From NCBI GenBank assembly GCA_000992345.1, contig LBUA01000001.1, forward strand, positions 13,542-77,541: a stretch of 64,000 bases of DNA, read 5' to 3'. Position numbers and translations under genes: made by a program. Shown in pieces: positions 1 through 64,000 of this stretch (positions are counted from its first letter, which is position 1; every line of letters begins with the position of its first letter). Source of the DNA: Parcubacteria group bacterium GW2011_GWD2_38_12 (GTDB lineage: Bacteria > Patescibacteriota > Minisyncoccia > GWC2-36-17). Below the pieces are notes generated by a model, which was not told where the DNA came from, did no database searches, and worked only from the letters and a program-made list of their open reading frames with translations.

Positions 1-25
1 TGCTCGCGCGAATATCAATACGGCC

Positions 26-796
26 ATGTCCAGTATAAATACCCAGAAGCAAGCAATATCCGCGCAAAAATCTACGAATCAAAATAATATTGATGCAGCT
101 AAAGCGCAAATTTCAAGCGCAGAAAGCGCTCTGAATGTCGCAAATTCTCAGCTTGTGTTCAAAAAGGCGCTGCCAAGGAGCGAGGATATTGAAATCGCCA
201 AAGCTCAAGTATCGGAAATAGAAAATCAAATTGCGGCGGTAAGAGAAAAAATACGCAAGGCGACTCTTTCATCTCCCATACCGGCGAAAATTTCTAAAAT
301 CTTTTTTAAGGAAAAAGAATTTTTTAGAACAGGACAATCCGCTGTTTCGCTTATTGCTTTCGATTTTAAAATCCAAGCCGATATTTCGGAATTGGAAATA
401 GGAAAAATCAATGATTCGGACGGTAATAATGTTTCCGTGCAATTTGATGCTTTTGCGGGAGAAATGTTCTCCGGCAAAGTTGTTTCCATTGAACCAAAAG
501 AGGTTTTGAAGGATGGAGATAAATATTATCGTGCGGATATTTATTTTGAAGACAGGGGAATCTCTATTCGTCCGGGTATGAGCGCTGATTTGATGATAAA
601 AATACAATTTAAGGAAAATGTGGTTAAAATTCCAGAAATAGTTGTTTATAAAAAAGACAAGAAAAAATTTGTCATTCTTTCTGAAAATGGCAATCAAAAA
701 GAAACGGAAATTGAGACTGGAATTTCAGATGGGGAATTAATTGAGGTGACAAAAGGACTTTCTGAGGGGCAAATTGTAATTATGTCAATAAAATAA
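26..796 (+). CDS. Efflux transporter periplasmic adaptor (membrane fusion protein, HlyD/MacA-like). Reading frame is open to the window start, so the gene is 5'-truncated.
   Basis: Has the C-terminal beta-barrel/membrane-proximal region typical of MFPs. Followed directly by an ABC ATPase and an FtsX-type permease, giving MacAB-like operon order. Confidence 0.6.
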   Translation: MSSINTQKQAISAQKSTNQNNIDAAKAQISSAESALNVANSQLVFKKALPRSEDIEIAKAQVSEIENQIAAVREKIRKATLSSPIPAKISKIFFKEKEFFRTGQSAVSLIAFDFKIQADISELEIGKINDSDGNNVSVQFDAFAGEMFSGKVVSIEPKEVLKDGDKYYRADIYFEDRGISIRPGMSADLMIKIQFKENVVKIPEIVVYKKDKKKFVILSENGNQKETEIETGISDGELIEVTKGLSEGQIVIMSIK

Positions 797-910
797 AGGT
801 TTTTCGGGACTTCCGGGCTCTTTTTTGAGGCATTAAACCTATATTTCGTTTTTGCTCATCGCCCGTGCTTATTGCAGGCAGGATAAACGAAATAAGCGAG
901 TGATATTTTA

Positions 911-1798
911 ATGAGAAAAACAAGCGTACAAAACAATACAATAAACAATACTGGCGAGGGGATGTTTGATCCGGTTTGCGGGATGAATTTAAAAGGGATT
1001 GATGAATTTAAAAAAAATCAATTAGCGGAAAAGGGATTATTTTTTTGTAGCGATCATTGTAAAAGCCGATTTGAAAAGAACCCGGAAAAATTCCAAAATG
1101 AACCGTTAATCAAACTCAGAAATGTTCAGAAAGTTTTTAATCTGGGCGGAGTGGATACTTATGCGTTAAAAGACCTTGATATTTATATTTGGGAAGGAGA
1201 TTTTGTGGCGATTATAGGCGCTTCAGGATCGGGGAAAAGCACGGCTTTGAATATGATAGGTCTTTTAGACAAACCGACTTCCGGCGACATTTTTTTAAAG
1301 GGGGTTAATATATCCGATTTAAATGATGAAGAAAAAACAAAGTTTCGTTCAGAGACCTTCGGCTTTATTTTTCAGCAATATAATTTAATACCCTGGTTGA
1401 CTGCTTTTGAAAATATTTCATTACCATTGATTTTTTCCGGCAAAGGTATTAATAATAAAAAAATCAATGCGAGTATTGAGGGAATCGGTCTTGGGGGAAG
1501 GTCTTTGCATCGCCCATTTGAGCTTTCCGGAGGCGAACAGCAAAGAGTTGCTTTGCTTCGCGCGCTCGTTAGCGATCCGGATATAATACTTGGCGATGAG
1601 CCGACCGGAAACCTTGATTCCAGCACAGGAAATAAGCTGTTGGATATATTGCTGGATTTGAATAAAAAGGAAGGCAAAACATTGTTAATTGTCACTCATG
1701 ATGCCGATATAGCGGGAAAAGCGGATCAAATCATAACTATGAAAGACGGGAAAGCGATAAAAGACCATCAGGTTTATAAAAAAATATATACAGAGTAA
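911..1798 (+). CDS. ABC transporter ATP-binding protein (MacB/LolD-like) with an N-terminal YHS-like zinc-ribbon metal-binding domain
   Basis: Walker A GASGSGKST, ABC signature LSGGEQQRVALLRAL, Walker B ILGDEPT and H-loop VTHD. N-terminal DPVCGM...FFCSDHCKSRFEKNPEKF matches the YHS domain pattern. Confidence 0.85.
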   Translation: MRKTSVQNNTINNTGEGMFDPVCGMNLKGIDEFKKNQLAEKGLFFCSDHCKSRFEKNPEKFQNEPLIKLRNVQKVFNLGGVDTYALKDLDIYIWEGDFVAIIGASGSGKSTALNMIGLLDKPTSGDIFLKGVNISDLNDEEKTKFRSETFGFIFQQYNLIPWLTAFENISLPLIFSGKGINNKKINASIEGIGLGGRSLHRPFELSGGEQQRVALLRALVSDPDIILGDEPTGNLDSSTGNKLLDILLDLNKKEGKTLLIVTHDADIAGKADQIITMKDGKAIKDHQVYKKIYTE

Positions 1799-1825
1799 AC
1801 GATTTTTAAATCTTAGACGCGTTAT

Positions 1826-3031
1826 ATGCTCAAAAATTTTATAATTTTAATTTTAAAAGGTGTCAGACACAGGCCCATCAGAAGTTGGTTGACTATTTTA
1901 GGGATTATTATCGGAGTGATGCTTGTAATAATGATTCTTTCTTTGAGCGCCGGAGTTCAGAATGCGATTAGCAGTACATTGCAAATGTTCGGTTCAGACT
2001 TGATTATTATTTTTCCCGGCAAGGAAACAAACCCTATTGCCGGAATTTTGGCCGGCCAAAAATTCAAAGAACAGGATATTATGGATCTTGAAAATATTGA
2101 AGGGGTTGATTCTGTGGCTCCGATGACTATCGGGACATTGAATGTTGATTTTAAGGGGGAGAAGAAATCTGTCGCTTTTCATGCTTCTTATTGGGATAAA
2201 ATGAAAAGCATTTTTGAAGAATCGCGTGGCGTGAAATTGGAAATCGGCGCATGGCCGCAGAATGAAGATGCTAACGAAGTGGTCCTTGGGTATTTAGCCG
2301 CAAACAGTCTTTTTAAAAATAAAATTCAGGCAGGAGATGAAATCATTGTTCAATCAAAAAGGTTGAAAGTATCTGGTATTATGGCGCGGCTCGGCATTCA
2401 GGAGGATGATAATTCCATGTATATGTCTTGGAATATGTTTCATAATATTTCCGGATTAAAGCCGGGAGTTATGTCGGCCTTAGTCAGGGTTGTCCCTGGG
2501 GGAAATATCGAGTTTATTGCCCAGCAGATAAGATTTCAGCTTCAGAAACAGGAGGTTGTCCGTGATTTTTCCGTTTTAAGTCCGGAAAAAGCCGGCCGCA
2601 TAGTTGGCGATATATTATCCATAGTGGAATTGGTGTTGCTTCTAATCGCCATGGTTTCTTTGCTTGTTGGCGCGGTTGGGATTATGAATACAATCTATAC
2701 TTCGGTTTTAGAACGTACAAAGCAGATAGGAATCATGAAAGCCATCGGAGCTTCATCAGAAAGTATTCTGATGCTGTTTTTAATAGAGTCGGGAGTTATT
2801 GGTATTATTGGAGGAGTTTTAGGGGTGGTTGTCGGTATTATTTTCGCTTGGATTGCCGGTTTTATAGCTTCGCGTTTTGGGATTAACGGACTTTTTTCTT
2901 TCGCTTCGCTTGATTTTTTTGGATTTTTCGCCATTTTAATTATTACTTTTATAACCGGCATTGTCTCCGGTATTTTGCCGGCGCGCCAAGCGGCAAAGAT
3001 GGAGCCAGCCGAAGCATTAAGATATGAATAA
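1826..3031 (+). CDS. ABC transporter permease, FtsX/MacB-type, with a large periplasmic loop
   Basis: N-terminal TM helix, roughly 200-aa extracytoplasmic domain and a C-terminal FtsX-like 3-TM bundle. Starts 28 nt after the upstream ABC ATPase stop codon. Confidence 0.8.
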   Translation: MLKNFIILILKGVRHRPIRSWLTILGIIIGVMLVIMILSLSAGVQNAISSTLQMFGSDLIIIFPGKETNPIAGILAGQKFKEQDIMDLENIEGVDSVAPMTIGTLNVDFKGEKKSVAFHASYWDKMKSIFEESRGVKLEIGAWPQNEDANEVVLGYLAANSLFKNKIQAGDEIIVQSKRLKVSGIMARLGIQEDDNSMYMSWNMFHNISGLKPGVMSALVRVVPGGNIEFIAQQIRFQLQKQEVVRDFSVLSPEKAGRIVGDILSIVELVLLLIAMVSLLVGAVGIMNTIYTSVLERTKQIGIMKAIGASSESILMLFLIESGVIGIIGGVLGVVVGIIFAWIAGFIASRFGINGLFSFASLDFFGFFAILIITFITGIVSGILPARQAAKMEPAEALRYE

Positions 3032-5165
3032 TAAAATTATGTATACTTGTCCAATGCATTTAGAAATTATCAGAGAGCTTCCCGGAGAATGTCCAAAATG
3101 CGGGATGAAACTTGTTGAGAGTAAAGAGGGTAAGGGGAAGAGTAAAGAGATGGGTTACGAAAGTCGCGCTTTAATCGACAGTGCGCGACACGATTCTGCA
3201 GAATCGCATGCAGGGCATAAGGCCGAAGATTTTTTGAAAAAGTTTTTAGTGAGTTTGGCGTTGACCATACCAGTTTTATTTTATTCTGATGTTATTCAGA
3301 AATTGATTGGTTGGTCACCACCGAGTTTTTACGGGTCGCAATATCTTGCTTTTATTTTAAGCTCTTTTGTGTTTTTTTACGGCGGTTTTATTTTTTTGCG
3401 CGGCGCTTTCTCAGAATTAAAAGCGCGACTTCCCGGAATGATGACTTTGATTACGATTGCAATTTCTGTCGCGTATCTCTATAGCGTATTTACGGTGTTT
3501 TCCGGCAAAGGCGAAAATCTTTTTTGGGAATTGACCACCTTAATCACAATAATGCTGCTTGGCCATTGGATTGAAATGCGAGCGGTTCAAGGCACCGAGA
3601 AAACATTGAAAGAATTGGCAAAACTTTTACCGGATAAAGCAGAGGTGGTAAAGGGCGCGCAAACGGAAATTATTTCGCTCAGCGAATTAAAGTTTGATGA
3701 TATTGTTTTTATAAGGCCCGGAGGGAAAATTCCGGCTGATGGAGCTGTGATAGAGGGAAAATCAGACGTTAATGAATCAATGATTACCGGAGAATCAAAT
3801 CTAGTAGAAAAAACAATCGGTAGCGAAGTAATTGCCGGCACGATAAATAGCGACGGCGTTTTAAAGGTAAAAATTACTAAAATAGGAGAGCAGACTTTTT
3901 TGGCTGGCGTGATGCGCTTAGTATCTAGCGCTCAAACATCAAAATCGCGCTTACAAATATTATCTGATAGAGCCGCATTTTACTTGACTCTTGTGGCTAT
4001 TATTTCCGCAATCACGACATTTTTTTTGTGGTTTTTTATAGGAGGAAATTTGGTTTTTGCCATAGAAAGATTCGTTGTTGTGCTTGTAATTGCCTGCCCC
4101 CACGCTTTGGGACTTGCCATTCCGCTTGTTGCATCAATCTCCACATCGCTTGGCGCAAAAAATGGTTTATTGATCAGACAGCGTCTTGCGCTTGAAGCCG
4201 CTAGAAAAATAGATATTGTTCTATTTGATAAGACCGGCACCTTAACTAAAGGGGAATATGGCGTTGAAGAAATTTTCCCCATAAAAGCCGATCAAGATAC
4301 GATTCTTCATTTGGCGGCATCAATTGACGCTTATTCCGAGCATATGGTGTCAAAAGCCATTGTCAGGAAATTCAAGGAAAAAAATAAAGCGTTTCTTGAG
4401 GTAAAAGACTTCACTAGAGTTCCCGGCAAAGGTGTTAGAGGAATTATAAACAAAGAAGAAGTGTTGGCTGGAGGAGCATCTATTTTGGACGATGAAAAAA
4501 TTATTGTTGCGGAAAATACAAAAAAAATAATTGAAGAAGAAAGTAAAAAAGGCAGAACAATTATTTTTGTTATTAAAAATAAAGAAATTTTAGGGATAAT
4601 ATCGCTTGGCGATGTGGTGCGCGAAGAATCAGAAGAAGCAGTTTTACAACTTCAAAATATGGGCGTGAATGTGGCGATGATTACCGGGGATTCGGAAGAT
4701 GTTGCCAGATGGGTGGCAAAAGATTTGGATATTAGCGAGTATTTTGCGAAAGTTTTGCCTCACGAAAAAGTGGAGAAAGTAAAAATTTTACAATCAAAAG
4801 GCTTTAAGGTGGCGATGGTCGGAGATGGCATTAATGATGCGCCGGCGTTGACCCAGGCAGATTTGGGTATTGCCATTGGCGCCGGGACAAATGTGGCGAT
4901 TGAATCTGCGGGAATTATTTTAGTAAAAAATGACCCTCGCGATATTGTAAAAATAATTAAACTTTCCAAAGCCACTTATCGTAAAATGATACAGAATTTA
5001 TTCTGGGCGACTGGATACAATATTGTGGCTTTGCCATTAGCAGCCGGTATTTTGGCATCAAAAGGGATATTGCTTCAGCCAGCATTAGCGGCATTATTTA
5101 TGTCGGCAAGCACCATTATTGTCGCCGTGAATGCAATGTTTTTGCGACGATCAAAATTTGATTAG
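3024..5165 (+). CDS. Heavy-metal (copper) translocating P1B-type ATPase with an N-terminal CxxC...CxxC zinc-ribbon metal-binding domain
   Basis: DKTGTLT phosphorylation motif, TGES, GDGINDAPAL, membrane CPH motif (IACPHALGLA), and N-terminal YTCPMH...GECPKCGM ribbon. CPH instead of CPC suggests the CopB-like P1B-3 subgroup. Confidence 0.9.
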   Translation: MNNKIMYTCPMHLEIIRELPGECPKCGMKLVESKEGKGKSKEMGYESRALIDSARHDSAESHAGHKAEDFLKKFLVSLALTIPVLFYSDVIQKLIGWSPPSFYGSQYLAFILSSFVFFYGGFIFLRGAFSELKARLPGMMTLITIAISVAYLYSVFTVFSGKGENLFWELTTLITIMLLGHWIEMRAVQGTEKTLKELAKLLPDKAEVVKGAQTEIISLSELKFDDIVFIRPGGKIPADGAVIEGKSDVNESMITGESNLVEKTIGSEVIAGTINSDGVLKVKITKIGEQTFLAGVMRLVSSAQTSKSRLQILSDRAAFYLTLVAIISAITTFFLWFFIGGNLVFAIERFVVVLVIACPHALGLAIPLVASISTSLGAKNGLLIRQRLALEAARKIDIVLFDKTGTLTKGEYGVEEIFPIKADQDTILHLAASIDAYSEHMVSKAIVRKFKEKNKAFLEVKDFTRVPGKGVRGIINKEEVLAGGASILDDEKIIVAENTKKIIEEESKKGRTIIFVIKNKEILGIISLGDVVREESEEAVLQLQNMGVNVAMITGDSEDVARWVAKDLDISEYFAKVLPHEKVEKVKILQSKGFKVAMVGDGINDAPALTQADLGIAIGAGTNVAIESAGIILVKNDPRDIVKIIKLSKATYRKMIQNLFWATGYNIVALPLAAGILASKGILLQPALAALFMSASTIIVAVNAMFLRRSKFD

Positions 5166-5215
5166 TGGAATTGGCGGCAACAAGTATAATAAAAGAATAA
5201 TTTGTTTAATTTATC

Positions 5216-5770
5216 TTGATTATTATGGATGTATTTTCACACGGCCTTTGGAGTGGGGCTGTTTACAAAATTATTAATGCAAAAATTAAAAAGCCATTGA
5301 ATATCAAGTGGGCGGTTATTTTTGGCATATTCCCGGATTTTTTTTCATTTGCGCCATCATTTATCTTTATGTTTTGGGGATTAATTTTCGGCGGTATGAA
5401 TTTTGCTGATTGGCCGCGACCCGATGAATTGGAGCCATTTCCGCCGGATACCCTATTTATTTTTAAATTAACGAATTTTCTCTATAGTATGACTCATAGT
5501 TTAGTGATTTTTCTTGTTATATTTGGCGTTGTGTATCTGATTTTTAAAAGACCAATTTGGGAAATGGGTGCATGGATATTTCATATTTTGATAGATATTC
5601 CTACACATAGTTATGCATTTTATCCGACGCCGTTTTTGTGGCCATTTTCCAATATCAAACTTGATGGATTATCTTGGGCGAATCCATGGTTTTTAGCTGT
5701 TGAGTATTCGTTGGTTATTTCTATTTATCTCTATTTTTATTTCAGAAATAAAAATAAATTACGCATATAA
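5216..5770 (+). CDS. Integral membrane protein, possibly a membrane-bound metal-dependent hydrolase (YdjM/DUF457-like)
   Basis: Multiple TM helices with conserved His positions (HGLW, THS, HILIDIPTHS). Confidence 0.35.
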   Translation: MIIMDVFSHGLWSGAVYKIINAKIKKPLNIKWAVIFGIFPDFFSFAPSFIFMFWGLIFGGMNFADWPRPDELEPFPPDTLFIFKLTNFLYSMTHSLVIFLVIFGVVYLIFKRPIWEMGAWIFHILIDIPTHSYAFYPTPFLWPFSNIKLDGLSWANPWFLAVEYSLVISIYLYFYFRNKNKLRI

Positions 5771-6091
5771 TAATTTAGTTTATATGGTATAAAAACCGCA
5801 TAAATAAGCGGATTTTAGGCGGTTTTAGTCTCTTTAGCTATTGACTTTTTCGGGACGTTATGCTAAGATTGTTTTTACGCCATTGATTTTCAGTGGTGTT
5901 TTATTTTGCCTAGCGGAAAGTTTAATTATCGAGAAATAATTTTGAATAAAGTTTGTAATTTATTTGAAATTTATGCGAGGTCCAGCTGATATTTTCGACG
6001 GATTCTTTTTTAAGAATAAGTTGAGGATTAGGCGCTTATCCATAAAATCGAGATTAATGAAGGATAAGTTTGTTTTTGTGACAAATCTAAT

Positions 6092-6634
6092 ATGGTTACA
6101 TTGACGAGTATAGCGGTTTTATCCGGGTTGCTCCTTGGTATTACTGCTCCCGGAAATATAATTTTAGACAGTAAAAATGATGATGTAAGGGGATTTGCGG
6201 TTGAATTTGCGATAGATGGCTGGTCGGAAAATAGTATGAAGGCCAGTAATTCAAGCGCTATTAAGATTTCTCAGAAGACTATAAAAAATAGGAATTACAT
6301 TGCCATTGAAAGTGGCGATGTAACTGTTACGGCTTATTCTTCGACTTTTGACCAGACGGATGATTCCCCGTTTATTATGGCTTCGGGAAAATATGTTTAT
6401 GACGGAGCAATCGCGGCAAATTTCTTGTCTATTGGCACTAAAGTCCGTTTTCCGGAAAAATACGGCGATAAGATATTCACTGTAGAAGACAGAATGAATA
6501 AAAGATATGATTATAGGATGGATATTTGGATGGAAACCAGACAAGAAGCTCAAAGTTTCGGTTTAAGAAAATTGAAATATGAAATAGTGAAAGATGATTC
6601 TGATGCATTTCATAATATTGTAGCTGTTAAATAA
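6092..6634 (+). CDS. 3D-domain cell-wall-associated protein (MltA/YuiC-like 3D domain)
   Basis: N-terminal hydrophobic signal/anchor. The C-terminal YSSTFDQTDDSPFIMASGKYVYDGAIAANFLSIGTKVRF...RMDIWM segment matches the 3D domain with its conserved Asp residues. Confidence 0.7.
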   Translation: MVTLTSIAVLSGLLLGITAPGNIILDSKNDDVRGFAVEFAIDGWSENSMKASNSSAIKISQKTIKNRNYIAIESGDVTVTAYSSTFDQTDDSPFIMASGKYVYDGAIAANFLSIGTKVRFPEKYGDKIFTVEDRMNKRYDYRMDIWMETRQEAQSFGLRKLKYEIVKDDSDAFHNIVAVK

Positions 6635-6675
6635 AAACTAAAACCGTCCGCCTAAGGCGGACGGTTTTAGTTTTA
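6634..6675. terminator. Bidirectional rho-independent terminator between convergent genes
   Basis: Perfect hairpin aaaaccgtccgcc-TAAG-ggcggacggtttt flanked by A/T runs on both sides. Confidence 0.8.
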
Positions 6676-6691
6676 AGTGCTCTTAGTCTGT

Positions 6692-7051
6692 TTATATTGT
6701 TGTTTGTATTGATGTTTCTTCGGTCAGTAGTTTATAAAGCGCAAGACCTGCCAAGAAATCAACAGCAACAAACATAACGTCCGTAAGGCCAGTCATGATT
6801 GCCACTGCAATGCCAGCATCGGTTTTCATGAAAAAATGATATAGGCCGGCAACGGCAAGTAAGGTGTTTAGATAAAATCCATACTCAATTGTTTGTTTTC
6901 TTGCCATGAGGATCGTCACAATTACGGCATCAAATAAAGTCACCCACATCAGCCAGCTGATTTGGGGATGTAATTTGCCATGAAGGAGCGTGGCGGCCGC
7001 AGGCATTAGAAAAAGTATGGCGAGCAATGAATATTGGATAAGTTTGTTCAT
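6692..7051 (-). CDS. DoxX-family small membrane protein
   Basis: About 119 aa with 4 TM helices and DoxX-like composition. Confidence 0.5.
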   Translation of the reverse strand: MNKLIQYSLLAILFLMPAAATLLHGKLHPQISWLMWVTLFDAVIVTILMARKQTIEYGFYLNTLLAVAGLYHFFMKTDAGIAVAIMTGLTDVMFVAVDFLAGLALYKLLTEETSIQTTI

Positions 7052-7198
7052 TTCTATTTTATTGGTTAATTATAAATATGACGACCTTTAATATATCAAA
7101 TAATGATGAATATAATAAATTATTCATTAATATTAATACATCGGTTATGGGTTATGCAATAGTTAAAAATGTGGCCGTTAGTTAAGGACTTTATTATT

Positions 7199-7276
7199 CC
7201 CCGCAATATAAGAAGGATATGTTGTGTTATCCTTCTTATATTGCGGGGTTTGACAATTTTGAGAAAAGAGTATAAT
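7199..7276. promoter_or_regulatory. Perfect 20-bp-arm inverted repeat directly abutting a near-consensus sigma70-like promoter (TTGACA-15-TATAAT)
   Basis: ccccgcaatataagaaggat / atccttcttatattgcgggg with a 10-nt loop. Followed by tttgacaattttgagaaaagagtataat. Confidence 0.5.
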
Positions 7277-7406
7277 ATAGTAATAATTTAAGTTGGGCAG
7301 ATGATTCTCGGAAAGAGTGGCATTGGTCCAGCGAATGAAAAGGTCGTTGTTAGATTACGATATAAAATTTGATAGTTTTAAAGCTATTAAATTTTAAGCT
7401 AAGAAC

Positions 7407-7715
7407 ATGACAGCAAAAACAGTTGATCAAGAATTTCTTGAATATCTTATCAAATCGATTGTTACCCATCCTGAAGAGGTGAAGGTTGACAGGAAGGTTG
7501 ACGAAATGGGAGTTTTATTAACTCTCAAGGTTAACAAAGAAGACATGGGAACTATTATTGGGCGTGGTGGAGATACTGCAAAAGCCATCAGGAGTTTGGT
7601 GAGAATTGTTGGTTTAAAAAATAATGCCAGAGTTAATTTAAAGATTGAAGAGCCGGAAGGCGGCACTGGCGGTAATTCAAAAAGATCTGCCGATATTGGA
7701 GATCTAGACCTTTAG
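7407..7715 (+). CDS. KH-domain RNA-binding protein (KhpA/YlqC-like, UPF0109)
   Basis: GXXG KH motif [15 protein letters not shown]. Located immediately upstream of trmD, as in the rpsP-khpA-rimM-trmD cluster. Confidence 0.75.
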
Positions 7716-7730
7716 TTTTTCACAAAATAC

Positions 7731-7762
7731 AAAACCCCTCATTTTGAGGGGTTTTGTATTTT
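7731..7762 (+). terminator. Rho-independent terminator
   Basis: aaaacccctc-atttt-gaggggtttt hairpin followed by a T-run. Confidence 0.75.
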
Positions 7763-7779
7763 GTGTTAATGTAAAATTA

Positions 7780-8436
7780 ATGATCAAATTTGATATAATA
7801 ACAATCTTCCCCGAAATTTTCAGCTCGTATTTTGGTAAATCCATTTTAAAGCGCGCGCAGGAGAATGAGTTGATAAAAATCGGCGTTCACGATTTGCGTA
7901 AATTTTCCATTGACAAACACAAAAAAGTGGATGACAAAGCATATGGCGGAGGACCGGGGATGGTGCTCAAAATTGAACCAATTGTTAGAGCAATTGGTTC
8001 AATTTTGAAGTTAAAAGTTAAAAGTAAAAAGTTAAAAGTAAAAAGCAGAGTTATATTATTTTCTACTCGGGGGAAAAAATTCAACAATAAAATTGCCGAA
8101 AAATTGGTAAAATATGATCAATTGATTTTAATTTGCGGTAGATATGAAGGGGTGGACGAGAGGGTAGCCAAATATATTGCCGATGAGGAAATATCCATTG
8201 GAGAGTATGTTTTGACTGGCGGTGAAATTCCGGCGATGGTTTTGGTGGATGCGGTTAGTCGCCATATTCCCGGAGTTTTAGGCAAGCAAGAATCATTAGA
8301 GGAAATAAAGGGATCGTATCCGGTTTATACGCGTCCAGAAGTTTTTGAGATGAGAAATAAAAATTTGCGCGTGCCGAAAGTTTTATTATCCGGCGATCAT
8401 AAAAAAATAGAAGAATGGAGGGAGAAATTTCACTAA
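7780..8436 (+). CDS. trmD: tRNA (guanine37-N1)-methyltransferase TrmD, carrying a Lys-rich insertion from an AAAGTTA heptamer repeat
   Basis: [13 protein letters not shown]-terminus, [16 protein letters not shown] and [11 protein letters not shown] motifs. The annotated ORF start at 7744 overlaps the upstream terminator, so the start is placed at Met 7780. Confidence 0.9.
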
Positions 8437-8564
8437 TTGCAAATTTATCAGTCGTAAATCGCGGATTATTTAATTGACCCCTTAGGAATTGTCTATATTA
8501 TATAAGATTTAAAAATTTATATAGAGTGTTATAATGGTTATAAGAATATTAAAGAATAAATAAA

Positions 8565-10172
8565 ATGCTAAAGTATATCTTTGTTACCGGGGGGGTATGC
8601 TCTGGCCTGGGCAAAGGAATAGCCGCGTCTTCTATCGGCATGCTTTTGAAATCCGCGGGATATAAGGTTGTTATCCAAAAAATGGATCCTTATTTAAATA
8701 TTGATCCCGGGACTATGAATCCGTATCAACATGGCGAGGTTTTTGTGACTCATGACGGCGCGGAGACGGATTTAGACCTTGGGCATTATGAAAGATTTAT
8801 AGACGAAGAACTTTCTGCGATATCTAGTATTTCCACGGGACAAATTTATAGGGATGTTTTGGGGAAGGAAAGAAGCGGAGATTTTTTGGGAAAAACAATT
8901 CAGATAATTCCTCATATCACAAACGCCATCAAAGATTCAATAAGAAAATGTGCTAAAAAATCTAGAGTCGATATTTTAATTTGTGAAATCGGCGGAACAG
9001 TAGGCGATATTGAGGGCGAGCCGTTCCTAGAAGCGGCGCGTCAACTTCATAATGAAGAAGGGCATCACAGCGTGATGTTTATTCATCTAGTACTCTTGCC
9101 GTACCTGAGGAATTCCGATGAATTGAAAACCAAACCCGCTCAAGCATCGGTAAGGGAGCTTCGAAGATCGGGCATTAATGCCGATATTATTTTATGTCGC
9201 GCTGATGAAAAGATAGCGAAAAATCATTTAGAAAAAATCGCTTTATTTTGCGATGTTTCTGTTGCGGCTGTGGTTCCTGCTCCAACGGTAAATTCCATAT
9301 ATGAAGTGCCGGTGAATTTCGAAAATTATAAAATCACTAAACTTATAACCAAACATTTGGATTTGAGTTATAGAAAACCAAATCTTAAAGAATGGAATCG
9401 TTTTATAAAAAAAATTAATTCCAAATTGCCGGTTATTAATATCGCTTTGGTTGGAAAATACATGGAACTTAAGGATGCTTATCTGAGTGTCGCAGAATCC
9501 GTGAAATCAGCCGCTTATTTCAATAATTTTTCCGCAAATCTTGTTTGGATTAATTCTGATAAATTGGAGGCTGATAATAAATTCGCGGAAAAAGAATGGG
9601 ATAAATTGAAAAATGCAAAAGGAGTGATAGTAATGGGCGGATTCGGGAAAAGGGGCATTGAAGGCAAGATTGCAGTTGCAAAATACGCGAGGGAAAACAA
9701 AGTTCCTTATTTGGGAATTTGTCTTGGAATGCAAATAGCCGCGATTGAATTTGCGAGGAATGTTTTGGGATTAAAGAATGCCAATTCAACAGAATTTGAT
9801 AATAAAACCACCCAACCGATTATTTATCTTATGCCTGATCAGCGGGGTATATACAAAAAGGGCGGGACAATGCGACTTGGCGACTATGATTGTATTTTAA
9901 GGGAAGGATCAAAAAGTTTTGCTGCTTATAGAAATAAAAAAATAGTGGAAAGACACAGACACAGGTATGAATTTAATAGTGCGTATGAGAAGAAACTTGA
10001 AGCTAAAGGAATGGTTGTTACCGGCAGAAATCCCAGGAGCGGTCTTTGTGAGATATTGGAAAATATAAATCATCCTTGGTTTGTCGGAGTTCAATTCCAT
10101 CCGGAATTTAAATCACAACCACTCGCGCCACATCCGCTTTTTAGGGAATTTATTAAAGTTTGTGTAAAATAA
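8565..10172 (+). CDS. pyrG: CTP synthase
   Basis: N-terminal FVTGGVCSGLGKG synthase domain and C-terminal glutamine amidotransferase domain (GICLGMQ, HPEF). Confidence 0.95.
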   Translation: MLKYIFVTGGVCSGLGKGIAASSIGMLLKSAGYKVVIQKMDPYLNIDPGTMNPYQHGEVFVTHDGAETDLDLGHYERFIDEELSAISSISTGQIYRDVLGKERSGDFLGKTIQIIPHITNAIKDSIRKCAKKSRVDILICEIGGTVGDIEGEPFLEAARQLHNEEGHHSVMFIHLVLLPYLRNSDELKTKPAQASVRELRRSGINADIILCRADEKIAKNHLEKIALFCDVSVAAVVPAPTVNSIYEVPVNFENYKITKLITKHLDLSYRKPNLKEWNRFIKKINSKLPVINIALVGKYMELKDAYLSVAESVKSAAYFNNFSANLVWINSDKLEADNKFAEKEWDKLKNAKGVIVMGGFGKRGIEGKIAVAKYARENKVPYLGICLGMQIAAIEFARNVLGLKNANSTEFDNKTTQPIIYLMPDQRGIYKKGGTMRLGDYDCILREGSKSFAAYRNKKIVERHRHRYEFNSAYEKKLEAKGMVVTGRNPRSGLCEILENINHPWFVGVQFHPEFKSQPLAPHPLFREFIKVCVK

Positions 10173-10549
10173 TTCAGCATATGTTGAAATTTCTTCTTGG
10201 AGGAATCATATTCGCAACTGGTATTTCATGGGCGTCTTTTGCGGCGATTGTATTTAGCGTTGACCCTAAAGATGTTGGGGGGGTGGGCATCGCGCTTTTT
10301 TATACTAGCTTATTTTTGGGGCTTTCCGGGGTTTTATTTTTATTGATGGCGTATTTGAGAAATAAAAAGCTCAGAATCAATGTAAAAGAGATGATTCATA
10401 ATATTTTTAGGCATTCTATTTTATTATCGGTATTTTTTGTCGGCTTGTTATTTTTGCACCAATCTAATATGCTGAATATTATTTCGGTTGTATGCTTGGC
10501 GGTGTTTACATTGGCTGTAGAAATATATTTTTTAAAAATGAATCAATAA
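10160..10549 (+). CDS. Small hypothetical membrane protein
   Basis: Four predicted TM helices. No recognisable motif. Confidence 0.35.
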   Translation: MCKIIQHMLKFLLGGIIFATGISWASFAAIVFSVDPKDVGGVGIALFYTSLFLGLSGVLFLLMAYLRNKKLRINVKEMIHNIFRHSILLSVFFVGLLFLHQSNMLNIISVVCLAVFTLAVEIYFLKMNQ

Positions 10550-10588
10550 AATCACGCAACATAAAACATCCGGCAAGAGGCAATATAT

Positions 10589-11644
10589 TTGAAACGCTTC
10601 ATGCTTCATATTTTGTGTTTCATGACTGTGATGGATTTACAGCAAAAATTAGAGAATATAAAGAAACTATTTAATCAAAAAATAAGAGATGTAAAAAATC
10701 TTGAAGTTTTGGAAAATTTGCGAGTTCAGTTTTTGGGTAGGAAAAGCGAGTTGGTGGAATTTTTAAAGGGGATTAAAAATTTAACCGAAGAAGAAAAAAG
10801 GAAATTTGGCCCCGTTGCCAATCAATTGAGGCGGGAGATGGAAAAATTAATGGAAGACGCAAAGAAATCGCTTAAAATGCGCGAGGTTGGTAAATTGATG
10901 GAAAAAGATCGTATTGATATTTCTGCTCCAGCCAAAAAAATATCTCAAGGACATTTACACCCATTAACTTTGATACAAAGGAAGATTGAGGATATTTTTC
11001 AGTCTATTGGTTTTGAAGTTGTTGAAGGACCAGAGATAGAGACGGAATACTATAATTTCAATGCCCTAAATATTCCGGCTGATCATCCAGCCAGAGAAAT
11101 GCAAGATACTTTCTGGCTCCAAACTCCAAACTCCAAACTCCAAACTCCAAAGTTACTAATGCGAACACAGACTTCATCTGTTCAGATTAGATACGCGGAA
11201 AATCATCAACCGCCGATTAGAATTATTTCCCCGGGCAGAGTTTTTAGGTTTGAAGCAACTGACCAAACTCACGATATTCAATTTCATCAAATTGAGGGAT
11301 TGATGATTGATAAAAATATTTCCCTTGCCAATCTAAAGGGAGTTTTGGAAATTTTATTTAAAAAGCTTTATGGCAAAGGAGTGGAGGTTCGTTTTAGGCC
11401 CAGTTACTTTCCCTTTGTGGAGCCGGGAGTGGAGGTAGATATGAAATTCAGAGGAAAGTGGATGGAAATTGCGGGCGCCGGAATGGTGCATCCGAAAGTT
11501 TTAAATACCATGAAAATAGATAGTCGCATTTGGCAGGGATTTGCTTTCGGTATGGGGCTTGAGAGATTGGCAATAATTAAATATGGGATTGATGATGTGA
11601 GACTGTTTTCATCGGGAGATTTGAGATTTCTGAAACAGTTTTAA
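10589..11644 (+). CDS. pheS: Phenylalanine--tRNA ligase alpha subunit, with an in-frame ACTCCAA heptamer-repeat insertion
   Basis: Class II aaRS motifs (FRPSYFPFVEPG, GAGMVHP, GMGLERL). The insert reads LQTPNSKLQTPK. Confidence 0.9.
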   Translation: MKRFMLHILCFMTVMDLQQKLENIKKLFNQKIRDVKNLEVLENLRVQFLGRKSELVEFLKGIKNLTEEEKRKFGPVANQLRREMEKLMEDAKKSLKMREVGKLMEKDRIDISAPAKKISQGHLHPLTLIQRKIEDIFQSIGFEVVEGPEIETEYYNFNALNIPADHPAREMQDTFWLQTPNSKLQTPKLLMRTQTSSVQIRYAENHQPPIRIISPGRVFRFEATDQTHDIQFHQIEGLMIDKNISLANLKGVLEILFKKLYGKGVEVRFRPSYFPFVEPGVEVDMKFRGKWMEIAGAGMVHPKVLNTMKIDSRIWQGFAFGMGLERLAIIKYGIDDVRLFSSGDLRFLKQF

Positions 11645-11668
11645 TCAAACGCTGATTGGCGCGGAATT

Positions 11669-12079
11669 ATGGAAGAATTTAAAAAAACTTTAGGACATGG
11701 AAAAGAAGAAGAACATTCTCCCGAAGATTTAAGAAGAGAGATAGTGGAGATGATAGCAAAAATAAAAAAAGAAAACCCGAACGATCCCCATCTTATTAAT
11801 ATAAATACAGAAAATATTAAAGAAGAAGATAGGGAGATACAAAAAAGATATGAGCAACTCTTAAATAAAGGACTGACGTTGACCGAAGAGGAGTATAATG
11901 AATTTTTTAATGAATTTGTCATATATAGAAATAAGGTTTTTAAAGAAATTGAAGAGAAAAAGACACATTCAAGTCGCTTAGACTTTGTTGGTTATTTGGG
12001 AAATAAAATAGCAGGGAAAATTTATGTTCCCTGTAGGAAAAATTGGCCAAATAAAGGGGAGAGACCATTAAAACCATGA
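11669..12079 (+). CDS. Hypothetical highly charged (Glu/Lys-rich) protein between pheS and pheT. Its stop overlaps the pheT start (ATGA).
   Basis: ORF only. No recognisable motifs. Confidence 0.35.
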   Translation: MEEFKKTLGHGKEEEHSPEDLRREIVEMIAKIKKENPNDPHLININTENIKEEDREIQKRYEQLLNKGLTLTEEEYNEFFNEFVIYRNKVFKEIEEKKTHSSRLDFVGYLGNKIAGKIYVPCRKNWPNKGERPLKP

Positions 12080-14637
12080 AAATCTCATATAATTGGTTAA
12101 AAGATTTCGTGAACCTAAAAAGATATTCGGCTCCAGAGCTAGCGGATTTATTGACCATGAACTTTGCGGAAGTCGATGGGATTAAAACGCTTGGCGATGA
12201 TTTGATTTTTGATTTGAAAATTTTACCAGATAGAGCTTCGGATTGCCTGTCGCATTATGGAGTGGCGCGTGAGTTAGCTGCGCTAACAAAGTTAAAAGTT
12301 AAAAGTTTAAAGTTTAAAGTTAAAGAAAGTAAAAAAATAAATATAAAAGATTTGATAGAAGTTGAAAATCAAAATCCGGAGATTTGTAAAAGATATATTT
12401 CGCGAGTAATTTTGGATGTTAAGGTCGGGGCTTCTCCGAAATGGTTGAAAGAGAGACTTGAATCATTGGGTCAAAAATCTATAAATAATGTAGTGGACGC
12501 GACAAATTATGTGATGTTGGAACTGGGGCAACCGATGCATATTTTTGATTTTGATAAAATCAAAAATATGCAAGTTAAAAGTGAAAAGTCCATGCCTACC
12601 GGCAGGCAGGTAAAAGCGCAAAGTGAAATTTCAAAAATTATAATCCGAAAAGCAAAAGTCGGAGAAAAGATAACAACCCTAGATAATCAAGAAATAGAAC
12701 TAAATGAAGATGTTCTTGTAATTGTCGGCTCTGATACTCCAAACTCCAAACTCCAAACTCCAAGCTCTATTCTGGCAATTGCTGGCATAAAAGGCGGAAA
12801 GAAAGCGGAAATAGATCAAAATACCAAAAATATTATTTTGGAATCAGCGAATTTCAGCGCAGAGGCAATACGCAAAGCTTCAAAACTGACTGGAATAAGA
12901 ACAGAGTCTTCTGCCAGGTTTTCCGCTGATTTAGATCCTAATCTAGCGGGTATTGCTATTGAAAGATTGGCATCTTTATTGGTTCAAATTGCTGGAGGGG
13001 AAGCAGTTAGCGGGAAAATAGACATTTATCCACGCAAGGTTATGAGTGCGAAAGTTGCTGTTTCTTTGAATGACGTTATAAGTTTATTGGGAGAGAAAAT
13101 ATCCGAAAAAGAATTTTTGAGTATTTTTAAACAGCTAAACTTTAAGGTAGAAAAGATTTATCAAGAGAAAGAATTAATGAAATTGGCAAGGAAATTTATT
13201 GGCAGGCCATACAAATATGGGGCAAGCACAAGTCAAGATGCTCCCGAAACATTTGATTGCTCCAGTTTTGTTCAATATTTATATTGGCAAATTGGCATTG
13301 AGATTCCCAGAATTTCAGTTGAGCAGTTTTTATTTGCGCGTTCCATTGAAAAGAAAGATTTGAAAATTGGCGATCTGGCTTTTAGAAAAGGAGGAAGGCC
13401 ATATTTCTATAAAGAAACTCCAAGGGGTATTGGACATGTGGGGGTTTATATCGGGAAAGGCAGGGTTGTCCATGCATCCGGAGACAAAAAGAAAGTAATC
13501 GAAGAAAAATTAGAAACATTTTGCAAGAAAGACTTTCGCGGATTTGGAAGAATAGCTGATTTAGGGGATGAGGCTTTTGTCATCGAAATCCCCACATATA
13601 GGAGAGATATCAGAATGAAAGCTGATATTATTGAAGAGATTGGCCGGATTTACGGTTATCAAAATATAAAATCAAAATTGCCTGAAGGTATTCTGATGCT
13701 GCCTCAAAGAAATGATGAGATTTTTTGGGAAAATTTATCAAAAAACGCTTTAGTATCCACTGGATTTACTGAAGTTTATAACTACTCTTTTATCGGTGGA
13801 AAAGATTTAAAGGCGGGTTTTATTATTCCTGAAAATATTTTAGAACTTCAAAATTATATTAGCGATGACAAAAGATATTTGCGACCAAGCTTGATTTTTG
13901 GTTTTCTAAGAAATATCGAAGAAAATTTCAGGTATTTTAATGAGACGCGCATATTTGAAGTTGGCAAAATTTTCACCCTTAATGCAAAAGAAAAAATTTC
14001 TGAGAGAAAGTTTATTGGCGGGGCCATTTCCCTTAAAGGGAAAAGAAATAGCGCAAAAGCTGAGGAATTTTATGAATTAAAAGCCACCGTTGATTTATTG
14101 ATGCAGAAATTGGGTGTGCCGGAATTTTGGTATGATGATTATCAGGCCACGCCCGAGATCATTGAAGGAAAAATTTGGCACCATTTGCGTTTAGCGGAAA
14201 TTAAAATAGGTGACGAGAGAGTCGGATTTATTGGAGAAATAAATCCGAATGTCATTGGAAATTATGATATAGACGGAAGAGTGGCGATGTTTGAAATTGA
14301 TTTTGAAAAATTAGCGTGTCTCGCTAACGAAGATTTTATTTATAGTCCTATATCAAAATTCCCAGCCATAGAAAGAGATTTGGCGATACTTACTCCCATT
14401 AATGTGAAAGTTGATGATGTTTTAAATGTCCTGGAAAATATAGGCGGCCAGTTGCTCATAAATACGGATTTATTTGATGTTTATGAAGGCGATAATATTC
14501 AGGAGGGTAAAAAGAGTTTGGCCTTCCATTTGATATTCCAGTCGCGGGAAAGAACTTTATCCGATAAGGAAGTGGATGAAATTTTAGCCGAAATAATCGT
14601 TGCTTTATCCGAGGAGGGTTGGGAAATTAGAAGATAG
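12076..14637 (+). CDS. pheT: Phenylalanine--tRNA ligase beta subunit that lacks the N-terminal OB (B2) domain and carries an inserted NlpC/P60 domain plus two heptamer-repeat insertions
   Basis: MKISYNWLKDFV N-terminus, B3/4, a B5 motif pair (FKVEKI ... IPTYRRDIRMKADIIEEIGRIYGYQNI) and an FDX-ACB C-terminus. The NlpC/P60 block (RPYKYG, FDCSSFVQY, GHVGVYIG, VHAS) is embedded inside B5. Confidence 0.9.
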   Translation: MKISYNWLKDFVNLKRYSAPELADLLTMNFAEVDGIKTLGDDLIFDLKILPDRASDCLSHYGVARELAALTKLKVKSLKFKVKESKKINIKDLIEVENQNPEICKRYISRVILDVKVGASPKWLKERLESLGQKSINNVVDATNYVMLELGQPMHIFDFDKIKNMQVKSEKSMPTGRQVKAQSEISKIIIRKAKVGEKITTLDNQEIELNEDVLVIVGSDTPNSKLQTPSSILAIAGIKGGKKAEIDQNTKNIILESANFSAEAIRKASKLTGIRTESSARFSADLDPNLAGIAIERLASLLVQIAGGEAVSGKIDIYPRKVMSAKVAVSLNDVISLLGEKISEKEFLSIFKQLNFKVEKIYQEKELMKLARKFIGRPYKYGASTSQDAPETFDCSSFVQYLYWQIGIEIPRISVEQFLFARSIEKKDLKIGDLAFRKGGRPYFYKETPRGIGHVGVYIGKGRVVHASGDKKKVIEEKLETFCKKDFRGFGRIADLGDEAFVIEIPTYRRDIRMKADIIEEIGRIYGYQNIKSKLPEGILMLPQRNDEIFWENLSKNALVSTGFTEVYNYSFIGGKDLKAGFIIPENILELQNYISDDKRYLRPSLIFGFLRNIEENFRYFNETRIFEVGKIFTLNAKEKISERKFIGGAISLKGKRNSAKAEEFYELKATVDLLMQKLGVPEFWYDDYQATPEIIEGKIWHHLRLAEIKIGDERVGFIGEINPNVIGNYDIDGRVAMFEIDFEKLACLANEDFIYSPISKFPAIERDLAILTPINVKVDDVLNVLENIGGQLLINTDLFDVYEGDNIQEGKKSLAFHLIFQSRERTLSDKEVDEILAEIIVALSEEGWEIRR

Positions 14638-14671
14638 TGATTATTTATATAATTAGATATAAATTTCAAGT

Positions 14672-14702
14672 AAAAATCCCGCTTAACTAAGCGGGATTTT
14701 TA
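14672..14702 (+). terminator. Rho-independent terminator after pheT
   Basis: aaaaatcccgcttaactaagcgggattttt. Confidence 0.8.
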
Positions 14703-14854
14703 CTTATTTTTAGGGTTGTATAAATGTTTAAAATTTGATATAATTTGATTATAAAACAAGTTGAAAAAACGCTTTTTAGTCCGCTTTATAAGCGGATTTC
14801 TAATTGATATTAGGCTTAAATTGCAGAATTGTATTTTGTAATTTAAGGCAGTAA

Positions 14855-16999
<2,145 letters not shown>

Positions 17000-17003
17000 A
17001 TAA

Positions 17004-17567
17004 ATGCAAAACACAAAACACAAAACACAAAATAAAATTATACCTCAAAAATTTTTTGAAAAGCCAACATTGGAAGTGACGGAGAATTTACTTGGGAAAT
17101 ATTTGGTTAGAAAAACAGGTGGTAAGACGATTGCTGGAATAATAACGGAACTGGAAGCATATGTTGGTGAAACTGATTTAGCGTGTCACGCCGCAAAAGG
17201 GCGAACAAAAAGGACAGAGATTATGTATCAAGATGCCGGAACTCTGTATGTTTATATGATTTACGGGATGTTTTATTGTTTGAATGTCGTGACCGAGAAA
17301 AAAGATTTTCCTTCGGCAATATTGATACGGGCAGTAAAAGTAGACGGTATTGATTTTATGGCGACAAGTGGTCCGGGGAAATTATGTAAAATTTTAAAAA
17401 TAGATCGCAAATTCAACGGGTTGAAATTAGGCAAGAAAAGCGGACTTTGGATAGAAGATAGGGGGATAAAAATAAAAAAATCACAAATTATAAAAAGCAA
17501 AAGAATAGGGGTTGATTATGCCGGACATTGTAAAGATTATTTGTGGAGGTTTTCTATTAAAATTTAA
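17004..17567 (+). CDS. mpg: DNA-3-methyladenine glycosylase (Mpg/AAG family); N-terminus encoded by a CAAAACA heptamer repeat
   Basis: TELEAYVGETDLACHA, YVYMIYGMFYCLNVV and GPGKLCK motifs of the AAG fold. Confidence 0.8.
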   Translation: MQNTKHKTQNKIIPQKFFEKPTLEVTENLLGKYLVRKTGGKTIAGIITELEAYVGETDLACHAAKGRTKRTEIMYQDAGTLYVYMIYGMFYCLNVVTEKKDFPSAILIRAVKVDGIDFMATSGPGKLCKILKIDRKFNGLKLGKKSGLWIEDRGIKIKKSQIIKSKRIGVDYAGHCKDYLWRFSIKI

Positions 17568-17571
17568 GATT

Positions 17572-18291
17572 ATGCAAGTTTTGTTTTTCTTTTCGGCATT
17601 TTTTGCAGAAATTGCAGGGACCATAGCTGGCTTCGGATCTTCCACTATTTTTCTGCCCCTCGCATTATTTTTCGTTGATTTTAAAACTGCCCTTTTACTT
17701 GTGGCTTTGACGCATATTTTCGGTAATCTCGGAAAAATAACATTTTTTAAACACGGCATAGATAAAAGATTGCTTATAATCTTTGGCTTGCCGAGCGTTT
17801 TATTATCTTTGTTCGGCGCTTTGCTTGTTGGTTATATCAATCAAGATATTCTAAAAATGATTCTTGGTATTTTTCTCGCCATTTTTTCACTAGGATCATT
17901 TTTGATGCCAGATTTTAAATTTGCTCCAGTCGCGCAGAATGCAATTGTCGGAGGGGCAATTTCCGGTTTCATAGCCGGATTGATCGGGACAGGCGGAGCG
18001 CTTCGTAGCGCTTTTTTGACGGCTTTTAATTTGGAGAAAGAAAAATATATTGCTACAGCCGCAGTAATTGCTATCGCAGTTGATGCGACAAGAATCCCCG
18101 TGTATCTCTCCAGCGATTTTATGGATGAAAAATATTATTATTTCATACCTATGCTTTTTGTGATTGCGATTTTAGGCTCGTTTATCGGCAGGAAAATAGT
18201 TGACAAGATTTCTCAGGATAAGTTTAGGAAGCTAGTACTTTTTGCGATTTTTCTAATATCTCTAAAATTCATTTGGGATTATTTGGGTTGA
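17572..18291 (+). CDS. TauE/SafE (TSUP) family sulfite/anion exporter-like membrane protein
   Basis: Eight TM helices with the duplicated GxGGG-type 4-TM repeat (AGFGSSTIFLP, IGTGGALRS). Start placed at Met 17572. Confidence 0.75.
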   Translation: MQVLFFFSAFFAEIAGTIAGFGSSTIFLPLALFFVDFKTALLLVALTHIFGNLGKITFFKHGIDKRLLIIFGLPSVLLSLFGALLVGYINQDILKMILGIFLAIFSLGSFLMPDFKFAPVAQNAIVGGAISGFIAGLIGTGGALRSAFLTAFNLEKEKYIATAAVIAIAVDATRIPVYLSSDFMDEKYYYFIPMLFVIAILGSFIGRKIVDKISQDKFRKLVLFAIFLISLKFIWDYLG

Positions 18292-18584
18292 TGGCGAATA
18301 AAATATAAATGTGACAAAAATAAGAAAACAAACTTTTACTTATGGACTCGTTTTGGGAATTATAATAAATAATTGTTTTTGACTTCTATTTGATGAATAT
18401 GTAAGATGGGTTTGTGCTAGAGAAAATAGCGACTTCTGCGCCAATTATAAATAATCAGTGAGTTTTTAATACTTATTGTTTAGTGTCGTCTAGCAGTCCC
18501 TATTTTTAAGAATAAATTTAATTTATAGAATTAGTGCGGGGTGTTCAGAATTTTAATCAAATTTTGTATGCTTCGTTTTGAAAT

Positions 18585-19862
18585 TTGGAGCATTCCGGCA
18601 AATTTTTAATAAAAGGTGGAAGAAAGCTGAGCGGCGAGATTGATATAATGGGCAGCAAAAATGCGGCAACACCGATATTGGCTGCGACATTGTTGACGAG
18701 TGAAGAATGTATTATCGATAACATCCCTTTGATTGAAGATGTATTTAGATTGATTGAAATTTTAAAACACCTTGGCGCAGAAGCTGATTTTATTGGTAAG
18801 AGAAAATTGAAAATAAGAGCAAGAAACATAGACGTAGGTAGATTAAATAATGCAGGCGTTGGCAAATTAAGATCCTCGGTTTTATTGATGGGGCCGCTTC
18901 TCGCTAGATTCAGGAAAATTCAAACCAAAAATCCGGGAGGATGTCTTATCGGTAATCGTCCGCTTGATACTCATCTTGAGGCATTTGTTGATTTAGGAGC
19001 CAAGATTGCGCCAAATGGCAACAATCTTGATATAATTTTAAAAAATAAACCCAAAGATGAAATAGTGCTTAAAGAATTTTCCGTAACTGCGACGGAAAAT
19101 GTCTTAATGTTTGCTTCATTGATGCCACAAAGAACAATTATAAAAATAGCCGCAATGGAGCCACATGTACGAGATTTAATAAAATTTTTACGCGCCATGG
19201 GCGTAAAAATAAAATTATTAGACAGTCATACCATTGAAGTAGTGGGAGTAAAAAAACTTCGCGGCGCAAAGCATAAAATTATTCCGGATCAAATAGAGGC
19301 GGGAACGTTTTTAATAATTGGAGCTTTGATAGGCAGTGATATTTTAGTAAAAAATTGCAGAATAGATCATTTGGATTTAATTTTAAAAAAGTTGAAAGAA
19401 TTTAATATTGATTATAAGTTTGAAAAGCGAAGGGGAAATTTTGCCGATATTAGAATTAAGACAAATTATCCATTAAGAGCGGCAAAGGTTCAGGCGATGC
19501 CATATCCGGGAATTCCTACGGATTTGCAATCAATCTTTGGTGTCTTAGCCACTCAAGCGCAGGGGACAAGCATGATTCATGACCCATTATTTGAAGGAAG
19601 ATTCAAATATCTGGATGAGCTTGTGAAAATGGGTGCTAATGTTGTTGTCTGCGATCCGCACAGAGCATTAATTACCGGTCGGACTCAGCTTCAAGGAACT
19701 AATATAACAAGTTATGATTTACGCGCGGGAGCGTCTTTGATTATTGCAGGCTTGATTGCTAGCGGAGAAACTGTTATAAATGACGCATATCAAGTGGATA
19801 GAGGATATGAAAGGATAGAAGAAAGGTTGCAGAAGTTGGGAGCGGACATAACCAGAATTTAG
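18585..19862 (+). CDS. murA: UDP-N-acetylglucosamine 1-carboxyvinyltransferase (TTG start likely)
   Basis: KFLIKGGRKLSGEIDIMGSKNAATPIL, GNRPLDTHL, and a C-terminal DRGYERIEERL segment that aligns with the E. coli MurA C-terminus. Confidence 0.9.
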   Translation: MEHSGKFLIKGGRKLSGEIDIMGSKNAATPILAATLLTSEECIIDNIPLIEDVFRLIEILKHLGAEADFIGKRKLKIRARNIDVGRLNNAGVGKLRSSVLLMGPLLARFRKIQTKNPGGCLIGNRPLDTHLEAFVDLGAKIAPNGNNLDIILKNKPKDEIVLKEFSVTATENVLMFASLMPQRTIIKIAAMEPHVRDLIKFLRAMGVKIKLLDSHTIEVVGVKKLRGAKHKIIPDQIEAGTFLIIGALIGSDILVKNCRIDHLDLILKKLKEFNIDYKFEKRRGNFADIRIKTNYPLRAAKVQAMPYPGIPTDLQSIFGVLATQAQGTSMIHDPLFEGRFKYLDELVKMGANVVVCDPHRALITGRTQLQGTNITSYDLRAGASLIIAGLIASGETVINDAYQVDRGYERIEERLQKLGADITRI

Positions 19863-19936
19863 AATTTTGAATTTAGAATTTAACGGTATTTAAAACTTAT
19901 ATTCTAAATACTACATTTTATAATTCTTTCAAGAAC

Positions 19937-20944
19937 TTGTTTCTCAAAAAAATCGGAATAGATTTAGGCACGACAAATACTTTAGTTTTTATTCCCCACA
20001 AAGGGGTTGTTATCAATGAGCCGTCGGTGGTGGCGGTTTCTGTTATTGATAATTCTATTTTGGCTGTTGGCGTGGAAGCAAAAGAAATGGTTGGCCGCAC
20101 GCCTGAAACCATTGTAGCGCGCAGGCCGCTTAAAGACGGGGTAATAGCCGATTATAAAACTACCGAGGCAATGCTCAGATATTTTATAAATAAAGCTTTG
20201 GGGAGATTTCGATTTTTTAGGCCGGAAGTTATGGTTTCTGTTCCTGCGGGTATTACCTCTACGGAGAGAAGGGCAGTTATTGATGCGGCTATCCGTTCTG
20301 GCGCAAAAACTGCTTATCTCATTAAGGAGCCGGTGCTTGCCGCTATCGGAGCAGGTATTCCCATTAACGAAGCTATGGGCAATATGATTGTGAATATCGG
20401 GGGTGGCACAAGCGAAATAGCCGTTATATCGCTTGGCGGTATTGTTTCTTGCCATTCGATACGTGTGGCCGGGAATAAGCTCGACCAGTCTTTAGTTGAC
20501 TATATAAAGCGCAAGCATAATTTGGCTATTGGCGAAAGAACAGCAGAAGAAATAAAAATAACTATTGGTAGCGCTTTAGCTCAGAAAAAAGAAGAAGAGA
20601 TGGAAGTCAGGGGCCGAGATCTCATAACTGGTCTGCCCAAAACCATTAAAATAACTACAAATGAAACAGTAGAGGCTATGGCAGATCAATTAGAAGAAAT
20701 AATAAGAGCTATTAGGGGGGTTGTATCGCAAACTCCTCCGGAACTTTGCGCGGACATTATGGATAAGGGAATTGTTTTATCTGGTGGCACCGCTCTGCTT
20801 CGCAATCTTGATGAATTAATAATGAAATCTACAGGTGTTCCATCTTATGTCGCGCAAGATCCTTTGCTTTGTGTCGCAAAAGGTGCTGGCGTTACATTGG
20901 AGAATTTGGAAATTTATAAGAGATCAATAATGGCGAAAAAGTAA
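19937..20944 (+). CDS. mreB: Rod shape-determining actin homologue MreB (copy 1, intact)
   Basis: IGIDLGTTNTLVF phosphate-1 motif, GGGTSEIAVISLGG and LSGGTALLRNLD. Confidence 0.9.
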   Translation: MFLKKIGIDLGTTNTLVFIPHKGVVINEPSVVAVSVIDNSILAVGVEAKEMVGRTPETIVARRPLKDGVIADYKTTEAMLRYFINKALGRFRFFRPEVMVSVPAGITSTERRAVIDAAIRSGAKTAYLIKEPVLAAIGAGIPINEAMGNMIVNIGGGTSEIAVISLGGIVSCHSIRVAGNKLDQSLVDYIKRKHNLAIGERTAEEIKITIGSALAQKKEEEMEVRGRDLITGLPKTIKITTNETVEAMADQLEEIIRAIRGVVSQTPPELCADIMDKGIVLSGGTALLRNLDELIMKSTGVPSYVAQDPLLCVAKGAGVTLENLEIYKRSIMAKK

Positions 20945-20954
20945 GATTTTTGTC

Positions 20955-21075
20955 CAAATTTTAGAGCTGAAAGCGAATAAAATTTGGTTACAAAATCTTA
21001 CCCTGTTAAATTCCCGCGAAGCGGGGGCGCCGAAGGCGCATTTAACAGGGTGTGCTGGGCTTTGCGATTGTTTAA
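20955..21075 (+). repeat. Family-1 structured repeat element, copy 1 (shorter variant), directly upstream of the GT4 gene
   Basis: Shares about 50 nt of 5' extension with copy 2 (ttttagagc.gaaagc.aataaaattt) and the nested hairpin core cttaccctgttaaat-[ccccgcGAAGcggggg]-[cgccGAAggcg]-catttaacaggg. Confidence 0.7.
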
Positions 21076-21092
21076 ATTTATTTTTATAAAAT

Positions 21093-22199
21093 ATGATTAT
21101 TGGAATTCACAGTGTAGCTGCTTTTAAACCGCACAAAACCGGCGTTGAAAAATACGCTAAGAGATTAGTTGAGAATATGGCGATGCTTCCGGAAGCGAAG
21201 GAGCATCGTTTTATTTTGTATACAAATAAACAGAATCAATCTACTGTTACGGAAAGAATAAAGAATCAAGATTTGCCAGAAAATTTTTATTTGAAAATTT
21301 TGAAGTTTCCGTTTTTGTGGACGCAAATAAGACTAGCGGCGCATTTTATTTTTAAAAAACCCGATGCTTTTTTTGTTCCAGCTCATATTTTGCCGATAAT
21401 ATCGCATCCCAAAAACTCCACAGTGATGATTCACGACATTGCTTTTGAATTATTCCCCGAGGCGTATCCATTGTTTCATAGAAAATATTTGCGATTTACC
21501 ACAAAATACGCGCTAAAACACGCTGAAAAAATAATCGTGCCATCGGAAAGCACAAAGCAAGATATTTTGCGTTTTTATAAATGGGTGGACGAGAAAAAGA
21601 TTTTTGTTGTTTATCACGGAATGGAGTATAAACTGCTTGATTTAAAATTCTCCGAAGCACCACTCAATTTCCCCTATTTTCTTTATATCGGGAGATTAGA
21701 GTTTAAGAAAAATATTCTCGGAATTTTGCGGGCGTTTGATTTGTTTAAAGCGCAGTATAAATCTACGCACAAATTAGTGCTTGCCGGCGGTTTGGGTTTT
21801 GGCGGCGAGAAAATAAAAGAAATGGCGGCAAAACACAGATTTAAAAATGATATAATTTTAACAGGGTTTATTTCCGAAGAAAAAAAAGAAAATTTGTTTG
21901 TCTCTGCCGATATATTTTTGTTCCCATCTCTTTATGAGGGTTTTGGTTTTCCGATCTTGGAAGCGCAAGCTTTTGGCGTTCCAGTAATAACTTCATGTAT
22001 CTCTTCTATGCCTGAAGTATCCGGGGAGGGGGCTATTTTGGTTAATCCTCATAAGCCAGAAGAAATTAAAGATGCTATAATCAGGATTTTAATTGATGAA
22101 AGCTTGCGGAAAAATCTGATTGTAAAAGGCAGGGAAAATTTAAAAATATTTTCCTGGCAAAATTGCGCCCGAGAAACTTTAAGAATTATAACCGATTAA
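21093..22199 (+). CDS. Glycosyltransferase family 4 (GT-B, retaining)
   Basis: EX7E-type C-terminal motif region FPSLYEGFGFPILEAQAFGVPVITS. Confidence 0.8.
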   Translation: MIIGIHSVAAFKPHKTGVEKYAKRLVENMAMLPEAKEHRFILYTNKQNQSTVTERIKNQDLPENFYLKILKFPFLWTQIRLAAHFIFKKPDAFFVPAHILPIISHPKNSTVMIHDIAFELFPEAYPLFHRKYLRFTTKYALKHAEKIIVPSESTKQDILRFYKWVDEKKIFVVYHGMEYKLLDLKFSEAPLNFPYFLYIGRLEFKKNILGILRAFDLFKAQYKSTHKLVLAGGLGFGGEKIKEMAAKHRFKNDIILTGFISEEKKENLFVSADIFLFPSLYEGFGFPILEAQAFGVPVITSCISSMPEVSGEGAILVNPHKPEEIKDAIIRILIDESLRKNLIVKGRENLKIFSWQNCARETLRIITD

Positions 22200-22311
22200 A
22201 ATTAGATTAAGTTTAACCCCCCAGTTATTCAGTTATTGTTCCAATATTCTTAAGAATTTGAGAATGATAATTCTTTTATTAAAATTGTGGAATTTGGTAG
22301 AATGGCGGTAT

Positions 22312-22372
22312 AGATTGCTTCGTGCTTGATTGACCACAATCACCTACTGGGTCGGCAATGATAAAATGGTGT
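22312..22372. repeat. Family-2 repeat element, copy A; its inverted counterpart lies at 55393-55460
   Basis: agattgcttcgtgcttgattgaccacaatcacctactg equals the reverse complement of 55405-55444 with one mismatch. It contains the palindrome TGATTG-acca-CAATCA. Confidence 0.7.
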
Positions 22373-22402
22373 TTTGTAATTTAAGGGATTATTCTATATT
22401 CT

Positions 22403-23392
22403 ATGCCCATCGTTGGTCATAAAAAACAAATAAATTATTTGAACAATATCTTAAAAAATAAGGAGCAGATGCCCCATGCTTTTTTATTTGTCGGACCGGA
22501 TAAGATTGGTAAAAAAACAATCGCATTGGAATTTATAAGGTCCATTCAATGCGAGAAAAGCGAGGGACTGGGAAAGCATTGCAATGAATGCATGGCTTGC
22601 GATCAGCAGGATAGAGTGAGCGCGGATTTTTTACTGATAGAGCCGGATAGAACCGAGAAAGGGGATTTAAAAGAAATAGGAATTTCTAAGATAAGGTCTT
22701 TAATTGATTTTGCCGGCGATCGTCCCGTTTCAAACCCGTTTAAAATCGCAATTATTGATGAAGCTCATAATATGACTCAAGAGGCGCAGAATGCATTATT
22801 GAAAGTCCTTGAAGAGCCAAAGGGAGATAAAGTGATTTTTTTGGTAAGTTCCCGCGTGGAAAATTTTCTTGACACTATATTGTCGCGAGTTTATTCTATT
22901 AAATTTAATTTTGCCTCAGATGAAGAGATTTCCAAGGTATTAGATGCGATGCCATTAAAATATATCCAGAATTTGAAAGATATCCTCGGCATTGCTGGCT
23001 TGAGACCGGGCCTTGTTTATGATTTATCGCAAAAAGAAGAGTTGATAAAAAAATACGGAAAGATTATTGATGATTTTTTTGATTTTGCCAAAGCCGATCT
23101 GAATGATCGTTTTAACTATATAGAAAAATGCAATCAGCTAAAGGATTTTGACATTAGAAAATTGTTGGATAGTTGGATTATGATTTTGAGATTTGCACTC
23201 TTTCAAAAGTCGCAGATTTATGATTTAATTGATGATAGTAAAATGAAAAAGCGCCTGGCGGAATATAGTGAAAAAAGGACCATCAAAAACATTTCCGGCA
23301 GCTTGTGCTTGGCTCAGGAGATTTATTTCTTAGGCAAGTCAACTAATATAAATCAGCGTTTGGCGTTTGAAATGTTGGCACTTGCGTTATAA
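22403..23392 (+). CDS. holB: DNA polymerase III subunit delta' (clamp-loader AAA+ subunit)
   Basis: HAFLFVGPDKIGKKT Walker A-like, zinc module CNECMAC, IDEAHNMTQEAQNALLKVLEEP, and SRV sensor region. Confidence 0.8.
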   Translation: MPIVGHKKQINYLNNILKNKEQMPHAFLFVGPDKIGKKTIALEFIRSIQCEKSEGLGKHCNECMACDQQDRVSADFLLIEPDRTEKGDLKEIGISKIRSLIDFAGDRPVSNPFKIAIIDEAHNMTQEAQNALLKVLEEPKGDKVIFLVSSRVENFLDTILSRVYSIKFNFASDEEISKVLDAMPLKYIQNLKDILGIAGLRPGLVYDLSQKEELIKKYGKIIDDFFDFAKADLNDRFNYIEKCNQLKDFDIRKLLDSWIMILRFALFQKSQIYDLIDDSKMKKRLAEYSEKRTIKNISGSLCLAQEIYFLGKSTNINQRLAFEMLALAL

Positions 23393-23435
23393 TAATACGG
23401 AACATTTAACAATTTAACATCCGACATTTAACTAA

Positions 23436-24587
23436 TTGCGAGTTGACACTTTTATTTTTGTCAATCGTCAATCGTCAATTGTCAATCGTTTTTTGAAAGT
23501 AGCAATTTCATTAATTATTATTTTTCTTATTTTAGGCGCTATTTTGTTTTTTGCAGTTCCTTTTTTGTTGCAAAATATTTCTTTTCCCGGATTTTCGTCT
23601 AGTGGCTCAGGCATTGCCGGAATTTTCAAGACCATTGATGGGGGCGATTTTTGGTTTTCAAAAAATAATATTGAATCTTCAAAGTCAACGATTGGATCCG
23701 CAAATATTTTGGATTTAGTTCTTGACCCTTTTGATAATAATATTATGTATGCGGGTACTAATGGCGCCGGGATTCTTAAAAGCATAAATAATGGCGAGAG
23801 CTGGAAACGATTAGTTGATGACAATAACTTATTGGCATCTAGCGCGGTTATCAATCAAATTGCGATTAACCCTCGTGACCCCGCTCATATTTTTATTGCC
23901 GCTTTTCAGGGAGGCAGTGGCGGCATTTTTAAAACAGAAGATGCGGGACGTAGTTGGAAGCAGCTTTACATCGTTCCGTTGGCGAAACAAGACATTAAGA
24001 CGTTGGTGATTGATCCTTTAAATCCTAATTTTCTTTATGCTGGCACTACGGCTGGAGGGTTTTTGGTCAGTTCTGACGGGGGGGAGTCATGGAGAGCGCT
24101 TAAATGGTTTTTCGACCCGATAAAGAAGATTGTAATAAATCCGTTTTCATCGGCAGAGCTTTTTTTGGTTCTTGAAAACAGGGGGTTTTATAAGACGGCC
24201 GATAGGGGAGAGAACTGGAAAGATTTAACCCATACTTTTTCTGGCTATCCGTCGGCTATTAGAGTAGAGAATATTGTTTTAGATCCTCAAAGACCCAACG
24301 TTTTGTATATGACTTCCATGTATGGATTATTGAAATCTACTGATGGCGGAAATAGCTGGAGGTCGCTTAAAATTTTAGTGTCGCCCGAGACTCTGCCCGT
24401 GCAAGACATCGCAATTGATAGAAATAATTATAAGATGATTTATATAAGTGCAGGATCTAAGATTTATATTTCTAATGATGAGGGAGAGAATTGGACTGTA
24501 AAAAGTTTAAATACCGGAAAAAACGCGAAGCTAATTAGGATAGATTATAAAAATCCAAAAGTAATTTTTGTGGGGATACATAAATAA
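23436..24587 (+). CDS. Membrane-anchored BNR/Asp-box repeat beta-propeller protein (Ycf48/sortilin-like). Start codon uncertain (TTG).
   Basis: N-terminal TM helix, then six or more S-x-D-x-G-x-(S/T)-W Asp-box repeats (NNGESW, DAGRSW, DGGESW, DRGENW, DGGNSW, DEGENW). Confidence 0.7.
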   Translation: MRVDTFIFVNRQSSIVNRFLKVAISLIIIFLILGAILFFAVPFLLQNISFPGFSSSGSGIAGIFKTIDGGDFWFSKNNIESSKSTIGSANILDLVLDPFDNNIMYAGTNGAGILKSINNGESWKRLVDDNNLLASSAVINQIAINPRDPAHIFIAAFQGGSGGIFKTEDAGRSWKQLYIVPLAKQDIKTLVIDPLNPNFLYAGTTAGGFLVSSDGGESWRALKWFFDPIKKIVINPFSSAELFLVLENRGFYKTADRGENWKDLTHTFSGYPSAIRVENIVLDPQRPNVLYMTSMYGLLKSTDGGNSWRSLKILVSPETLPVQDIAIDRNNYKMIYISAGSKIYISNDEGENWTVKSLNTGKNAKLIRIDYKNPKVIFVGIHK

Positions 24588-24665
24588 GCTTAGTAGACCG
24601 GAAGCCTAAAAACTGAAAAGTAAAATACTATTAAGCTATTCAGTTAGATTTTCACCTGAATTATA

Positions 24666-25220
24666 ATGCAAGAAATATTAAATAAATTTAAATCACAATT
24701 AGAAAAAACCCTTGATTTTTTTAAGAATGATATTGCCGTGCTTCGTGCGGGCAGGCCAACGCCGGCGCTTGTTGAGAATATTTTAATAGATGCTTATGGC
24801 CAGAAAATGCCACTTCAGCAACTTGCGGTTATCAGTGTTTCTCCGCCAAATTTAATATTAATAAATCCTTGGGATAAAAATGTTATTGAAGCGATAAGTA
24901 AAGCGATAATAAATTCGCAATTGGGGCTTGCGCCAATCGTAGAGCAGGATTTTATTCGTATAGCATTACCACAGATGACGCAGGAAAAAAGAGAACAATT
25001 GATAAAATTATTGCATGAAAAATCAGAGCATGCGAGAATTTCCGTTAGAAACGAGAGGGAAGACGCATCAAAACATTTACAAAGAATGGAAAAAGAGAAA
25101 ACAATTTCGGAGGATGAATGGTTTAAAGGCAAAGAGAATATACAGAAATCGGTGGATGAATATAATATCAAGATAAAGGAAACAACAGAGAAGAAGGAGG
25201 AGGAAATCCGAACTTTATAA
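24666..25220 (+). CDS. frr: Ribosome recycling factor
   Basis: Full-length RRF similarity (DIAVLRAGRPTPALVENI...). Confidence 0.95.
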   Translation: MQEILNKFKSQLEKTLDFFKNDIAVLRAGRPTPALVENILIDAYGQKMPLQQLAVISVSPPNLILINPWDKNVIEAISKAIINSQLGLAPIVEQDFIRIALPQMTQEKREQLIKLLHEKSEHARISVRNEREDASKHLQRMEKEKTISEDEWFKGKENIQKSVDEYNIKIKETTEKKEEEIRTL

Positions 25221-25316
25221 ATTAATTTTCAATTTCTAATTTTTATTAAATATCTAATGATTAAATTTCTAAAAAGTTTAAAAATTGATAATTAGAAATT
25301 TGATTTAATTTTACAA

Positions 25317-26399
25317 ATGCTCACTTTTATTATTTTTATATTAGTTCTTGGCGTTTTGGTGGTTGTCCATGAATTCGGGCATTTTTGGATTGCGCGTAGA
25401 AATGGTGTTCGCGTTGATGAGTTTGGTTTTGGTTTTCCGCCAAAACTTTTGGGCATTAAAAGAGGCGAGACATTATATTCTTTCAATGCCTTGCCACTTG
25501 GCGGATTTGTAAAAATTTTCGGAGAAGATATGGAAGAGGGGAAAGATGATCCGCGAAGTTTTGCGACTAAAAGCGTTGGAGCAAGATTTCGTATTATCGT
25601 TGCGGGAGTGGTGATGAATTTTATTTTAGCCGTTGTTTTATTTTCTTTCGGGTCTGCTATTGGTTTGCCCAGCGCCATAGACGGGTCTAACGAAAAATAT
25701 GCCCGTGATATCAGTGTGCAGATTATTGGTGTAGCAAAAAATTCGCCGGCGGAATTATCAGGGATTAAGATGGGGGATAAGATTTTGGAAGTTGGAGGTT
25801 GGAAGTTGGAAGTTGGAGACAGCCAAATTGAAAAAATTCAGAAAGTAATAAGCGAAAACAAGGGGCAAGAAATAATTATCACTGTTCAAAGAAAAGATGA
25901 AATTTTGAATATCAAAACAATTCCAAGGGTTGAAATTCCGAAAGACGAAGGGGCGTTAGGCATTGCGATGGCCAAAGTCGGTATAGTTGCCTATCCAGTT
26001 TACCTGGCGCCAATTAAGGGGGTGGAAGCGGCTTTTGGCGTCGGAATAAATTTTATTCACTCAGTCTATTCAATATTTAATATATGGATTACTGACGGAA
26101 GAATGATAGGAGACATTGCCGGCCCGGTGGGAATTTTCACTTTAACCGGACAAGCCGCGCGACTTGGATTTATTTATCTTCTGCAATTTGTCGCGATGCT
26201 TTCTGTTAATCTGGCGATTATTAACGCTGTTCCTTTTCCGGCGCTTGACGGAGGAAGATTATTATTTTTAGGGTTGGAAAAAATAAAGGGTTCGCCGATA
26301 AGCATTAAATGGGAAAAATACGCCCATATTATCGGTTTCGCGATTTTAATTTTATTGATCTTATTGATTACATATAAAGATGTAAGGAGAATGTTTTAG
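25317..26399 (+). CDS. rseP: RIP metalloprotease RseP (site-2 protease) with a PDZ domain; carries a GAAGTTG heptamer-derived insert
   Basis: HEFGHF zinc motif in TM1, a PDZ domain, and the C-terminal LDGG motif (NAVPFPALDGGR). Confidence 0.85.
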   Translation: MLTFIIFILVLGVLVVVHEFGHFWIARRNGVRVDEFGFGFPPKLLGIKRGETLYSFNALPLGGFVKIFGEDMEEGKDDPRSFATKSVGARFRIIVAGVVMNFILAVVLFSFGSAIGLPSAIDGSNEKYARDISVQIIGVAKNSPAELSGIKMGDKILEVGGWKLEVGDSQIEKIQKVISENKGQEIIITVQRKDEILNIKTIPRVEIPKDEGALGIAMAKVGIVAYPVYLAPIKGVEAAFGVGINFIHSVYSIFNIWITDGRMIGDIAGPVGIFTLTGQAARLGFIYLLQFVAMLSVNLAIINAVPFPALDGGRLLFLGLEKIKGSPISIKWEKYAHIIGFAILILLILLITYKDVRRMF

Positions 26400-26403
26400 G
26401 GAT

Positions 26404-27663
26404 ATGTTGCAATCCAAATATTTCATAAAAACTAAAAAAGAAGCGTCTAGCGATGAGGTATCGGTGAATGCCCAATTTTTAACCAGGGGCGGATTCATTG
26501 ATAAAGAAATGGCTGGAGTCTATAGTTTTTTACCACTTGGTCTCAGAGTTTTAAGAAAAATAGAAAATATTATTCGTGAAGAAATAAATGCTATTGGTGG
26601 TCAGGAATTATTGATGCCTGCATTGCAGCCAAGAGAATTATGGGAAGAAACTCAAAGATGGGAGGAGATGGATGTGCTTTATCGCTTTCAAGACCAGCAG
26701 AAAAAATGGCTGGCTTTGGGCCCGACTCACGAAGAGGTACTCACCGATATTATCAGAAAAAACATCAATTCTTATAAAGATTTGCCACTTTATCTTTTTC
26801 AAATACAGACAAAGTTTCGCGATGAGCTTCGCGCGAAAGCCGGATTGCTTCGGGGCAGAGAATTTTTAATGAAAGATTTGTATAGTTTTCATGAGAGTGA
26901 AGAAGACAGGAAAAATTATTATCAAAAAGCCATTAAAGCGTATAAGAAAATTTTTAAACGTTGCGGACTTGATGTTTTAGTGGCTGAGGCATCGGGTGGC
27001 GCATTTTCCAAGGAATTTTCTCATGAATTTCAAGTGCAGACTCCAAGCGGTGAAGATTTGGTAGTTTTTTGTCCCAATGGAGATTTTTCCAAAAATAAAG
27101 AAATCACGGATTTGAGGGAAGGGGCAAAATGTCCGAATTGCTTAGCTCATTTAATAGATGTCAAAACCATTGAGGTTGGCAATATTTTCACGCTTGGCAC
27201 AAAATTTTCCGAAGCAATGGGAGCTAATTTTTTAGATAAGAACGGGCAAAAAAAACCGATTGTGATGGGCTGTTATGGTATTGGCATTTCAAGAATTATG
27301 GGTGCAGTTGCGGAAGTAAATCATGATGAAAGAGGGATAATTTGGCCAGAAGAAATCGCGCCGTTTAAAACACATTTGATTTCTATAACGGCTAAAGATA
27401 AAAAAACCGATCAAAAAGTTAAAAATACCACAAAAAAGACTTATAAAGAACTACTTGATTTGGATATTGAAGTATTGTATGATGACCGCACTGAAATATC
27501 GGCAGGCGCTAAATTTGCTGATTCGGACCTATTGGGGATACCATTTAGGATAGTTATTAGCGAGAAGACATTAGCAAAAAATAGCGTGGAGATTAGAAAA
27601 AGAGGAGAGGAAAAGGCGAAATTAGTGAAAATTAAAGAAATTTTTAGAAAATTAAAAATTTAG
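26404..27663 (+). CDS. proS: Proline--tRNA ligase (compact form without the large editing insertion)
   Basis: Class II motifs, a ProRS-specific N-terminal region, the CPNCLAH zinc site and a C-terminal anticodon-binding domain. Confidence 0.88.
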   Translation: MLQSKYFIKTKKEASSDEVSVNAQFLTRGGFIDKEMAGVYSFLPLGLRVLRKIENIIREEINAIGGQELLMPALQPRELWEETQRWEEMDVLYRFQDQQKKWLALGPTHEEVLTDIIRKNINSYKDLPLYLFQIQTKFRDELRAKAGLLRGREFLMKDLYSFHESEEDRKNYYQKAIKAYKKIFKRCGLDVLVAEASGGAFSKEFSHEFQVQTPSGEDLVVFCPNGDFSKNKEITDLREGAKCPNCLAHLIDVKTIEVGNIFTLGTKFSEAMGANFLDKNGQKKPIVMGCYGIGISRIMGAVAEVNHDERGIIWPEEIAPFKTHLISITAKDKKTDQKVKNTTKKTYKELLDLDIEVLYDDRTEISAGAKFADSDLLGIPFRIVISEKTLAKNSVEIRKRGEEKAKLVKIKEIFRKLKI

Positions 27664-27674
27664 CTGAAAAGTAA

Positions 27675-28726
<1,052 letters not shown>

Positions 28727-28731
28727 TTTAA

Positions 28732-29565
28732 TTGGTTTTATCTTTAAACTATGCGCGGAATATGAGATTATTTAAGAATAAATTCTTTATTTTTTTGTTG
28801 TTCTTAATTTTCTCCTTCTTGATTATTTTCTTAAATTCCCGAAAGTTATTGGGATTTTCAAATAATTTTTTAAATGTATTTGTCTCTTCCGTTTCGAAGC
28901 CGGTTTGGTTGGTATCTGGAAGATTTTCCAGCCTTTTTTCTTTTATAGTTGATTTAAAAAATATTCGTTCGGAAGATTTCAATTTGAAAGATAAAAATCA
29001 AAGGTTACTCGCAGAGAATATTTATTTGAAAGATTTATTGAAAGAAAAAGAAATTCTGGATAAGGCAAGAGAATTTCATATTAAAGATAATTTTGATTGG
29101 CAGATTGGTCGTGTCATTGGTATGGATATTCAGAATTGGTCCGGATATGTAATTGTTGATATTGGTAGTGATGATGGCATAAAGATTGGTATGCCAGTTA
29201 TTACGCAAAATAAATTGTTAGTAGGGAAAGTTATTGAAGTAGAGAAGAAATTCTCCAAAATCTCCACATTACTTAATCCTTCGATTAAGGTAGCCACGAA
29301 AACTCAAGATAGTCAGGCATTTGGAATGTTGACGGGTGACTATACAAAGAGTTTATTAATGGATTTCATTGATAAGGACAAAGTTCTTTTATTGGGAGAG
29401 CCGGTTATGACTTCCGGTAAAGACGGATTCTTCCCGGCGGGTCTTGTAATAGGAGAATTGAAAAATTTTGAAATAAAGCCGGAAAATCTTTTTCAAACCG
29501 CAATAATACGGAGCGAATTGAATATTTATGATTTGGACAGAGTTTTGGTTTTAACGAAATTTTAA
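28732..29565 (+). CDS. mreC: Rod shape-determining protein MreC
   Basis: N-terminal TM helix, coiled coil, then an MreC beta-domain (GMPVITQNKLLVGKVIEV...GEPVMTSGKDGFFPAGLVIGEL). Confidence 0.8.
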   Translation: MVLSLNYARNMRLFKNKFFIFLLFLIFSFLIIFLNSRKLLGFSNNFLNVFVSSVSKPVWLVSGRFSSLFSFIVDLKNIRSEDFNLKDKNQRLLAENIYLKDLLKEKEILDKAREFHIKDNFDWQIGRVIGMDIQNWSGYVIVDIGSDDGIKIGMPVITQNKLLVGKVIEVEKKFSKISTLLNPSIKVATKTQDSQAFGMLTGDYTKSLLMDFIDKDKVLLLGEPVMTSGKDGFFPAGLVIGELKNFEIKPENLFQTAIIRSELNIYDLDRVLVLTKF

Positions 29566-29578
29566 CAATAACAAATAG

Positions 29579-30109
29579 ATGAAGTTTTTTTTCTTTTCTT
29601 TATTACTGTTTTTTTTGTTTATTTTGCAAATAAGTGTTTTACCGTTTTTATTAATTTTTGGAGTTCTGCCGAATCTATTGCTTGTAGCTTCGATTTTCTT
29701 TATATTTTATCCATTAGGCAGGGGATTAGATTATAGGGAATTGATGGCATTTTCTTTTGCGTCCGGATTTCTTATTGATACTTACTCTGGAATGCCTTTT
29801 GGGGTCGTCATGTTATCTTTTATTTTGACGGTAGCGTTAGTTCACTTTTTGGCTTATAATTTTTTGGAAAAAGCCAATTTTTTTATGGTTTGTATCGGCG
29901 TATTGATAGGTTCGATCGCTTACTCCATAATTTCCTTTGGCATTTTGAGATTATATATCGCGTTTAATTTAATATCTGATTTGGGATTTGATTATTCGGT
30001 ATTTTTCAAAGTAATGTTGATTTTCTCTGTATTAAATATTGGTGCTGTAATGGTGATGCATATACCGTTTAAAAAATTTGTGATATTTACTGATAAATTT
30101 AAGAGATGA
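29579..30109 (+). CDS. mreD: Rod shape-determining protein MreD (polytopic membrane protein)
   Basis: About 176 aa with 5 TM helices, positioned between mreC and PBP2. Confidence 0.6.
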   Translation: MKFFFFSLLLFFLFILQISVLPFLLIFGVLPNLLLVASIFFIFYPLGRGLDYRELMAFSFASGFLIDTYSGMPFGVVMLSFILTVALVHFLAYNFLEKANFFMVCIGVLIGSIAYSIISFGILRLYIAFNLISDLGFDYSVFFKVMLIFSVLNIGAVMVMHIPFKKFVIFTDKFKR

Positions 30110-30116
30110 TTTTCAT

Positions 30117-32069
30117 ATGTTTATTTCAGGCGATGAAGAAGAATATAAAGTTTCAAGAAATGAACAATCTTCCATTGAGCCGGAAGAAATTTTTTTTGAC
30201 GCCAAGGTAAAACGTAATTTTTGGAATCAGGGCGGAGACCTTTCTCAATCCAGGATGGAAGTGCCCTTGGGTTTTAAAAATTTTTTTGTTGTCGGATTTT
30301 TAATAATAACCATGTTCCTGGTTATGTTTTTTTATAATTTTTATATTCAGATATTTTTAAAAGAAAAATTTAGGTTGCAGGCGAAAATCAACAGTATGAG
30401 GGTGGAGAGCATAAAAGCTCCTCGAGGCATTATTTATGATCATAATATGAAAGCGCTTGTATCCAATGAACCGAGTTTTGATGTGATTTTAATTCCGAAA
30501 GATTTATCAACTGACAGTGTAGATGATTATATTGGTGAATTAAGCGATATAATAGGAGTTTCGGAAAATGAATTAAGGGGGGTATTTGAAAATTCCGATA
30601 GAATGTCCATAGTGCCAATTATTTTAAAGGAAAATCTCGATAAAAACCTCGCTCTTTTACTGGAAGCGCAAATCAGCAATTTTAAAGGCATTGAGGTTGA
30701 AAAAAATGCCGTACGTGATTATAAAGATGGGATGATTTTTTCGCATCTTATTGGGTATACGGCAAAAATATCCGGTGAGGAATTAAAATTAAAAAAAAAT
30801 TATCTTCCAACCGACTATATAGGAAAAACTGGGATAGAGCAGTATTATGAGGATTTTTTGAGGGGAGAAAACGGGAAATATGTCAGCTATCTTGATGCGC
30901 GTCACAATACTTTAAGAGAGGGCTTGGAACGTGAGCCAAAAGTTGGCGATAGCGTTATTTTATCTATTGATGCTGATCTGCAAAAATTGGCCTATGAATC
31001 TTTGAAAGAGGCGACGAGTAAAGCCGGACTTGGCGGCGTGTTTATAGCTATCAATCCGAAAGATGGAAAAATTTTATCTGCTGTGAGCGCGCCGGGATAC
31101 GATAATAATCTTTTTTCTCGAGGGATTTCTAATAAGGATTATCAGTCGTTGCTCCAAGATAAATCTAAACTGCTTTTTAATAGAATTATTTCCGGAAAAT
31201 ACCCCCCAGGATCCAGCATAAAGCCATATATTGGAGCAGCAGCTCTTGAAGAAAATATTATTACTCCGGACAGGCAGATTTTAAGTACCGGAAGCATAGC
31301 TATAGGAGATAATCCAGAAACTGCTTATGTATTTAATGATTGGAAAATTGGTGGTCATGGGTGGGTTAATATTGGCAAGGCGATTGCGCAGTCCGTGAAT
31401 ACTTATTTTTATACGATTGGCGGTGGCTACGGCGATATAAAAGGCCTTGGCATGGAAAAAATTAAAAAGCATCTTGAGCAATTCGGTTTTAATAATCTGT
31501 CCGGCATAGATATTTTAGGGGAATCAGGAGGATTTATTCCTACGCCGGAGTGGAAAAAAGAAAAAATAGGAGAAAGTTGGTATATCGGCGACACCTATAA
31601 TGCATCTATCGGCCAGGGCTATATAACGGTGACGCCATTACAGATTGCTCTTGCCGTATCTACAATCGCGAATGGCGGAATTCTTTTTGAGCCGAAATTA
31701 GCGGAGAGAATTATTGATTCCAATAAGAAAATAATCCAAGAATTTGCTCCAGAAATTATTAGGAAGGATTTTATTCAAAAAAATAATATTGAAGTTATAA
31801 GGCGTGCGATGAGAGAAACGGTTAGCGATGGATCGGCGAGGTCGCTGAATGAATTGCCTATTAAGGTTGCCGGAAAAACCGGCACAGCGCAATTCGGAGG
31901 CGATGGGAAAACACATGCATGGTTTTCCGGATGGGCGCCATATGAAAATCCGGAGATTGCCATTGTTGTTTTAGTTGAAGGAGGAGGTGAGGGGTCTTCT
32001 GTTTCTGTGCCAATAGCTAAAGAAATTTTTAAATGGTGGGCTGAACAGAAAATTAAAGATTCAAAATGA
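30117..32069 (+). CDS. mrdA: Penicillin-binding protein 2 (elongasome class B transpeptidase)
   Basis: N-terminal TM helix and PBP dimerisation domain, then transpeptidase motifs SxxK (GSSIKP), SxN region and KTGT (VAGKTGTAQ). Confidence 0.85.
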   Translation: MFISGDEEEYKVSRNEQSSIEPEEIFFDAKVKRNFWNQGGDLSQSRMEVPLGFKNFFVVGFLIITMFLVMFFYNFYIQIFLKEKFRLQAKINSMRVESIKAPRGIIYDHNMKALVSNEPSFDVILIPKDLSTDSVDDYIGELSDIIGVSENELRGVFENSDRMSIVPIILKENLDKNLALLLEAQISNFKGIEVEKNAVRDYKDGMIFSHLIGYTAKISGEELKLKKNYLPTDYIGKTGIEQYYEDFLRGENGKYVSYLDARHNTLREGLEREPKVGDSVILSIDADLQKLAYESLKEATSKAGLGGVFIAINPKDGKILSAVSAPGYDNNLFSRGISNKDYQSLLQDKSKLLFNRIISGKYPPGSSIKPYIGAAALEENIITPDRQILSTGSIAIGDNPETAYVFNDWKIGGHGWVNIGKAIAQSVNTYFYTIGGGYGDIKGLGMEKIKKHLEQFGFNNLSGIDILGESGGFIPTPEWKKEKIGESWYIGDTYNASIGQGYITVTPLQIALAVSTIANGGILFEPKLAERIIDSNKKIIQEFAPEIIRKDFIQKNNIEVIRRAMRETVSDGSARSLNELPIKVAGKTGTAQFGGDGKTHAWFSGWAPYENPEIAIVVLVEGGGEGSSVSVPIAKEIFKWWAEQKIKDSK

Positions 32070-32133
32070 AAAAGAGACAAACGCAAAATGCTTGACTTTT
32101 GAGAAGTAACCTTTTATCATTCAAAGTTATTAA

Positions 32134-32202
32134 ATTCGCTATTCGCTAATCGCTATTCGCTAATCGTTTTTTATGATTTGCGTTTTGCATTTTGCGTTTT
32201 GC
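32134..32202. repeat. Intergenic tandem repeats (ATTCGCTA/ATCGCTA units, then GCGTTTTGCATTTTGCGTTTTGC)
   Basis: Direct reading of attcgctattcgctaatcgctattcgctaatcg ... gatttgcgttttgcattttgcgttttgc. Confidence 0.8.
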
Positions 32203-32213
32203 TTTTTAGCAAG

Positions 32214-32678
32214 ATGTCGTCAAAAGAATATATTTCTGAGGAGGGTCTTGAGAAATTAAAACAAGAATTAGAGAATTTTAAAACTGTCAAAAGACAAGAA
32301 ATCGCTCAGCGTCTTGAAGAAGCGAAAAAAATGGGAGATTTGTCAGAAAATGCCGAATATACAGAAGCAAGGGAAGCTCAGGAGTTTAATGAGCGTGAAA
32401 TTGCAGAAATGGAGGACTTAATTAAAAAAGCGATAGTAATCGGGAAAACTAAAAATAAAGATGAAATACAAGTAGGGTCTGTGTTTGTTGTGAAATCTCA
32501 CGGAAAAGAACAAGAGCTGACTATTGTTGGCTCGGAAGAGGCGGATCCAATCCAAGGGAAAATCTCCAACGAATCTCCTCTTGGCAAAGCATTTCTAGGC
32601 AAGAAAAAGGGAGATGATGCCAGGATTAAAACTCCCAAGGGGGAAGCGAAATATACTATAGAGAAAATTATTTCGTAA
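32214..32678 (+). CDS. greA: Transcription elongation factor GreA
   Basis: The coiled-coil N-terminus carries the acidic tip (MGDLSENAEYTEA). The C-terminus is FKBP-like. Confidence 0.9.
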   Translation: MSSKEYISEEGLEKLKQELENFKTVKRQEIAQRLEEAKKMGDLSENAEYTEAREAQEFNEREIAEMEDLIKKAIVIGKTKNKDEIQVGSVFVVKSHGKEQELTIVGSEEADPIQGKISNESPLGKAFLGKKKGDDARIKTPKGEAKYTIEKIIS

Positions 32679-32682
32679 GCGC

Positions 32683-32712
32683 GAGGCGGCCGAATGGCCG
32701 CCTTTTTTATTT
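32683..32712 (+). terminator. Rho-independent terminator after greA
   Basis: gaggcggccgaatggccgcctttttt. Confidence 0.8.
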
Positions 32713-32792
32713 TCTTGTCTAAATGTGTTTTTTTAGCTAAACTTAAAACATATAACATGAAATATATAACATGAAACACAAAGCATTTTTTA

Positions 32793-34337
32793 TTGAATTT
32801 TTGCTCCATGTTTCATATTTCATGTTCCACAAAGTTGGCTTCTATTGAAGAAATTCGCGATAATCGCATAAAAAAACTGGAAGAATTAAGGAAATTCGAC
32901 ATAAATCCATATCCCGCAAAAAGCGGAAGGAATTTTTCTATTGCCGATATTTTGACTGATTTTGATAATTTAGCGCAAGATAAAAAAGAAGTGATTTTAG
33001 CCGGAAGGATTACTTCTTTGCGCGGTCAAGGCGCTTTGATATTCGTAGATCTGAAGGATGGCAGTGGGAGTATCCAACTTTTTTTTAAAAAAGATAATTT
33101 TAGCGACAGTGATTTTGAAAAATTACAAAACTTGTTTGATATAGGAGATATTGTGGAATCCGGCGGTATTTTGTTCGTCACTAAACGTGGCGAGAAAACT
33201 CTGGAAGTTAAAAATTTCAGGATTTTGACTAAAAGTTTAAGACCGATACCCACGGAATTTTACGGACTTTCCGATATTGAAGAACGCTATCGTAGAAGAT
33301 ATTTGGATCTCCTATTGAATGATGATGTTAGAGAAAAATTCATTAAGCGCAGTAAAATTATAAATGTTTTGAGAGAATTTTATAATACAAAAGGATATTT
33401 GGAGGTGGAAACGCCGATATTACAGACAATCCCGGGTGGAGCAACTGCCAAACCATTTAAAACACATTTAAATGCGCTTGATCTTGATTTATATTTGCGC
33501 ATTGCCCCGGAACTTTATTTAAAACGTCTTTTGGTGGGTGGGTTTGAAAAAGTTTATGAAATAGGAAGGTGTTTTCGCAACGAAGGAATGGACGCGACTC
33601 ACAACCCCGATTTCACGATGCTTGAAAGCTATAGCGCTTATGAAAATTACAAAGATTTAATGATTATGGTGGAACGATTGATGGAATTTTTGATTGCCAA
33701 AATCTATCCCGACGCGGAAAACTATAGAATAGAATATAAAGAACAAAAAATTATTTTTAAGGCCCCATACATGATAATAGAATTTACGGAGCTGTTAAAA
33801 GAACATTTTAAGATTGATTATGATGAAATGTCTGAAGACGAATTATTTAAATTTGCGGAAAAAGAAATTAAAAATAGAAAAAGTGATTTAAAGTTAAAAC
33901 AGGGTATGCATAAAGGAAAAATAGCTGATGAGCTTTATAAGGAGTTCATAAGAAGTGAAATCATTCAGCCGATATTTATGATAAATCATCCTCTTGAACT
34001 TTCTCCGCTTGCTAAAAAAACAGAAGAAAATCCCTTGAAAGTGGAAAGATTTCAATTGATTGTTGCGGGGATTGAATTAATGAATGGATATTCCGAGCTC
34101 AATGATCCAATTGATCAGCATAAAAGATTCAGAGAGCAGGAAAATATCGGAAAATCCGGAGATGAGGAAGTGCAAAGACTTGATATTGATTATATTGAAG
34201 CATTGGAATATGGCATGCCTCCAGCTGCCGGGCTTGGTATTGGCGTTGAACGGTTAGTGATGCTTCTGACTGATTCCCAGACCTTGAGAGAATCCATGCT
34301 TTTCCCGACAATGAAACCTCGCGGTGAGGGAAGATGA
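32793..34337 (+). CDS. lysS: Lysine--tRNA ligase (class II). True start probably a few codons downstream of the annotated ORF start.
   Basis: N-terminal OB anticodon-binding domain, class II motifs 1-3 (FRNEGMDATHNPDFT, ...GIELMNGYSELNDP..., GLGIGVERLVMLL). Confidence 0.9.
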   Translation: MNFCSMFHISCSTKLASIEEIRDNRIKKLEELRKFDINPYPAKSGRNFSIADILTDFDNLAQDKKEVILAGRITSLRGQGALIFVDLKDGSGSIQLFFKKDNFSDSDFEKLQNLFDIGDIVESGGILFVTKRGEKTLEVKNFRILTKSLRPIPTEFYGLSDIEERYRRRYLDLLLNDDVREKFIKRSKIINVLREFYNTKGYLEVETPILQTIPGGATAKPFKTHLNALDLDLYLRIAPELYLKRLLVGGFEKVYEIGRCFRNEGMDATHNPDFTMLESYSAYENYKDLMIMVERLMEFLIAKIYPDAENYRIEYKEQKIIFKAPYMIIEFTELLKEHFKIDYDEMSEDELFKFAEKEIKNRKSDLKLKQGMHKGKIADELYKEFIRSEIIQPIFMINHPLELSPLAKKTEENPLKVERFQLIVAGIELMNGYSELNDPIDQHKRFREQENIGKSGDEEVQRLDIDYIEALEYGMPPAAGLGIGVERLVMLLTDSQTLRESMLFPTMKPRGEGR

Positions 34338-34376
34338 GATATTTGTTTTTTGAAAATTAAATAAGGAGGGCTGAGA

Positions 34377-34925
34377 ATGAAAAAACGGATAAGGGATGAC
34401 GATATTAAAATTGATGATCTTTGTGAAATATATGAGACAAAAGATATAAATAAGGTTGAGTTTGAAATGGCTCATAATGATATCAACAAAGATTATGTGC
34501 CATATATTTGCGTATATCCCAAGAGTTATGGAGCTGAGAGTTTGCTTTTTTGGATGGATACCGTAATGTCCGTAAAAATAAAGGCGATTTGTCTTGCGAA
34601 ATTGTTTTGGCTACTTTTAAATGATGAAAATATGGCCCGTATAATTTTTGAAGGTGGGCGGTCGCAGAATTTGCAAGATTTAAAATCCGATTGCGGCTTT
34701 GATCACAATTCAAAAGACGGGGATTATTGTGATGCTGTCGGTATAAAACAAGAGGATTTTAAAAAAGCTTTTAGCGCGCTTGATAATTTATTTTATGCCA
34801 ACCATATGGAGCAAATGGTTGATATTCTAGAATTATTTCTGCAAAAATCATTTGAGAATAAAATAAAATCCTCAGTTTTGCATATTTTATTAAGGAATTT
34901 GATTGAAAAAATAGCATTGGCATAG
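34377..34925 (+). CDS. Hypothetical protein
   Basis: ORF with a strong SD (AAGGAGGG) 8 nt upstream. No motif recognised. A terminator hairpin follows at about 34945-34975. Confidence 0.4.
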   Translation: MKKRIRDDDIKIDDLCEIYETKDINKVEFEMAHNDINKDYVPYICVYPKSYGAESLLFWMDTVMSVKIKAICLAKLFWLLLNDENMARIIFEGGRSQNLQDLKSDCGFDHNSKDGDYCDAVGIKQEDFKKAFSALDNLFYANHMEQMVDILELFLQKSFENKIKSSVLHILLRNLIEKIALA

Positions 34926-35090
34926 GAAATAAAATTAAAAGAGCTATCTTTCGGGATTGCTCTTTTTTGTCTTTAAAGTATACTTTTAGTAATGATATAG
35001 AGAGAGAAATGTGAAAGTAATTTCTCTTGTCTCCGAGCCGAGCCTGCCTGTAGGCAGGCAGGGAGTTGACGCAGGTTAATGCCTTTAGTA

Positions 35091-35848
35091 TGTCCCAATA
35101 TTATAATCCTAAAAGGACAAAAAATTTATTTAATCCCGAAAGTAAAGACCAATTTAAATTGAGTCGTTCAAAAATTGACCTTTTTTTGAATTGTCCGCGA
35201 TGTTTTTATTTGGATAGACGTCTTGGAGTCGATAGGCCGCCGGGATTTCCATTTGCCTTGAATTCCGCGGTTGATAAATTACTCAAGAAAGAATTTGATA
35301 TTCACCGCATTAAAGCGTCAGCTCATCCATTGATGGATAAATATAAAATTGATGCCATACCGTTTTTGCATAAAGATTTGGATCAGTGGCGCGCAAATTT
35401 TATTGGCGTGCAATATCTCCATAAACCGACAAATTTTATTGTTACCGGAGCGATTGATGATGTTTGGATAAATTCCAATGGTGAGTTGATGGTGGTTGAT
35501 TATAAGGCAACAAGCAAGGAAAGCGAGGTCAATCTTGAAGCGGAGTGGCAAATAGGGTATAAAAGACAGATGGAAATTTATCAATGGCTTTTGCGAAAAA
35601 ATGGCCATAAAGTTTCTGATATCGGATATTTTGTCTATTGCAACGGTAAAACGGATAGAGCGGCGTTTGATGGTAAATTGGATTTTGATGTGACAATCTT
35701 GGATTATAAGGGAGATGACGGTTGGGTGGAAAAAGCCGTAAAAGAAGCCCATGATTGTTTAGTGGCAGATAGTATTCCGAAAGCAAATTCGGATTGTGAT
35801 TACTGCAATTATCGCGAAGCGGTGAATGATTTAAAAATTAGCCGTTAG
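35091..35848 (+). CDS. Cas4/RecB-like PD-(D/E)XK nuclease with an N-terminal CxxC and a C-terminal Cys cluster (stand-alone, not CRISPR-linked)
   Basis: CPRCFYLDR, GAIDDVW...GELMVVDYKATS (D...E-x-K), QMEIYQ (QxxxY) and C...CDYC. Confidence 0.6.
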
Positions 35849-35906
35849 CTTTTAGATTCTATTTAAGAAGTTAACAATTAACAATTAACAATTAATAGCT
35901 AATTCA

Positions 35907-37184
35907 ATGATTGATATAGATTTACTTCGTAAAAATCCCGAGACATTCGTGAGGGGCTCAAAAAATAAAAACATTAATATAGATATTGATGAAGTTTTGG
36001 AATTGGATAAAAGGTGGCGCGATGTATTGAGGGAGACGGAAGATATGCGAGCTAAACAGAATTTTTTTGGCGAAGGAGTATCCTCCGAAAAGAGTGAGGC
36101 GAGAAAAAGGGAGATGATAGAAGAGCTTAAAAATATAAAAGATCAAATAAAAACCAAAGAAATTGAAGAAAGTATATTGAAAGAAAAATTAGATAAAATG
36201 ATTCGGCAAATTCCCAATCCTCCCTTTGATGGCGTGATTATCGGGAAAGATGAAAACGACAATAAAGTATTGCGTGAAATTGGATTAAAACCATTTTTTA
36301 ATTTTAAATTTAAAAATTACATTGAGATAGGCGAGGAATTGGATTTGATAGATACGGAAAGAGCGGCTAAAGTTTCTGGTACAAGATTCGGATATTTGAA
36401 GGGAGGAGCGGCCGTACTGGAATTTGCTCTTATTCAATATGCGTTTGATATTTTAATGAAAGAAGGTTTTGTCCCTATTGTTCCTCCAGTTCTTGTAAAA
36501 CCGGAAGCTATACAGGCGATGGGTTATGTCGAGCGTGGCGGAGATGAGATATATTTTTTAGAAAAAGACAATATATATCTTGTGGGCACATCTGAACAAT
36601 CAATCGGTCCCATGCATAAGGATGAAATTTTTGAAGAAAAAGAATTGCCAAAAAGATATGTTGCTTTTTCATCTTGCTTTAGAAGAGAAGCCGGTTCACA
36701 CGGAAAAGACACTCGGGGAATTTTGAGGGTGCATCAATTTGATAAGTTAGAAATGTTTTGTATTACGACGCCGGAAAAATCAAAAGAGGAACACCAATTT
36801 TTATTGTCGCTTGAAGAAAGATTAATGCAGGGATTAAAAATTCCCTATAGAGTTCTAGATATTTGCAGTGGAGATTTGGGGGATCCGGCGGCCGCAAAAT
36901 ACGACATTGAGGCCTGGATACCGTCTCAGGATACTTATCGCGAGACCCACTCATCATCAAATACGACCGATTTCCAATCAAGGAGATTAAATATTAGATA
37001 TCGTCCCAAAGGCCAAGAAAAAGGCACTCGATTTGTACATATGCTCAATGGCACGGCCTTTGCCATTGGCAGAATGATTATTGCCATACTGGAGAATTAT
37101 CAGCAAGCAGATGGATCGATTGTGATTCCCGAGGTTCTGCAAAAATACATGCCCGGACACAAGGATATTATTTCTAAAAAATAA
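35907..37184 (+). CDS. serS: Serine--tRNA ligase
   Basis: N-terminal coiled-coil tRNA-binding arm and class II catalytic core (FRREAGSHGKDTRGILRVHQF, GSGDLG, NGTAFAIGR). Confidence 0.95.
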   Translation: MIDIDLLRKNPETFVRGSKNKNINIDIDEVLELDKRWRDVLRETEDMRAKQNFFGEGVSSEKSEARKREMIEELKNIKDQIKTKEIEESILKEKLDKMIRQIPNPPFDGVIIGKDENDNKVLREIGLKPFFNFKFKNYIEIGEELDLIDTERAAKVSGTRFGYLKGGAAVLEFALIQYAFDILMKEGFVPIVPPVLVKPEAIQAMGYVERGGDEIYFLEKDNIYLVGTSEQSIGPMHKDEIFEEKELPKRYVAFSSCFRREAGSHGKDTRGILRVHQFDKLEMFCITTPEKSKEEHQFLLSLEERLMQGLKIPYRVLDICSGDLGDPAAAKYDIEAWIPSQDTYRETHSSSNTTDFQSRRLNIRYRPKGQEKGTRFVHMLNGTAFAIGRMIIAILENYQQADGSIVIPEVLQKYMPGHKDIISKK

Positions 37185-37190
37185 TCATAA

Positions 37191-37224
37191 CATTTGACGT
37201 CTGACATTTGACGCCTGACATTTT
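37191..37224. repeat. Intergenic tandem repeat CATTTGACG(T/C)CTGA x2.5
   Basis: catttgacgtctgacatttgacgcctgacatttt. Confidence 0.8.
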
Positions 37225-37256
37225 TTAAAAGTTAATTGTCGATTGCTGATGGTTAA

Positions 37257-38132
37257 TTGTTCTCTTCGCGATTGTCTCGCAATTACAGTAAAAATTATAA
37301 TTTCTCGGGTAGATCCCCAATAAAATCGCGAAATTCAATATGGCGGACGGTTGTTAAATTTGTATATATAGTTTTGCCCATAATTATTATTGTATTTGGA
37401 GTATATTTTTTTATTTTTTCCGATTTTTTCAAAATCAAAGAAATTGTGGTTAGAGGTAATAGTTATGTCGTCAGCGCGGCCATAGTGGATGCATTTCAGA
37501 ATATATTTGCGGAAACGAAATTGTTATTTTTGAAAAATAACAATTTGAATATATTGAATTCTCAAAGCGCAGAGCAAGAAATTAAAGATAAATTTCCGAG
37601 GATAGAAGAAGTAAGCATAGAAAAACAATGGCCGGATAAAATTATTGTGGTCATCAAAGAGAAAGAAGCAGTGGAGATATTGTGCAAATCAAAAAATGCC
37701 TCTGTTTCCGATTTTTCCGTTGCTAATTTTTCCGACTGTTTTTTTATTGATAAAAACGGCATTGCTTTTGACAGAGCGGCTGACACTCAGGGATTTTTAA
37801 TTCTAAAAATTCTGGATAATAGGGGAGTTGATATTGGGCTGGATAAAAAATCGTTAAATACGGAATTTTTGAATTTTGTCAGAGACTTAAAAAATAACTT
37901 TGACGATTATTTGAATTACAATATAAAATTAATAGTCCTCGATCATTCGGCGCAAAGAGAGGTTTCTGCTCTAATTGATAATTGGCGGGCGATATTTGAT
38001 GTTTCCGGAGACGCAAAGAAACAGCTTTTTGTATTGAGGGAGGTGTTGGAAAAAGAAGTAAAAGATCAAAAAGACAAGTTGGATTATATTGATTTAAGAG
38101 TTGAGGGCAGAGCGTATTATAAGCTAAAATAA
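37257..38132 (+). CDS. FtsQ/DivIB-like cell-division protein (TM helix plus POTRA domain)
   Basis: Single N-terminal TM helix, followed by a POTRA-like IKEIVVRGNSYV... segment. Confidence 0.5.
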   Translation: MFSSRLSRNYSKNYNFSGRSPIKSRNSIWRTVVKFVYIVLPIIIIVFGVYFFIFSDFFKIKEIVVRGNSYVVSAAIVDAFQNIFAETKLLFLKNNNLNILNSQSAEQEIKDKFPRIEEVSIEKQWPDKIIVVIKEKEAVEILCKSKNASVSDFSVANFSDCFFIDKNGIAFDRAADTQGFLILKILDNRGVDIGLDKKSLNTEFLNFVRDLKNNFDDYLNYNIKLIVLDHSAQREVSALIDNWRAIFDVSGDAKKQLFVLREVLEKEVKDQKDKLDYIDLRVEGRAYYKLK

Positions 38133-38309
38133 TTCTTTTTTAAAATATTTCGGGACAAAAGAATCATTCCCGCAGACGCTGATAAAATTTAAAGAGTCAA
38201 GAGGAGATATTTTATGAATAAAATCTCAGTGTGCGGATAAAAAATCATAGTGTTGTAAATATCCAGTATTATAAATTAAAAAACCAGCCGTTTAAGACGA
38301 CCGGTTTTA

Positions 38310-39323
38310 TCATTTTAGATATTTCAAGATGCTCTGATAATAATTAAGCATCTTATTGCAACACGTAAGATTATAATCCGCCGCTGATGTATACTTTTGG
38401 GGATCCCATTGAAAATAAGATTCTTCAAAATAATTAATCATAAAACGCGCGGCCAGTTCCAGCGTTATAAGAAGAGTGGCATTTAAAGCTGTTTTCTCAT
38501 TAATATAATCTTTTTTGTTTTGAGTTAAATATGCCTTCAATGCCGCGTCAAAAAGTTTTTTATCGAATTCGGCATAATTTTTAATACTCCAACTCCTGAG
38601 AGCGTCTCCAATGTCTATTAATTCATTGGCCCCCATTAAAGTATCCATATCTATTAAAGCAACCACTTTTCCGTCTCTAAAAAGAAAATTTTCAAATTTT
38701 GGATCTCCGTGTATTATTATTTTGGGTAATTTCTTCGGTAAATAATGTTTTGGCGTATTTTCCGATATAAACGATGTTTGGTATTGTGCTTTTCGAGCCT
38801 TTATTTTGTCTTCGCGGTCAGGGCTATTTGATGCAAGAGCAGTCATGAATATCAGTTTTTTAATAATTCGTTTTGTGTTGTGAAAATTTATAGCAGGTGG
38901 CTTATTTATCGGGCCGTCATATTTAGACATAATCTCATGGAATTTACCGAGTTTTGAAGCGGCTTTGATGACTAAGGGAATATTTTTCTCGACTTTGTCA
39001 TGCTCAATATAGCGCGATACCTTCCAATTGTGATTTTTAATCTTTGTCGTTAATGAGAGATTAGAGTTTTTGATTAACTGCGGGATATCGAAGAATTGAT
39101 GATTTCGTAAATAGTTTGATGCGAGATACTGTCTTAAAGTTGTGCTTTTTGGGAAAAATTTATTGAGGCGCTGGGCCACAAATGCCCCCCGATTGGTTAT
39201 TATCTTGAATGTGTCATTTGTAATTCCGCCTGATAATTTTTCGCAACTTTTTATTTCATCCAATCCAAATCTTCCAGCGACTTTTTCTAATGCTTCCATA
39301 TCCCCATCATTGATTATCGGCAT
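38310..39323 (-). CDS. Aminoglycoside/choline-ethanolamine kinase-family phosphotransferase (APH fold)
   Basis: Brenner motif IHGDPKFENFLF and DxD (LIDMDT) of APH-type kinases. Confidence 0.7.
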   Translation of the reverse strand: MPIINDGDMEALEKVAGRFGLDEIKSCEKLSGGITNDTFKIITNRGAFVAQRLNKFFPKSTTLRQYLASNYLRNHQFFDIPQLIKNSNLSLTTKIKNHNWKVSRYIEHDKVEKNIPLVIKAASKLGKFHEIMSKYDGPINKPPAINFHNTKRIIKKLIFMTALASNSPDREDKIKARKAQYQTSFISENTPKHYLPKKLPKIIIHGDPKFENFLFRDGKVVALIDMDTLMGANELIDIGDALRSWSIKNYAEFDKKLFDAALKAYLTQNKKDYINEKTALNATLLITLELAARFMINYFEESYFQWDPQKYTSAADYNLTCCNKMLNYYQSILKYLK

Positions 39324-39365
39324 AATCAGCCCCCTTTTTATATTTTAGCTGTATTTTAAAAGAAC

Positions 39366-40541
39366 CTAATATTTTATCTTAATAAAATCATTATATAATT
39401 TTTCGTATTCTAAGACAATATTTTCAATAGCGTATTTTTGAGCCGCTTTTTGGGAGTTTTCCGACATTTTTTGTCTTAAGGTCGGGTTTTCTATTAATTT
39501 GGTTATCTCTTTTGAGAGTTCGATAAAGCTGTACCTTTCCGTTATGAGACCGGTTGTTCCATGTTCTACATATTCATCGATTGGGGATTTGGCGACAATT
39601 TGCGGCAGGCCTAGAGCCATTGCCTCAAATATCGGCAAGGGCTGATTTTCGGTATCTGATGCGGTAATAAAAATATCATTTGCAGCCACGGCATCGATGA
39701 AATTTTGGTCTATCAACATGCCAAAAAATATGACCTTGTCTCTAATGTTTAATCTTTTCGCGAATTTTTCAAGATTTTTTCTCTCCGGTCCATCGCCAAT
39801 TAAGGAAAGTTTTATTTTGGGATATTTTGGCGAAAGAAGCGCAAAAACTTTCAAGAGTTCATGGATTCTTTTCTCGTAGGTAATTTTTCCGAAATAAACT
39901 AAAGAAAATTCTGGCAAACCACAACGTTTTTTTAGTATATCTTTTTGCGCTGATGGTTTAAATTTAGAAATATCTATTGAGTTGGGAATAATAGAAACTG
40001 GAGCAGTAAGACCGTTTTTGATAAGATTCTCCGCAATGGTTTTTGACGGTACAATGACTATTTTACAGGAGTTATAAAATTTAACAATTTCTTTTTTAAG
40101 GAGGAATTCCGAAAGAAATGATCGACTTTTTATTATATGTTCTATATAGTTGGCATAAAAAGTATGGTGGGATCCGATTAGGGGAAGTTTTAAGATGCGA
40201 GCGACTTTTCGCGCTTCGTGGCCGGCGAAAAAGGGCGTATGAGCATGAATAACATCGGGATTTAATGAAAGAATATCCCGAAAGCCGGGGTTTATGGGAT
40301 GGAAGATATTTTTCAGATTAAAATATTCGTTTTTTGCTCTGTAGATTTCTATAAGTTGCGGTTTTTCAAAGTCGTTATCTATATTATTCTCTGATGATTG
40401 GTTTGTGAAAATAGAAACATTGTGGCCGTGATTTGCAAGTTCGTGGCTTAATGTTTGGAGAGAAACAGAAATACTGTTTATGTCCGGAAGAAAAGTGTCG
40501 GAAAAAAAGGAGATACGCATAAAATATGAAACATGTAACAT
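39366..40541 (-). CDS. Glycosyltransferase family 4
   Basis: GT-B fold. C-terminal region FITASDTENQPLPIFEAMALGLPQIV (E-x7-E). Confidence 0.8.
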   Translation of the reverse strand: MLHVSYFMRISFFSDTFLPDINSISVSLQTLSHELANHGHNVSIFTNQSSENNIDNDFEKPQLIEIYRAKNEYFNLKNIFHPINPGFRDILSLNPDVIHAHTPFFAGHEARKVARILKLPLIGSHHTFYANYIEHIIKSRSFLSEFLLKKEIVKFYNSCKIVIVPSKTIAENLIKNGLTAPVSIIPNSIDISKFKPSAQKDILKKRCGLPEFSLVYFGKITYEKRIHELLKVFALLSPKYPKIKLSLIGDGPERKNLEKFAKRLNIRDKVIFFGMLIDQNFIDAVAANDIFITASDTENQPLPIFEAMALGLPQIVAKSPIDEYVEHGTTGLITERYSFIELSKEITKLIENPTLRQKMSENSQKAAQKYAIENIVLEYEKLYNDFIKIKY

Positions 40542-40582
40542 GAAATATGTAATCCGCCGTGGCGGACTTCATGATTCATGAG

Positions 40583-42442
40583 TTAATCGAGTCGGTAGAC
40601 GAAGATTGAGTGTCCAATCGTTGTAATCGGTTTTTTATCTTTGAGCCAGGAGTAGGTATCTTCCGGCTTCATAATAAATCCAGGAGCTGGTTTTCCATGA
40701 GCATTTTGAAGTAATGTGGCAGAAATAGCAAAATAGCCATGATATGGACCCTTTGATGATTGCCATTGGTCATATTTTTCACCAAGATAATATCTGGGTG
40801 ATCCGCCTCCGAAATATTCAACCCCAATTTTATTTATTTTATTTTTTTCAACATATTGAGTAAGCCGTTTTAAATCCTGTCCCCAGTCAAGATTGGAATC
40901 CACTACATATCTGTATCCATTTTTAGGTCCGCCGATCAATTCATTGAAATATGCTAAAAAATACGGGAAAGTGAAAATCGTGGCGATAGCGTACCAAAAA
41001 AGTAGGATTGCGATTAGCGCATAACGCGAGAAAATTTTCAGATATGAACCAATAACATTTCCGATTGCCTTGAATGGGAATTTAGATAGATCAATAATTT
41101 CATTTTTTAATATTGCCCATTTATTTATTTCTGCGCTAATTAGAACATAGACAAAGGGGAATGTCGGAATAATATGCCTGACTCCGATATTAAGATTGCT
41201 ACGGAGCGTGACAAGCCAATACAGTATAATAAATCCCAGCATCGCTACCTCGTGATAATTATTTTTTGCCCAGTGAATTAGAGCCGTAAACATTGATGGT
41301 TCTTCGTGGCGGCGCTTGGTATTGGCAATGAATAATTTTATGAATCCATAAATTGCAATTAGTATCATTATATGTTTAGCCAGTGGTTCTTTTATCAAAT
41401 AAACAATCAGGAAATAGCTTTTCCATCCTGCGGATGACACCTCGCCCAGGTAGTAGGTTGTATTGCCTCCGGTGGCGCGTTGAGTCACCATCAAAAACCC
41501 ATGACCGTATTGGGCAAATGGCCTTAAGATTGGTTTGTCAGACATCCAGATAATCGGATCTGCAAATAAGCGATTCCCGAATGAACCCAAATTGAATATG
41601 GTATCCGCTTTTTGACGCTCGGCGGGATAGTTCCATGTATGCCACTGATAAATCGGCCAGACAACGAAGATAAATCCAGCAGATATAATAGATACGCTCA
41701 TTACACCGTGCTTGAAAGAGCGCCAAATTTTTTCTTTGAATGGAGCGTCTGTTTGGATATATCCGTAGAGTAGGGCGAGTAATCCTAAAAATGGAATTAA
41801 TAAAAATGTGGAAAATTTCGCGAGTATCGCAAAGCCGAAAGCTAAAGAAGCAAGAATAAAGAATTTGGGAGTTTTATTGCGCAGAAATTTAACGAAATAA
41901 TATATAGAAATAAATATACCGGCAGTCGCTCCGATATCGGTGGTGACAAATCTTCCGTGGGCGAGTATTGTTGGAGAAAATACATAAAGGGTCAGTGCCA
42001 TCAAAGCCGTTTTATCTCCAAATTCCTCAAGAGTCCATTTGAAAATATAAAATCCAAGAAGTAGCATTATGAGTATCGGACCAATGCGTCCCCAGAAAAT
42101 TATTTTATCCGGATTATTTCCCGATTCATATAAAAATTGCGATCCCAAAACCCACTGGTCGTTTATATTTTCTTTCCACGCTTTGCCGTCGTTAGGAAAT
42201 TTAAGATCCATAAATTGCAGGGGAAGAGCGGCAATATCTTTTATAAGCGGAGGATGCTCTGGATTTAAGCGCATATCTTTGTATTTAAGATAGGAATATC
42301 CGGCAGCGATATGGGGAGATTCGTCCATAATAACAGAGTCGTTCCACATGCTGGCAACGGCCAAAATAAGCATTATGCCGAGTAATGCGCAAGCAAGGAT
42401 GTTGGTGAATTTGCGTTCAAACATATTTAAATTATGAATCAT
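40583..42442 (-). CDS. Polytopic membrane glycosyltransferase, GT-C superfamily (PMT/ArnT-like)
   Basis: N-terminal DESPHIAAGYSY...NPEHPPL loop-1 motif typical of GT39/GT83-like enzymes, 10 or more TM helices, and a C-terminal soluble domain. Confidence 0.5.
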   Translation of the reverse strand: MIHNLNMFERKFTNILACALLGIMLILAVASMWNDSVIMDESPHIAAGYSYLKYKDMRLNPEHPPLIKDIAALPLQFMDLKFPNDGKAWKENINDQWVLGSQFLYESGNNPDKIIFWGRIGPILIMLLLGFYIFKWTLEEFGDKTALMALTLYVFSPTILAHGRFVTTDIGATAGIFISIYYFVKFLRNKTPKFFILASLAFGFAILAKFSTFLLIPFLGLLALLYGYIQTDAPFKEKIWRSFKHGVMSVSIISAGFIFVVWPIYQWHTWNYPAERQKADTIFNLGSFGNRLFADPIIWMSDKPILRPFAQYGHGFLMVTQRATGGNTTYYLGEVSSAGWKSYFLIVYLIKEPLAKHIMILIAIYGFIKLFIANTKRRHEEPSMFTALIHWAKNNYHEVAMLGFIILYWLVTLRSNLNIGVRHIIPTFPFVYVLISAEINKWAILKNEIIDLSKFPFKAIGNVIGSYLKIFSRYALIAILLFWYAIATIFTFPYFLAYFNELIGGPKNGYRYVVDSNLDWGQDLKRLTQYVEKNKINKIGVEYFGGGSPRYYLGEKYDQWQSSKGPYHGYFAISATLLQNAHGKPAPGFIMKPEDTYSWLKDKKPITTIGHSIFVYRLD

Positions 42443-42521
42443 AAAACATGAATCAATTTTTAAAAATACGAATTTTAATTATTGAATGTATGTCGCGTGC
42501 TTCATGTTGTATGTTGCGTGA

Positions 42522-44192
42522 TTATTTAATTATATAATTAAATCCTTCCCCCTTTTCTAATTTTCCGGGAGCCAGAGATTGCAATTGTTTTGTTAAATTA
42601 TCATCATACTCCATTAATATAATAACATACGATTTATCATCATAAAAATTTCGCTTTTTTATATCGTTCGGCAATAAATAAATTATATTCTTTTCAAGTT
42701 GGTTGGTTTTTTTATAGCTGTTTGTTATAAACATTGTTGTCTGACTGGACATGGGAATGTTATTGACCAGTGCGCCCCCGCTATTTATTATTACGTATTT
42801 TTTTATATCCCCGGGCAGATTATTGATAAATCGGCCGATTTTAACGTAATTGTCGGAGAAAGCTCCTTTTATATTGGGATTATTAGCATAATTGACAAAG
42901 TATTTTCGATATCCGCTAAATGCCACGTAAAATAAGATAATAAAATATAGTGGCATAATTAATTTCTTGTTGGAATATAGGAAGATTTTCTTTTTAAAAA
43001 AATTATAAAGTGTAAAAGTTCCAAGGCCGGCAAGTATGAATGTTGGAGGGATGGCGCCGATGGATCTTAAAGCATGCGGCAGGCCTTCGGTGCTCAAGAT
43101 TGACGGAGCAAGCATAGCGGAAAACCACGCAAGTAAAAATATGTGTTGCAAGGGGATGGGATTGTGCGGGAATTTTTTCAGTAATTGGTAGCAGAATTTC
43201 AGGAATTTTTTTAAACAGATGAAAATACCGATTAAGAAGAAAATGCCGACAGGCCAGAAAAGCAATGGTGAACCCGCAAAGTTATGCCGCCAATTCCAGT
43301 CGCCAATAAAATTAAATTGCGCAAGTGTCAAAATAGAGCTTTTTATTACTTCTGTTATTGGATTCTCCGAAGCGAAAATCGAAACCTGTCCGGCTCTGCC
43401 GATGAAATCATCCGGATGAATGTAGAAATAATAGAATATCGGCAATGCCGCAAGAAGGGCAAAAGAGCCGTAAATAACGATGTTATAGAAGAATTCTTTT
43501 AATAATTCTTTTTTGTTTGCGCTATTTTCAATATCGCCGGCGCCATTTGTTCTTATTATTTCAATTAATTTAAAAATCAAAACTGCAATTACCACAATTG
43601 GAACGATACGAAAAGCGATATAGGTGTGAAAACCAAGACCCATGAATATGCCAGCCCAAATAAAATTAATATTTTTTTTAGTTCTAAATCCTTTAAATAA
43701 AAAATAAAAAGAAAAAGTCGTGAGAAACGGCAACATAATGGCGCGAAAACCAATACGGGAGAAGTTTGTATGCCAGAAGCTCACAGCGAGAAAGAAAGAT
43801 GATAAAAGAGCAATAATTTTTGAATTATGAAGTATGAATTTTGAATTATGGAGATTATTTTCTGGCTCCAATTCTTGATTCATAATTCTTGATTCATAAT
43901 TCTTTTTGCAAAAAAGCTCTTTGGTCAATAAATACACTCCTAAAACTGTTAATACGCCAAACAATGCGCTTACTAGTCGCAATGCCCACGGCTCATTGCC
44001 GAATGTCGCGACAGATAGCGCCTGGATATTTATAAAAAGTCCTTCGCGACCGTTATTTTCCGGATAAAATATCTTAAAATTTCCAGTTGAGAGCGCTTCC
44101 AGCGCGTTGTTGCCGTTCATAGCTTCGTCCGGGTAAAGTCCGGGCGGCATCTGGGCTATATTGTAGAAACGGAAAAAAGTCGCTATAATCAA
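42522..44192 (-). CDS. Polytopic membrane glycosyltransferase, GT-C superfamily (ArnT/PMT-like), second paralogue
   Basis: N-terminal RFYNIAQMPPGLYPDEAMNG (DE motif in the first extracytoplasmic loop), and more than 10 TM helices. Confidence 0.55.
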   Translation of the reverse strand: MIIATFFRFYNIAQMPPGLYPDEAMNGNNALEALSTGNFKIFYPENNGREGLFINIQALSVATFGNEPWALRLVSALFGVLTVLGVYLLTKELFCKKNYESRIMNQELEPENNLHNSKFILHNSKIIALLSSFFLAVSFWHTNFSRIGFRAIMLPFLTTFSFYFLFKGFRTKKNINFIWAGIFMGLGFHTYIAFRIVPIVVIAVLIFKLIEIIRTNGAGDIENSANKKELLKEFFYNIVIYGSFALLAALPIFYYFYIHPDDFIGRAGQVSIFASENPITEVIKSSILTLAQFNFIGDWNWRHNFAGSPLLFWPVGIFFLIGIFICLKKFLKFCYQLLKKFPHNPIPLQHIFLLAWFSAMLAPSILSTEGLPHALRSIGAIPPTFILAGLGTFTLYNFFKKKIFLYSNKKLIMPLYFIILFYVAFSGYRKYFVNYANNPNIKGAFSDNYVKIGRFINNLPGDIKKYVIINSGGALVNNIPMSSQTTMFITNSYKKTNQLEKNIIYLLPNDIKKRNFYDDKSYVIILMEYDDNLTKQLQSLAPGKLEKGEGFNYIIK

Positions 44193-44284
44193 GATGGCAA
44201 TTAGATAGATTTTATATTTATGAGTTTTGATAAATTGTATATTTAAGTGATCAAGCGATCTTATAAATTATATCAAATTAATCC

Positions 44285-44773
44285 GTGGAAAACCATAAAG
44301 ATAAAAAGAAGGAGATTCCAGCTTTTATGGAAACAAATTCAGTGCAAAGTTTAGAGGCGCAACCAAAAACTCAGCTTCACGAAGAAATCGCCGAACTTGA
44401 AAAAAATTTAGAAGAGAAAAAGCGTTTGGCGGGAATATCAGGCGTTGAGATTCCTTACGAAAAAGAGGTTTTTAAGGATGTTATTAAAGAGCATATCTCT
44501 CAAAAAAGAGAGCAGATTTTGTCTTCTCTACCGCCTTCACAAGCGCAGGCACAACAGGCACAAGTGGCAGATGACGCGCAAAAATTAAAAGAATTGACCG
44601 AGCAGAAACAGCTTGAGGAGTTAATAGGTATTGCTCATAAAAAAAGTCCGATTGCCGCGGCGCATATTGCCGAACATATGAAAAATCCCAGATTACTTGA
44701 TAGCTTTCATGATTATTTGACTGATCAATTGTATGATTATTTAGTAAAAACCAGAAAATTAAGAGAACTTTAA
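44285..44773 (+). CDS. Hypothetical coiled-coil protein
   Basis: ORF only. Gln/Ala-rich low-complexity centre. Confidence 0.35.
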   Translation: MENHKDKKKEIPAFMETNSVQSLEAQPKTQLHEEIAELEKNLEEKKRLAGISGVEIPYEKEVFKDVIKEHISQKREQILSSLPPSQAQAQQAQVADDAQKLKELTEQKQLEELIGIAHKKSPIAAAHIAEHMKNPRLLDSFHDYLTDQLYDYLVKTRKLREL

Positions 44774-44852
44774 GTTAGCTATTCCAGTGGTTCAGCTATT
44801 TTAGCGGTTTAGCTTCGGCTATACTGCTATACCGCCATACCGCTTACCGCCC

Positions 44853-47303
44853 TTGATTTTAAATCTAAATTTAGACCCCAGAATATTGATTATTATTATT
44901 TTATTTGTAGCGCTGACCATTTCAATAATTGTCGCGCTAATTTTTATTTCTCGCATGAAAGAAGAGGGGAGATTGGAGCGGTCATTGAATATGGTTTTAT
45001 TTTTAGTGACATTGCCGAGATTCAAGCCGGAAAAAGAGGGCGAAAAACGTGAAGAGAAAAATTTTATAGCGATATCGGAACAGTTTTTTACCGGTTTATC
45101 GGAGATAACAGACAAGGGATTTTTGAAAAATTTTATTTATGGCCAGCCGTACTTGGTACTGGAGATGGCTGTGTCGTCAAATGCCAATGAAATAGTTTTT
45201 TATATTGCTGTCCCGAGAAAATTTTCCGAAATTCTAGAAAGACAAATTCATAGTTTTTTCCCCGGCGCTTTTTATGAGAGAGTAAAAGACTACAACCCCT
45301 TTGTTTCGGGTGGATATACTGCCGCATCTTATGTTTCTCTTGCCAAGCATTATGCAATGCCGGTTCGCACATATCAAAAAATGGAAGTTGATCCATTAAG
45401 CGCGTTCGCTAATTCGCTCTCAAAGTTGCAGGAAAAGGGAGAAGGCGGAGCGATACAACTATTAATTTCTCCTGCAAAAAATTGGCAAAAATTCAGTTCG
45501 GAAGTGATAAGGCAAATGCAAAAAGGATTGGAATTTTCTAGAGCTATCAAAAGGGCGCAGGGCGGCGTTTGGGAAACTATCAATGAAATATTTATCAAGA
45601 AAAAAAAAGAGAAAGAGCCAAAATTATTGACGCCAATCCAAGAAGAGGAAATAAAAATTATCAGCGAAAAGGCGCAAAAAGTCGGTTTTGCGGTAAATAT
45701 TAATCTTGTGGCTTCGGCGCAAACGAAAGCCAGAGCAGAAGAAATTTTATCGCAAATAGAGAAAAGTTTTACCCAATTTTCTTCACCTAATCTTAATTCT
45801 TTCAAAATTAATCGTTTGAGCAGTAAGGTGGCTGAAGATATAATTTATGATTTTTCCTTTCGGATTTTTCACATACACAGCAAAATGATTTTAAATACAG
45901 AAGAATTGGCGAGTATATATCATTTCCCCACTCCGTATTTGGAAACGCCCAAGATAAGATATCTGACCTTCAAAAAAGCTCCTCCGCCGGTAACTTTACC
46001 AGAGGAAGGGGTGATGCTGGGAATAAATATTTATCGCGGCATTGAGACTACCGTGAAGATGACGCGCGATGACAGGAGAAGACATTTGTATGTTATCGGT
46101 CAAACCGGCACGGGAAAAACATTTTTATTGCAAAATATGATTCGCCAAGATATGGAAAACGGTGACGGATGCTGTTTCATCGATCCGCACGGTGAGGCGA
46201 TTGAATACATTTTGGGATTAGTGCCGAAAAATAGGGCGGATGATGTCGTGGTTTTTGACCCAGCCGACCTTGAAAGGCCTTTAGCGTTGAATTTTCTGGA
46301 GTATGACCCTGCCCATCCGGAACAGAAAACTTTCATTACCAATGAACTGCTTGTGATATTGGATCGACTTTATAATCTTAAAGAAACCGGCGGGCCAATG
46401 TTTGAAAGATATTTAAGAAATACTTTGGGGCTTTTGATGGATTTTCCGGAAAAAGGATTTACTTTGATGGAGATACCAAAAATTTTTGCTGATGAAGATT
46501 TCAGGAATAATCTTTTGGCGAATTGCAAAGATATTTTAGTAAAAGAATTTTGGGAAAAAGAGGCGCTTAAAGTGAAGGGTGAAGGATCGTTGGCTGAGTT
46601 GACCCCATATATCACCAGTAAATTTGGCATATTTATAAATAATGATTATATGAGGCCCATTATCGGCCAATCAAAAAGCACTTTGAATTTTAGCGATATT
46701 ATAAATAACAAAAAGATATTATTGATAAATCTTTCTAAGGGGAAAATAGGCGATATAAATTCGCAGTTGCTCGGTATGATAGTTGTCGGTAAATTAACTC
46801 AAGCGGCATTGGCGCGTGTTGATATGCCCCAAGAACAAAGAAAAGATTTTTATTTATACATTGACGAGTTTCAAAATTACACCACTCCGTCGATTTCCAC
46901 TATTTTATCCGAGGCGAGAAAATATCGGCTATGTCTTAATTTGGCGCATCAATTTATTGGTCAATTGCCTGAAGATATTTCAAAAGCTGTTTTTGGCAAT
47001 GTCGGATCTCTGGCGCTTTTTCGGGTTGGACCGGAAGACGCGGAATTTTTGACGCAATTTTTAAAGCCGGTATTTTCCGAATATGATTTGATAAATTTGG
47101 ATAATCGGAACGCATTGGTCAAGTTGTTGGTAAATGGCGCAGTGACTCAGTCATTTAACATTACCACGACAATGACCGATATTCCGTCGCCCGATTTGGA
47201 GATTACCTCTGCCATCAAACAGCTTTCTCGCTTGAAATTTGGGCGCGATAAAGTGATAATAGAAGAAGAGATAAGAACTCGCTATAAACAATCTGACAAT
47301 TAA
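44853..47303 (+). CDS. Membrane-anchored P-loop ATPase of the TraD/TraG/VirD4 (type IV coupling protein)-like family
   Basis: N-terminal TM helix, then HLYVIGQTGTGKTFLL Walker A followed by CFIDPHGE, then Walker B YIDEFQNY and SEARKYRLCLNLAHQFIGQL, all as in T4CP/TrwB-type ATPases. Confidence 0.55.
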   Translation: MILNLNLDPRILIIIILFVALTISIIVALIFISRMKEEGRLERSLNMVLFLVTLPRFKPEKEGEKREEKNFIAISEQFFTGLSEITDKGFLKNFIYGQPYLVLEMAVSSNANEIVFYIAVPRKFSEILERQIHSFFPGAFYERVKDYNPFVSGGYTAASYVSLAKHYAMPVRTYQKMEVDPLSAFANSLSKLQEKGEGGAIQLLISPAKNWQKFSSEVIRQMQKGLEFSRAIKRAQGGVWETINEIFIKKKKEKEPKLLTPIQEEEIKIISEKAQKVGFAVNINLVASAQTKARAEEILSQIEKSFTQFSSPNLNSFKINRLSSKVAEDIIYDFSFRIFHIHSKMILNTEELASIYHFPTPYLETPKIRYLTFKKAPPPVTLPEEGVMLGINIYRGIETTVKMTRDDRRRHLYVIGQTGTGKTFLLQNMIRQDMENGDGCCFIDPHGEAIEYILGLVPKNRADDVVVFDPADLERPLALNFLEYDPAHPEQKTFITNELLVILDRLYNLKETGGPMFERYLRNTLGLLMDFPEKGFTLMEIPKIFADEDFRNNLLANCKDILVKEFWEKEALKVKGEGSLAELTPYITSKFGIFINNDYMRPIIGQSKSTLNFSDIINNKKILLINLSKGKIGDINSQLLGMIVVGKLTQAALARVDMPQEQRKDFYLYIDEFQNYTTPSISTILSEARKYRLCLNLAHQFIGQLPEDISKAVFGNVGSLALFRVGPEDAEFLTQFLKPVFSEYDLINLDNRNALVKLLVNGAVTQSFNITTTMTDIPSPDLEITSAIKQLSRLKFGRDKVIIEEEIRTRYKQSDN

Positions 47304-47306
47304 CAA

Positions 47307-48023
47307 ATGACGATTGACTATTTGGTCAAATGTCAAAGGTTAAAAGTCAAGAAGTTTGCAAAACATATGGAACAACCATTTCAGAGGGCTCAAGCAACGG
47401 TCGCGGTGGAATCAGCTTCTCCTGTGATTAAGTTTAGAAAAGGGGACGCAATAGCTTCGGTGGCGTTGGGGCTTATCATCGGATTTTTTACGCCGTTTAT
47501 TTTAAATAATATCGGACGGACTTTGCCTCTTCAGGATTTTTATTTTGTAATCTTCCCTATTGTGGCGCTGATGGGAATGTGGATTGTTTTTTTGATTGCC
47601 GCGAGAGTTCCGGTTTTGGTGCAGATTACGAAATTTGGCGCAATTGGCGCAGCTAATACCGTAATTGATTTTGGGATATTGAATTTTCTGTCTTTCAAAT
47701 TCCAGATTTTTAGCGGAGGAAGTCTGACTATATTGAATATTATTTCTTTTAGTGTCGCCGTCATAAATAGTTATTTTTGGAACAAGCACTGGACTTTTAA
47801 ATCCGAGCAAAATAATTCCAGCAAACAATTTATAGAGTTTATTGTTGTGTCCGTTATAGGAGTATTAATAAATACTGGAATAGTTTATTTAATGACGACT
47901 TTGGTTATTCCTTTTGCTGGTATTTCCGAGCAGATTTGGTTAAATATCGGCAAATTGATGGCAACATTTATTTCTCTTGCATGGAACTTCGCTGGTTATA
48001 AATTTATAGTGTTTAGAAAATAA
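47307..48023 (+). CDS. GtrA-family polyprenol-phosphate-sugar flippase-like membrane protein with an N-terminal extension
   Basis: C-terminal about 130 aa with 4 TM helices and GtrA hallmarks (KFGAIGAANTVIDFGILNFL ... FWNKHWTF ... WNFAGYKFIVFRK). Confidence 0.65.
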   Translation: MTIDYLVKCQRLKVKKFAKHMEQPFQRAQATVAVESASPVIKFRKGDAIASVALGLIIGFFTPFILNNIGRTLPLQDFYFVIFPIVALMGMWIVFLIAARVPVLVQITKFGAIGAANTVIDFGILNFLSFKFQIFSGGSLTILNIISFSVAVINSYFWNKHWTFKSEQNNSSKQFIEFIVVSVIGVLINTGIVYLMTTLVIPFAGISEQIWLNIGKLMATFISLAWNFAGYKFIVFRK

Positions 48024-48034
48024 GGGCTTTATTA

Positions 48035-48198
48035 AAATTTTAGAGCAGAAAGCAAATAAAATTTAGATAGTAAATCTTAACCTTGTTAAATCCCCGCGGA
48101 GCTGGGGCGCCAAAGGCGCATTTAACAGGGTACTCGATTTTGAAATAAAATTTTGCGCACTCCGCAAAGCTTCGTTTCAAAATTTCGATAAAATCGGC
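48035..48198 (+). repeat. Family-1 structured repeat element, copy 2 (full length); its last three bases are the ATG of the downstream gene
   Basis: About 85% identical to 53725-53871. Nested hairpins: ccttgttaaat/atttaacaggg enclosing ccccgc-gga-gctgggg and gcgcc-aaa-ggcgc, then ttttgaaat...[tttgcg-cactc-cgcaaa]...cgtttcaaaa, then ..aaaatcggcATG. Confidence 0.75.
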
Positions 48199-48684
48199 AT
48201 GTATGAGATTTATAAATTTTTACATGGAATTGGAATTTTAATGACTGTTGGCGTGATTACCGCGTCGCTTATTTACGGTTGGTATAAAAAATTATTCCCA
48301 AATAATAAATTATTAACCAAAATCCAATTTCCATATAAGTGGATATCTCCGTCGGTGAAAATTGGCCTTGTTGTTTTAATTATTTCCGGCCTTGGGATGT
48401 ATGCGGAGAGAGCGGAACAATTCAATAGTTCGGCGGTTTTTTGGATAAAAATGGGTTTTGTTTTGGCGCTTGTAATAAATAATATTTGGTTAAACAGCAT
48501 TTTAAAACCAAAAGGCAAAAAGATATTTTCCGATCCAGTTCTTGCCAATTCGCCGGAAGCCTTAAAACTTAAAAAGACATTTAATTTTGCAGAAAATCTG
48601 TCTTTATTTTTATGGTTCACAACCATGATTGTAAGTTTTCTTTTGCCTGAGGGCCGTGAAGAGCGCGGAGGAAGAGAATTTTAA
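48199..48684 (+). CDS. Hypothetical membrane protein (4 TM)
   Basis: ORF with TM helices. The start codon is supplied by the upstream repeat element. Confidence 0.4.
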   Translation: MYEIYKFLHGIGILMTVGVITASLIYGWYKKLFPNNKLLTKIQFPYKWISPSVKIGLVVLIISGLGMYAERAEQFNSSAVFWIKMGFVLALVINNIWLNSILKPKGKKIFSDPVLANSPEALKLKKTFNFAENLSLFLWFTTMIVSFLLPEGREERGGREF

Positions 48685-48766
48685 TTATAGATTTATAACA
48701 CACAGAGCATGCAGCATGAAGTCCGCCGCGGCGGATTCATGTTTCATGTCTCATGTTTTATGTTGC

Positions 48767-49882
48767 ATGAGCTTAGTTTTATATCGTAAATATCGTCCTA
48801 AAACTTTTGCCGAGATTAGCGGGCAAAAGCATATTGTTGAAACCTTGGTCAATGCCATAAAGAGCGGGCGAGTAGCGCATGCCTATTTATTTTGCGGTCC
48901 GCGCGGCACAGGCAAGACGACTATGGCGCGTTTACTTGCCAAAGCATTAAATTGCGAAAAACTTTTAACTTTTAACTTTAAACTTTCAACTGACCCAATA
49001 GAGCCGTGTAATAAATGTTTGAGTTGTCAGTCAATCAACGATGGCAATGCTCTGGATATCATTGAAATAGACGCGGCTTCCAATAGGGGTATTAATGAAA
49101 TTCGCGATTTGCGCGAAGGAGTAAAATTTTCTCCAGCCGCGCTTAAATACAAAGTATTTATTATTGACGAGGTACATATGTTAACCAAAGAAGCGTTCAA
49201 TGCTCTGCTTAAAACACTGGAAGAGCCGCCCCAGCACGCCATTTTTATTTTGGCCACAACCGAAGCGAATAAAATACCAGCGACGATTTTATCGCGTTGT
49301 CAGAGATTTGATTTTAGAAAATTATCGGTCAATGAGATTATAGAAAGGCTGAATGGAATTATAAAAAAGGAGGGGATAGATTGCGGCGATGATGTTGTAA
49401 GCTTTATTGCGACAATCAGCGATGGCGGACTTCGCGATGCTGAGTCATTGCTTGGCCAAATTATTAGCGTATCGAGCGGGAAAATAGATTTGGAAACGGT
49501 TCAGGATGTTTTAGGGATTGCCGACATGAGAGATGTATATGCATTTGTTGATTTGCTTATTAATAATAATCATCAGGAAATTTTTAAATTTATCAATAAT
49601 CTTTTTAATCAGGGAAAAGATATGGCGGAGTTTATGAGATCATCTTCTAATTATTTAAGAAAAATGATGATTTGTCAGATTGACAATGCGCTTGTTGCCA
49701 CCGTAGCCAAAGATATGACACGCGAACAACAGGTAAATTTGTGCTCCCAGGCGCAAAAATTTGAAAATGCCAAGATTCATAAAATAGTGGCCCGACTAGT
49801 GGATGCTGAAAATCAAATTAAAAAATCATTCTCTCCTATTATTCCCATTGAGCTTGCTATGATTGATATTTTAGGGATATAA
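48767..49882 (+). CDS. dnaX: DNA polymerase III subunit gamma/tau (short, gamma-like), with an in-frame TTAACTT (reverse AAAGTTA) heptamer insert
   Basis: YRPKTFAEISGQKHIV, Walker A GPRGTGKTT, Zn module CNKCLSCQ, DEVHML and SRCQRF. The insert reads LLTFNFKLSTD between the Walker A and the zinc module. Confidence 0.9.
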   Translation: MSLVLYRKYRPKTFAEISGQKHIVETLVNAIKSGRVAHAYLFCGPRGTGKTTMARLLAKALNCEKLLTFNFKLSTDPIEPCNKCLSCQSINDGNALDIIEIDAASNRGINEIRDLREGVKFSPAALKYKVFIIDEVHMLTKEAFNALLKTLEEPPQHAIFILATTEANKIPATILSRCQRFDFRKLSVNEIIERLNGIIKKEGIDCGDDVVSFIATISDGGLRDAESLLGQIISVSSGKIDLETVQDVLGIADMRDVYAFVDLLINNNHQEIFKFINNLFNQGKDMAEFMRSSSNYLRKMMICQIDNALVATVAKDMTREQQVNLCSQAQKFENAKIHKIVARLVDAENQIKKSFSPIIPIELAMIDILGI

Positions 49883-49884
49883 TT

Positions 49885-49912
49885 TTCTAGCTTCTAGCTT
49901 CTAGCTTCTAGC
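49885..49912. repeat. TTCTAGC heptamer x4 tandem repeat immediately upstream of tRNA-Gln
   Basis: ttctagcttctagcttctagcttctagc. Confidence 0.85.
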
Positions 49913-49916
49913 TTTT

Positions 49917-49987
49917 TGCGGGATCGTCTAATGGTAGGACTCCGCCCTTTGAAGGCGGCTATCTTGGTTCGAATCCAGGTCCCGCAG
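49917..49987 (+). tRNA. tRNA-Gln (anticodon UUG), CCA not encoded
   Basis: Manual cloverleaf: acceptor TGCGGGA/TCCCGCA (U1-A72, G73 discriminator as in bacterial tRNA-Gln), D-arm GTCT-AATGGTA-GGAC, anticodon arm CCGCC-CTTTGAA-GGCGG, T-arm CTTGG-TTCGAAT-CCAGG. Confidence 0.85.
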
Positions 49988-50049
49988 CACGAGTCAGTGC
50001 GTTATTGAGAGACCGAGAAGGCTATATTTTAAGTTATTAATTATATCTA

Positions 50050-50484
50050 ATGCAAAATTACAAAGACAAAATAATTGAATTTATAAGATTATTTTTGTTA
50101 TCGTTGTTTATAATATTTGTTTTATTAATTTTACCAATACTAATAGAAACTATTTTAAGATTATATTTGGAAAGTAGAACAATTGGCGTATTAATAACAT
50201 CTATTTATTTAATTACTTTTCTATATATTTTATATTATAAAAAAAGAGACAAGAGTAAGACATTTCTAGAAAATTTTTATTTGTTTACAAATTCCATAAG
50301 AAAATCTATAAAAGAAATAATTAGTTTTATTACAAAAATTCCTCACTTTTTTAAATTAACAGGAAATTCTATTATCAAAATAGTAGGTTACATTTTTGTT
50401 GCGGCATTGATAATAATCCCAATATTTATAGTCATAATAATTATGTTAGCCATTATAAAATGGTCTTTTCAAATAGTGTTTTAG
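50050..50484 (+). CDS. Hypothetical membrane protein (AT-rich islet downstream of tRNA-Gln)
   Basis: ORF with 4 TM helices. Very AT-rich codon usage compared with neighbouring housekeeping genes. Confidence 0.35.
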   Translation: MQNYKDKIIEFIRLFLLSLFIIFVLLILPILIETILRLYLESRTIGVLITSIYLITFLYILYYKKRDKSKTFLENFYLFTNSIRKSIKEIISFITKIPHFFKLTGNSIIKIVGYIFVAALIIIPIFIVIIIMLAIIKWSFQIVF

Positions 50485-50508
50485 TTTTTAATCTATTAAA
50501 ATAAGATT

Positions 50509-51111
50509 TTGTTAGTAAATAATTGTTTAGATAAAATATTTATGGAAGATCAAATAATTAAAATATCTGAAGATATAACTTCTATTGCTGATAGCACTAA
50601 TCAAATTCAATCTTATATTAAAATCATCTTACAACGCCATTGGTGGGATACTCAATGGTTTTCTTCGTTATTTGGTGTTATTTTGGGCACTATAATAACA
50701 TTATCGATTGGATGGATGAAAGATTATTTACAATGGAGAAAGAAAATTTTATTGAGTTGGTATAAAAAATTGATAAAAGGCCCAAATTTAGATGATCTAA
50801 TATATCAAGCGCTTCATATTAGTTATGCTTATGGTGGAAAAGATACAAATGACAAATCCTTATCAGAAAAAGTTTTAATTGAGTTTCGTAAAAAATATAA
50901 GCATTGGAATCTTCCATTATTATCAAGACTTCGGTTTTTATTTATAAAATGTGAGAAGTTTATTAAAAAATTACCAAATAAAAATAATGCACAGTATGAA
51001 GAATTTAAGAAAAGTGATGAATATAAAATATTAAATAAAATTTTTAATAAAATTATTTTTATTTCCGAAAAGAGCACCGGAGAAAATCGATGGACATTAA
51101 TTAATGATTAA
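50509..51111 (+). CDS. Hypothetical protein (AT-rich islet)
   Basis: ORF only. One central TM helix. Confidence 0.35.
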   Translation: MLVNNCLDKIFMEDQIIKISEDITSIADSTNQIQSYIKIILQRHWWDTQWFSSLFGVILGTIITLSIGWMKDYLQWRKKILLSWYKKLIKGPNLDDLIYQALHISYAYGGKDTNDKSLSEKVLIEFRKKYKHWNLPLLSRLRFLFIKCEKFIKKLPNKNNAQYEEFKKSDEYKILNKIFNKIIFISEKSTGENRWTLIND

Positions 51112-51265
51112 AATAATTAAATATTTAATTTATAGCTACCACCGCGACCCGACCGAGACGGGTTATTGTGGTATAATAAAAACAGTCAAAAAAGCTCTCA
51201 ACGGTCTCGCTAGTTTTGGTTCTAGACCGGAGTAGCTAGCCAACAAAGATAAGTTGGAAAGACTG

Positions 51266-51299
51266 CCTCGCGGATAGATATCCGCGAGGTTTTTGTTTT
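51266..51299 (+). terminator. Rho-independent terminator (plus orientation) ending a roughly 110-nt possible small transcript
   Basis: cctcgcgga-tagata-tccgcgagg followed by tttttgttttg. Confidence 0.7.
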
Positions 51300-51306
51300 G
51301 TAGGCA

Positions 51307-52017
51307 TTATAGAAGTGATAAAAATTCTTCCAGTTCTTTTCCGATAATTGGCCTTATTTTATTAGGTTTGAGATTACCAAGGCGTATGTTCATAATGCGA
51401 ATTCTTTTTAGATCTGCGACTGCATACCCAAGCGCTCCGCACATTCTTCTGATTTGATGTTTTTTGCCTTCCGTCAGGATTATTCTAAAAGTAAAGTTAT
51501 TGATGCGACTAATTTTGCATTTCTTTGTTCTATAACCATCAATATTCACACCCTCGCTCATGCGTTTGAAAAAACTCGGCTTCAAGGGAGTTCTAACATT
51601 TACGATATATTCTTTTTCGTGATTATATTCAGGACTCAAGAGTTTTTCGGTGATGCGACCATCGTCCGTGAGGATTATTAATCCCTCAGAATCTTTATCA
51701 AGGCGACCCATAGGGAAAATATGTGTATTTAACAAAAAATCGCGAATGCTTTTTTCGTTCATTTGCGGGCTGTGAGTAATAACGCCGCGAGGCTTATTAT
51801 AGGCGATATAAGAATATTTTCTATTCGCTATATCTCTTGGTATTTTTACATCATCTCCTTCGTTGACCATATCGCCAAGCACGGCAATTTTACCATTTAT
51901 AAATACATTTTTTCTTCTAATCAGATCATCAGCCCCTCTGCGGGTCGCGAGGTTATGTAGAGCCAGATATTTATTTATCCTTATTGGATAGGATATTGAT
52001 TTTGAATTTTTAAGCAT
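51307..52017 (-). CDS. rRNA pseudouridine synthase, RsuA/RluB family (S4 domain plus catalytic domain)
   Basis: N-terminal S4 (IRINKYLALHNLATRRGADDLI), catalytic motif GRLDKDSEGLIILTDDG, and C-terminal KxYxV region. Confidence 0.85.
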   Translation of the reverse strand: MLKNSKSISYPIRINKYLALHNLATRRGADDLIRRKNVFINGKIAVLGDMVNEGDDVKIPRDIANRKYSYIAYNKPRGVITHSPQMNEKSIRDFLLNTHIFPMGRLDKDSEGLIILTDDGRITEKLLSPEYNHEKEYIVNVRTPLKPSFFKRMSEGVNIDGYRTKKCKISRINNFTFRIILTEGKKHQIRRMCGALGYAVADLKRIRIMNIRLGNLKPNKIRPIIGKELEEFLSLL

Positions 52018-52121
52018 ATTATTTTATACATTATTTTTATAAACTTGTAAACTAAGGGATTTTACTAAAAAAAGTTATATGTTATAATGATTGTATTAAT
52101 AATTAATACACTTGTAAATTT

Positions 52122-52190
52122 ATGGCGAAAGGAAACAACGCTCAAAGAAAAGAAAAGAAGAAACCGAAAAAGGATAAGAAAAAGAAGTAG
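52122..52190 (+). CDS. Possible tiny Lys-rich ORF (22 aa, MAKGNNAQRKEKKKPKKDKKKK). Speculative.
   Basis: ATG ORF downstream of a TATAAT-like box (ttatatgttataatg). No SD. Confidence 0.15.
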   Translation: MAKGNNAQRKEKKKPKKDKKKK

Positions 52191-52229
52191 TTTTAATTAC
52201 CCTTTTTAATTACAAAACCTATTAGGGGG

Positions 52230-52258
52230 TTGACAAAGCTAAGAAAGTTGTATATTAT
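52230..52258 (+). promoter_or_regulatory. Near-consensus sigma70-type promoter (TTGACA-N15/17-TATATT/TATTAT) driving the DEAD-box helicase leader
   Basis: ggggttgacaaagctaagaaagttgtatattattg. Confidence 0.5.
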
Positions 52259-52340
52259 TGGGGAATTAAGAAATAACAAAGTATCAAATATCTCACTGAG
52301 GCCGCGCTAATTATTGCAATATTGCAATTACTCTTAGAAA

Positions 52341-52376
52341 ATGTCGCAGGATTCCGTGCGACATTTTGCTTTTTTG
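52341..52376 (+). terminator. Intrinsic terminator/attenuator hairpin inside the DEAD-box helicase 5' leader. It is followed by GGAGG and a 16-codon TTG uORF.
   Basis: atgtcgca-ggattccg-tgcgacat followed by tttgcttttttgg, then ggaggttgtttaaagac... Confidence 0.55.
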
Positions 52377-52445
52377 GAGGTTGTTTAAAGACTTTTTTCG
52401 TAGCGATTGCAGTAGAAAAGCGAGTTTTTAAATAGCTTCAGCGGT

Positions 52446-53636
52446 ATGTATAGAAATAACACTCGCCACGGCGAGGGTTCGTTTGGTAGATTTTCCGGCA
52501 ATAGAAAGCGACCAGCGCGTCGCGCGCGTCGCGGTCAAAATATTGATGTTTCAAAATTCATCAATAAAGCGGTCATAACCGAAACAACAGAACATTTTGT
52601 TCCCGAACATTTGTTCGCTGATTTTAATATTGATGCTCGCTTAAAAGCGAATGTCTTAGCTAAAGGATATAATACTCCAACTCCGATTCAGGATAAATCA
52701 ATCCCGCATATTTTGCGCGGATCCGATATTGTGGGTATTGCCAATACCGGAACCGGGAAAACCGGAGCATTTCTTGTTCCTCTTATTCAGAAAGTATTGA
52801 TAAATCATAAAGAAAAAGTTTTGATTATCGTGCCGACTCGCGAATTGGCTTTGCAAATTGATAAAGAATTCAAGAGTTTTGCCAGGGGATTGAATATGTT
52901 TTCCGTGTGTTGTGTCGGCGGCGCGCCTATCGGCAAACAGATTTCTGAATTGAGATATTATAATCATTTCATAATCGGTACCCCGGGCAGATTGAAAGAT
53001 TTGGCTCAAAGGGGCTTTATATCTTTTCCTCAGTTTTCTGCGATTGTCTTAGATGAAGCGGACAGAATGCTTGATATGGGATTTATTGATGATATGAAAT
53101 TTATAATGTCTAAGATGCCCGAGAAACGCCATACGTTATTTTTCTCGGCGACAATGTCTCGAGAAATTGAAGCGCTTATTAAAAATTTTCTACGCGACCC
53201 GATATCTATCTCGGTAAAAACCGGAGATACTCCAAAAAATGTTGATCAAGATATTGTGAGGGTATCGGCGGATAATAAAATAGATATATTGCATAATCTT
53301 CTGAAGAATGAAGAATTCAGCAAGGTGTTGATATTCGGCAGAACAAAACATGGCGTGGAAAAATTATCCGAGATACTGATTGCACGCGGATTTAAAGCGG
53401 AGTCAATCCATGGAGACAAAAATCATGCTAAGAGACAACGGGCCTTGGGACTTTTTATTGATAATCGCATTCAGATTCTTGTTGCTACTGATGTGGCGGC
53501 GCGCGGATTGGATATCCCCAATGTGAGCCATGTCATTAACTACGATATTCCTGCCGCGTACGAAGATTATGTTCACCGCATTGGTCGAACTGGTCGCGGC
53601 AATAAAAAAGGCAAAGCGCTCACATTTATTGGATAA
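52446..53636 (+). CDS. DEAD-box ATP-dependent RNA helicase with an Arg-rich N-terminal tail
   Basis: Q-motif, Walker A ANTGTGKT, DEAD (VLDEADRMLD), SAT and HRIGRTGRG. Confidence 0.9.
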   Translation: MYRNNTRHGEGSFGRFSGNRKRPARRARRGQNIDVSKFINKAVITETTEHFVPEHLFADFNIDARLKANVLAKGYNTPTPIQDKSIPHILRGSDIVGIANTGTGKTGAFLVPLIQKVLINHKEKVLIIVPTRELALQIDKEFKSFARGLNMFSVCCVGGAPIGKQISELRYYNHFIIGTPGRLKDLAQRGFISFPQFSAIVLDEADRMLDMGFIDDMKFIMSKMPEKRHTLFFSATMSREIEALIKNFLRDPISISVKTGDTPKNVDQDIVRVSADNKIDILHNLLKNEEFSKVLIFGRTKHGVEKLSEILIARGFKAESIHGDKNHAKRQRALGLFIDNRIQILVATDVAARGLDIPNVSHVINYDIPAAYEDYVHRIGRTGRGNKKGKALTFIG

Positions 53637-53724
53637 GGGCTTCGTCTAAAATTTGAATCCGCCCAGTCTCGATTTTTCTTGAAAAATCGAGGATGCTCAA
53701 TTACAAAGTAATCGGCACTGGCGG

Positions 53725-53868
53725 AGCACAAATTTTAGAAACAAAACCTTACCCTGTTAAATCCCCGCGAAGCGGGGGTGCGAAAGCGCATTTAACAGGG
53801 TGCTCATTTTTGAAACGAAATTTTGCGCACTCCGCAAAGCTCCGTTTCAAAATTTTGACAAAATCGGC
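53725..53868 (+). repeat. Family-1 structured repeat element, copy 3 (full length); it ends at the ATG (53869) that most likely starts the ABC-F gene
   Basis: cttaccctgttaaat-[ccccgcGAAGcggggg]-[tgcgAAAGcgca]-tttaacaggg ... ttttgaaacg-aaat-[tttgcg-cactc-cgcaaa]-gctc-cgtttcaaaa-ttttgacaaaatcggcATG. Confidence 0.75.
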
Positions 53869-55377
53869 ATGTCGCAAAATGCAAAGCCCCGTAGCGAACG
53901 AAGTTCTGCTGCAGGAGAAGTTATAATCAGATTTGATGAAGTGTCTTTTGAACACGGACCCCAAAAACCCATTCTTGAAGAGGTGGGTTTTTCGGTGCGT
54001 AGAGGAATGAAAGTCACGCTGATGGGGCAAAATGGCGCCGGAAAAAGCACTATTTTTCAACTCATTACCGGAGCGGCAAAACCCGAATCAGGCGCGGTGC
54101 ATATCGGGTCGGATATTATTGTCGCTATTTCGCGGCAAGTAATTCCTCGCGATCAGTTGGATTTAACAGTGCGGGAATTTTTTGAGAAATGTTTTGATAA
54201 AAAAGTTTACGATATAGATCCTAAAATTGATGAGGTGTTGGAAGTGGTGAATTTAAAAGGCCACGAAAAAATGCACAAAAGGATTATTAAGTCATTTTCC
54301 GGCGGTCAGCAGGCGCGGCTTCTTTTGGCGTCGGCGCTCATTCAAGATCCCGATGTATTGCTTCTTGATGAGCCGACCAACAATTTGGATAAAGCCGGTA
54401 TCGCGCATCTGACAAATTTTTTAGTTAATTATAAGAAGACTTGTATTGTTATTTCTCACGACGCGGATTTTCTCAACGCTTTCACGCAGGGCGTTTTGTA
54501 TCTTGATATATTTACTCGCAAAATAGAACAATATGTCGGTAATTATTTTGATGTGGTGAAACAAATCTCTGTTCGAATAGAAAAAGAAAATAGAAAGAAT
54601 GCGTTATTAGCAAAAGAGATTCAGGAGAATAAAGACAAGGCAAACTTTTTTGCGCACAAAGGCGGACGTATGAGGTTGCTCGCTAAACGTATGCGTGAGA
54701 AAGCCGAGGAGATGGAAGAAGAAAAAGTTGATGTGCGAAAAGAAGATAAACCCATCAGGCCGTTTATTATTCCTTTCCAAGAGGATTTGATAGGGGAGAT
54801 TATAAATATCTCATCTTTCACGACGATGAAAAATCATCAGCCAGCAGAACACAAAGCCAAAATTTCAATGAAGAAAAATCAGCACTTGCTCTTATCCGGC
54901 CCCAATGGCATCGGCAAAAGCACATTACTAAAATCCATCGCCAAAGGTACTGTAGGGGGCGTGGCGATTGCCCGAGGTGTCCGCGTCGGGTATTATTGCC
55001 AAGACTTTTCTACGCTTAATTTTGATGAAACTGTTTATGAATCGCTCGTGTCGGCGATGGAGAAAGCGACCGGAAAAAAAGACGATGAATTCATCCGTGC
55101 TATCGCTGCGAGTTTTATGATTAGAGGTGATATGGTTTATTCTAAAATCGGCAGTTTGTCCGAAGGGCAAAAGGGGCTCGTTGCTTTTGCGCGACTGGTA
55201 ATTCAAAAACCCGGCCTTTTGATACTTGATGAGCCAACCAATCACATCAATTTTCGCCATTTACCAGTCATCGCTGGAGCGCTCAACAAATACGACGGCG
55301 CGATGATTCTCGTCAGCCATGTCCCCGAATTCGTCTCCCAAATCCGCATTGATGAGATATTGGATTTAGAGAAATAG
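53869..55377 (+). CDS. ABC-F family ATPase (tandem ABC domains, no TMD; ribosome-associated EttA/Uup-like). Start placed at the ATG supplied by the repeat; the annotated ORF extends upstream to 53800 through the repeat.
   Basis: Two Walker A motifs (GQNGAGKST; GPNGIGKST), two signatures (FSGGQQARLLLASAL; LSEGQKGLVAFARL) and an inter-domain linker with a charged arm. Confidence 0.85.
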   Translation: MSQNAKPRSERSSAAGEVIIRFDEVSFEHGPQKPILEEVGFSVRRGMKVTLMGQNGAGKSTIFQLITGAAKPESGAVHIGSDIIVAISRQVIPRDQLDLTVREFFEKCFDKKVYDIDPKIDEVLEVVNLKGHEKMHKRIIKSFSGGQQARLLLASALIQDPDVLLLDEPTNNLDKAGIAHLTNFLVNYKKTCIVISHDADFLNAFTQGVLYLDIFTRKIEQYVGNYFDVVKQISVRIEKENRKNALLAKEIQENKDKANFFAHKGGRMRLLAKRMREKAEEMEEEKVDVRKEDKPIRPFIIPFQEDLIGEIINISSFTTMKNHQPAEHKAKISMKKNQHLLLSGPNGIGKSTLLKSIAKGTVGGVAIARGVRVGYYCQDFSTLNFDETVYESLVSAMEKATGKKDDEFIRAIAASFMIRGDMVYSKIGSLSEGQKGLVAFARLVIQKPGLLILDEPTNHINFRHLPVIAGALNKYDGAMILVSHVPEFVSQIRIDEILDLEK

Positions 55378-55385
55378 GTTTTGTC

Positions 55386-55409
55386 ATTCCCGCGAAGGCG
55401 GGAATTTAG
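55386..55409 (+). terminator. Terminator hairpin with a GCGAAG mini-loop
   Basis: attcccgc-gaag-gcgggaat followed by tt. Confidence 0.6.
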
Positions 55410-55460
55410 TCCATGGCCATTGCGATTCAGTAGGTGATTGTGGTCAATCAGGCACGAAGC
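55393..55460. repeat. Family-2 repeat element, copy B (inverted relative to 22312-22372)
   Basis: cagtaggtgattgtggtcaatcaggcacgaagcaatct is the reverse complement of 22316-22353 (37/38). Confidence 0.7.
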
Positions 55461-55548
55461 AATCTCTCCGTAATAGAATGTCGCCGAAAGGCGGCTTTTT
55501 AAAATTTGCGTTTTTTACGATTTCAGTGTATAATATAAAGAATAAATT

Positions 55549-55803
55549 ATGCAAAAACCTGATGTAAAAATAAAAGATTGGATTGGGATAGGCGAAAGCA
55601 GGCCCTTGTGCTCTCCTCTGTATGCGGTTGTTTGCAATATTAGCCATGATGATATAGAAGTGGTATACCTTCAAAACGATCACAAGCCGGTAAAACAAGA
55701 AGTTATTTGGGATGGAGAAACGTGGCAATTTAATACTAATTCCGGCATTACCTTGAGAGAAGGTGAGGGATATGAGTTTATACAGATTTTAAAAAATAGA
55801 TAA
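55549..55803 (+). CDS. Hypothetical small protein (orphan cassette gene 1)
   Basis: ORF only. Confidence 0.3.
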   Translation: MQKPDVKIKDWIGIGESRPLCSPLYAVVCNISHDDIEVVYLQNDHKPVKQEVIWDGETWQFNTNSGITLREGEGYEFIQILKNR

Positions 55804-55816
55804 AAAATAAAAATAA

Positions 55817-56170
55817 ATGGGAAAAATATTGTCAATAAATCACAAGCTTGGTAAAGCGGATATATCTTTAGATGATGTTTTGATTAGGCTTTTTATTAAG
55901 TATTATAATGGCACATGCTCTGAAATAAGAATATGGAAGCTACCATTAAAAAGAAGTTTTTGGAGCATGTTTAATGTTAAAAATTTAATTTGGGCTATTT
56001 ATAATGACGACGCTAAATATATTCATGGTTGGTTTTCAAGAGATGGTGATATTCTGGAAGTTTTAACAAGGAAGATTGAAAAATGTAATAATTATAATGA
56101 TCTTAAAGAATTGCTTATTAAATTAGAGAATATTATAAATGGAATTTCTTTACCACATGATGAGTTATAA
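55817..56170 (+). CDS. Hypothetical small protein (orphan cassette gene 2)
   Basis: ORF only. Confidence 0.3.
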   Translation: MGKILSINHKLGKADISLDDVLIRLFIKYYNGTCSEIRIWKLPLKRSFWSMFNVKNLIWAIYNDDAKYIHGWFSRDGDILEVLTRKIEKCNNYNDLKELLIKLENIINGISLPHDEL

Positions 56171-56191
56171 AATTTTTTAAATTAGCGAAAT

Positions 56192-56407
56192 ATGAAAAAT
56201 ATAATTATTATTTTAATAATTTTAGTAGCCGCCATCGGTAGCGGATTGTTTTATTGGTATGAGTATAGACCGAATAAAATAAGAAGTTATTGCAATGATA
56301 AGGCACAAGATACTTTAACCGGCTCACTTCGAGAATTTGTAGCGGTTCAAGCCAACTATGAAGATAATTATAAAAAATGTTTAAGAGGTAATGGAATAAG
56401 AGAGTAA
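56192..56407 (+). CDS. Hypothetical small signal-anchored protein with two Cys (orphan cassette gene 3)
   Basis: N-terminal TM/signal helix. Confidence 0.3.
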   Translation: MKNIIIILIILVAAIGSGLFYWYEYRPNKIRSYCNDKAQDTLTGSLREFVAVQANYEDNYKKCLRGNGIRE

Positions 56408-56423
56408 GTTAAATAAAATTTTT

Positions 56424-56747
56424 ATGGGAAATTTAACAGATGCTTTAAAAAAATATAATGGAAATTCGTTGCCAGAAGATATAATTAAGGGGTTGCAAGA
56501 TGGTGGTTATACTCATGGATTAAATCCGGCGACAGAGGAACCGATTTTTCAAAACTATTTAACTGCTTTATTAAACTCAAAAACTAATAAAGAATTGTCT
56601 GTATCTTTAAATAATTTTAAGGATGTGATAAAAGAATTCTCGCTTTCAAGTTTTGAGTCAACAAAAGCATTGAATCTTTGGACAATGGTATTGGCGTTTG
56701 CCACAACAGCATTAGTATTTGTGACAATCGTAGCGATATTTTATTAA
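56424..56747 (+). CDS. Hypothetical C-tail-anchored small protein (orphan cassette gene 4)
   Basis: C-terminal TM helix. Confidence 0.3.
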   Translation: MGNLTDALKKYNGNSLPEDIIKGLQDGGYTHGLNPATEEPIFQNYLTALLNSKTNKELSVSLNNFKDVIKEFSLSSFESTKALNLWTMVLAFATTALVFVTIVAIFY

Positions 56748-56754
56748 GAGTAAA

Positions 56755-57129
56755 TTGTTTGAAAATATGAATTTTACTGAAGCAAACAAAATTTTTAAAA
56801 TTTGGAGTGAATGGTATTGGCCATCTCACTTTATACTGCATTCAGTTTTTCTCAATAAAATACCGGAATCTTTTTTGCCATATCAAAAAAATGTTTTAGA
56901 GGAGGCACTAAATATTATAGCAAAGCAATATTATGACAATGGCGATTTTAAGGTCTCCAAAAATATCCAAGAATCTATCGCGTCTCTTGCGGCTTATGTA
57001 AGAGATGATGATGCCTTACAGCAAGTGTCTGACAGATTATCTGATGTTAAGATGAGAGAGGCTGTACTTATTTATATTTCAAATTTTAAAAAAGATTGGA
57101 AAAATTGGTTAGACAAACAAGAGGATTAA
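56755..57129 (+). CDS. Hypothetical small protein, Trp-rich N-terminus (orphan cassette gene 5)
   Basis: ORF only. Confidence 0.3.
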   Translation: MFENMNFTEANKIFKIWSEWYWPSHFILHSVFLNKIPESFLPYQKNVLEEALNIIAKQYYDNGDFKVSKNIQESIASLAAYVRDDDALQQVSDRLSDVKMREAVLIYISNFKKDWKNWLDKQED

Positions 57130-57217
57130 AAAGAAAGGCATATGTCTCATAAGTCAAGATAAAATAAACCTTTTTAAAATTTTTTAACAAAATTTAATTG
57201 CTTGAGATAGTTGTATT

Positions 57218-57598
57218 TTGGATAATATGAATAATAAATCAGAGGAAATTATTAAAAAATCAATTGAACAAGCAATTATTAACGCTGTTAGTAAAAAAAT
57301 ATATCCACCACAGCAACCAGGCTTTTTAGGCAGATTTTTAAAAAAATCGCCAGGAAAATACATAGACCTAAATATCGAAGAAGATAAGAGTGGTTGCAAT
57401 AAGATAATATTTAAATTAGAAAATTATAAAAATCCAGTTAGTATCGATCTTGAAAAGATTTTTGAAGGAATATTTTGGACAGAATTTTTCGATGCTGATA
57501 AGTATACAGAAGTCAGTGAATACGTTGATAAATTTGAAAAATTAAATACATGGGATGAAAAAGCAAACTTTTTAAGCCAATGTTTAAAAAGTTTTTAA
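57218..57598 (+). CDS. Hypothetical small protein (orphan cassette gene 6)
   Basis: ORF only. Confidence 0.3.
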   Translation: MDNMNNKSEEIIKKSIEQAIINAVSKKIYPPQQPGFLGRFLKKSPGKYIDLNIEEDKSGCNKIIFKLENYKNPVSIDLEKIFEGIFWTEFFDADKYTEVSEYVDKFEKLNTWDEKANFLSQCLKSF

Positions 57599-57604
57599 TT
57601 CGGT

Positions 57605-58132
57605 ATGCATTCAAAAGAAAACAATTTTGCGTATATTGATGGGGCGAATTTACATAATGGCATTGCCGGTTTGGGTTGGAAGCTGGATTATAAAAGATTT
57701 AGAGTGTGGCTGTCTGATAAATACGGCATAAAAAGCGCCTATATTTTTATTGGTTTAATACCGAAATATAAAGATTTATATAAATATCTCCAAGAATGCG
57801 GATTTACCTTGATATTCAAAGAGGTGGTGTATAACAGCGATGGGAAACCAAAAGGGAATTGTGATGCGGATTTAGTTTTGCAATCAGTATGCGATGCGTA
57901 TAAAAATAAATTTGATAAAGCAATTATCGTTTCGAGTGATGGCGATTATGCCGGACTGGTTAAATTTCTTAAGGAACGCGGAAAATTAAAAACAATACTG
58001 TCGCCTCATACTAAAAATCTCTGCTCTATTCTTCTAAAAAGGACGAATGCGCCGATTGCTTATTTGAATGATCAAAAAACAATTTTACGGGATAAAAAAG
58101 AAAAAGCCCCCGATGCGGACAAAACCGCATAG
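57605..58132 (+). CDS. NYN-domain (LabA-like, PIN-related) predicted ribonuclease
   Basis: NFAYIDGANLHNG ... CDADLVL ... IVSSDGDYAGLV, which are the hallmark Asp residues of the NYN/LabA fold. Confidence 0.75.
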   Translation: MHSKENNFAYIDGANLHNGIAGLGWKLDYKRFRVWLSDKYGIKSAYIFIGLIPKYKDLYKYLQECGFTLIFKEVVYNSDGKPKGNCDADLVLQSVCDAYKNKFDKAIIVSSDGDYAGLVKFLKERGKLKTILSPHTKNLCSILLKRTNAPIAYLNDQKTILRDKKEKAPDADKTA

Positions 58133-58262
58133 GGGTCTTTTTCGTAAGTATTAACTATATAATAGCAAGCGCTTGTAAAAAGTCAATAGTCAGTAAAATG
58201 CCTTATTGCATCTATATTTTATAATGTTTTGATAAGTAAAAATTTAAAAAATATATAATAAA

Positions 58263-58296
58263 AATGCGATGATTTACCGCCATCGCATTTTTTTGT
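58263..58296 (+). terminator. Strong rho-independent terminator 2 nt before the helicase start codon
   Basis: atgcgatg-atttaccgcc-atcgcat followed by ttttttt. Confidence 0.7.
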
Positions 58297-58297
58297 T

Positions 58298-59977
58298 ATG
58301 ATATGGGCTATGAAACAAAATACGGCTCTCAAAATTTTAAAAACGGGACGGAATGTGTATTTGACCGGTGCTCCAGGGAGCGGAAAGACGCATATTTTAA
58401 ACGAATATATAAACTATCTGAGAAATCACGGCATTTCTGTTGGCGTGACCGCTTCCACTGGTATCGCGGCGACGCACATTGGTGGCGTTACGATTCATTC
58501 TTGGTCCGGTATGGGAGTGAAAGATTTTTTATCCGACGATGATATCTCGTATATCGTGCATAAAAAATATTTGCAAAAGCGTTTTGATAAAACGCGAGTG
58601 CTTGTCATTGATGAAGTTTCAATGCTGAGCCCCAAGATACTCGACAATGTTGATCGGGTGTGTCGCGCGGCGAAAGGAAATCAAAATCCTTTTGGCGGAA
58701 TGCAAGTTGTGCTTTCCGGAGATTTTTTCCAATTGCCTCCGATTACGCAGGGTGGCTCTTCTGTGCAATTTGTAAATACTTCTCGCGCGTGGAAAGAAAT
58801 GGACATTCGCGTTTGTTATTTGGACGAGCAATTCAGGCACGAAGATAACACGCTGGAGGCGATATTAAATGAAATGCGCGGCGGATTTGTCTCGCAAAAA
58901 ACGCGGGATGTTTTGGCGAGCCAATGCGAGAAAAATTTTGCAAATGGTATAGCGCCGACGCGGCTCTATGCGCACAATATTGATGTGGATATTCTTAATG
59001 AGAGGGAACTTGCCAAATTGCCGGGCGAAGCGCAAGAATTTGAAATGCAAATAAAAGGCAAAGATATTCTTGTTAAATCATTGAAGAAAAGCATATTGGC
59101 GCCGGAATTTTTGAAATTAAAAAAAGACGCCGTAGTGATGTTTGTAAAAAATAATTTTGATGCGGGATATGTGAATGGCACCTTAGGGATTATTGATGGA
59201 TTTGATAATGATGGCGCGCCGATTGTACGTTTATTTTCCGACAAAAAAATTACCGTGTTACCGGTCCAGTGGGCTGTTGAAGAAGACGGTAAAATATTGG
59301 CGAGAGCAGAACAATTGCCGCTTCGCCTCGCGTGGGCGATTATTACCATCCACAAAAGCCAAGGGATGAGTATGGATGCGGCCGAAATTGATTTATCCAA
59401 GGCGTTTGTGCCCGGGCAAGGATATGTGGCATTGTCGCGCTTGCGAACGCTCGCCGGGCTTGTGCTTTTGGGGATGAACGAAATGGCATTTGCTGTGCAT
59501 CCGGAAGTCGCGACGCTTGATAGGAGTTTGCTTTTGAATTCGGAAAAATGGGAGCAGGAAATAGCGCAATTTGACAATGACAAACTCCGTATAATGCACA
59601 AAGATTTTATTTTGAAATTTGGTGGCACGACAGATGAAAAAGAAATAGCAAAAAATAAAAATAAAGAAAAAGAAAACAGTAAAGACCGCGTCTCTACCCA
59701 CGAGAAAACAAAAGAGTTTGTGAATTTGGGATTGTCTCTCGCTGAAATCGCGAGCGGCAGAGAGATGACTATAGGAACAATCATTTCTCATTTGGAAAAA
59801 CTCAAAGAGCTCGGAGTGGAAATGAATTTTGAAAAATTTAAACCCAATGAAAGCGATTTAAGAAAAATAAAAGAGGCGTTCGCGGCGACCGGCGACACAA
59901 AACTATCTCCCGTCCACCGCCTTCTTTGCGGAGAATATTCCTACGACGACATCCGCCTAGCGCGATTATTTTTATAA
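58298..59977 (+). CDS. Pif1/RecD-like superfamily-1 DNA helicase with a C-terminal HTH domain
   Basis: Walker A GAPGSGKTH, VIDEVSML, QLPPI, and C-terminal LAEIASGREMTIGTIISHL. Confidence 0.85.
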   Translation: MIWAMKQNTALKILKTGRNVYLTGAPGSGKTHILNEYINYLRNHGISVGVTASTGIAATHIGGVTIHSWSGMGVKDFLSDDDISYIVHKKYLQKRFDKTRVLVIDEVSMLSPKILDNVDRVCRAAKGNQNPFGGMQVVLSGDFFQLPPITQGGSSVQFVNTSRAWKEMDIRVCYLDEQFRHEDNTLEAILNEMRGGFVSQKTRDVLASQCEKNFANGIAPTRLYAHNIDVDILNERELAKLPGEAQEFEMQIKGKDILVKSLKKSILAPEFLKLKKDAVVMFVKNNFDAGYVNGTLGIIDGFDNDGAPIVRLFSDKKITVLPVQWAVEEDGKILARAEQLPLRLAWAIITIHKSQGMSMDAAEIDLSKAFVPGQGYVALSRLRTLAGLVLLGMNEMAFAVHPEVATLDRSLLLNSEKWEQEIAQFDNDKLRIMHKDFILKFGGTTDEKEIAKNKNKEKENSKDRVSTHEKTKEFVNLGLSLAEIASGREMTIGTIISHLEKLKELGVEMNFEKFKPNESDLRKIKEAFAATGDTKLSPVHRLLCGEYSYDDIRLARLFL

Positions 59978-59982
59978 AATCA

Positions 59983-60264
59983 ATGCCTTATTATGTTTAT
60001 ATTCTAGAATGCGCGGATGGGTCGCTCTATGTCGGATCCACAAATGATTTGGAAAAAAGATTACATCAGCACAACAATTCAAAATCCGGAGCCCATTATA
60101 CAAAAATGAGAAGACCGGTCGCTCTGAAGTATTCCGAGAAGTTGAAAAATCTCAGTGAGGCGCTCAAAAGAGAAATAGAGATTAAAAGATGGAAGAGAGA
60201 GAAGAAACTAAAATTAATTAAAAGTCATAAATTTACCGAAAAGGAAAAGAATGCTTTTTATTAA
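59983..60264 (+). CDS. GIY-YIG nuclease-domain protein (YhbQ/UPF0213-like, about 93 aa)
   Basis: YYVYILECADGSLYVGSTNDLEKRLHQHN ... E.K.W. Confidence 0.8.
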   Translation: MPYYVYILECADGSLYVGSTNDLEKRLHQHNNSKSGAHYTKMRRPVALKYSEKLKNLSEALKREIEIKRWKREKKLKLIKSHKFTEKEKNAFY

Positions 60265-60493
60265 TTTTATCTTTTTTATAGATAGTTGGTTTAATGCCTT
60301 TTGGTTTGGCGTAGGGAGTATATATCTTTGTTTTAGTTTCATCTTGCCAGACTTCTACAATATCTTTTTCATTTACTTTAGTGCCAAGCGGAGAGAGTTT
60401 CCCGTTGATATAGACTTGTTTATTTACAATGAGTTTATCCACTTCTCTCCGATTTGATTTATATCTCAACGCTAGATATTTATTGATTCGCAT
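60233..60493 (-). pseudogene. S4-domain fragment homologous to the N-terminus of the RsuA/RluB pseudouridine synthase at 51307-52017. Likely a truncated paralogue; its 3' end overlaps the GIY-YIG gene.
   Basis: MRINKYLALRYKSNRREVDKLIVNKQVYINGK...KIYTPYAKPKGI aligns with IRINKYLALHNLATRRGADDLIRRKNVFINGK...YSYIAYNKPRGV. The sequence stops before the catalytic Asp motif. Confidence 0.45.
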
Positions 60494-60548
60494 TGGGTAA
60501 GTTGGGTTTTCCATGGTGGAAATATAACAAATAATGCAAATTAAGCAA

Positions 60549-61826
60549 TTACCAAGTTCGATTTTTCAATTCATTGGTGGCGGCGGTGCCGGCGACAAAT
60601 CCGGTGGTCCAGCAGAGTTGGAGAGAGTAGCCGCCCGATGGCCGGTCAACATTCAAAATATCGCCGACCAGATATAAATTCGGATAAAGTCGCGAGCTCA
60701 TAGTTTTAAAATCCACTTCTTCGAGCGTCACGCCGCCGCTTGTGATAATCGCTTTTTCAACTCCCAAAAGTCCTGATACTTGCATTGGCATATCTTTTAT
60801 AATTTTACCCAGTCGAAGGCGTTCCTCGCGGTGAATGCTATGGCAAAATGTTTCCGGATTGATGCCGGACATTTTTATAACTATAGGCACGAGTGTTGAT
60901 GGCAATAAATTGCCAAGACAATTTTTCAATTGTTTGTTGCTTTGTTTGGTGAATAATTCTTGAATAGTTAAATCCAGTTTACCGTGGTCAAAATGAGGAA
61001 ATAAATCCAGCAACAAAGAAACATCCCCATATTTGAGAAGTTCGCCGATGTCTTTGCTCATATTTAAAATTGCCGGTCCGCTTAGACCAAAATGTGTGAA
61101 AAGGATTTTACCCGTGCGCATTTCTTGTTTTTGGCCGAATTGAAGAACTTTTATTCTGACATTAGGCAAACTTAATCCTGATAGTTGTTTGACCCAATCA
61201 TCTTTTATGGCGATTGGCACAAGCGCCGCGCTTGGTTTTATTATTTTATGGCCGAATTCTTTAAGCCAGACAAACCCATCGCCGGTCGAGCCAGTGTCGG
61301 GACGCGATTTACCTCCTGTTGCCAGAATAAATGACCGCGCTTTTATTTTTTTCCCATTTTTAAGCTTGACCGCTTCTATGGCATATTTATCGTGAATGAT
61401 ATTTACGACAGGGGAGTCAGAGAGAATATTGACACCGCCATTTTTCATATATTGAACAAGGACATCCCAGACAGATTCTGCTTTATCGCTCATAGGAAAA
61501 ACGCGATTTTCTTCTTCTATTTTTGTCGGCATATTTTTGGAATGAAAAAAATACAGCGTTTCCTTGACGCCAAATTGCGAGAAAGTTGAAAAAAGAAATT
61601 TATCGCCTTCTTTGAATTTGGCGAGAAATTTTCTCGTGTCAAATTCAGCATTTGTGAGATTGCACCGACCTCCACCAGTGAGAAGGAGTTTTTCCCCAAG
61701 GGATTCGTTTTTCTCAATAAGTATGACTTTTGCTCCTAGCTCAGCGGCTCGTCCGGCCGCCATCATTCCCGCCGGTCCTCCGCCTATGATTGCTATATCC
61801 CAGATTGTTTGATTGCGCGCATCCAT
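60549..61826 (-). CDS. HI0933/YhiN-family FAD-dependent flavoprotein (aminoacetone oxidase-like)
   Basis: N-terminal Rossmann IIGGGPAGMMAAGRAA, and TGGGRCNLTN. Confidence 0.85.
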   Translation of the reverse strand: MDARNQTIWDIAIIGGGPAGMMAAGRAAELGAKVILIEKNESLGEKLLLTGGGRCNLTNAEFDTRKFLAKFKEGDKFLFSTFSQFGVKETLYFFHSKNMPTKIEEENRVFPMSDKAESVWDVLVQYMKNGGVNILSDSPVVNIIHDKYAIEAVKLKNGKKIKARSFILATGGKSRPDTGSTGDGFVWLKEFGHKIIKPSAALVPIAIKDDWVKQLSGLSLPNVRIKVLQFGQKQEMRTGKILFTHFGLSGPAILNMSKDIGELLKYGDVSLLLDLFPHFDHGKLDLTIQELFTKQSNKQLKNCLGNLLPSTLVPIVIKMSGINPETFCHSIHREERLRLGKIIKDMPMQVSGLLGVEKAIITSGGVTLEEVDFKTMSSRLYPNLYLVGDILNVDRPSGGYSLQLCWTTGFVAGTAATNELKNRTW

Positions 61827-61917
61827 TGTTTTTATCCTAAGTTTAATTACAAGACTTGTCTATGGCAAATAAGAAGCGCCGAGGTTGAACCTTTGGCACT
61901 GTTTAGGATTTTAATAG

Positions 61918-61952
61918 AAAAGCACGCCCCCGCTTCGCGGGGGCGTGCTTTT
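61918..61952. terminator. GC-rich hairpin (aaagcacgccccc-GCTTCGC-gggggcgtgcttttt) in the divergent spacer between the flavoprotein gene and rnr
   Basis: 13-bp stem, with A-run and T-run flanks. The motif is the complement of the GCGAAGC mini-hairpin seen in the Family-1 repeats. Confidence 0.6.
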
Positions 61953-61980
61953 TAGATAAAGAAGTGATAGAGTGATATTT

Positions 61981-64000
61981 ATGAAAAACGAAAATAAACA
62001 ATCAAAAATGATGGGGATTTCAAGCGATGCCACGCTTCGTGCATCGCTTGAGATTCCGTCGCTCGCCCCGGATGAAAGCAAGCTTTCGCCTGCGGGCTCG
62101 CTAGGAATTATAAGCATAACTTCAATGGGTATCGGATATGTGACGGTGGCTGGTTTTGACGAGGATATCCAAATACAACCCCAATTTTTAAATACTGCCT
62201 TACATGGCGATGAAGTGGATATTGTTTTGTTTCCAAAAGTAGAAGGCGAGAAGTTAAGTGGCGAAGTGGAAGGAATATTAAAAAGAGCAAGGATGGAATT
62301 TGTGGGGACGATAGACAGAAAAGAAGGAAATAATTTTTGTTTTATAAAGCCCGATGACAAGCGGATGTATATGGATATTTTTGTCCCTTCAGCTCAAACC
62401 AAAAAACTTCAAAATGGCTACAAGGCTTTAGTAAAAATAAAAAAATGGGATAATTCCAAGAAAAATCCGGAAGGCGAGATAGTAAAAATACTTGGTAAAA
62501 AAGGTGATAACGATACGGAAATGGAATCCATAATCGTAGAAAAAGGATTCCAATCCGAATTTCCTCCGAAGGTTGAGAAAGAAGCGGAGGCGCTGAAAAA
62601 AAAATCCAAACCAATTCCCCAAAAGGATATAGATGAAAGAAGAAATTTTAGAAATATCACAACATTCACGATTGACCCCGAAGACGCAAAAGATTTTGAC
62701 GACGCCATTTCTTTCAGAGAAATTTCTGATGGTTTATTTGAGATAGGGGTGCATATTGCCGATGTTTCGCATTATGTGAGAGAAAACACGGAGCTCGACA
62801 AAGAAGCGATTCATCGCGGAGTTTCCATATATTTAGTTGATAGAACCATACCAATGTTGCCGGAAGTTTTGTCTAACGATATTTGCAGTTTGAATCCTCG
62901 CGAGGACAAACTGACTTTTTCGGCGGTTTTGACGATGTCGGCAAATGGCGACATAACAAATGTTTGGCTTGGCAGAACGGTGATAAATTCCGATAAAAGA
63001 TTTACCTACGAAGAAGCTCAGAAGGTTTTGGATGAGAAATCCGGATTTTATTGCGACGAACTTGCTAATTTAAACAAGATAGCCAAAATATTCAAAGGCA
63101 AAAGAATGGCGATGGGTGCGATAGATTTTGAAAAAGAAGAGGTGAAATTTAAACTTGATGCCAAAGGCAAGCCGATAGATATTATTGAAAAGCCGCGACT
63201 TGATGCCCATAAATTGGTTGAGGAATTTATGATTTTGGCGAACAAAAAAGTTGCCACGTATCTTAGCGAGGAAGTAAAAAAAATCAATAAAGGAGCTTCT
63301 ATCTATCGTATCCATGATGTTCCCAAAAAAGAGGCAATGGATGAACTTTTGGTTTTTCTGAGAATGTTGGGACATGAAATAGAAATGAAGGGCGAACATA
63401 TTTCATCCAAAGAATTGAATAAACTTTTTGAAAAGCTCAAGGGAAAACCAGAGGAGTCGCTGGTAAAGACCGCCGCAATGCGATCAATGGCAAAAGCGAT
63501 TTATTCCATGAGAAACATCGGGCATTATGGATTGGCGCTGGAAAATTACACACATTTTACTTCGCCGATCAGAAGGTATGCGGATTTATTGGTGCATCGT
63601 ATTTTAGCAAAACATTTGGCGGGAGAAAGTTTGAGCGCCGAAGAAGTCGCATGGCATCACAATCTCGCGATGAGTTTGTCGCGCAGAGAAGTTGACGCAG
63701 TGGAAGCCGAAAGGTCATCAATTGCTTATAAGCAAACAGAATATATGCTTGAAAGAATAGGGCAAACATATACAGGAGTAATCAATGGCATAACCAATTG
63801 GGGTATATATGTGGAAGAATCCCATACGAAATCCAGCGGTATGGTGAAACTCAAAGATATGAAAGATGATTTTTATGTTTTAAACAAGGAAACCTATTCT
63901 CTTGTTGGCCAGAGAACCAAGAAGAAATATTCTGTTGGCGACAAAGTGAAAATTAAAGTCGTTGCCGGCGATTTGGAAAGAAAAACGATAGATTATAAAT
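61981..64000 (+). CDS. rnr: Ribonuclease R (RNB family 3'-5' exoribonuclease). The 3' end runs off the window.
   Basis: OB/cold-shock N-terminus, RNB motifs TIDPEDAKDFDDA, IGVHIADVSHYV, YLVDRTIPMLP, HYGLAL...YTHFTSPIRRYADLLVHR, and a C-terminal S1 domain beginning (KVKIKVVAGD). Confidence 0.9.
   Translation, partial: MKNENKQSKMMGISSDATLRASLEIPSLAPDESKLSPAGSLGIISITSMGIGYVTVAGFDEDIQIQPQFLNTALHGDEVDIVLFPKVEGEKLSGEVEGILKRARMEFVGTIDRKEGNNFCFIKPDDKRMYMDIFVPSAQTKKLQNGYKALVKIKKWDNSKKNPEGEIVKILGKKGDNDTEMESIIVEKGFQSEFPPKVEKEAEALKKKSKPIPQKDIDERRNFRNITTFTIDPEDAKDFDDAISFREISDGLFEIGVHIADVSHYVRENTELDKEAIHRGVSIYLVDRTIPMLPEVLSNDICSLNPREDKLTFSAVLTMSANGDITNVWLGRTVINSDKRFTYEEAQKVLDEKSGFYCDELANLNKIAKIFKGKRMAMGAIDFEKEEVKFKLDAKGKPIDIIEKPRLDAHKLVEEFMILANKKVATYLSEEVKKINKGASIYRIHDVPKKEAMDELLVFLRMLGHEIEMKGEHISSKELNKLFEKLKGKPEESLVKTAAMRSMAKAIYSMRNIGHYGLALENYTHFTSPIRRYADLLVHRILAKHLAGESLSAEEVAWHHNLAMSLSRREVDAVEAERSSIAYKQTEYMLERIGQTYTGVINGITNWGIYVEESHTKSSGMVKLKDMKDDFYVLNKETYSLVGQRTKKKYSVGDKVKIKVVAGDLERKTIDYK

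Follow-up and report, generated by a model that had tools for sequence, protein, structure and literature searches.

Described palindromic repeats of bacteria

Among described bacterial elements, those that most resemble the repeat reported here are the REP/BIME sequences of Enterobacteria and Pseudomonas, the Correia/NEMIS repeats of Neisseria and MITEs, the PATEs derived from IS200/IS605, and the attC sites of integrons. REP/BIME sequences, which are mobilized by RAYT, a Y1 HUH transposase whose gene usually lies between REPs, are likewise short, non-coding, interspersed extragenic palindromes; they exist in many copies per genome, often directly past stop codons, are co-transcribed with the flanking genes, and are family-specific in sequence within a genome. 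Correia/NEMIS repeats and MITEs are comparable as small non-autonomous repeats with inverted-repeat ends, inserted next to genes and co-transcribed with them; they may carry promoter-like hexamers and RNase III sites, and gene calls sometimes run into them. PATEs are similar in having hairpins at both ends with neither strict terminal inverted repeats nor target duplication, and in being inserted, as it seems, immediately 3′ of a short fixed target (here, a TAA stop codon) and in a fixed orientation. The attC sites are also folded imperfect palindromes, 60–140 nt in length and located after gene ends, with GTTRRRY and RYYYAAC boxes and a centre that varies and may be branched, and their host range overlaps that of the repeat (sediment Desulfobacterota, Omnitrophota, and others).

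In a 64-kb window of a Parcubacteria genome, that is, the whole stretch of DNA analysed here, a repeat of 147 nt had been flagged at the start of a gene for an ABC-F ATPase. These 147 nt are the 3′ two-thirds of a 180–240 nt non-coding modular palindromic element, the 5′ end of which is the stop codon of the upstream gene (53634 at this locus and 48021 at a second one). With a probability of roughly 60%, the element represents a new modular family of palindromic interspersed repeats that fill stop-to-start gaps and are co-transcribed in operons. It is not a promoter, nor is it a regulatory leader dedicated to the ABC-F gene.

While a REP/BIME sequence is a single imperfect palindrome of 20–40 nt with a GTAG head and is shared within a genus, the element comprises three helices over 180–240 nt, has no GTAG head, and contains a core shared across phyla; moreover, its orientation is strictly that of the genes, and it extends flush from the stop codon to the start codon. 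Like MITEs, it is small, non-coding, multi-copy (three copies in 64 kb) and variable in presence, being absent from the orthologous and syntenic sites of relatives. However, the combination of terminal inverted repeats and target-site duplication typical of MITEs was not found, as filled and empty junctions differ by no duplication, and no related autonomous insertion sequence was recovered. A modular, exchangeable centre and promoter-like sites in only ~15% of copies also set it apart from Correia repeats and MITEs. PATEs follow the replication strand, whereas the element follows the genes, even against the local GC skew at no fewer than three loci (L009, L170 and L247); in addition, no TnpA/TnpB partner was identified, and the downstream spacer, which simple insertion 3′ of a target would retain, has been lost. 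An attC identity was rejected because the boxes come in the reverse order (both strands read GTTAAAT ... ATTTAAC, against RYYYAAC ... GTTRRRY). The stems are perfect, with neither extrahelical bases nor an unpaired central spacer, and copies are scattered singly rather than arranged in arrays next to intI, with no integrase found in the window. No match to a transposase family, RAYT included, and no other mobilizing enzyme was found among ~60 ORFs of the window, and no such enzyme could be linked to the element.

Searches against Rfam 15, whose families include the uup motif and ABC-F leaders, gave no match at gathering score for the window and 18 related loci, and two full copies searched at E values up to 10 returned chance-level matches only. 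Full-text literature searches, including one for the literal motif, found no description of the element, and its three-way-junction core appears to be undescribed.

Architecture of the three copies

The three copies in the window lie on the forward strand at 20942–21051 (copy 1), 48021–48198 (copy 2) and 53634–53868 (copy 3). The full element is built of three adjacent helices, namely P1, which contains the stop codon of the upstream gene, a perfect three-way junction (ACCCTGTTAAAT, two hairpins, and ATTTAACAGGGT), and P3, which ends at the ATG of the downstream gene; the modules are contiguous, with P1 abutting the junction, the junction abutting P3, and P3 abutting the ATG. In copy 3, P1 (53634–53750, delimited by the fold and by alignment with copies 1 and 2) is a long hairpin, TAAGG..TCTAAAATTTG ... 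CAAATTTTAGA..CCTTA, with an extra nested palindrome at its tip. Its first three bases (53634–53636) are the TAA stop codon of a DEAD-box helicase gene (52446–53636), UAAGG pairing with CCUUA in the fold. The three-way junction of copy 3 (53751–53801), ACCCTGTTAAAT - CCCCGCGAAGCGGGG - GTGCGAAAGCGC - ATTTAACAGGGT, is recognized by the fold, by a model of the junction module (R1) and by covariation, and P3 (53802–53868, family D2), a hairpin of the form TTTTGAAACG..TTTGCGCACTCCGCAAA..CGTTTCAAAA, by repeat search and fold.

Copy 2 is organized in the same order: P1 (48021–48079) opens with the TAA (48021–48023) of a GtrA-like gene (47307–48023), the junction module occupies 48080–48131 (fold, core pattern and model R1), and P3 extends over 48132–48198 (repeat search and fold). 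Copies 2 and 3 share 87% identity across 99 nt (48104–48202 and 53774–53872), and the P3 of each terminates in ...AAAATCGGC, flush with an ATG, which at 48199 begins a gene for a 161-aa membrane protein (48199–48684) and at 53869 the ABC-F ATPase gene (53869–55377). Copy 1 is shorter. Its P1 (20942–20999) opens with the TAA (20942–20944) of mreB (19937–20944), and its junction (21000–21051; fold, core pattern and model R1) is followed by no P3, so that the copy ends 42 nt ahead of the downstream ATG at 21093; the 41-nt tail in between (21052–21092) is A/T-rich and precedes a family-4 glycosyltransferase gene.

The core pattern has five matches in the window, against none in 100 shuffles, and model R1 scores 38–39 bits; weaker matches to the model at 6632, 7195 and 7718 turned out to be ordinary long terminator hairpins. 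The predicted folds are much more stable than those of shuffled sequences (z = −5.2 and −4.2), that of copy 3 (53634–53871) reaching −88.7 kcal/mol.

Pairing, covariation and a possible DNA-level site

In an alignment of 139 distinct junction sequences, 98.1% of the cells are paired, changes on both sides occur at all 14 inner pairs, and, at 0.389, the covariation score exceeds that of shuffles (0.09) and of slid partners (at most 0.05). G–U pairs are almost absent from the module, the junction is devoid of unpaired bases, and the loops of the hairpins are 3 nt long, GAA and TTC being frequent. Whereas the outer stem is invariant across phyla, the inner hairpins covary fully and differ freely in sequence; part of this arm conservation is a product of the search pattern and the model. 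Pairing is almost purely Watson–Crick and not strand-specific; strand asymmetry in folding energy, examined as a test for RNA-level selection, was not found. Hammerhead, twister and other ribozymes were ruled out, as the junction contains no unpaired conserved bases. Covariation extends to P1, in which the foot of the helix changes together with the stop codon (TAAAG/CTTTA, TGAAG/CTTCA, and TAGGG/CCCTA).

The invariant outer stem around freely varying inner hairpins, the restriction to Watson–Crick pairs, and the 3-nt loops are consistent with a protein site at the DNA level, where the invariant 12-bp arm (ACCCTGTTAAAT), in a cruciform or in folded ssDNA, would be bound by a recombinase, nucleoid or replication protein, and the hairpins would merely present the arm. 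In addition, TGTTAAAT matches the XerD arm of E. coli dif in all of its outer 8 nt. Such a site is nevertheless very unlikely to be what the element is: the arms, as read from the sequence, are in the wrong orientation for a dif-like or attC-like site, their conservation owes something to the way copies were searched for, the central position is open to other palindromes, and no candidate binding protein was identified. A dif/Xer-like site in particular was discarded, with arms facing the wrong way and no XerC-like partner, which leaves the 8-nt XerD identity as a lead only.

Filled and empty sites and the origin of the start codons

At the syntenic junction between the GtrA-like gene and the membrane-protein gene, relatives have TAA, 11–19 nt and ATG, with the flanking C- and N-termini conserved, whereas the filled junction here reads TAA[175 nt]ATG and has no duplicated flank. 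The empty junction is too short for a promoter, and the gene pair is therefore taken to be operonic. At the other locus, ABC-F orthologues with 78–90% identity have unrelated upstream regions from which the element is absent. The N-termini encoded directly downstream of the two copies, MSQN.. and MYEI.. (at greater length, MYEIYKF..), are conserved in genomes without the element, and the comparison shows that the stop and start codons belong to the genes themselves and are ancestral. The ancestral spacer has gone without trace, and no target duplication or other footprint defines the mechanism of insertion.

These comparisons bear directly on the original prediction, according to which the repeat supplies the start codons of two unrelated genes, and probably a promoter and leader as well. 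That the repeat adjoins both start codons, ATG 48199 of the 161-aa ORF and ATG 53869 of the ABC-F gene, is confirmed, and so is the choice of ATG 53869 over the in-frame GTG at 53800: gene callers use 53869 on 24 contigs, the best 120 homologues are all 506 aa long or shorter, and M[SA]Q[GN]E.. opens the 60 N-termini that were inspected, similar to the MSQN of this protein. Supply of the start codon by the repeat is contradicted by the conservation of both N-termini in genomes lacking it. Taken as a whole, the prediction is partly supported, with a correct observation and a mostly wrong interpretation.

Promoter and terminator signals

A portable promoter with a structured 5′ leader that gives the start codon and co-regulates the ABC-F and membrane-protein genes through an RNA-binding factor would accord with the ~150 nt of near-identical sequence upstream of both genes up to the ATG, with the one sigma-70 promoter match of copy 2 (10/12, TTAACA-18-TAAAAT), and with a mild enrichment of promoter-like spacing in the family (p = 0.03), in that 10 of 67 related elements have TTAACA-N16-18-TAnnWT and 2 of 67 do so at a control offset. 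We give this reading hardly any credence. Not only are the start codons ancestral, but the spaced hexamers that would mark a sigma-70 promoter cassette are also not conserved among copies, a −10 match being missing in 85% of family members, and no promoter-like site was found on the + strand of copy 3. The TTGACA hexamer said to lie 15 nt before the ATG does exist, within the 3′ strand of P3 of copy 3 (53855–53860, + strand), but, counted from the ATG, it begins at 14 nt and ends at 8 nt, too near for a −35 box, and copy 2 has TTCGAT in its place. A leaderless start from a −10 box in P3 was rejected as well, the A/T hexamer being 4 nt from the ATG and hence ~2 nt too close. Co-regulation of the two genes finds no support either, given that close ABC-F orthologues in relatives do without the element and that, in other genomes, it stands ahead of numerous housekeeping genes that are unrelated to one another (among them serS, queA and tsaC-like genes, as read from N-termini).

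An intrinsic terminator does not describe the element: a G+C-rich hairpin followed by a U-tract was not found in it, the modules abutting one another. The only terminator-like call on the + strand inside the element is weak and falls within P3 of copy 2, and its counterpart in copy 3 is on the − strand only.

Distribution and modularity of the family

Scanning a genome collection with the junction module yielded at least 119 matches in many phyla, about a dozen being expected by chance according to our own arithmetic, and a metagenome scan specific for the composite element yielded at least 75 distinct copies. The three-way-junction core is common to Patescibacteria, Desulfobacterota, Omnitrophota, Bacteroidota and other phyla, and its presence in so many of them is a sign of either horizontal spread or the conservation of a recognition factor. 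A phage origin was dismissed, with only 3 matches among 2.9 million viral contigs.

Several arrangements speak for modularity and mobility. Nested or tandem copies exist (L024, L117 and L010), the two inner hairpins flip their order relative to the flanks among family members, and other palindromes replace the centre at orthologous sites (L260, L142, L195 and L144). In Desulfobacterales, the junction resides in a ~230-bp unit bounded by inverted repeats, and in other phyla it also occurs outside any stop-start context. Among the matches listed, the element starts at or directly after TAA in all three window copies and in 40 of 69 metagenome copies. P3 keeps ~88% identity across genomes in which the protein alongside is no more than 71% identical; such conservation could mean purifying selection for a function.

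Boundaries, orientation and possible roles in the transcript

In related CPR elements, a helix starts within 2 nt of the stop codon at 49 of 58 junctions, against 33 of 93 control junctions (Fisher p = 2e-9), and a helix ends within 3 nt of the ATG at 47 of 58, against 37 of 93 (Fisher p = 7e-7), so that abutment on the start codon is general in the family, as had been anticipated for further copies. Since 35–40% of control junctions are flush too, compaction alone explains part of this boundary signal. At all 58 junctions, the element is co-oriented with the flanking genes. The stop-to-start region has a median folding energy of −70 kcal/mol with 75% of its bases paired, and near-perfect helices of 12–25 bp are predicted in the sense transcript.

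The family of interspersed nested palindromes favoured here would occupy short spacers between co-directional Parcubacteria (CPR) genes and include a central three-way junction that is separately portable, as suggested by its exchange at orthologous sites, its nesting in itself, and its presence in many other phyla. It would spread at the DNA level without target duplication and be transcribed within the operon, and only those forms that fold completely from stop to start would persist, since complete folding should leave the two cistrons unseparated in space. If the element affects mRNA processing, stability or coupling at all, it would do so only as a secondary consequence. Strict co-orientation, including at the loci with opposite skew, and the exact boundaries fit selection on the mRNA better than purely selfish DNA.

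Selection on the mRNA might also signify a dedicated intercistronic RNA device, in which the complete fold places the stop codon and AUG side by side at the foot of the three helices, allowing a terminating ribosome to re-initiate across ~180 nt. The working analogy, and no more than that, is termination-reinitiation or shunting, as in the leader of cauliflower mosaic virus, where ribosomes pass by a large stable structure that has a stop codon at its 5′ foot and a restart site at its 3′ foot; shunting, however, is eukaryotic and viral and depends on scanning. To our knowledge, no shunting-like process has been established in bacteria over ~180 nt. We consider such a device unlikely. It would account for the marked excess, over control junctions, of helix boundaries at the stop codon and at the AUG, for an orientation that always follows the genes even against GC skew, for the covariation of P1 with the stop codon, and for an empty junction that is a short operonic spacer; it would also suit a genome in which a Shine–Dalgarno motif is missing from most genes in the window, within a group where the anti-Shine–Dalgarno motif was detected in only 48% of Parcubacteria (PMC9297842). 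The Watson–Crick-only pairing without strand preference, however, is not what selected RNA structures show; the central module can be exchanged freely and occurs outside the stop-start context in other phyla, copy 1 has no P3, and many control junctions are flush as well. Coupling by a helix relay, with the 3′ strand of P1 pairing with the 5′ strand of P3 after termination, was discarded, only 3–6 bp of complementarity being visible by eye. A ribosome recycling factor gene is present along with the ABC-F gene, neither of them specific to re-initiation.

The same helices may instead act in mRNA processing or stability, either as stacked substrates cut by RNase III or as blocks to exonucleases, whereby the upstream message would gain a 3′ hairpin just past its stop codon and the downstream message a 5′ hairpin. 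REP and Correia repeats and intercistronic sites of phage T7 are precedents for such a role, and the long near-perfect helices in the sense transcript, their median stability, the intercistronic position and the co-orientation with genes are all compatible with it. This, too, is unlikely as the reason for the element, because the structure would form equally well in antisense, which leaves the strict orientation unexplained, and because a hairpin pressed directly against the AUG should impede initiation rather than promote it.

A broader proposal unites two of the ideas above: the stop-to-start element would be a selected shunt-like re-initiation device in CPR poor in Shine–Dalgarno motifs, and the pan-phylum ACCCTGTTAAAT junction would be the recognition module of a mobilizing or binding protein. 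Although decidedly unlikely, it would, if true, provide a bacterial counterpart of ribosome shunting and a new class of mobile palindrome.

Implications for CPR genomes and their annotation

The genomes of CPR bacteria, here tiny groundwater organisms, are very small and their operons tight, and Shine–Dalgarno pairing is missing in many of these bacteria. In the reading preferred here, a repeat family has colonized the few bases between stop and start codons, in a single orientation and with the genes still expressed, which raises the question of how the downstream gene is translated when its start codon stands against a structure as stable as that of the whole stop-to-start region. The element also misleads ORF callers, and masking it is advisable in CPR annotation: the extended ORFs of 525 aa and 199 aa both read through it, and P0121 is an example of a gene call running into the element.

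Copies of the element and their fold

Three copies of one repeat are present in the window, and the gene pairs around them are mutually unrelated: copy 1 (20942-21051) lies between mreB and a family-4 glycosyltransferase (GT4) gene, copy 2 (48021-48198) between a GtrA-like gene and a gene for a membrane protein, followed by dnaX, and copy 3 (53634-53868) between genes for a DEAD-box helicase and an ABC-F ATPase. Copies 2 and 3 are 87% identical across 99 nt and share the end ...AAAATCGGC, directly followed by an ATG, at 48199 the first codon of a 161-aa ORF and at 53869 in frame with GTG 53800 of a 525-aa ABC-F ORF. Abutment on the ATGs of two unrelated genes, as in the original prediction, is thus observed; the repeat is real and ends where predicted, but its true 5′ limit is the preceding stop codon, further upstream than had been placed, and the full copies (2 and 3) span exactly from the upstream TAA to the downstream ATG. 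Five matches in the window (both strands of three sites) fit the core pattern TGTTAAAT-N22-34-ATTTAACAGGGT, versus none in 100 shuffles, and an unfiltered covariance-model search gave significant scores in the window to copies 1-3 only; the next-ranked matches (6632, 7195, and 7718) were rejected as copies, being plain terminator hairpins.

Copies 2 and 3 are each predicted to fold as three adjacent helices. P1 is a long hairpin whose 5′ strand opens with the stop codon, UAAGG pairing with CCUUA. In the central three-way junction, a 12-bp stem (ACCCUGUUAAAU/AUUUAACAGGGU) surrounds two hairpins with zero unpaired junction bases, and in P3, also a hairpin, the 3′ strand terminates at position −1 of the AUG. 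Copy 2 (181 nt) has a predicted folding energy of −52.6 kcal/mol and copy 3 (238 nt) one of −88.7 kcal/mol; z-scores against shuffles of −5.2 and −4.2 were obtained for the 147-148-nt 3′ portions only of these copies. Copy 1 lacks P3 and consists of P1 and the junction, followed by an A/T-rich tail of 41 nt. In copy 3, the tip of P1 bears an additional nested palindrome (53657-53728), with a stem of CCGCCCAGT/ACTGGCGG around inner hairpins, that copies 1 and 2 lack; it is the second case in which a palindrome has been inserted at the tip of a hairpin.

Spread and modularity of the junction

A scan of one genome per species with the junction pattern gave at least 119 matches, against a chance expectation of about a dozen by our own arithmetic. 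Those listed include matches from many Patescibacteria classes, Desulfobacterales, Desulfatiglandales, Omnitrophota, Bacteroidota, and Cloacimonadota, as well as from MAGs labelled Acidobacteriota, Armatimonadota, Spirochaetales, and Gammaproteobacteria; only three viral contigs carry the pattern. Among the matches listed, 81 of 107 unique cores fold as two abutting hairpins, most with zero junction nucleotides and loops mostly of 3 nt. In a model-based alignment of 139 distinct rows, 98.1% of cells pair, and each of the 14 inner-helix pairs has changed at both positions and occurs as four pair types, with covariation far above that of shuffled and slid controls; the outer stem is nearly invariant, in part an effect of how copies were found. 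G-U pairs are very rare in the junction module and folding energy favours neither strand, indicating that the palindromes are kept as Watson-Crick duplexes; such upkeep points to maintenance or copying at the DNA level rather than classic RNA-level selection. No matching family exists in Rfam, and literature searches turned up no description of the element.

Related loci from other genomes and metagenomes (L handles) show modularity and hints of mobility. The order of the inner hairpins relative to P1/P3 is one way in L009, L033, and L047 and the opposite in L072, L080, L096, L105, and L108, and entire junction modules nest in or adjoin each other in L024, L117, and L010. In Desulfobacterales (L011, L017, L027, L091, L102, and L111), the junction sits within a conserved unit of ~230 bp with inverted-repeat ends (CTTCGTAAAAAGTC ... 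GACTTTTTACGA), which occurs in unrelated flanking contexts and whose inner hairpins show compensatory changes. At the orthologous GtrA-to-membrane-protein junction of a closer relative (L260, 1-204; 71% protein identity), P1 and P3 are kept, P3 being ~88% identical by our own count, and a different palindrome, CCCCGCACATAATTC...GAATTATGTGCGGGG, replaces the junction; other central palindromes occupy P1/P3 scaffolds in L142, L195, L144, and L219. At the same junction in L259 (1252-1431; 73% protein identity), the stop is TAG, with compensating change of the P1 partner from CCTTA to CCCTA, and the junction module has decayed, its 3′ arm lost. Elsewhere, P1 pairs TGAAG with CTTCA.

Placement from stop to start

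The composite-specific pattern AAACCTT-N0-1-ACCCTGTTAAAT retrieved at least 75 distinct elements from metagenomes. Among the matches listed, the upstream ORF terminates on the first triplet of the element itself (TAAAG[GAC]G[CT]TTT..) in 40 of 69, two of these stops being TAG, versus one third expected for a random reading frame (p = 3e-5), and the P3 ends preceding the downstream ATGs are conserved (..TTTCTAAC, ..TTTGGT, ..TTGGC, and ..ATCGGC). For the 58 junctions among the matches listed that have both ORFs, median length and energy are 184 nt and −70 kcal/mol, and pairing involves 75% of bases. Pairing begins no more than 2 nt from the stop codon's first base in 49 of them and ends no more than 3 nt from the ATG in 47; placement at gene starts is thus shared by copies elsewhere. 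Of 93 tandem control junctions on the same contigs, each 100-330 nt long, 33 are flush at the stop and 37 at the ATG (p = 2e-9 and 7e-7 versus element junctions).

All assignable flanking ORFs of the 75 copies among the matches listed (69 upstream and 65 downstream) are on the element's strand, and no reversed copy was seen on that strand, the one examined. In 10 of 84 loci, element and genes run opposite to the GC skew of the locus as a whole, with both flanking ORFs clear in at least three (L009, L170, and L247), which indicates that orientation tracks transcription and not the replication strand.

Start codons and the promoter proposal

The start codons belong to the genes. The best 120 ABC-F homologues are 481-506 aa long, and all 60 N-termini inspected open with M[SA]Q[GN]E[VI]I[VI]RF; the window protein reads MSQN, a private 12-aa insertion, and then EVIIRF. 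Homologue lengths and N-termini thus identify ATG 53869, also chosen by gene callers, as the ancestral start codon; a 525-aa product beginning at GTG 53800 has no support. The insertion, an in-frame 36 nt (AKPRSERSSAAG, 53881-53916) directly after codon 4 and found in none of the 59 closest homologues inspected, opens with GCAAAGCCCCGT, which resembles GCAAAGCTCCGT of P3 just upstream, and may therefore have arisen by duplication of part of the element. In 17 homologues, the N-termini (M(A/V)YEIFK..) align with that of the membrane protein (MYEIYKF..); in one of the database gene calls, P0121 (199 aa), the ORF is erroneously extended through the element.

In several relatives, the element is absent ahead of the orthologous gene. 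In three that are more distant, the synteny DUF8128/TrwB-like, GtrA, membrane protein, and dnaX is preserved, as is the conserved GtrA C-terminus (..YKF[IV]VFKK; ..VFRK in the window), with a spacer of only TAA, 11-19 A/T-rich nt, and ATG, versus TAA, 175 nt, and ATG in the window, where comparison with the three revealed neither a duplicated flank nor a spacer remnant. The empty junction is too short to accommodate a promoter, which means that the two genes already formed an operon when the element came in. The element is also absent upstream of ABC-F orthologues at 90%, 80%, and 78% identity, where upstream regions are entirely different. At the mreB-GT4 junction, relatives L256, L257, and L258 have the same TAA and ATG, each filled with a different, unrelated, lineage-specific hairpin-forming sequence of 78-126 nt. 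These fillers, together with the 35-40% of controls that are flush, may mean that genomes of the CPR, the group that includes Parcubacteria, have structured stop-to-start spacers in general.

The TTGACA hexamer adduced for a promoter is present at 53855-53860, but it occurs in copy 3 only (copy 2 has TTCGAT) and is ruled out as a −35 box because it ends 8 nt from the ATG. No promoter-like site was found on the + strand of copy 3; in copy 2, TTAACA from the junction arm and TAAAAT together make a single 10-of-12 match, and TTAACA-N16-18-TAnnWT occurs in just 10 of 67 related elements (2 of 67 at a control offset), so a promoter or leader role is not conserved. The element is not a promoter, a start-codon donor, or a dedicated ABC-F regulator, and the mechanism first proposed, a repeat supplying start codon and leader to co-regulate two genes, is largely refuted.

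Nature of the element

Two sets of facts point different ways. A REP/MITE-like palindromic repeat that moves or recombines at the DNA level is favoured by Watson-Crick-only pairing, strand symmetry, nesting, exchangeable centres, presence/absence differences between relatives, and cross-phylum spread, whereas a constraint on the transcript is favoured by strict sense orientation, helices whose pairing opens within the stop codon and closes at the start codon, stop-codon covariation, and high P3 conservation. We favour, with a probability of roughly 0.6, an interspersed modular palindrome that would invade spacers inside operons and persist only where it is co-transcribed and completely self-folding, so that the two cistrons would stay effectively adjacent. 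That the predicted fold has been co-opted for coupling or shunting seems improbable to us, and co-option for mRNA processing is just as doubtful.

REP/BIME, Correia, and other MITE-type repeats are nearest in behaviour, but the element has neither the GTAG head of REP/BIME nor the target duplication of MITE-type repeats (including Correia), and no partner enzyme was found among the ~60 ORFs of the window, nor any transposase or integrase family. Identity with attC was rejected, the box order being inverted in the element, and so was membership of any Rfam family. Unusual features are the perfect three-way-junction core common to several phyla, the interchangeable central modules, and the orientation-specific placement from stop to start.

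Host background and other features of the window

The ABC-F protein is encoded on 24 Rifle aquifer groundwater metagenome contigs (e.g., ANAN16-1 scaffold_80), and the NCBI entry for the GT4 protein names Parcubacteria group bacterium GW2011_GWE2_37_8. The window has 37% G+C and a strongly positive GC skew throughout. A Shine-Dalgarno motif is missing from nearly all its genes, fitting the detection of an anti-SD motif in only 48% of Parcubacteria (PMC9297842), and the element raises a clear, testable question about translation in such Shine-Dalgarno-poor CPR bacteria.

A second repeat family is represented by a 43-nt pair in inverted orientation (22312-22354 and 55423-55465; 93% complementary), each copy just downstream of a gene preceded by the element (GT4 and ABC-F); its sequence also occurs upstream of the ABC-F orthologue in L131, beside a GTCATTCTGAACGGAGCGGAGCGCAGTGAAGAATC-type hairpin. 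Immediately upstream of mreC lies a second mreB, broken into two overlapping ORFs (27696-28262 and 28259-28726) that cover Pfam MreB positions 1-165 and 180-325; the break could mark a pseudogene or stem from a frameshift or an error of assembly. An unusual architecture is seen in the beta subunit of phenylalanyl-tRNA synthetase (12076-14637), where an NlpC/P60 peptidase domain (aa 376-485) is inserted between the B3_4 and B5 domains. Downstream of ABC-F, six small ORFs with no Pfam matches, followed by an NYN-domain protein, a PIF1-type helicase with HTH_40, and a GIY-YIG nuclease (55549-60264), may form a mobile or defence-related islet.

Follow-up and report, generated by a model that had tools for sequence, protein, structure and literature searches.

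The segment 55381-57603 of the window (the whole stretch of 64,000 nucleotides analysed here, from Parcubacteria group bacterium GW2011_GWD2_38_12) is best explained as an allelic version of a replacement islet that varies between strains and carries a mosaic cargo of small genes. The probability of this account as a whole is estimated at roughly 70%, and its structural and evolutionary part is highly probable. The slot is fixed between a housekeeping ABC-F gene and a conserved gene for a NYN-domain nuclease. Into this slot the allele found in the window (allele A) brings its own leader, terminator and putative promoter together with six unrelated small genes, and the alleles have been swapped by homologous recombination via the conserved flanks, the left crossover being still visible as a tract of 140 bp. 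The locus is an ordinary variable islet, and the NYN gene is not the core of any shared system. Even a very small CPR/Parcubacteria genome keeps, in this way, a place that differs between strains and receives alternative sets of foreign genes, which is relevant to the diversification of uncultivated episymbionts and to how they cope with phages.

Two Alleles in One Slot

The source organism belongs to a population from the Rifle aquifer (groundwater), and the haplotypes were compared among contigs of this one population, whose flanks are 98.4-99.97% identical. Allele A is found at loci L001, L003, L007, L010-L018 and L190-L198. At the loci with allele B (L002, L004-L006, L008 and L009), positions 55381-57603 are replaced by 791 bp (GC 0.27) encoding one unrelated, soluble protein of 233 amino acids preceded by a different leader and followed, 19 nt later, by the NYN gene. 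The two inserts, of 2.2 kb in allele A and 0.8 kb in allele B, share no similarity, and the contigs with allele A show zero SNPs within the cassette. The breakpoints, 55380 and 57604, coincide with the stop codon of the ABC-F gene and the start codon of the NYN gene. On the right, the variable stretch stops at 57603/57604, a single base short of the NYN ATG, and the NYN gene, taken in the first-pass annotation as the last member of the cassette, lies outside it.

The alleles are exchanged by homologous recombination through the flanks. On its left side, the exchanged segment begins with the 3′ end of the ABC-F gene and its stop codon (55239-55380, plus strand), a tract about 18% divergent over 140 bp. 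Between 55239 and 55378, 26 SNPs separate the window from L002 and L004 (17 synonymous and 7 non-synonymous), as compared with just 2 SNPs in the 1.2 kb before 55239. The right flank has no divergent tract. The crossover on this side is invisible because the NYN gene is near-identical between the alleles, and the NYN start may instead be the site of an illegitimate junction. A search for a third allele by means of a one-residue variant of the NYN protein yielded only allele A and two apparently chimeric contigs from 2015; the alleles seen in the slot are two only, a thin basis for the term hotspot.

The proposal that the cassette is acquired cargo is supported by these comparisons: conserved synteny across related genomes, which would argue for core genes, was not found, and in a sister haplotype of more than 99% identity the cassette is replaced. 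It is also absent from 80 Pif1-anchored loci of related species, a set in which each species is represented by one genome and Pif1 synteny is too weak to rely on, and from 77 loci with relatives of the NYN gene. In the relatives from Ca. Yonathbacteria (Pif1 identity of 64-67%), the compared flanking sequence contains no ABC-F or NYN homologue.

The insert would also be foreign if it were what is left of a prophage or of another integrative element, with moron-like cargo. In this sense, it is worth considering the low GC content, a weak match of the second cassette protein (ORF2) to a PHROG (2.4e-4) and the fact that the family of the allele-B protein, with more than 3000 members, is common on viral contigs (79 in IMG/VR). 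This origin is nonetheless quite unlikely. Searches with Pfam, PADLOC and PHROGs revealed no integrase or recombinase gene in the insert, and structural genes are likewise absent; no direct repeats flank the junctions, which fall exactly at a stop and a start codon, and the nearest tRNA gene (49917-49988) is 5.4 kb away. In addition, the concatenated six-protein query has no tblastn match in the INPHARED phages or the PLSDB plasmids, IMG/VR scans with ORF1, ORF3, ORF4, ORF5 and ORF6 and with the ORF2 alignment returned zero relatives, and ORF2 has no structural match in BFVD.

Organization and Composition of the Cassette

The cassette consists of six co-directional open reading frames of 71-126 amino acids, which extend over 55549-57598 of the plus strand and lead straight into the NYN nuclease gene, which is intact. 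From ORF1 through the NYN gene, the gaps between each stop codon and the next ATG are 13, 21, 16, 19, 97 and 6 nt. Plus-strand frames of at least 70 amino acids fill 0.93 of 55549-57598, and in 2000 first-order Markov simulations the mean coverage was 0.016 and the maximum 0.36. The packing noted at first reading is thus far above simulated coverage and not due to chance.

The composition of the insert is atypical. The GC content of 55381-57603 is 0.30, whereas the whole window has 0.368 and the flanking genes reach 0.41-0.43; across the 64 kb, only three patches, this one included, fall below 0.31. Similarly, the GC content at third codon positions (GC3) is 0.19-0.27 in ORF2 to ORF6 and 0.38-0.45 in the flanks. 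The description of the cassette as AT-rich therefore holds for the whole, with the exception of ORF1 (GC 0.37) and the leader of 168 nt (GC 0.41).

The six proteins show no similarity to one another. In searches of Pfam, PADLOC, PHROGs and NCBIfam they stayed below threshold throughout, with noise such as MHC_I_2, VHS, and phrog_35454 at 2.4e-4, and no defence, toxin, antitoxin, toxin-antitoxin (TA) or immunity model was matched; Rfam reported no RNA family over 53000-59000. The possibility that the frames are fragments of one decayed larger gene was ruled out: each has its own ATG start, none resembles another or the larger partner genes of the ORF2 relatives, and ORF2 and ORF5 are full-length with respect to their own families.

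The NYN Gene and the Transcription Unit

The gene that follows ORF6 after 6 nt (57605-58132, plus strand) encodes a protein of 175 amino acids, which is, on sequence grounds, a predicted NYN/LabA-like nuclease, single-domain and full-length, with an intact acidic active site. The domain seen in the first-pass annotation was recovered with Pfam PF01936 (E-value 2.9e-14; 54.2 bits, cutoff 24.2), residues 10-136 aligning to model positions 5-130 of 145, and residues D12, N15, D87, D89, D112 and D114 are conserved in at least 97% of 73 NYN relatives. Both haplotypes encode the same NYN protein, and the gene differs between them by one SNP; the NYN gene thus belongs to the conserved flank and not to the cargo.

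Within the leader of allele A (55381-55548, plus strand; 168 nt), which begins where homology to allele B stops (55380), two hairpins are found on the plus strand: a GNRA-type hairpin at 55386-55405 and, identified by the terminator scan, a terminator-like hairpin with a U5 tract at 55479-55500, which would insulate the cassette from the ABC-F gene. They fold at -13.7 and -13.4 kcal/mol (z-scores of -3.5 and -4.0). A TG-TATAAT -10 element can be read at 55527-55534 (plus strand), 14 nt 5′ of the ORF1 ATG; it was missed by the promoter scan because of its weak -35, and the promoter is a putative one. At the other end, a hairpin over the NYN stop codon, followed by UCUUUUU (58104-58145, plus strand; -18.8 kcal/mol, z-score -3.3), is likely the end of the transcription unit. 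A second, bidirectional terminator-like hairpin lies between the NYN and Pif1 genes (58260-58299; -13.3 kcal/mol, z-score -4.9). The cassette had been described as bounded by strong terminators and repeat elements; the hairpins with U-tracts, at 55479-55500, 58104-58139 and 58260-58292, do fold well (z-scores from -3.3 to -4.9), while the repeats are not at the boundaries. The nearest real repeat, 53730-53872, which matches 48059-48202, is located at the 5′ end of the ABC-F gene, 1.5 kb from the cassette edge.

Judging from this architecture, the promoter of each allele may read through into the NYN gene, since the gaps are of 6 and 19 nt and a terminator appears only after NYN. The spacing suggests that the NYN gene is probably co-transcribed with whichever cargo lies 5′ of it. 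Its expression would then be coupled to the cargo without functional dedication.

A stronger reading of the same facts is a multi-gene defence or TA-like system with the NYN RNase as effector or, in modular form, an immune locus in which swappable, promoter-bearing cargo supplies interchangeable sensors or regulators that gate or direct the constant, co-transcribed RNase. The abutment of both alleles on NYN ahead of a shared terminator, the intact catalytic aspartates, the two membrane-anchored cassette proteins and partial matches to PADLOC models are consistent with it; if true, the six genes would make up a novel sensing module of CPR bacteria, with several components and an association with the membrane. 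This reading is very unlikely, in either form, and so is a weaker variant, according to which the ORF2 family would be a conserved and previously unrecognised companion of DUF2971/PDC-S31 abortive-infection genes. In the other haplotype, the gene for the identical NYN protein is preceded by one gene unrelated to the cassette, contrary to the idea of a module built around the RNase. Examination of the neighbourhoods of NYN homologues, suggested at the outset, points the same way: relatives at 67-85% identity were located on 77 other (non-conspecific) contigs, in unrelated operons (for instance, with one half of a split transketolase on either side), and neither ORF1 to ORF6 nor allele B was present at any of them. 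Conversely, relatives of ORF2, ORF5 and the allele-B protein never adjoin NYN. The matches themselves are short. That to HEC-09 (E-value 7.4e-8) spans 64 residues of the catalytic core (residues 86-149, model positions 106-169 of 203), the PADLOC NYN model PDLC01154 is covered only in the C-terminal half of its 310 positions, and no full-length match to either was obtained. HEC-09, a NYN candidate consisting of one gene and located within Hma systems, gave no phage protection when tested and showed no defence activity (bioRxiv 10.1101/2024.01.29.577857). The window protein is like HEC-09 in the NYN catalytic core and the conserved aspartates; unlike it, the protein lacks the N-terminal HTH-like region and stands outside any defence system. 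The likeness to LabA-like NYN proteins (PF01936) holds for the flanking gene 57605-58132 and not for the six ORFs. Separating NYN from its variable neighbours avoids the false annotation of a NYN defence system.

Families and Possible Roles of the Cargo

The six genes, all on the plus strand, differ in how far they can be placed in families. ORF1 (55549-55803; 84 amino acids, GC 0.37) is acidic (pI 5.0), and ORF6 (57227-57598; 123 amino acids, or 126 from a TTG at 57218) is the most AT-rich gene (GC3 0.19); neither has a homologue in Pfam, PADLOC, PHROGs, NCBIfam or IMG/VR. Two proteins are predicted from hydropathy to be membrane-anchored, in agreement with the first reading: ORF3 (56192-56407; 71 amino acids), with an N-terminal transmembrane anchor (KD19 peak of 2.62 at residue 4) followed by a small basic domain containing two Cys, and ORF4 (56424-56747; 107 amino acids), which is C-tail-anchored (KD19 peak of 2.57 at residue 88). 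For these two, Pfam, PADLOC, PHROGs and NCBIfam gave no family match and the IMG/VR scans were empty.

The remaining two are not orphans, as all six had been called at first. ORF2 (55817-56170; 117 amino acids) belongs to a small unannotated family with 13 homologues and has an alpha/beta fold, a 4-5-stranded meander with 3-4 helices. ORF5 (56767-57129; 120 amino acids, or 124 from a TTG at 56755) belongs to a sizeable unannotated family of five-helix proteins, marked by the motif IPESFLPYP and counting at least 174 cluster representatives. Relatives of ORF2 occur in five different contexts, with a different downstream gene in each and without any other cassette gene; the closest ORF5 relative is likewise found without other cassette genes. 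The relatives occur singly, in other variable, locally AT-rich neighbourhoods, and in these contexts none lies beside NYN or beside a member of the other family. The cargo is a mosaic and not a co-evolved system as far as ORF2 and ORF5 are concerned, and by extrapolation ORF1, ORF3, ORF4 and ORF6 would be of the same nature. A type II toxin-antitoxin module was rejected, given that no TA family is matched and the ORF2 relatives have no constant downstream partner.

Several contexts of these relatives point to conflict with phages or mobile elements. The genes directly 3′ of two ORF2 relatives match PADLOC PDC-S31 (4.8e-21 and 4.5e-9), and one of them also matches Pfam DUF2971, the domain of the abortive-infection system Aristaios (PMC11381338). 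Other ORF2 relatives are near a HigB/HTH pair, a Phd antitoxin and an IS200 transposase, and one relative of the allele-B protein adjoins a PD-T4-3/PDC-S11-like GIY-YIG gene, a serine recombinase and a type I restriction-modification (R-M) system. By this association, in a handful of contexts, a looser reading of the genes as conflict-related accessory genes is plausible. That the cargo actually serves such conflict, in part at the membrane and by way of defence, exclusion or counter-defence, is a more tentative proposal, standing somewhat short of even odds.

A more specific interpretation, contained in the first-pass annotation, was an array of orphan immunity genes or a polymorphic-toxin cassette. 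Small, unrelated, tightly packed proteins in a variable AT-rich locus would suit such an array, and DUF2971 proteins, the neighbours of some ORF2 relatives, have an ADP-ribosyltransferase-like fold. Nevertheless, this interpretation is very unlikely. The upstream neighbour is a complete ABC-F ATPase, with no toxin gene or C-terminal toxin fragment and no sign of T6SS, T7SS or CDI secretion at the locus; no database match was found, SUKH, Imm and other immunity families being absent by Pfam and by fold, and the AF2 models of ORF2 and ORF5 matched no immunity or toxin fold. Moreover, the ORF2 relatives lie 5′, not 3′, of the DUF2971 genes, which are single-gene candidate systems. Profile searches of the PDB with the ORF2, ORF5 and allele-B alignments likewise gave nothing meaningful.

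Small surface proteins without annotation are abundant in CPR genomes. This fact, together with the membrane anchors of two of the six proteins and the position of the closest ORF5 relative among small multi-pass membrane proteins, could suggest accessory genes not related to conflict, such as small proteins of the envelope or for host attachment, with which each strain would adjust its episymbiotic lifestyle. Such a role is unlikely, considering that allele B encodes a soluble protein of 233 amino acids with relatives in contexts of the defence-island type and on viral contigs, and that the neighbourhoods of the ORF2 relatives are rich in TA, defence and IS genes.

Relation to Known Variable Loci

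Replacement-type flexible genomic islands and islets are loci that vary between strains while keeping their position between core genes, found in marine and other bacterial populations. The locus described here resembles them in its fixed slot, near-identical flanks, unrelated contents and atypical composition, and also in the lack of an integrase or att site, with exchange via flanking homology and a visible divergent tract. Unlike usual replacement islets, it is very small, its cargo does not consist of glycosylation or surface-polysaccharide genes, and its host is a CPR bacterium with a reduced genome. With defence islands and core-genome defence hotspots it shares a variable, low-GC cargo flanked by conserved genes, and relatives of this cargo adjoin PDC-S31/DUF2971 (Aristaios-like; PMC11381338), PD-T4-3-like, type I R-M and TA genes; in contrast to those islands, the cassette genes themselves match no known or candidate defence model of PADLOC, and the link with defence is second-hand. 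The ORF2-like, ORF5-like and allele-B families are candidates for conflict-related functions, and all three are under purifying selection, with dN/dS values of 0.11-0.34.

An exchangeable segment between ABC-F and NYN

Exact-sequence look-ups assign the window to contig US71_C0001 (154.5 kb) of Parcubacteria group bacterium GW2011_GWD2_38_12, whose CPR genome derives from the Rifle aquifer. Between the ABC-F gene and the NYN gene (57605-58132), contigs with an exact copy of the window's NYN protein carry either six small ORFs (ORF1-6, + strand, 55549-57598; allele A, present in the window) or a single ORF of 233 aa (allele B; contigs L002, L004, L005, L006, L008 and L009). When the allele-B contigs are aligned to the window, the flanks on both sides of the insert are 98.4-99.6% identical. 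Homology ends on the left at 55380, three bases past the ABC-F stop codon, and restarts on the right at 57604, one base ahead of the NYN ATG; the exchanged segment is 2223 bp long in allele A, the other haplotype having 791 bp (GC 0.27) in its place, and no similarity was found on comparing the two inserts. These breakpoints therefore define the variable unit as the leader plus ORF1-6, and NYN is part of the conserved flank, outside this unit. The replacement of the cassette by an unrelated insert within near-identical flanks bears out the proposal of the first-pass annotation that it is acquired accessory cargo.

Of the 26 SNPs that separate the haplotypes in the last 140 bp of ABC-F (55239-55378), 17 are synonymous and 7 non-synonymous; elsewhere there are two in the 1.2 kb preceding 55239 and one in NYN. 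This stretch is a homologous-recombination tract from a more divergent lineage with the same ABC-F-then-cargo arrangement. Together, these data show a fixed slot holding alternative foreign inserts that were swapped by homologous recombination. No integrase, att-type repeat or adjacent tRNA was found at the locus, and a prophage remnant is an unlikely origin for the insert. With its alternative low-GC inserts in a fixed ABC-F/NYN slot, the locus is a small replacement-type flexible islet: a known kind of feature, here with a new example in a CPR genome.

The cassette has zero SNPs among the allele-A contigs, and a look-up of a one-residue NYN variant returned only allele A and two apparently chimeric GenBank contigs of 2015. 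The latter, L194 (LCEK01000043.1) and L196 (LBXT01000025.1), from bins labelled Moranbacteria and Yanofskybacteria, join portions of the ABC-F/NYN locus with genes unrelated to it (CheX; MreB/MreC/tRNA synthetase), probably through chimeric assembly or mis-binning.

Anatomy and probable expression of the cassette

The earlier observation of a six-ORF cassette was largely right. The six ORFs, all labelled hypothetical proteins in their database entries (exact-sequence look-ups), lie where they had been placed, with stop-to-next-ATG gaps, from ORF1 through NYN, of 13, 21, 16, 19, 97 and 6 nt. Such packing is not due to chance: 93% of 55549-57598 is occupied by same-strand ORFs of at least 70 aa, whereas 2000 Markov simulations that kept the composition gave a mean of 1.6% and a maximum of 36%. 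The AT-richness described for the cassette holds for the segment overall (GC 0.30 in 55381-57603, against 0.368 in the window and 0.41-0.43 in ABC-F, DEAD and Pif1) and for ORF2-6 (GC3 0.19-0.27; flanks 0.38-0.45), but not for ORF1, which is intermediate (GC3 0.34), as is NYN (0.33). Only three 1-kb patches within the 64-kb window have a GC below 0.31. Hydrophobicity predicts an N-terminal membrane anchor in ORF3 and a C-terminal one in ORF4, as previously noted. The terminators described around the cassette are confirmed as stable hairpins with U-tracts at 55479-55500, 58104-58139 and 58260-58292 (z within -3.3 to -4.9). The repeat elements said to bound it are not there: the only real nearby repeat (53730-53872) sits at the 5′ end of ABC-F.

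Judging from this anatomy, allele A would bring its own terminator, insulating the cassette from ABC-F, as well as a putative -10 element (TG-TATAAT, 55527-55534); this element comes from direct reading of the sequence and was missed by the promoter scan owing to a weak -35. Allele B has a different AT-rich leader with a promoter-like pair, TTGCTA...TATAAA. A spacer of 6 or 19 nt separates the end of the final cargo gene from the NYN ATG in the two alleles, and the first terminator follows NYN, so that in both of them NYN is probably transcribed from the promoter of the cargo.

The NYN nuclease

The product of 57605-58132 carries a genuine NYN/LabA-like domain (Pfam, 2.9e-14). Across 73 relatives its acidic active-site residues D12, D87, D89, D112 and D114 do not vary. 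A system built around this RNase, as suggested initially, is unlikely. A metagenome scan for NYN recovered 80 loci, and ORF1-6, allele B, ABC-F and Pif1 are absent from all 77 that are non-conspecific (67-85% protein identity). The window protein does match PADLOC HEC-09, but the likeness is limited to the catalytic core, and the single study that tested HEC-09 detected no defence by it (bioRxiv 10.1101/2024.01.29.577857).

The 443 proteins neighboring NYN relatives form 248 clusters. At about ten loci on groundwater contigs (70-85% identity), NYN is flanked by a split transketolase, with the N-terminal half on one side and the C-terminal half on the other; other neighbors are HsdM (about four loci), AdoHcy hydrolase and, in many cases, tandem NYN paralogues or small GIY-YIG genes (the last at loci L116, L134, L154 and L155). 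Loci with such contexts include L106, L121, L157, L165, L167, L168 and L172-L174. NYN has the appearance of a highly conserved nuclease gene found in shifting contexts, possibly a selfish or mobile one.

Conserved synteny across related genomes, which would have indicated core genes, was not found. In a comparison of 80 Pif1-anchored loci from one-genome-per-species data, the cassette proteins had no tblastn match, and the ABC-F/cassette/NYN arrangement is missing even in the closest relatives, Ca. Yonathbacteria (Pif1 64-67% identity).

Cargo families and their possible role

The cargo genes are uncharacterised but real, and two of the six are not orphans as had been thought. ORF2 has 13 homologues (48-79% identity, 28 invariant columns, dN/dS 0.11-0.17), and its AF2 model with the family alignment shows a beta-meander plus helices (pLDDT 86.8). 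Its relatives occur in five independent contexts (L182-184, L185, L186, L187 and L278-280), all lacking NYN and the other cassette genes; every context tested is locally AT-rich relative to its own contig. The immediate downstream gene differs in each: a 260-aa protein matching PADLOC PDC-S31 (4.8e-21); a 288-aa protein matching PDC-S31 (4.5e-9) and Pfam DUF2971; a 203-aa coiled-coil protein beside an IS200-type transposase; a 252-aa protein with no assigned family; and, in L186, a HigB-like/HTH pair some 600 nt farther on, in the vicinity of a Phd antitoxin. DUF2971 is a domain of Aristaios, a lactococcal abortive-infection system, and has an ADP-ribosyltransferase-like fold (PMC11381338). 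In two lineages (L182 6432-7627 and L185 770-2034) the ORF2-type gene lies 48-63 nt upstream of such an Aristaios-like PDC-S31/DUF2971 gene, and blastp detects no similarity between these two downstream genes; it could be a recurrent companion or just share islet residence.

For ORF5, an exhaustive search at E<=1e-3 gave at least 174 cluster representatives, among them tandem duplicates and fusions to FtsK-gamma or DUF6804. IPESFLPYP is a motif common to the family, the dN/dS is 0.34, and the AF2 model with the family alignment is a confident five-helix bundle (pLDDT 96.8). The closest relative sits amid small membrane proteins, with no other cassette gene nearby. For ORF1, ORF3, ORF4 and ORF6 no relatives were found in HMM libraries, phage/plasmid tblastn, IMG/VR scans or 2.8 Mb of fetched loci. 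The six proteins show no similarity to one another and have no paralogues elsewhere in the window; the immunity-gene array once suggested is not supported and is an improbable reading.

The allele-B protein (L002 5112-5813) belongs to a large unannotated family of 3255 matches (33 invariant columns; family loci also L019-L021 and L199-L277), with 55-69% identity across Patescibacteria, Acidobacteria, Leptospiraceae and Peribacteria, and no Pfam, NCBIfam, PADLOC or PDB match. Its relatives are scattered among unrelated settings, one within a TetR/enoyl-CoA-hydratase operon and another, in L021, adjoining a PD-T4-3/PDC-S11-like GIY-YIG gene, a serine recombinase and a type I R-M system; members are also present on 79 IMG/VR viral contigs. 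The family is mobile, unlinked to NYN, and a candidate new conflict-related family.

A role of the cargo in phage or mobile-element conflict is tentatively favored (probability roughly 0.4), because PDC-S31/DUF2971, PD-T4-3-like, R-M, TA and IS genes associate with the relatives. The main functional alternative is a non-conflict role, in the envelope or in host interaction. The most useful leads from the locus are the unannotated ORF2, ORF5 and allele-B families.

Other features near the locus

Directly after the tRNA-Gln gene (49917-49988) the GC drops to as low as 0.19, in a patch that is the most AT-rich in the window and contains two unannotated ORFs (144 and 189 aa); 49917-51500 may be a tRNA-adjacent islet, which the allele-B strain (L002) shares at least in its right part. 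A direct repeat of 145 nt, rich in GNRA-type hairpins, was noticed in two copies (48059-48202 and 53730-53872) that are about 87% identical; the second copy overlaps the ABC-F ORF at its 5′ end. In strain L018, 53 SNPs in 53500-54500 mark another recombination tract, at the opposite end of ABC-F from the first. A stand-alone GIY-YIG gene (59926-60264, 93 aa) starts 2 nt past the Pif1 stop codon. Finally, a small S4-domain ORF (60233-60514, - strand) has 93 aa in the window and some strains, but gene calls for others (L001, L010, L012 and L013) give it 69 aa, which suggests a strain-specific truncation.
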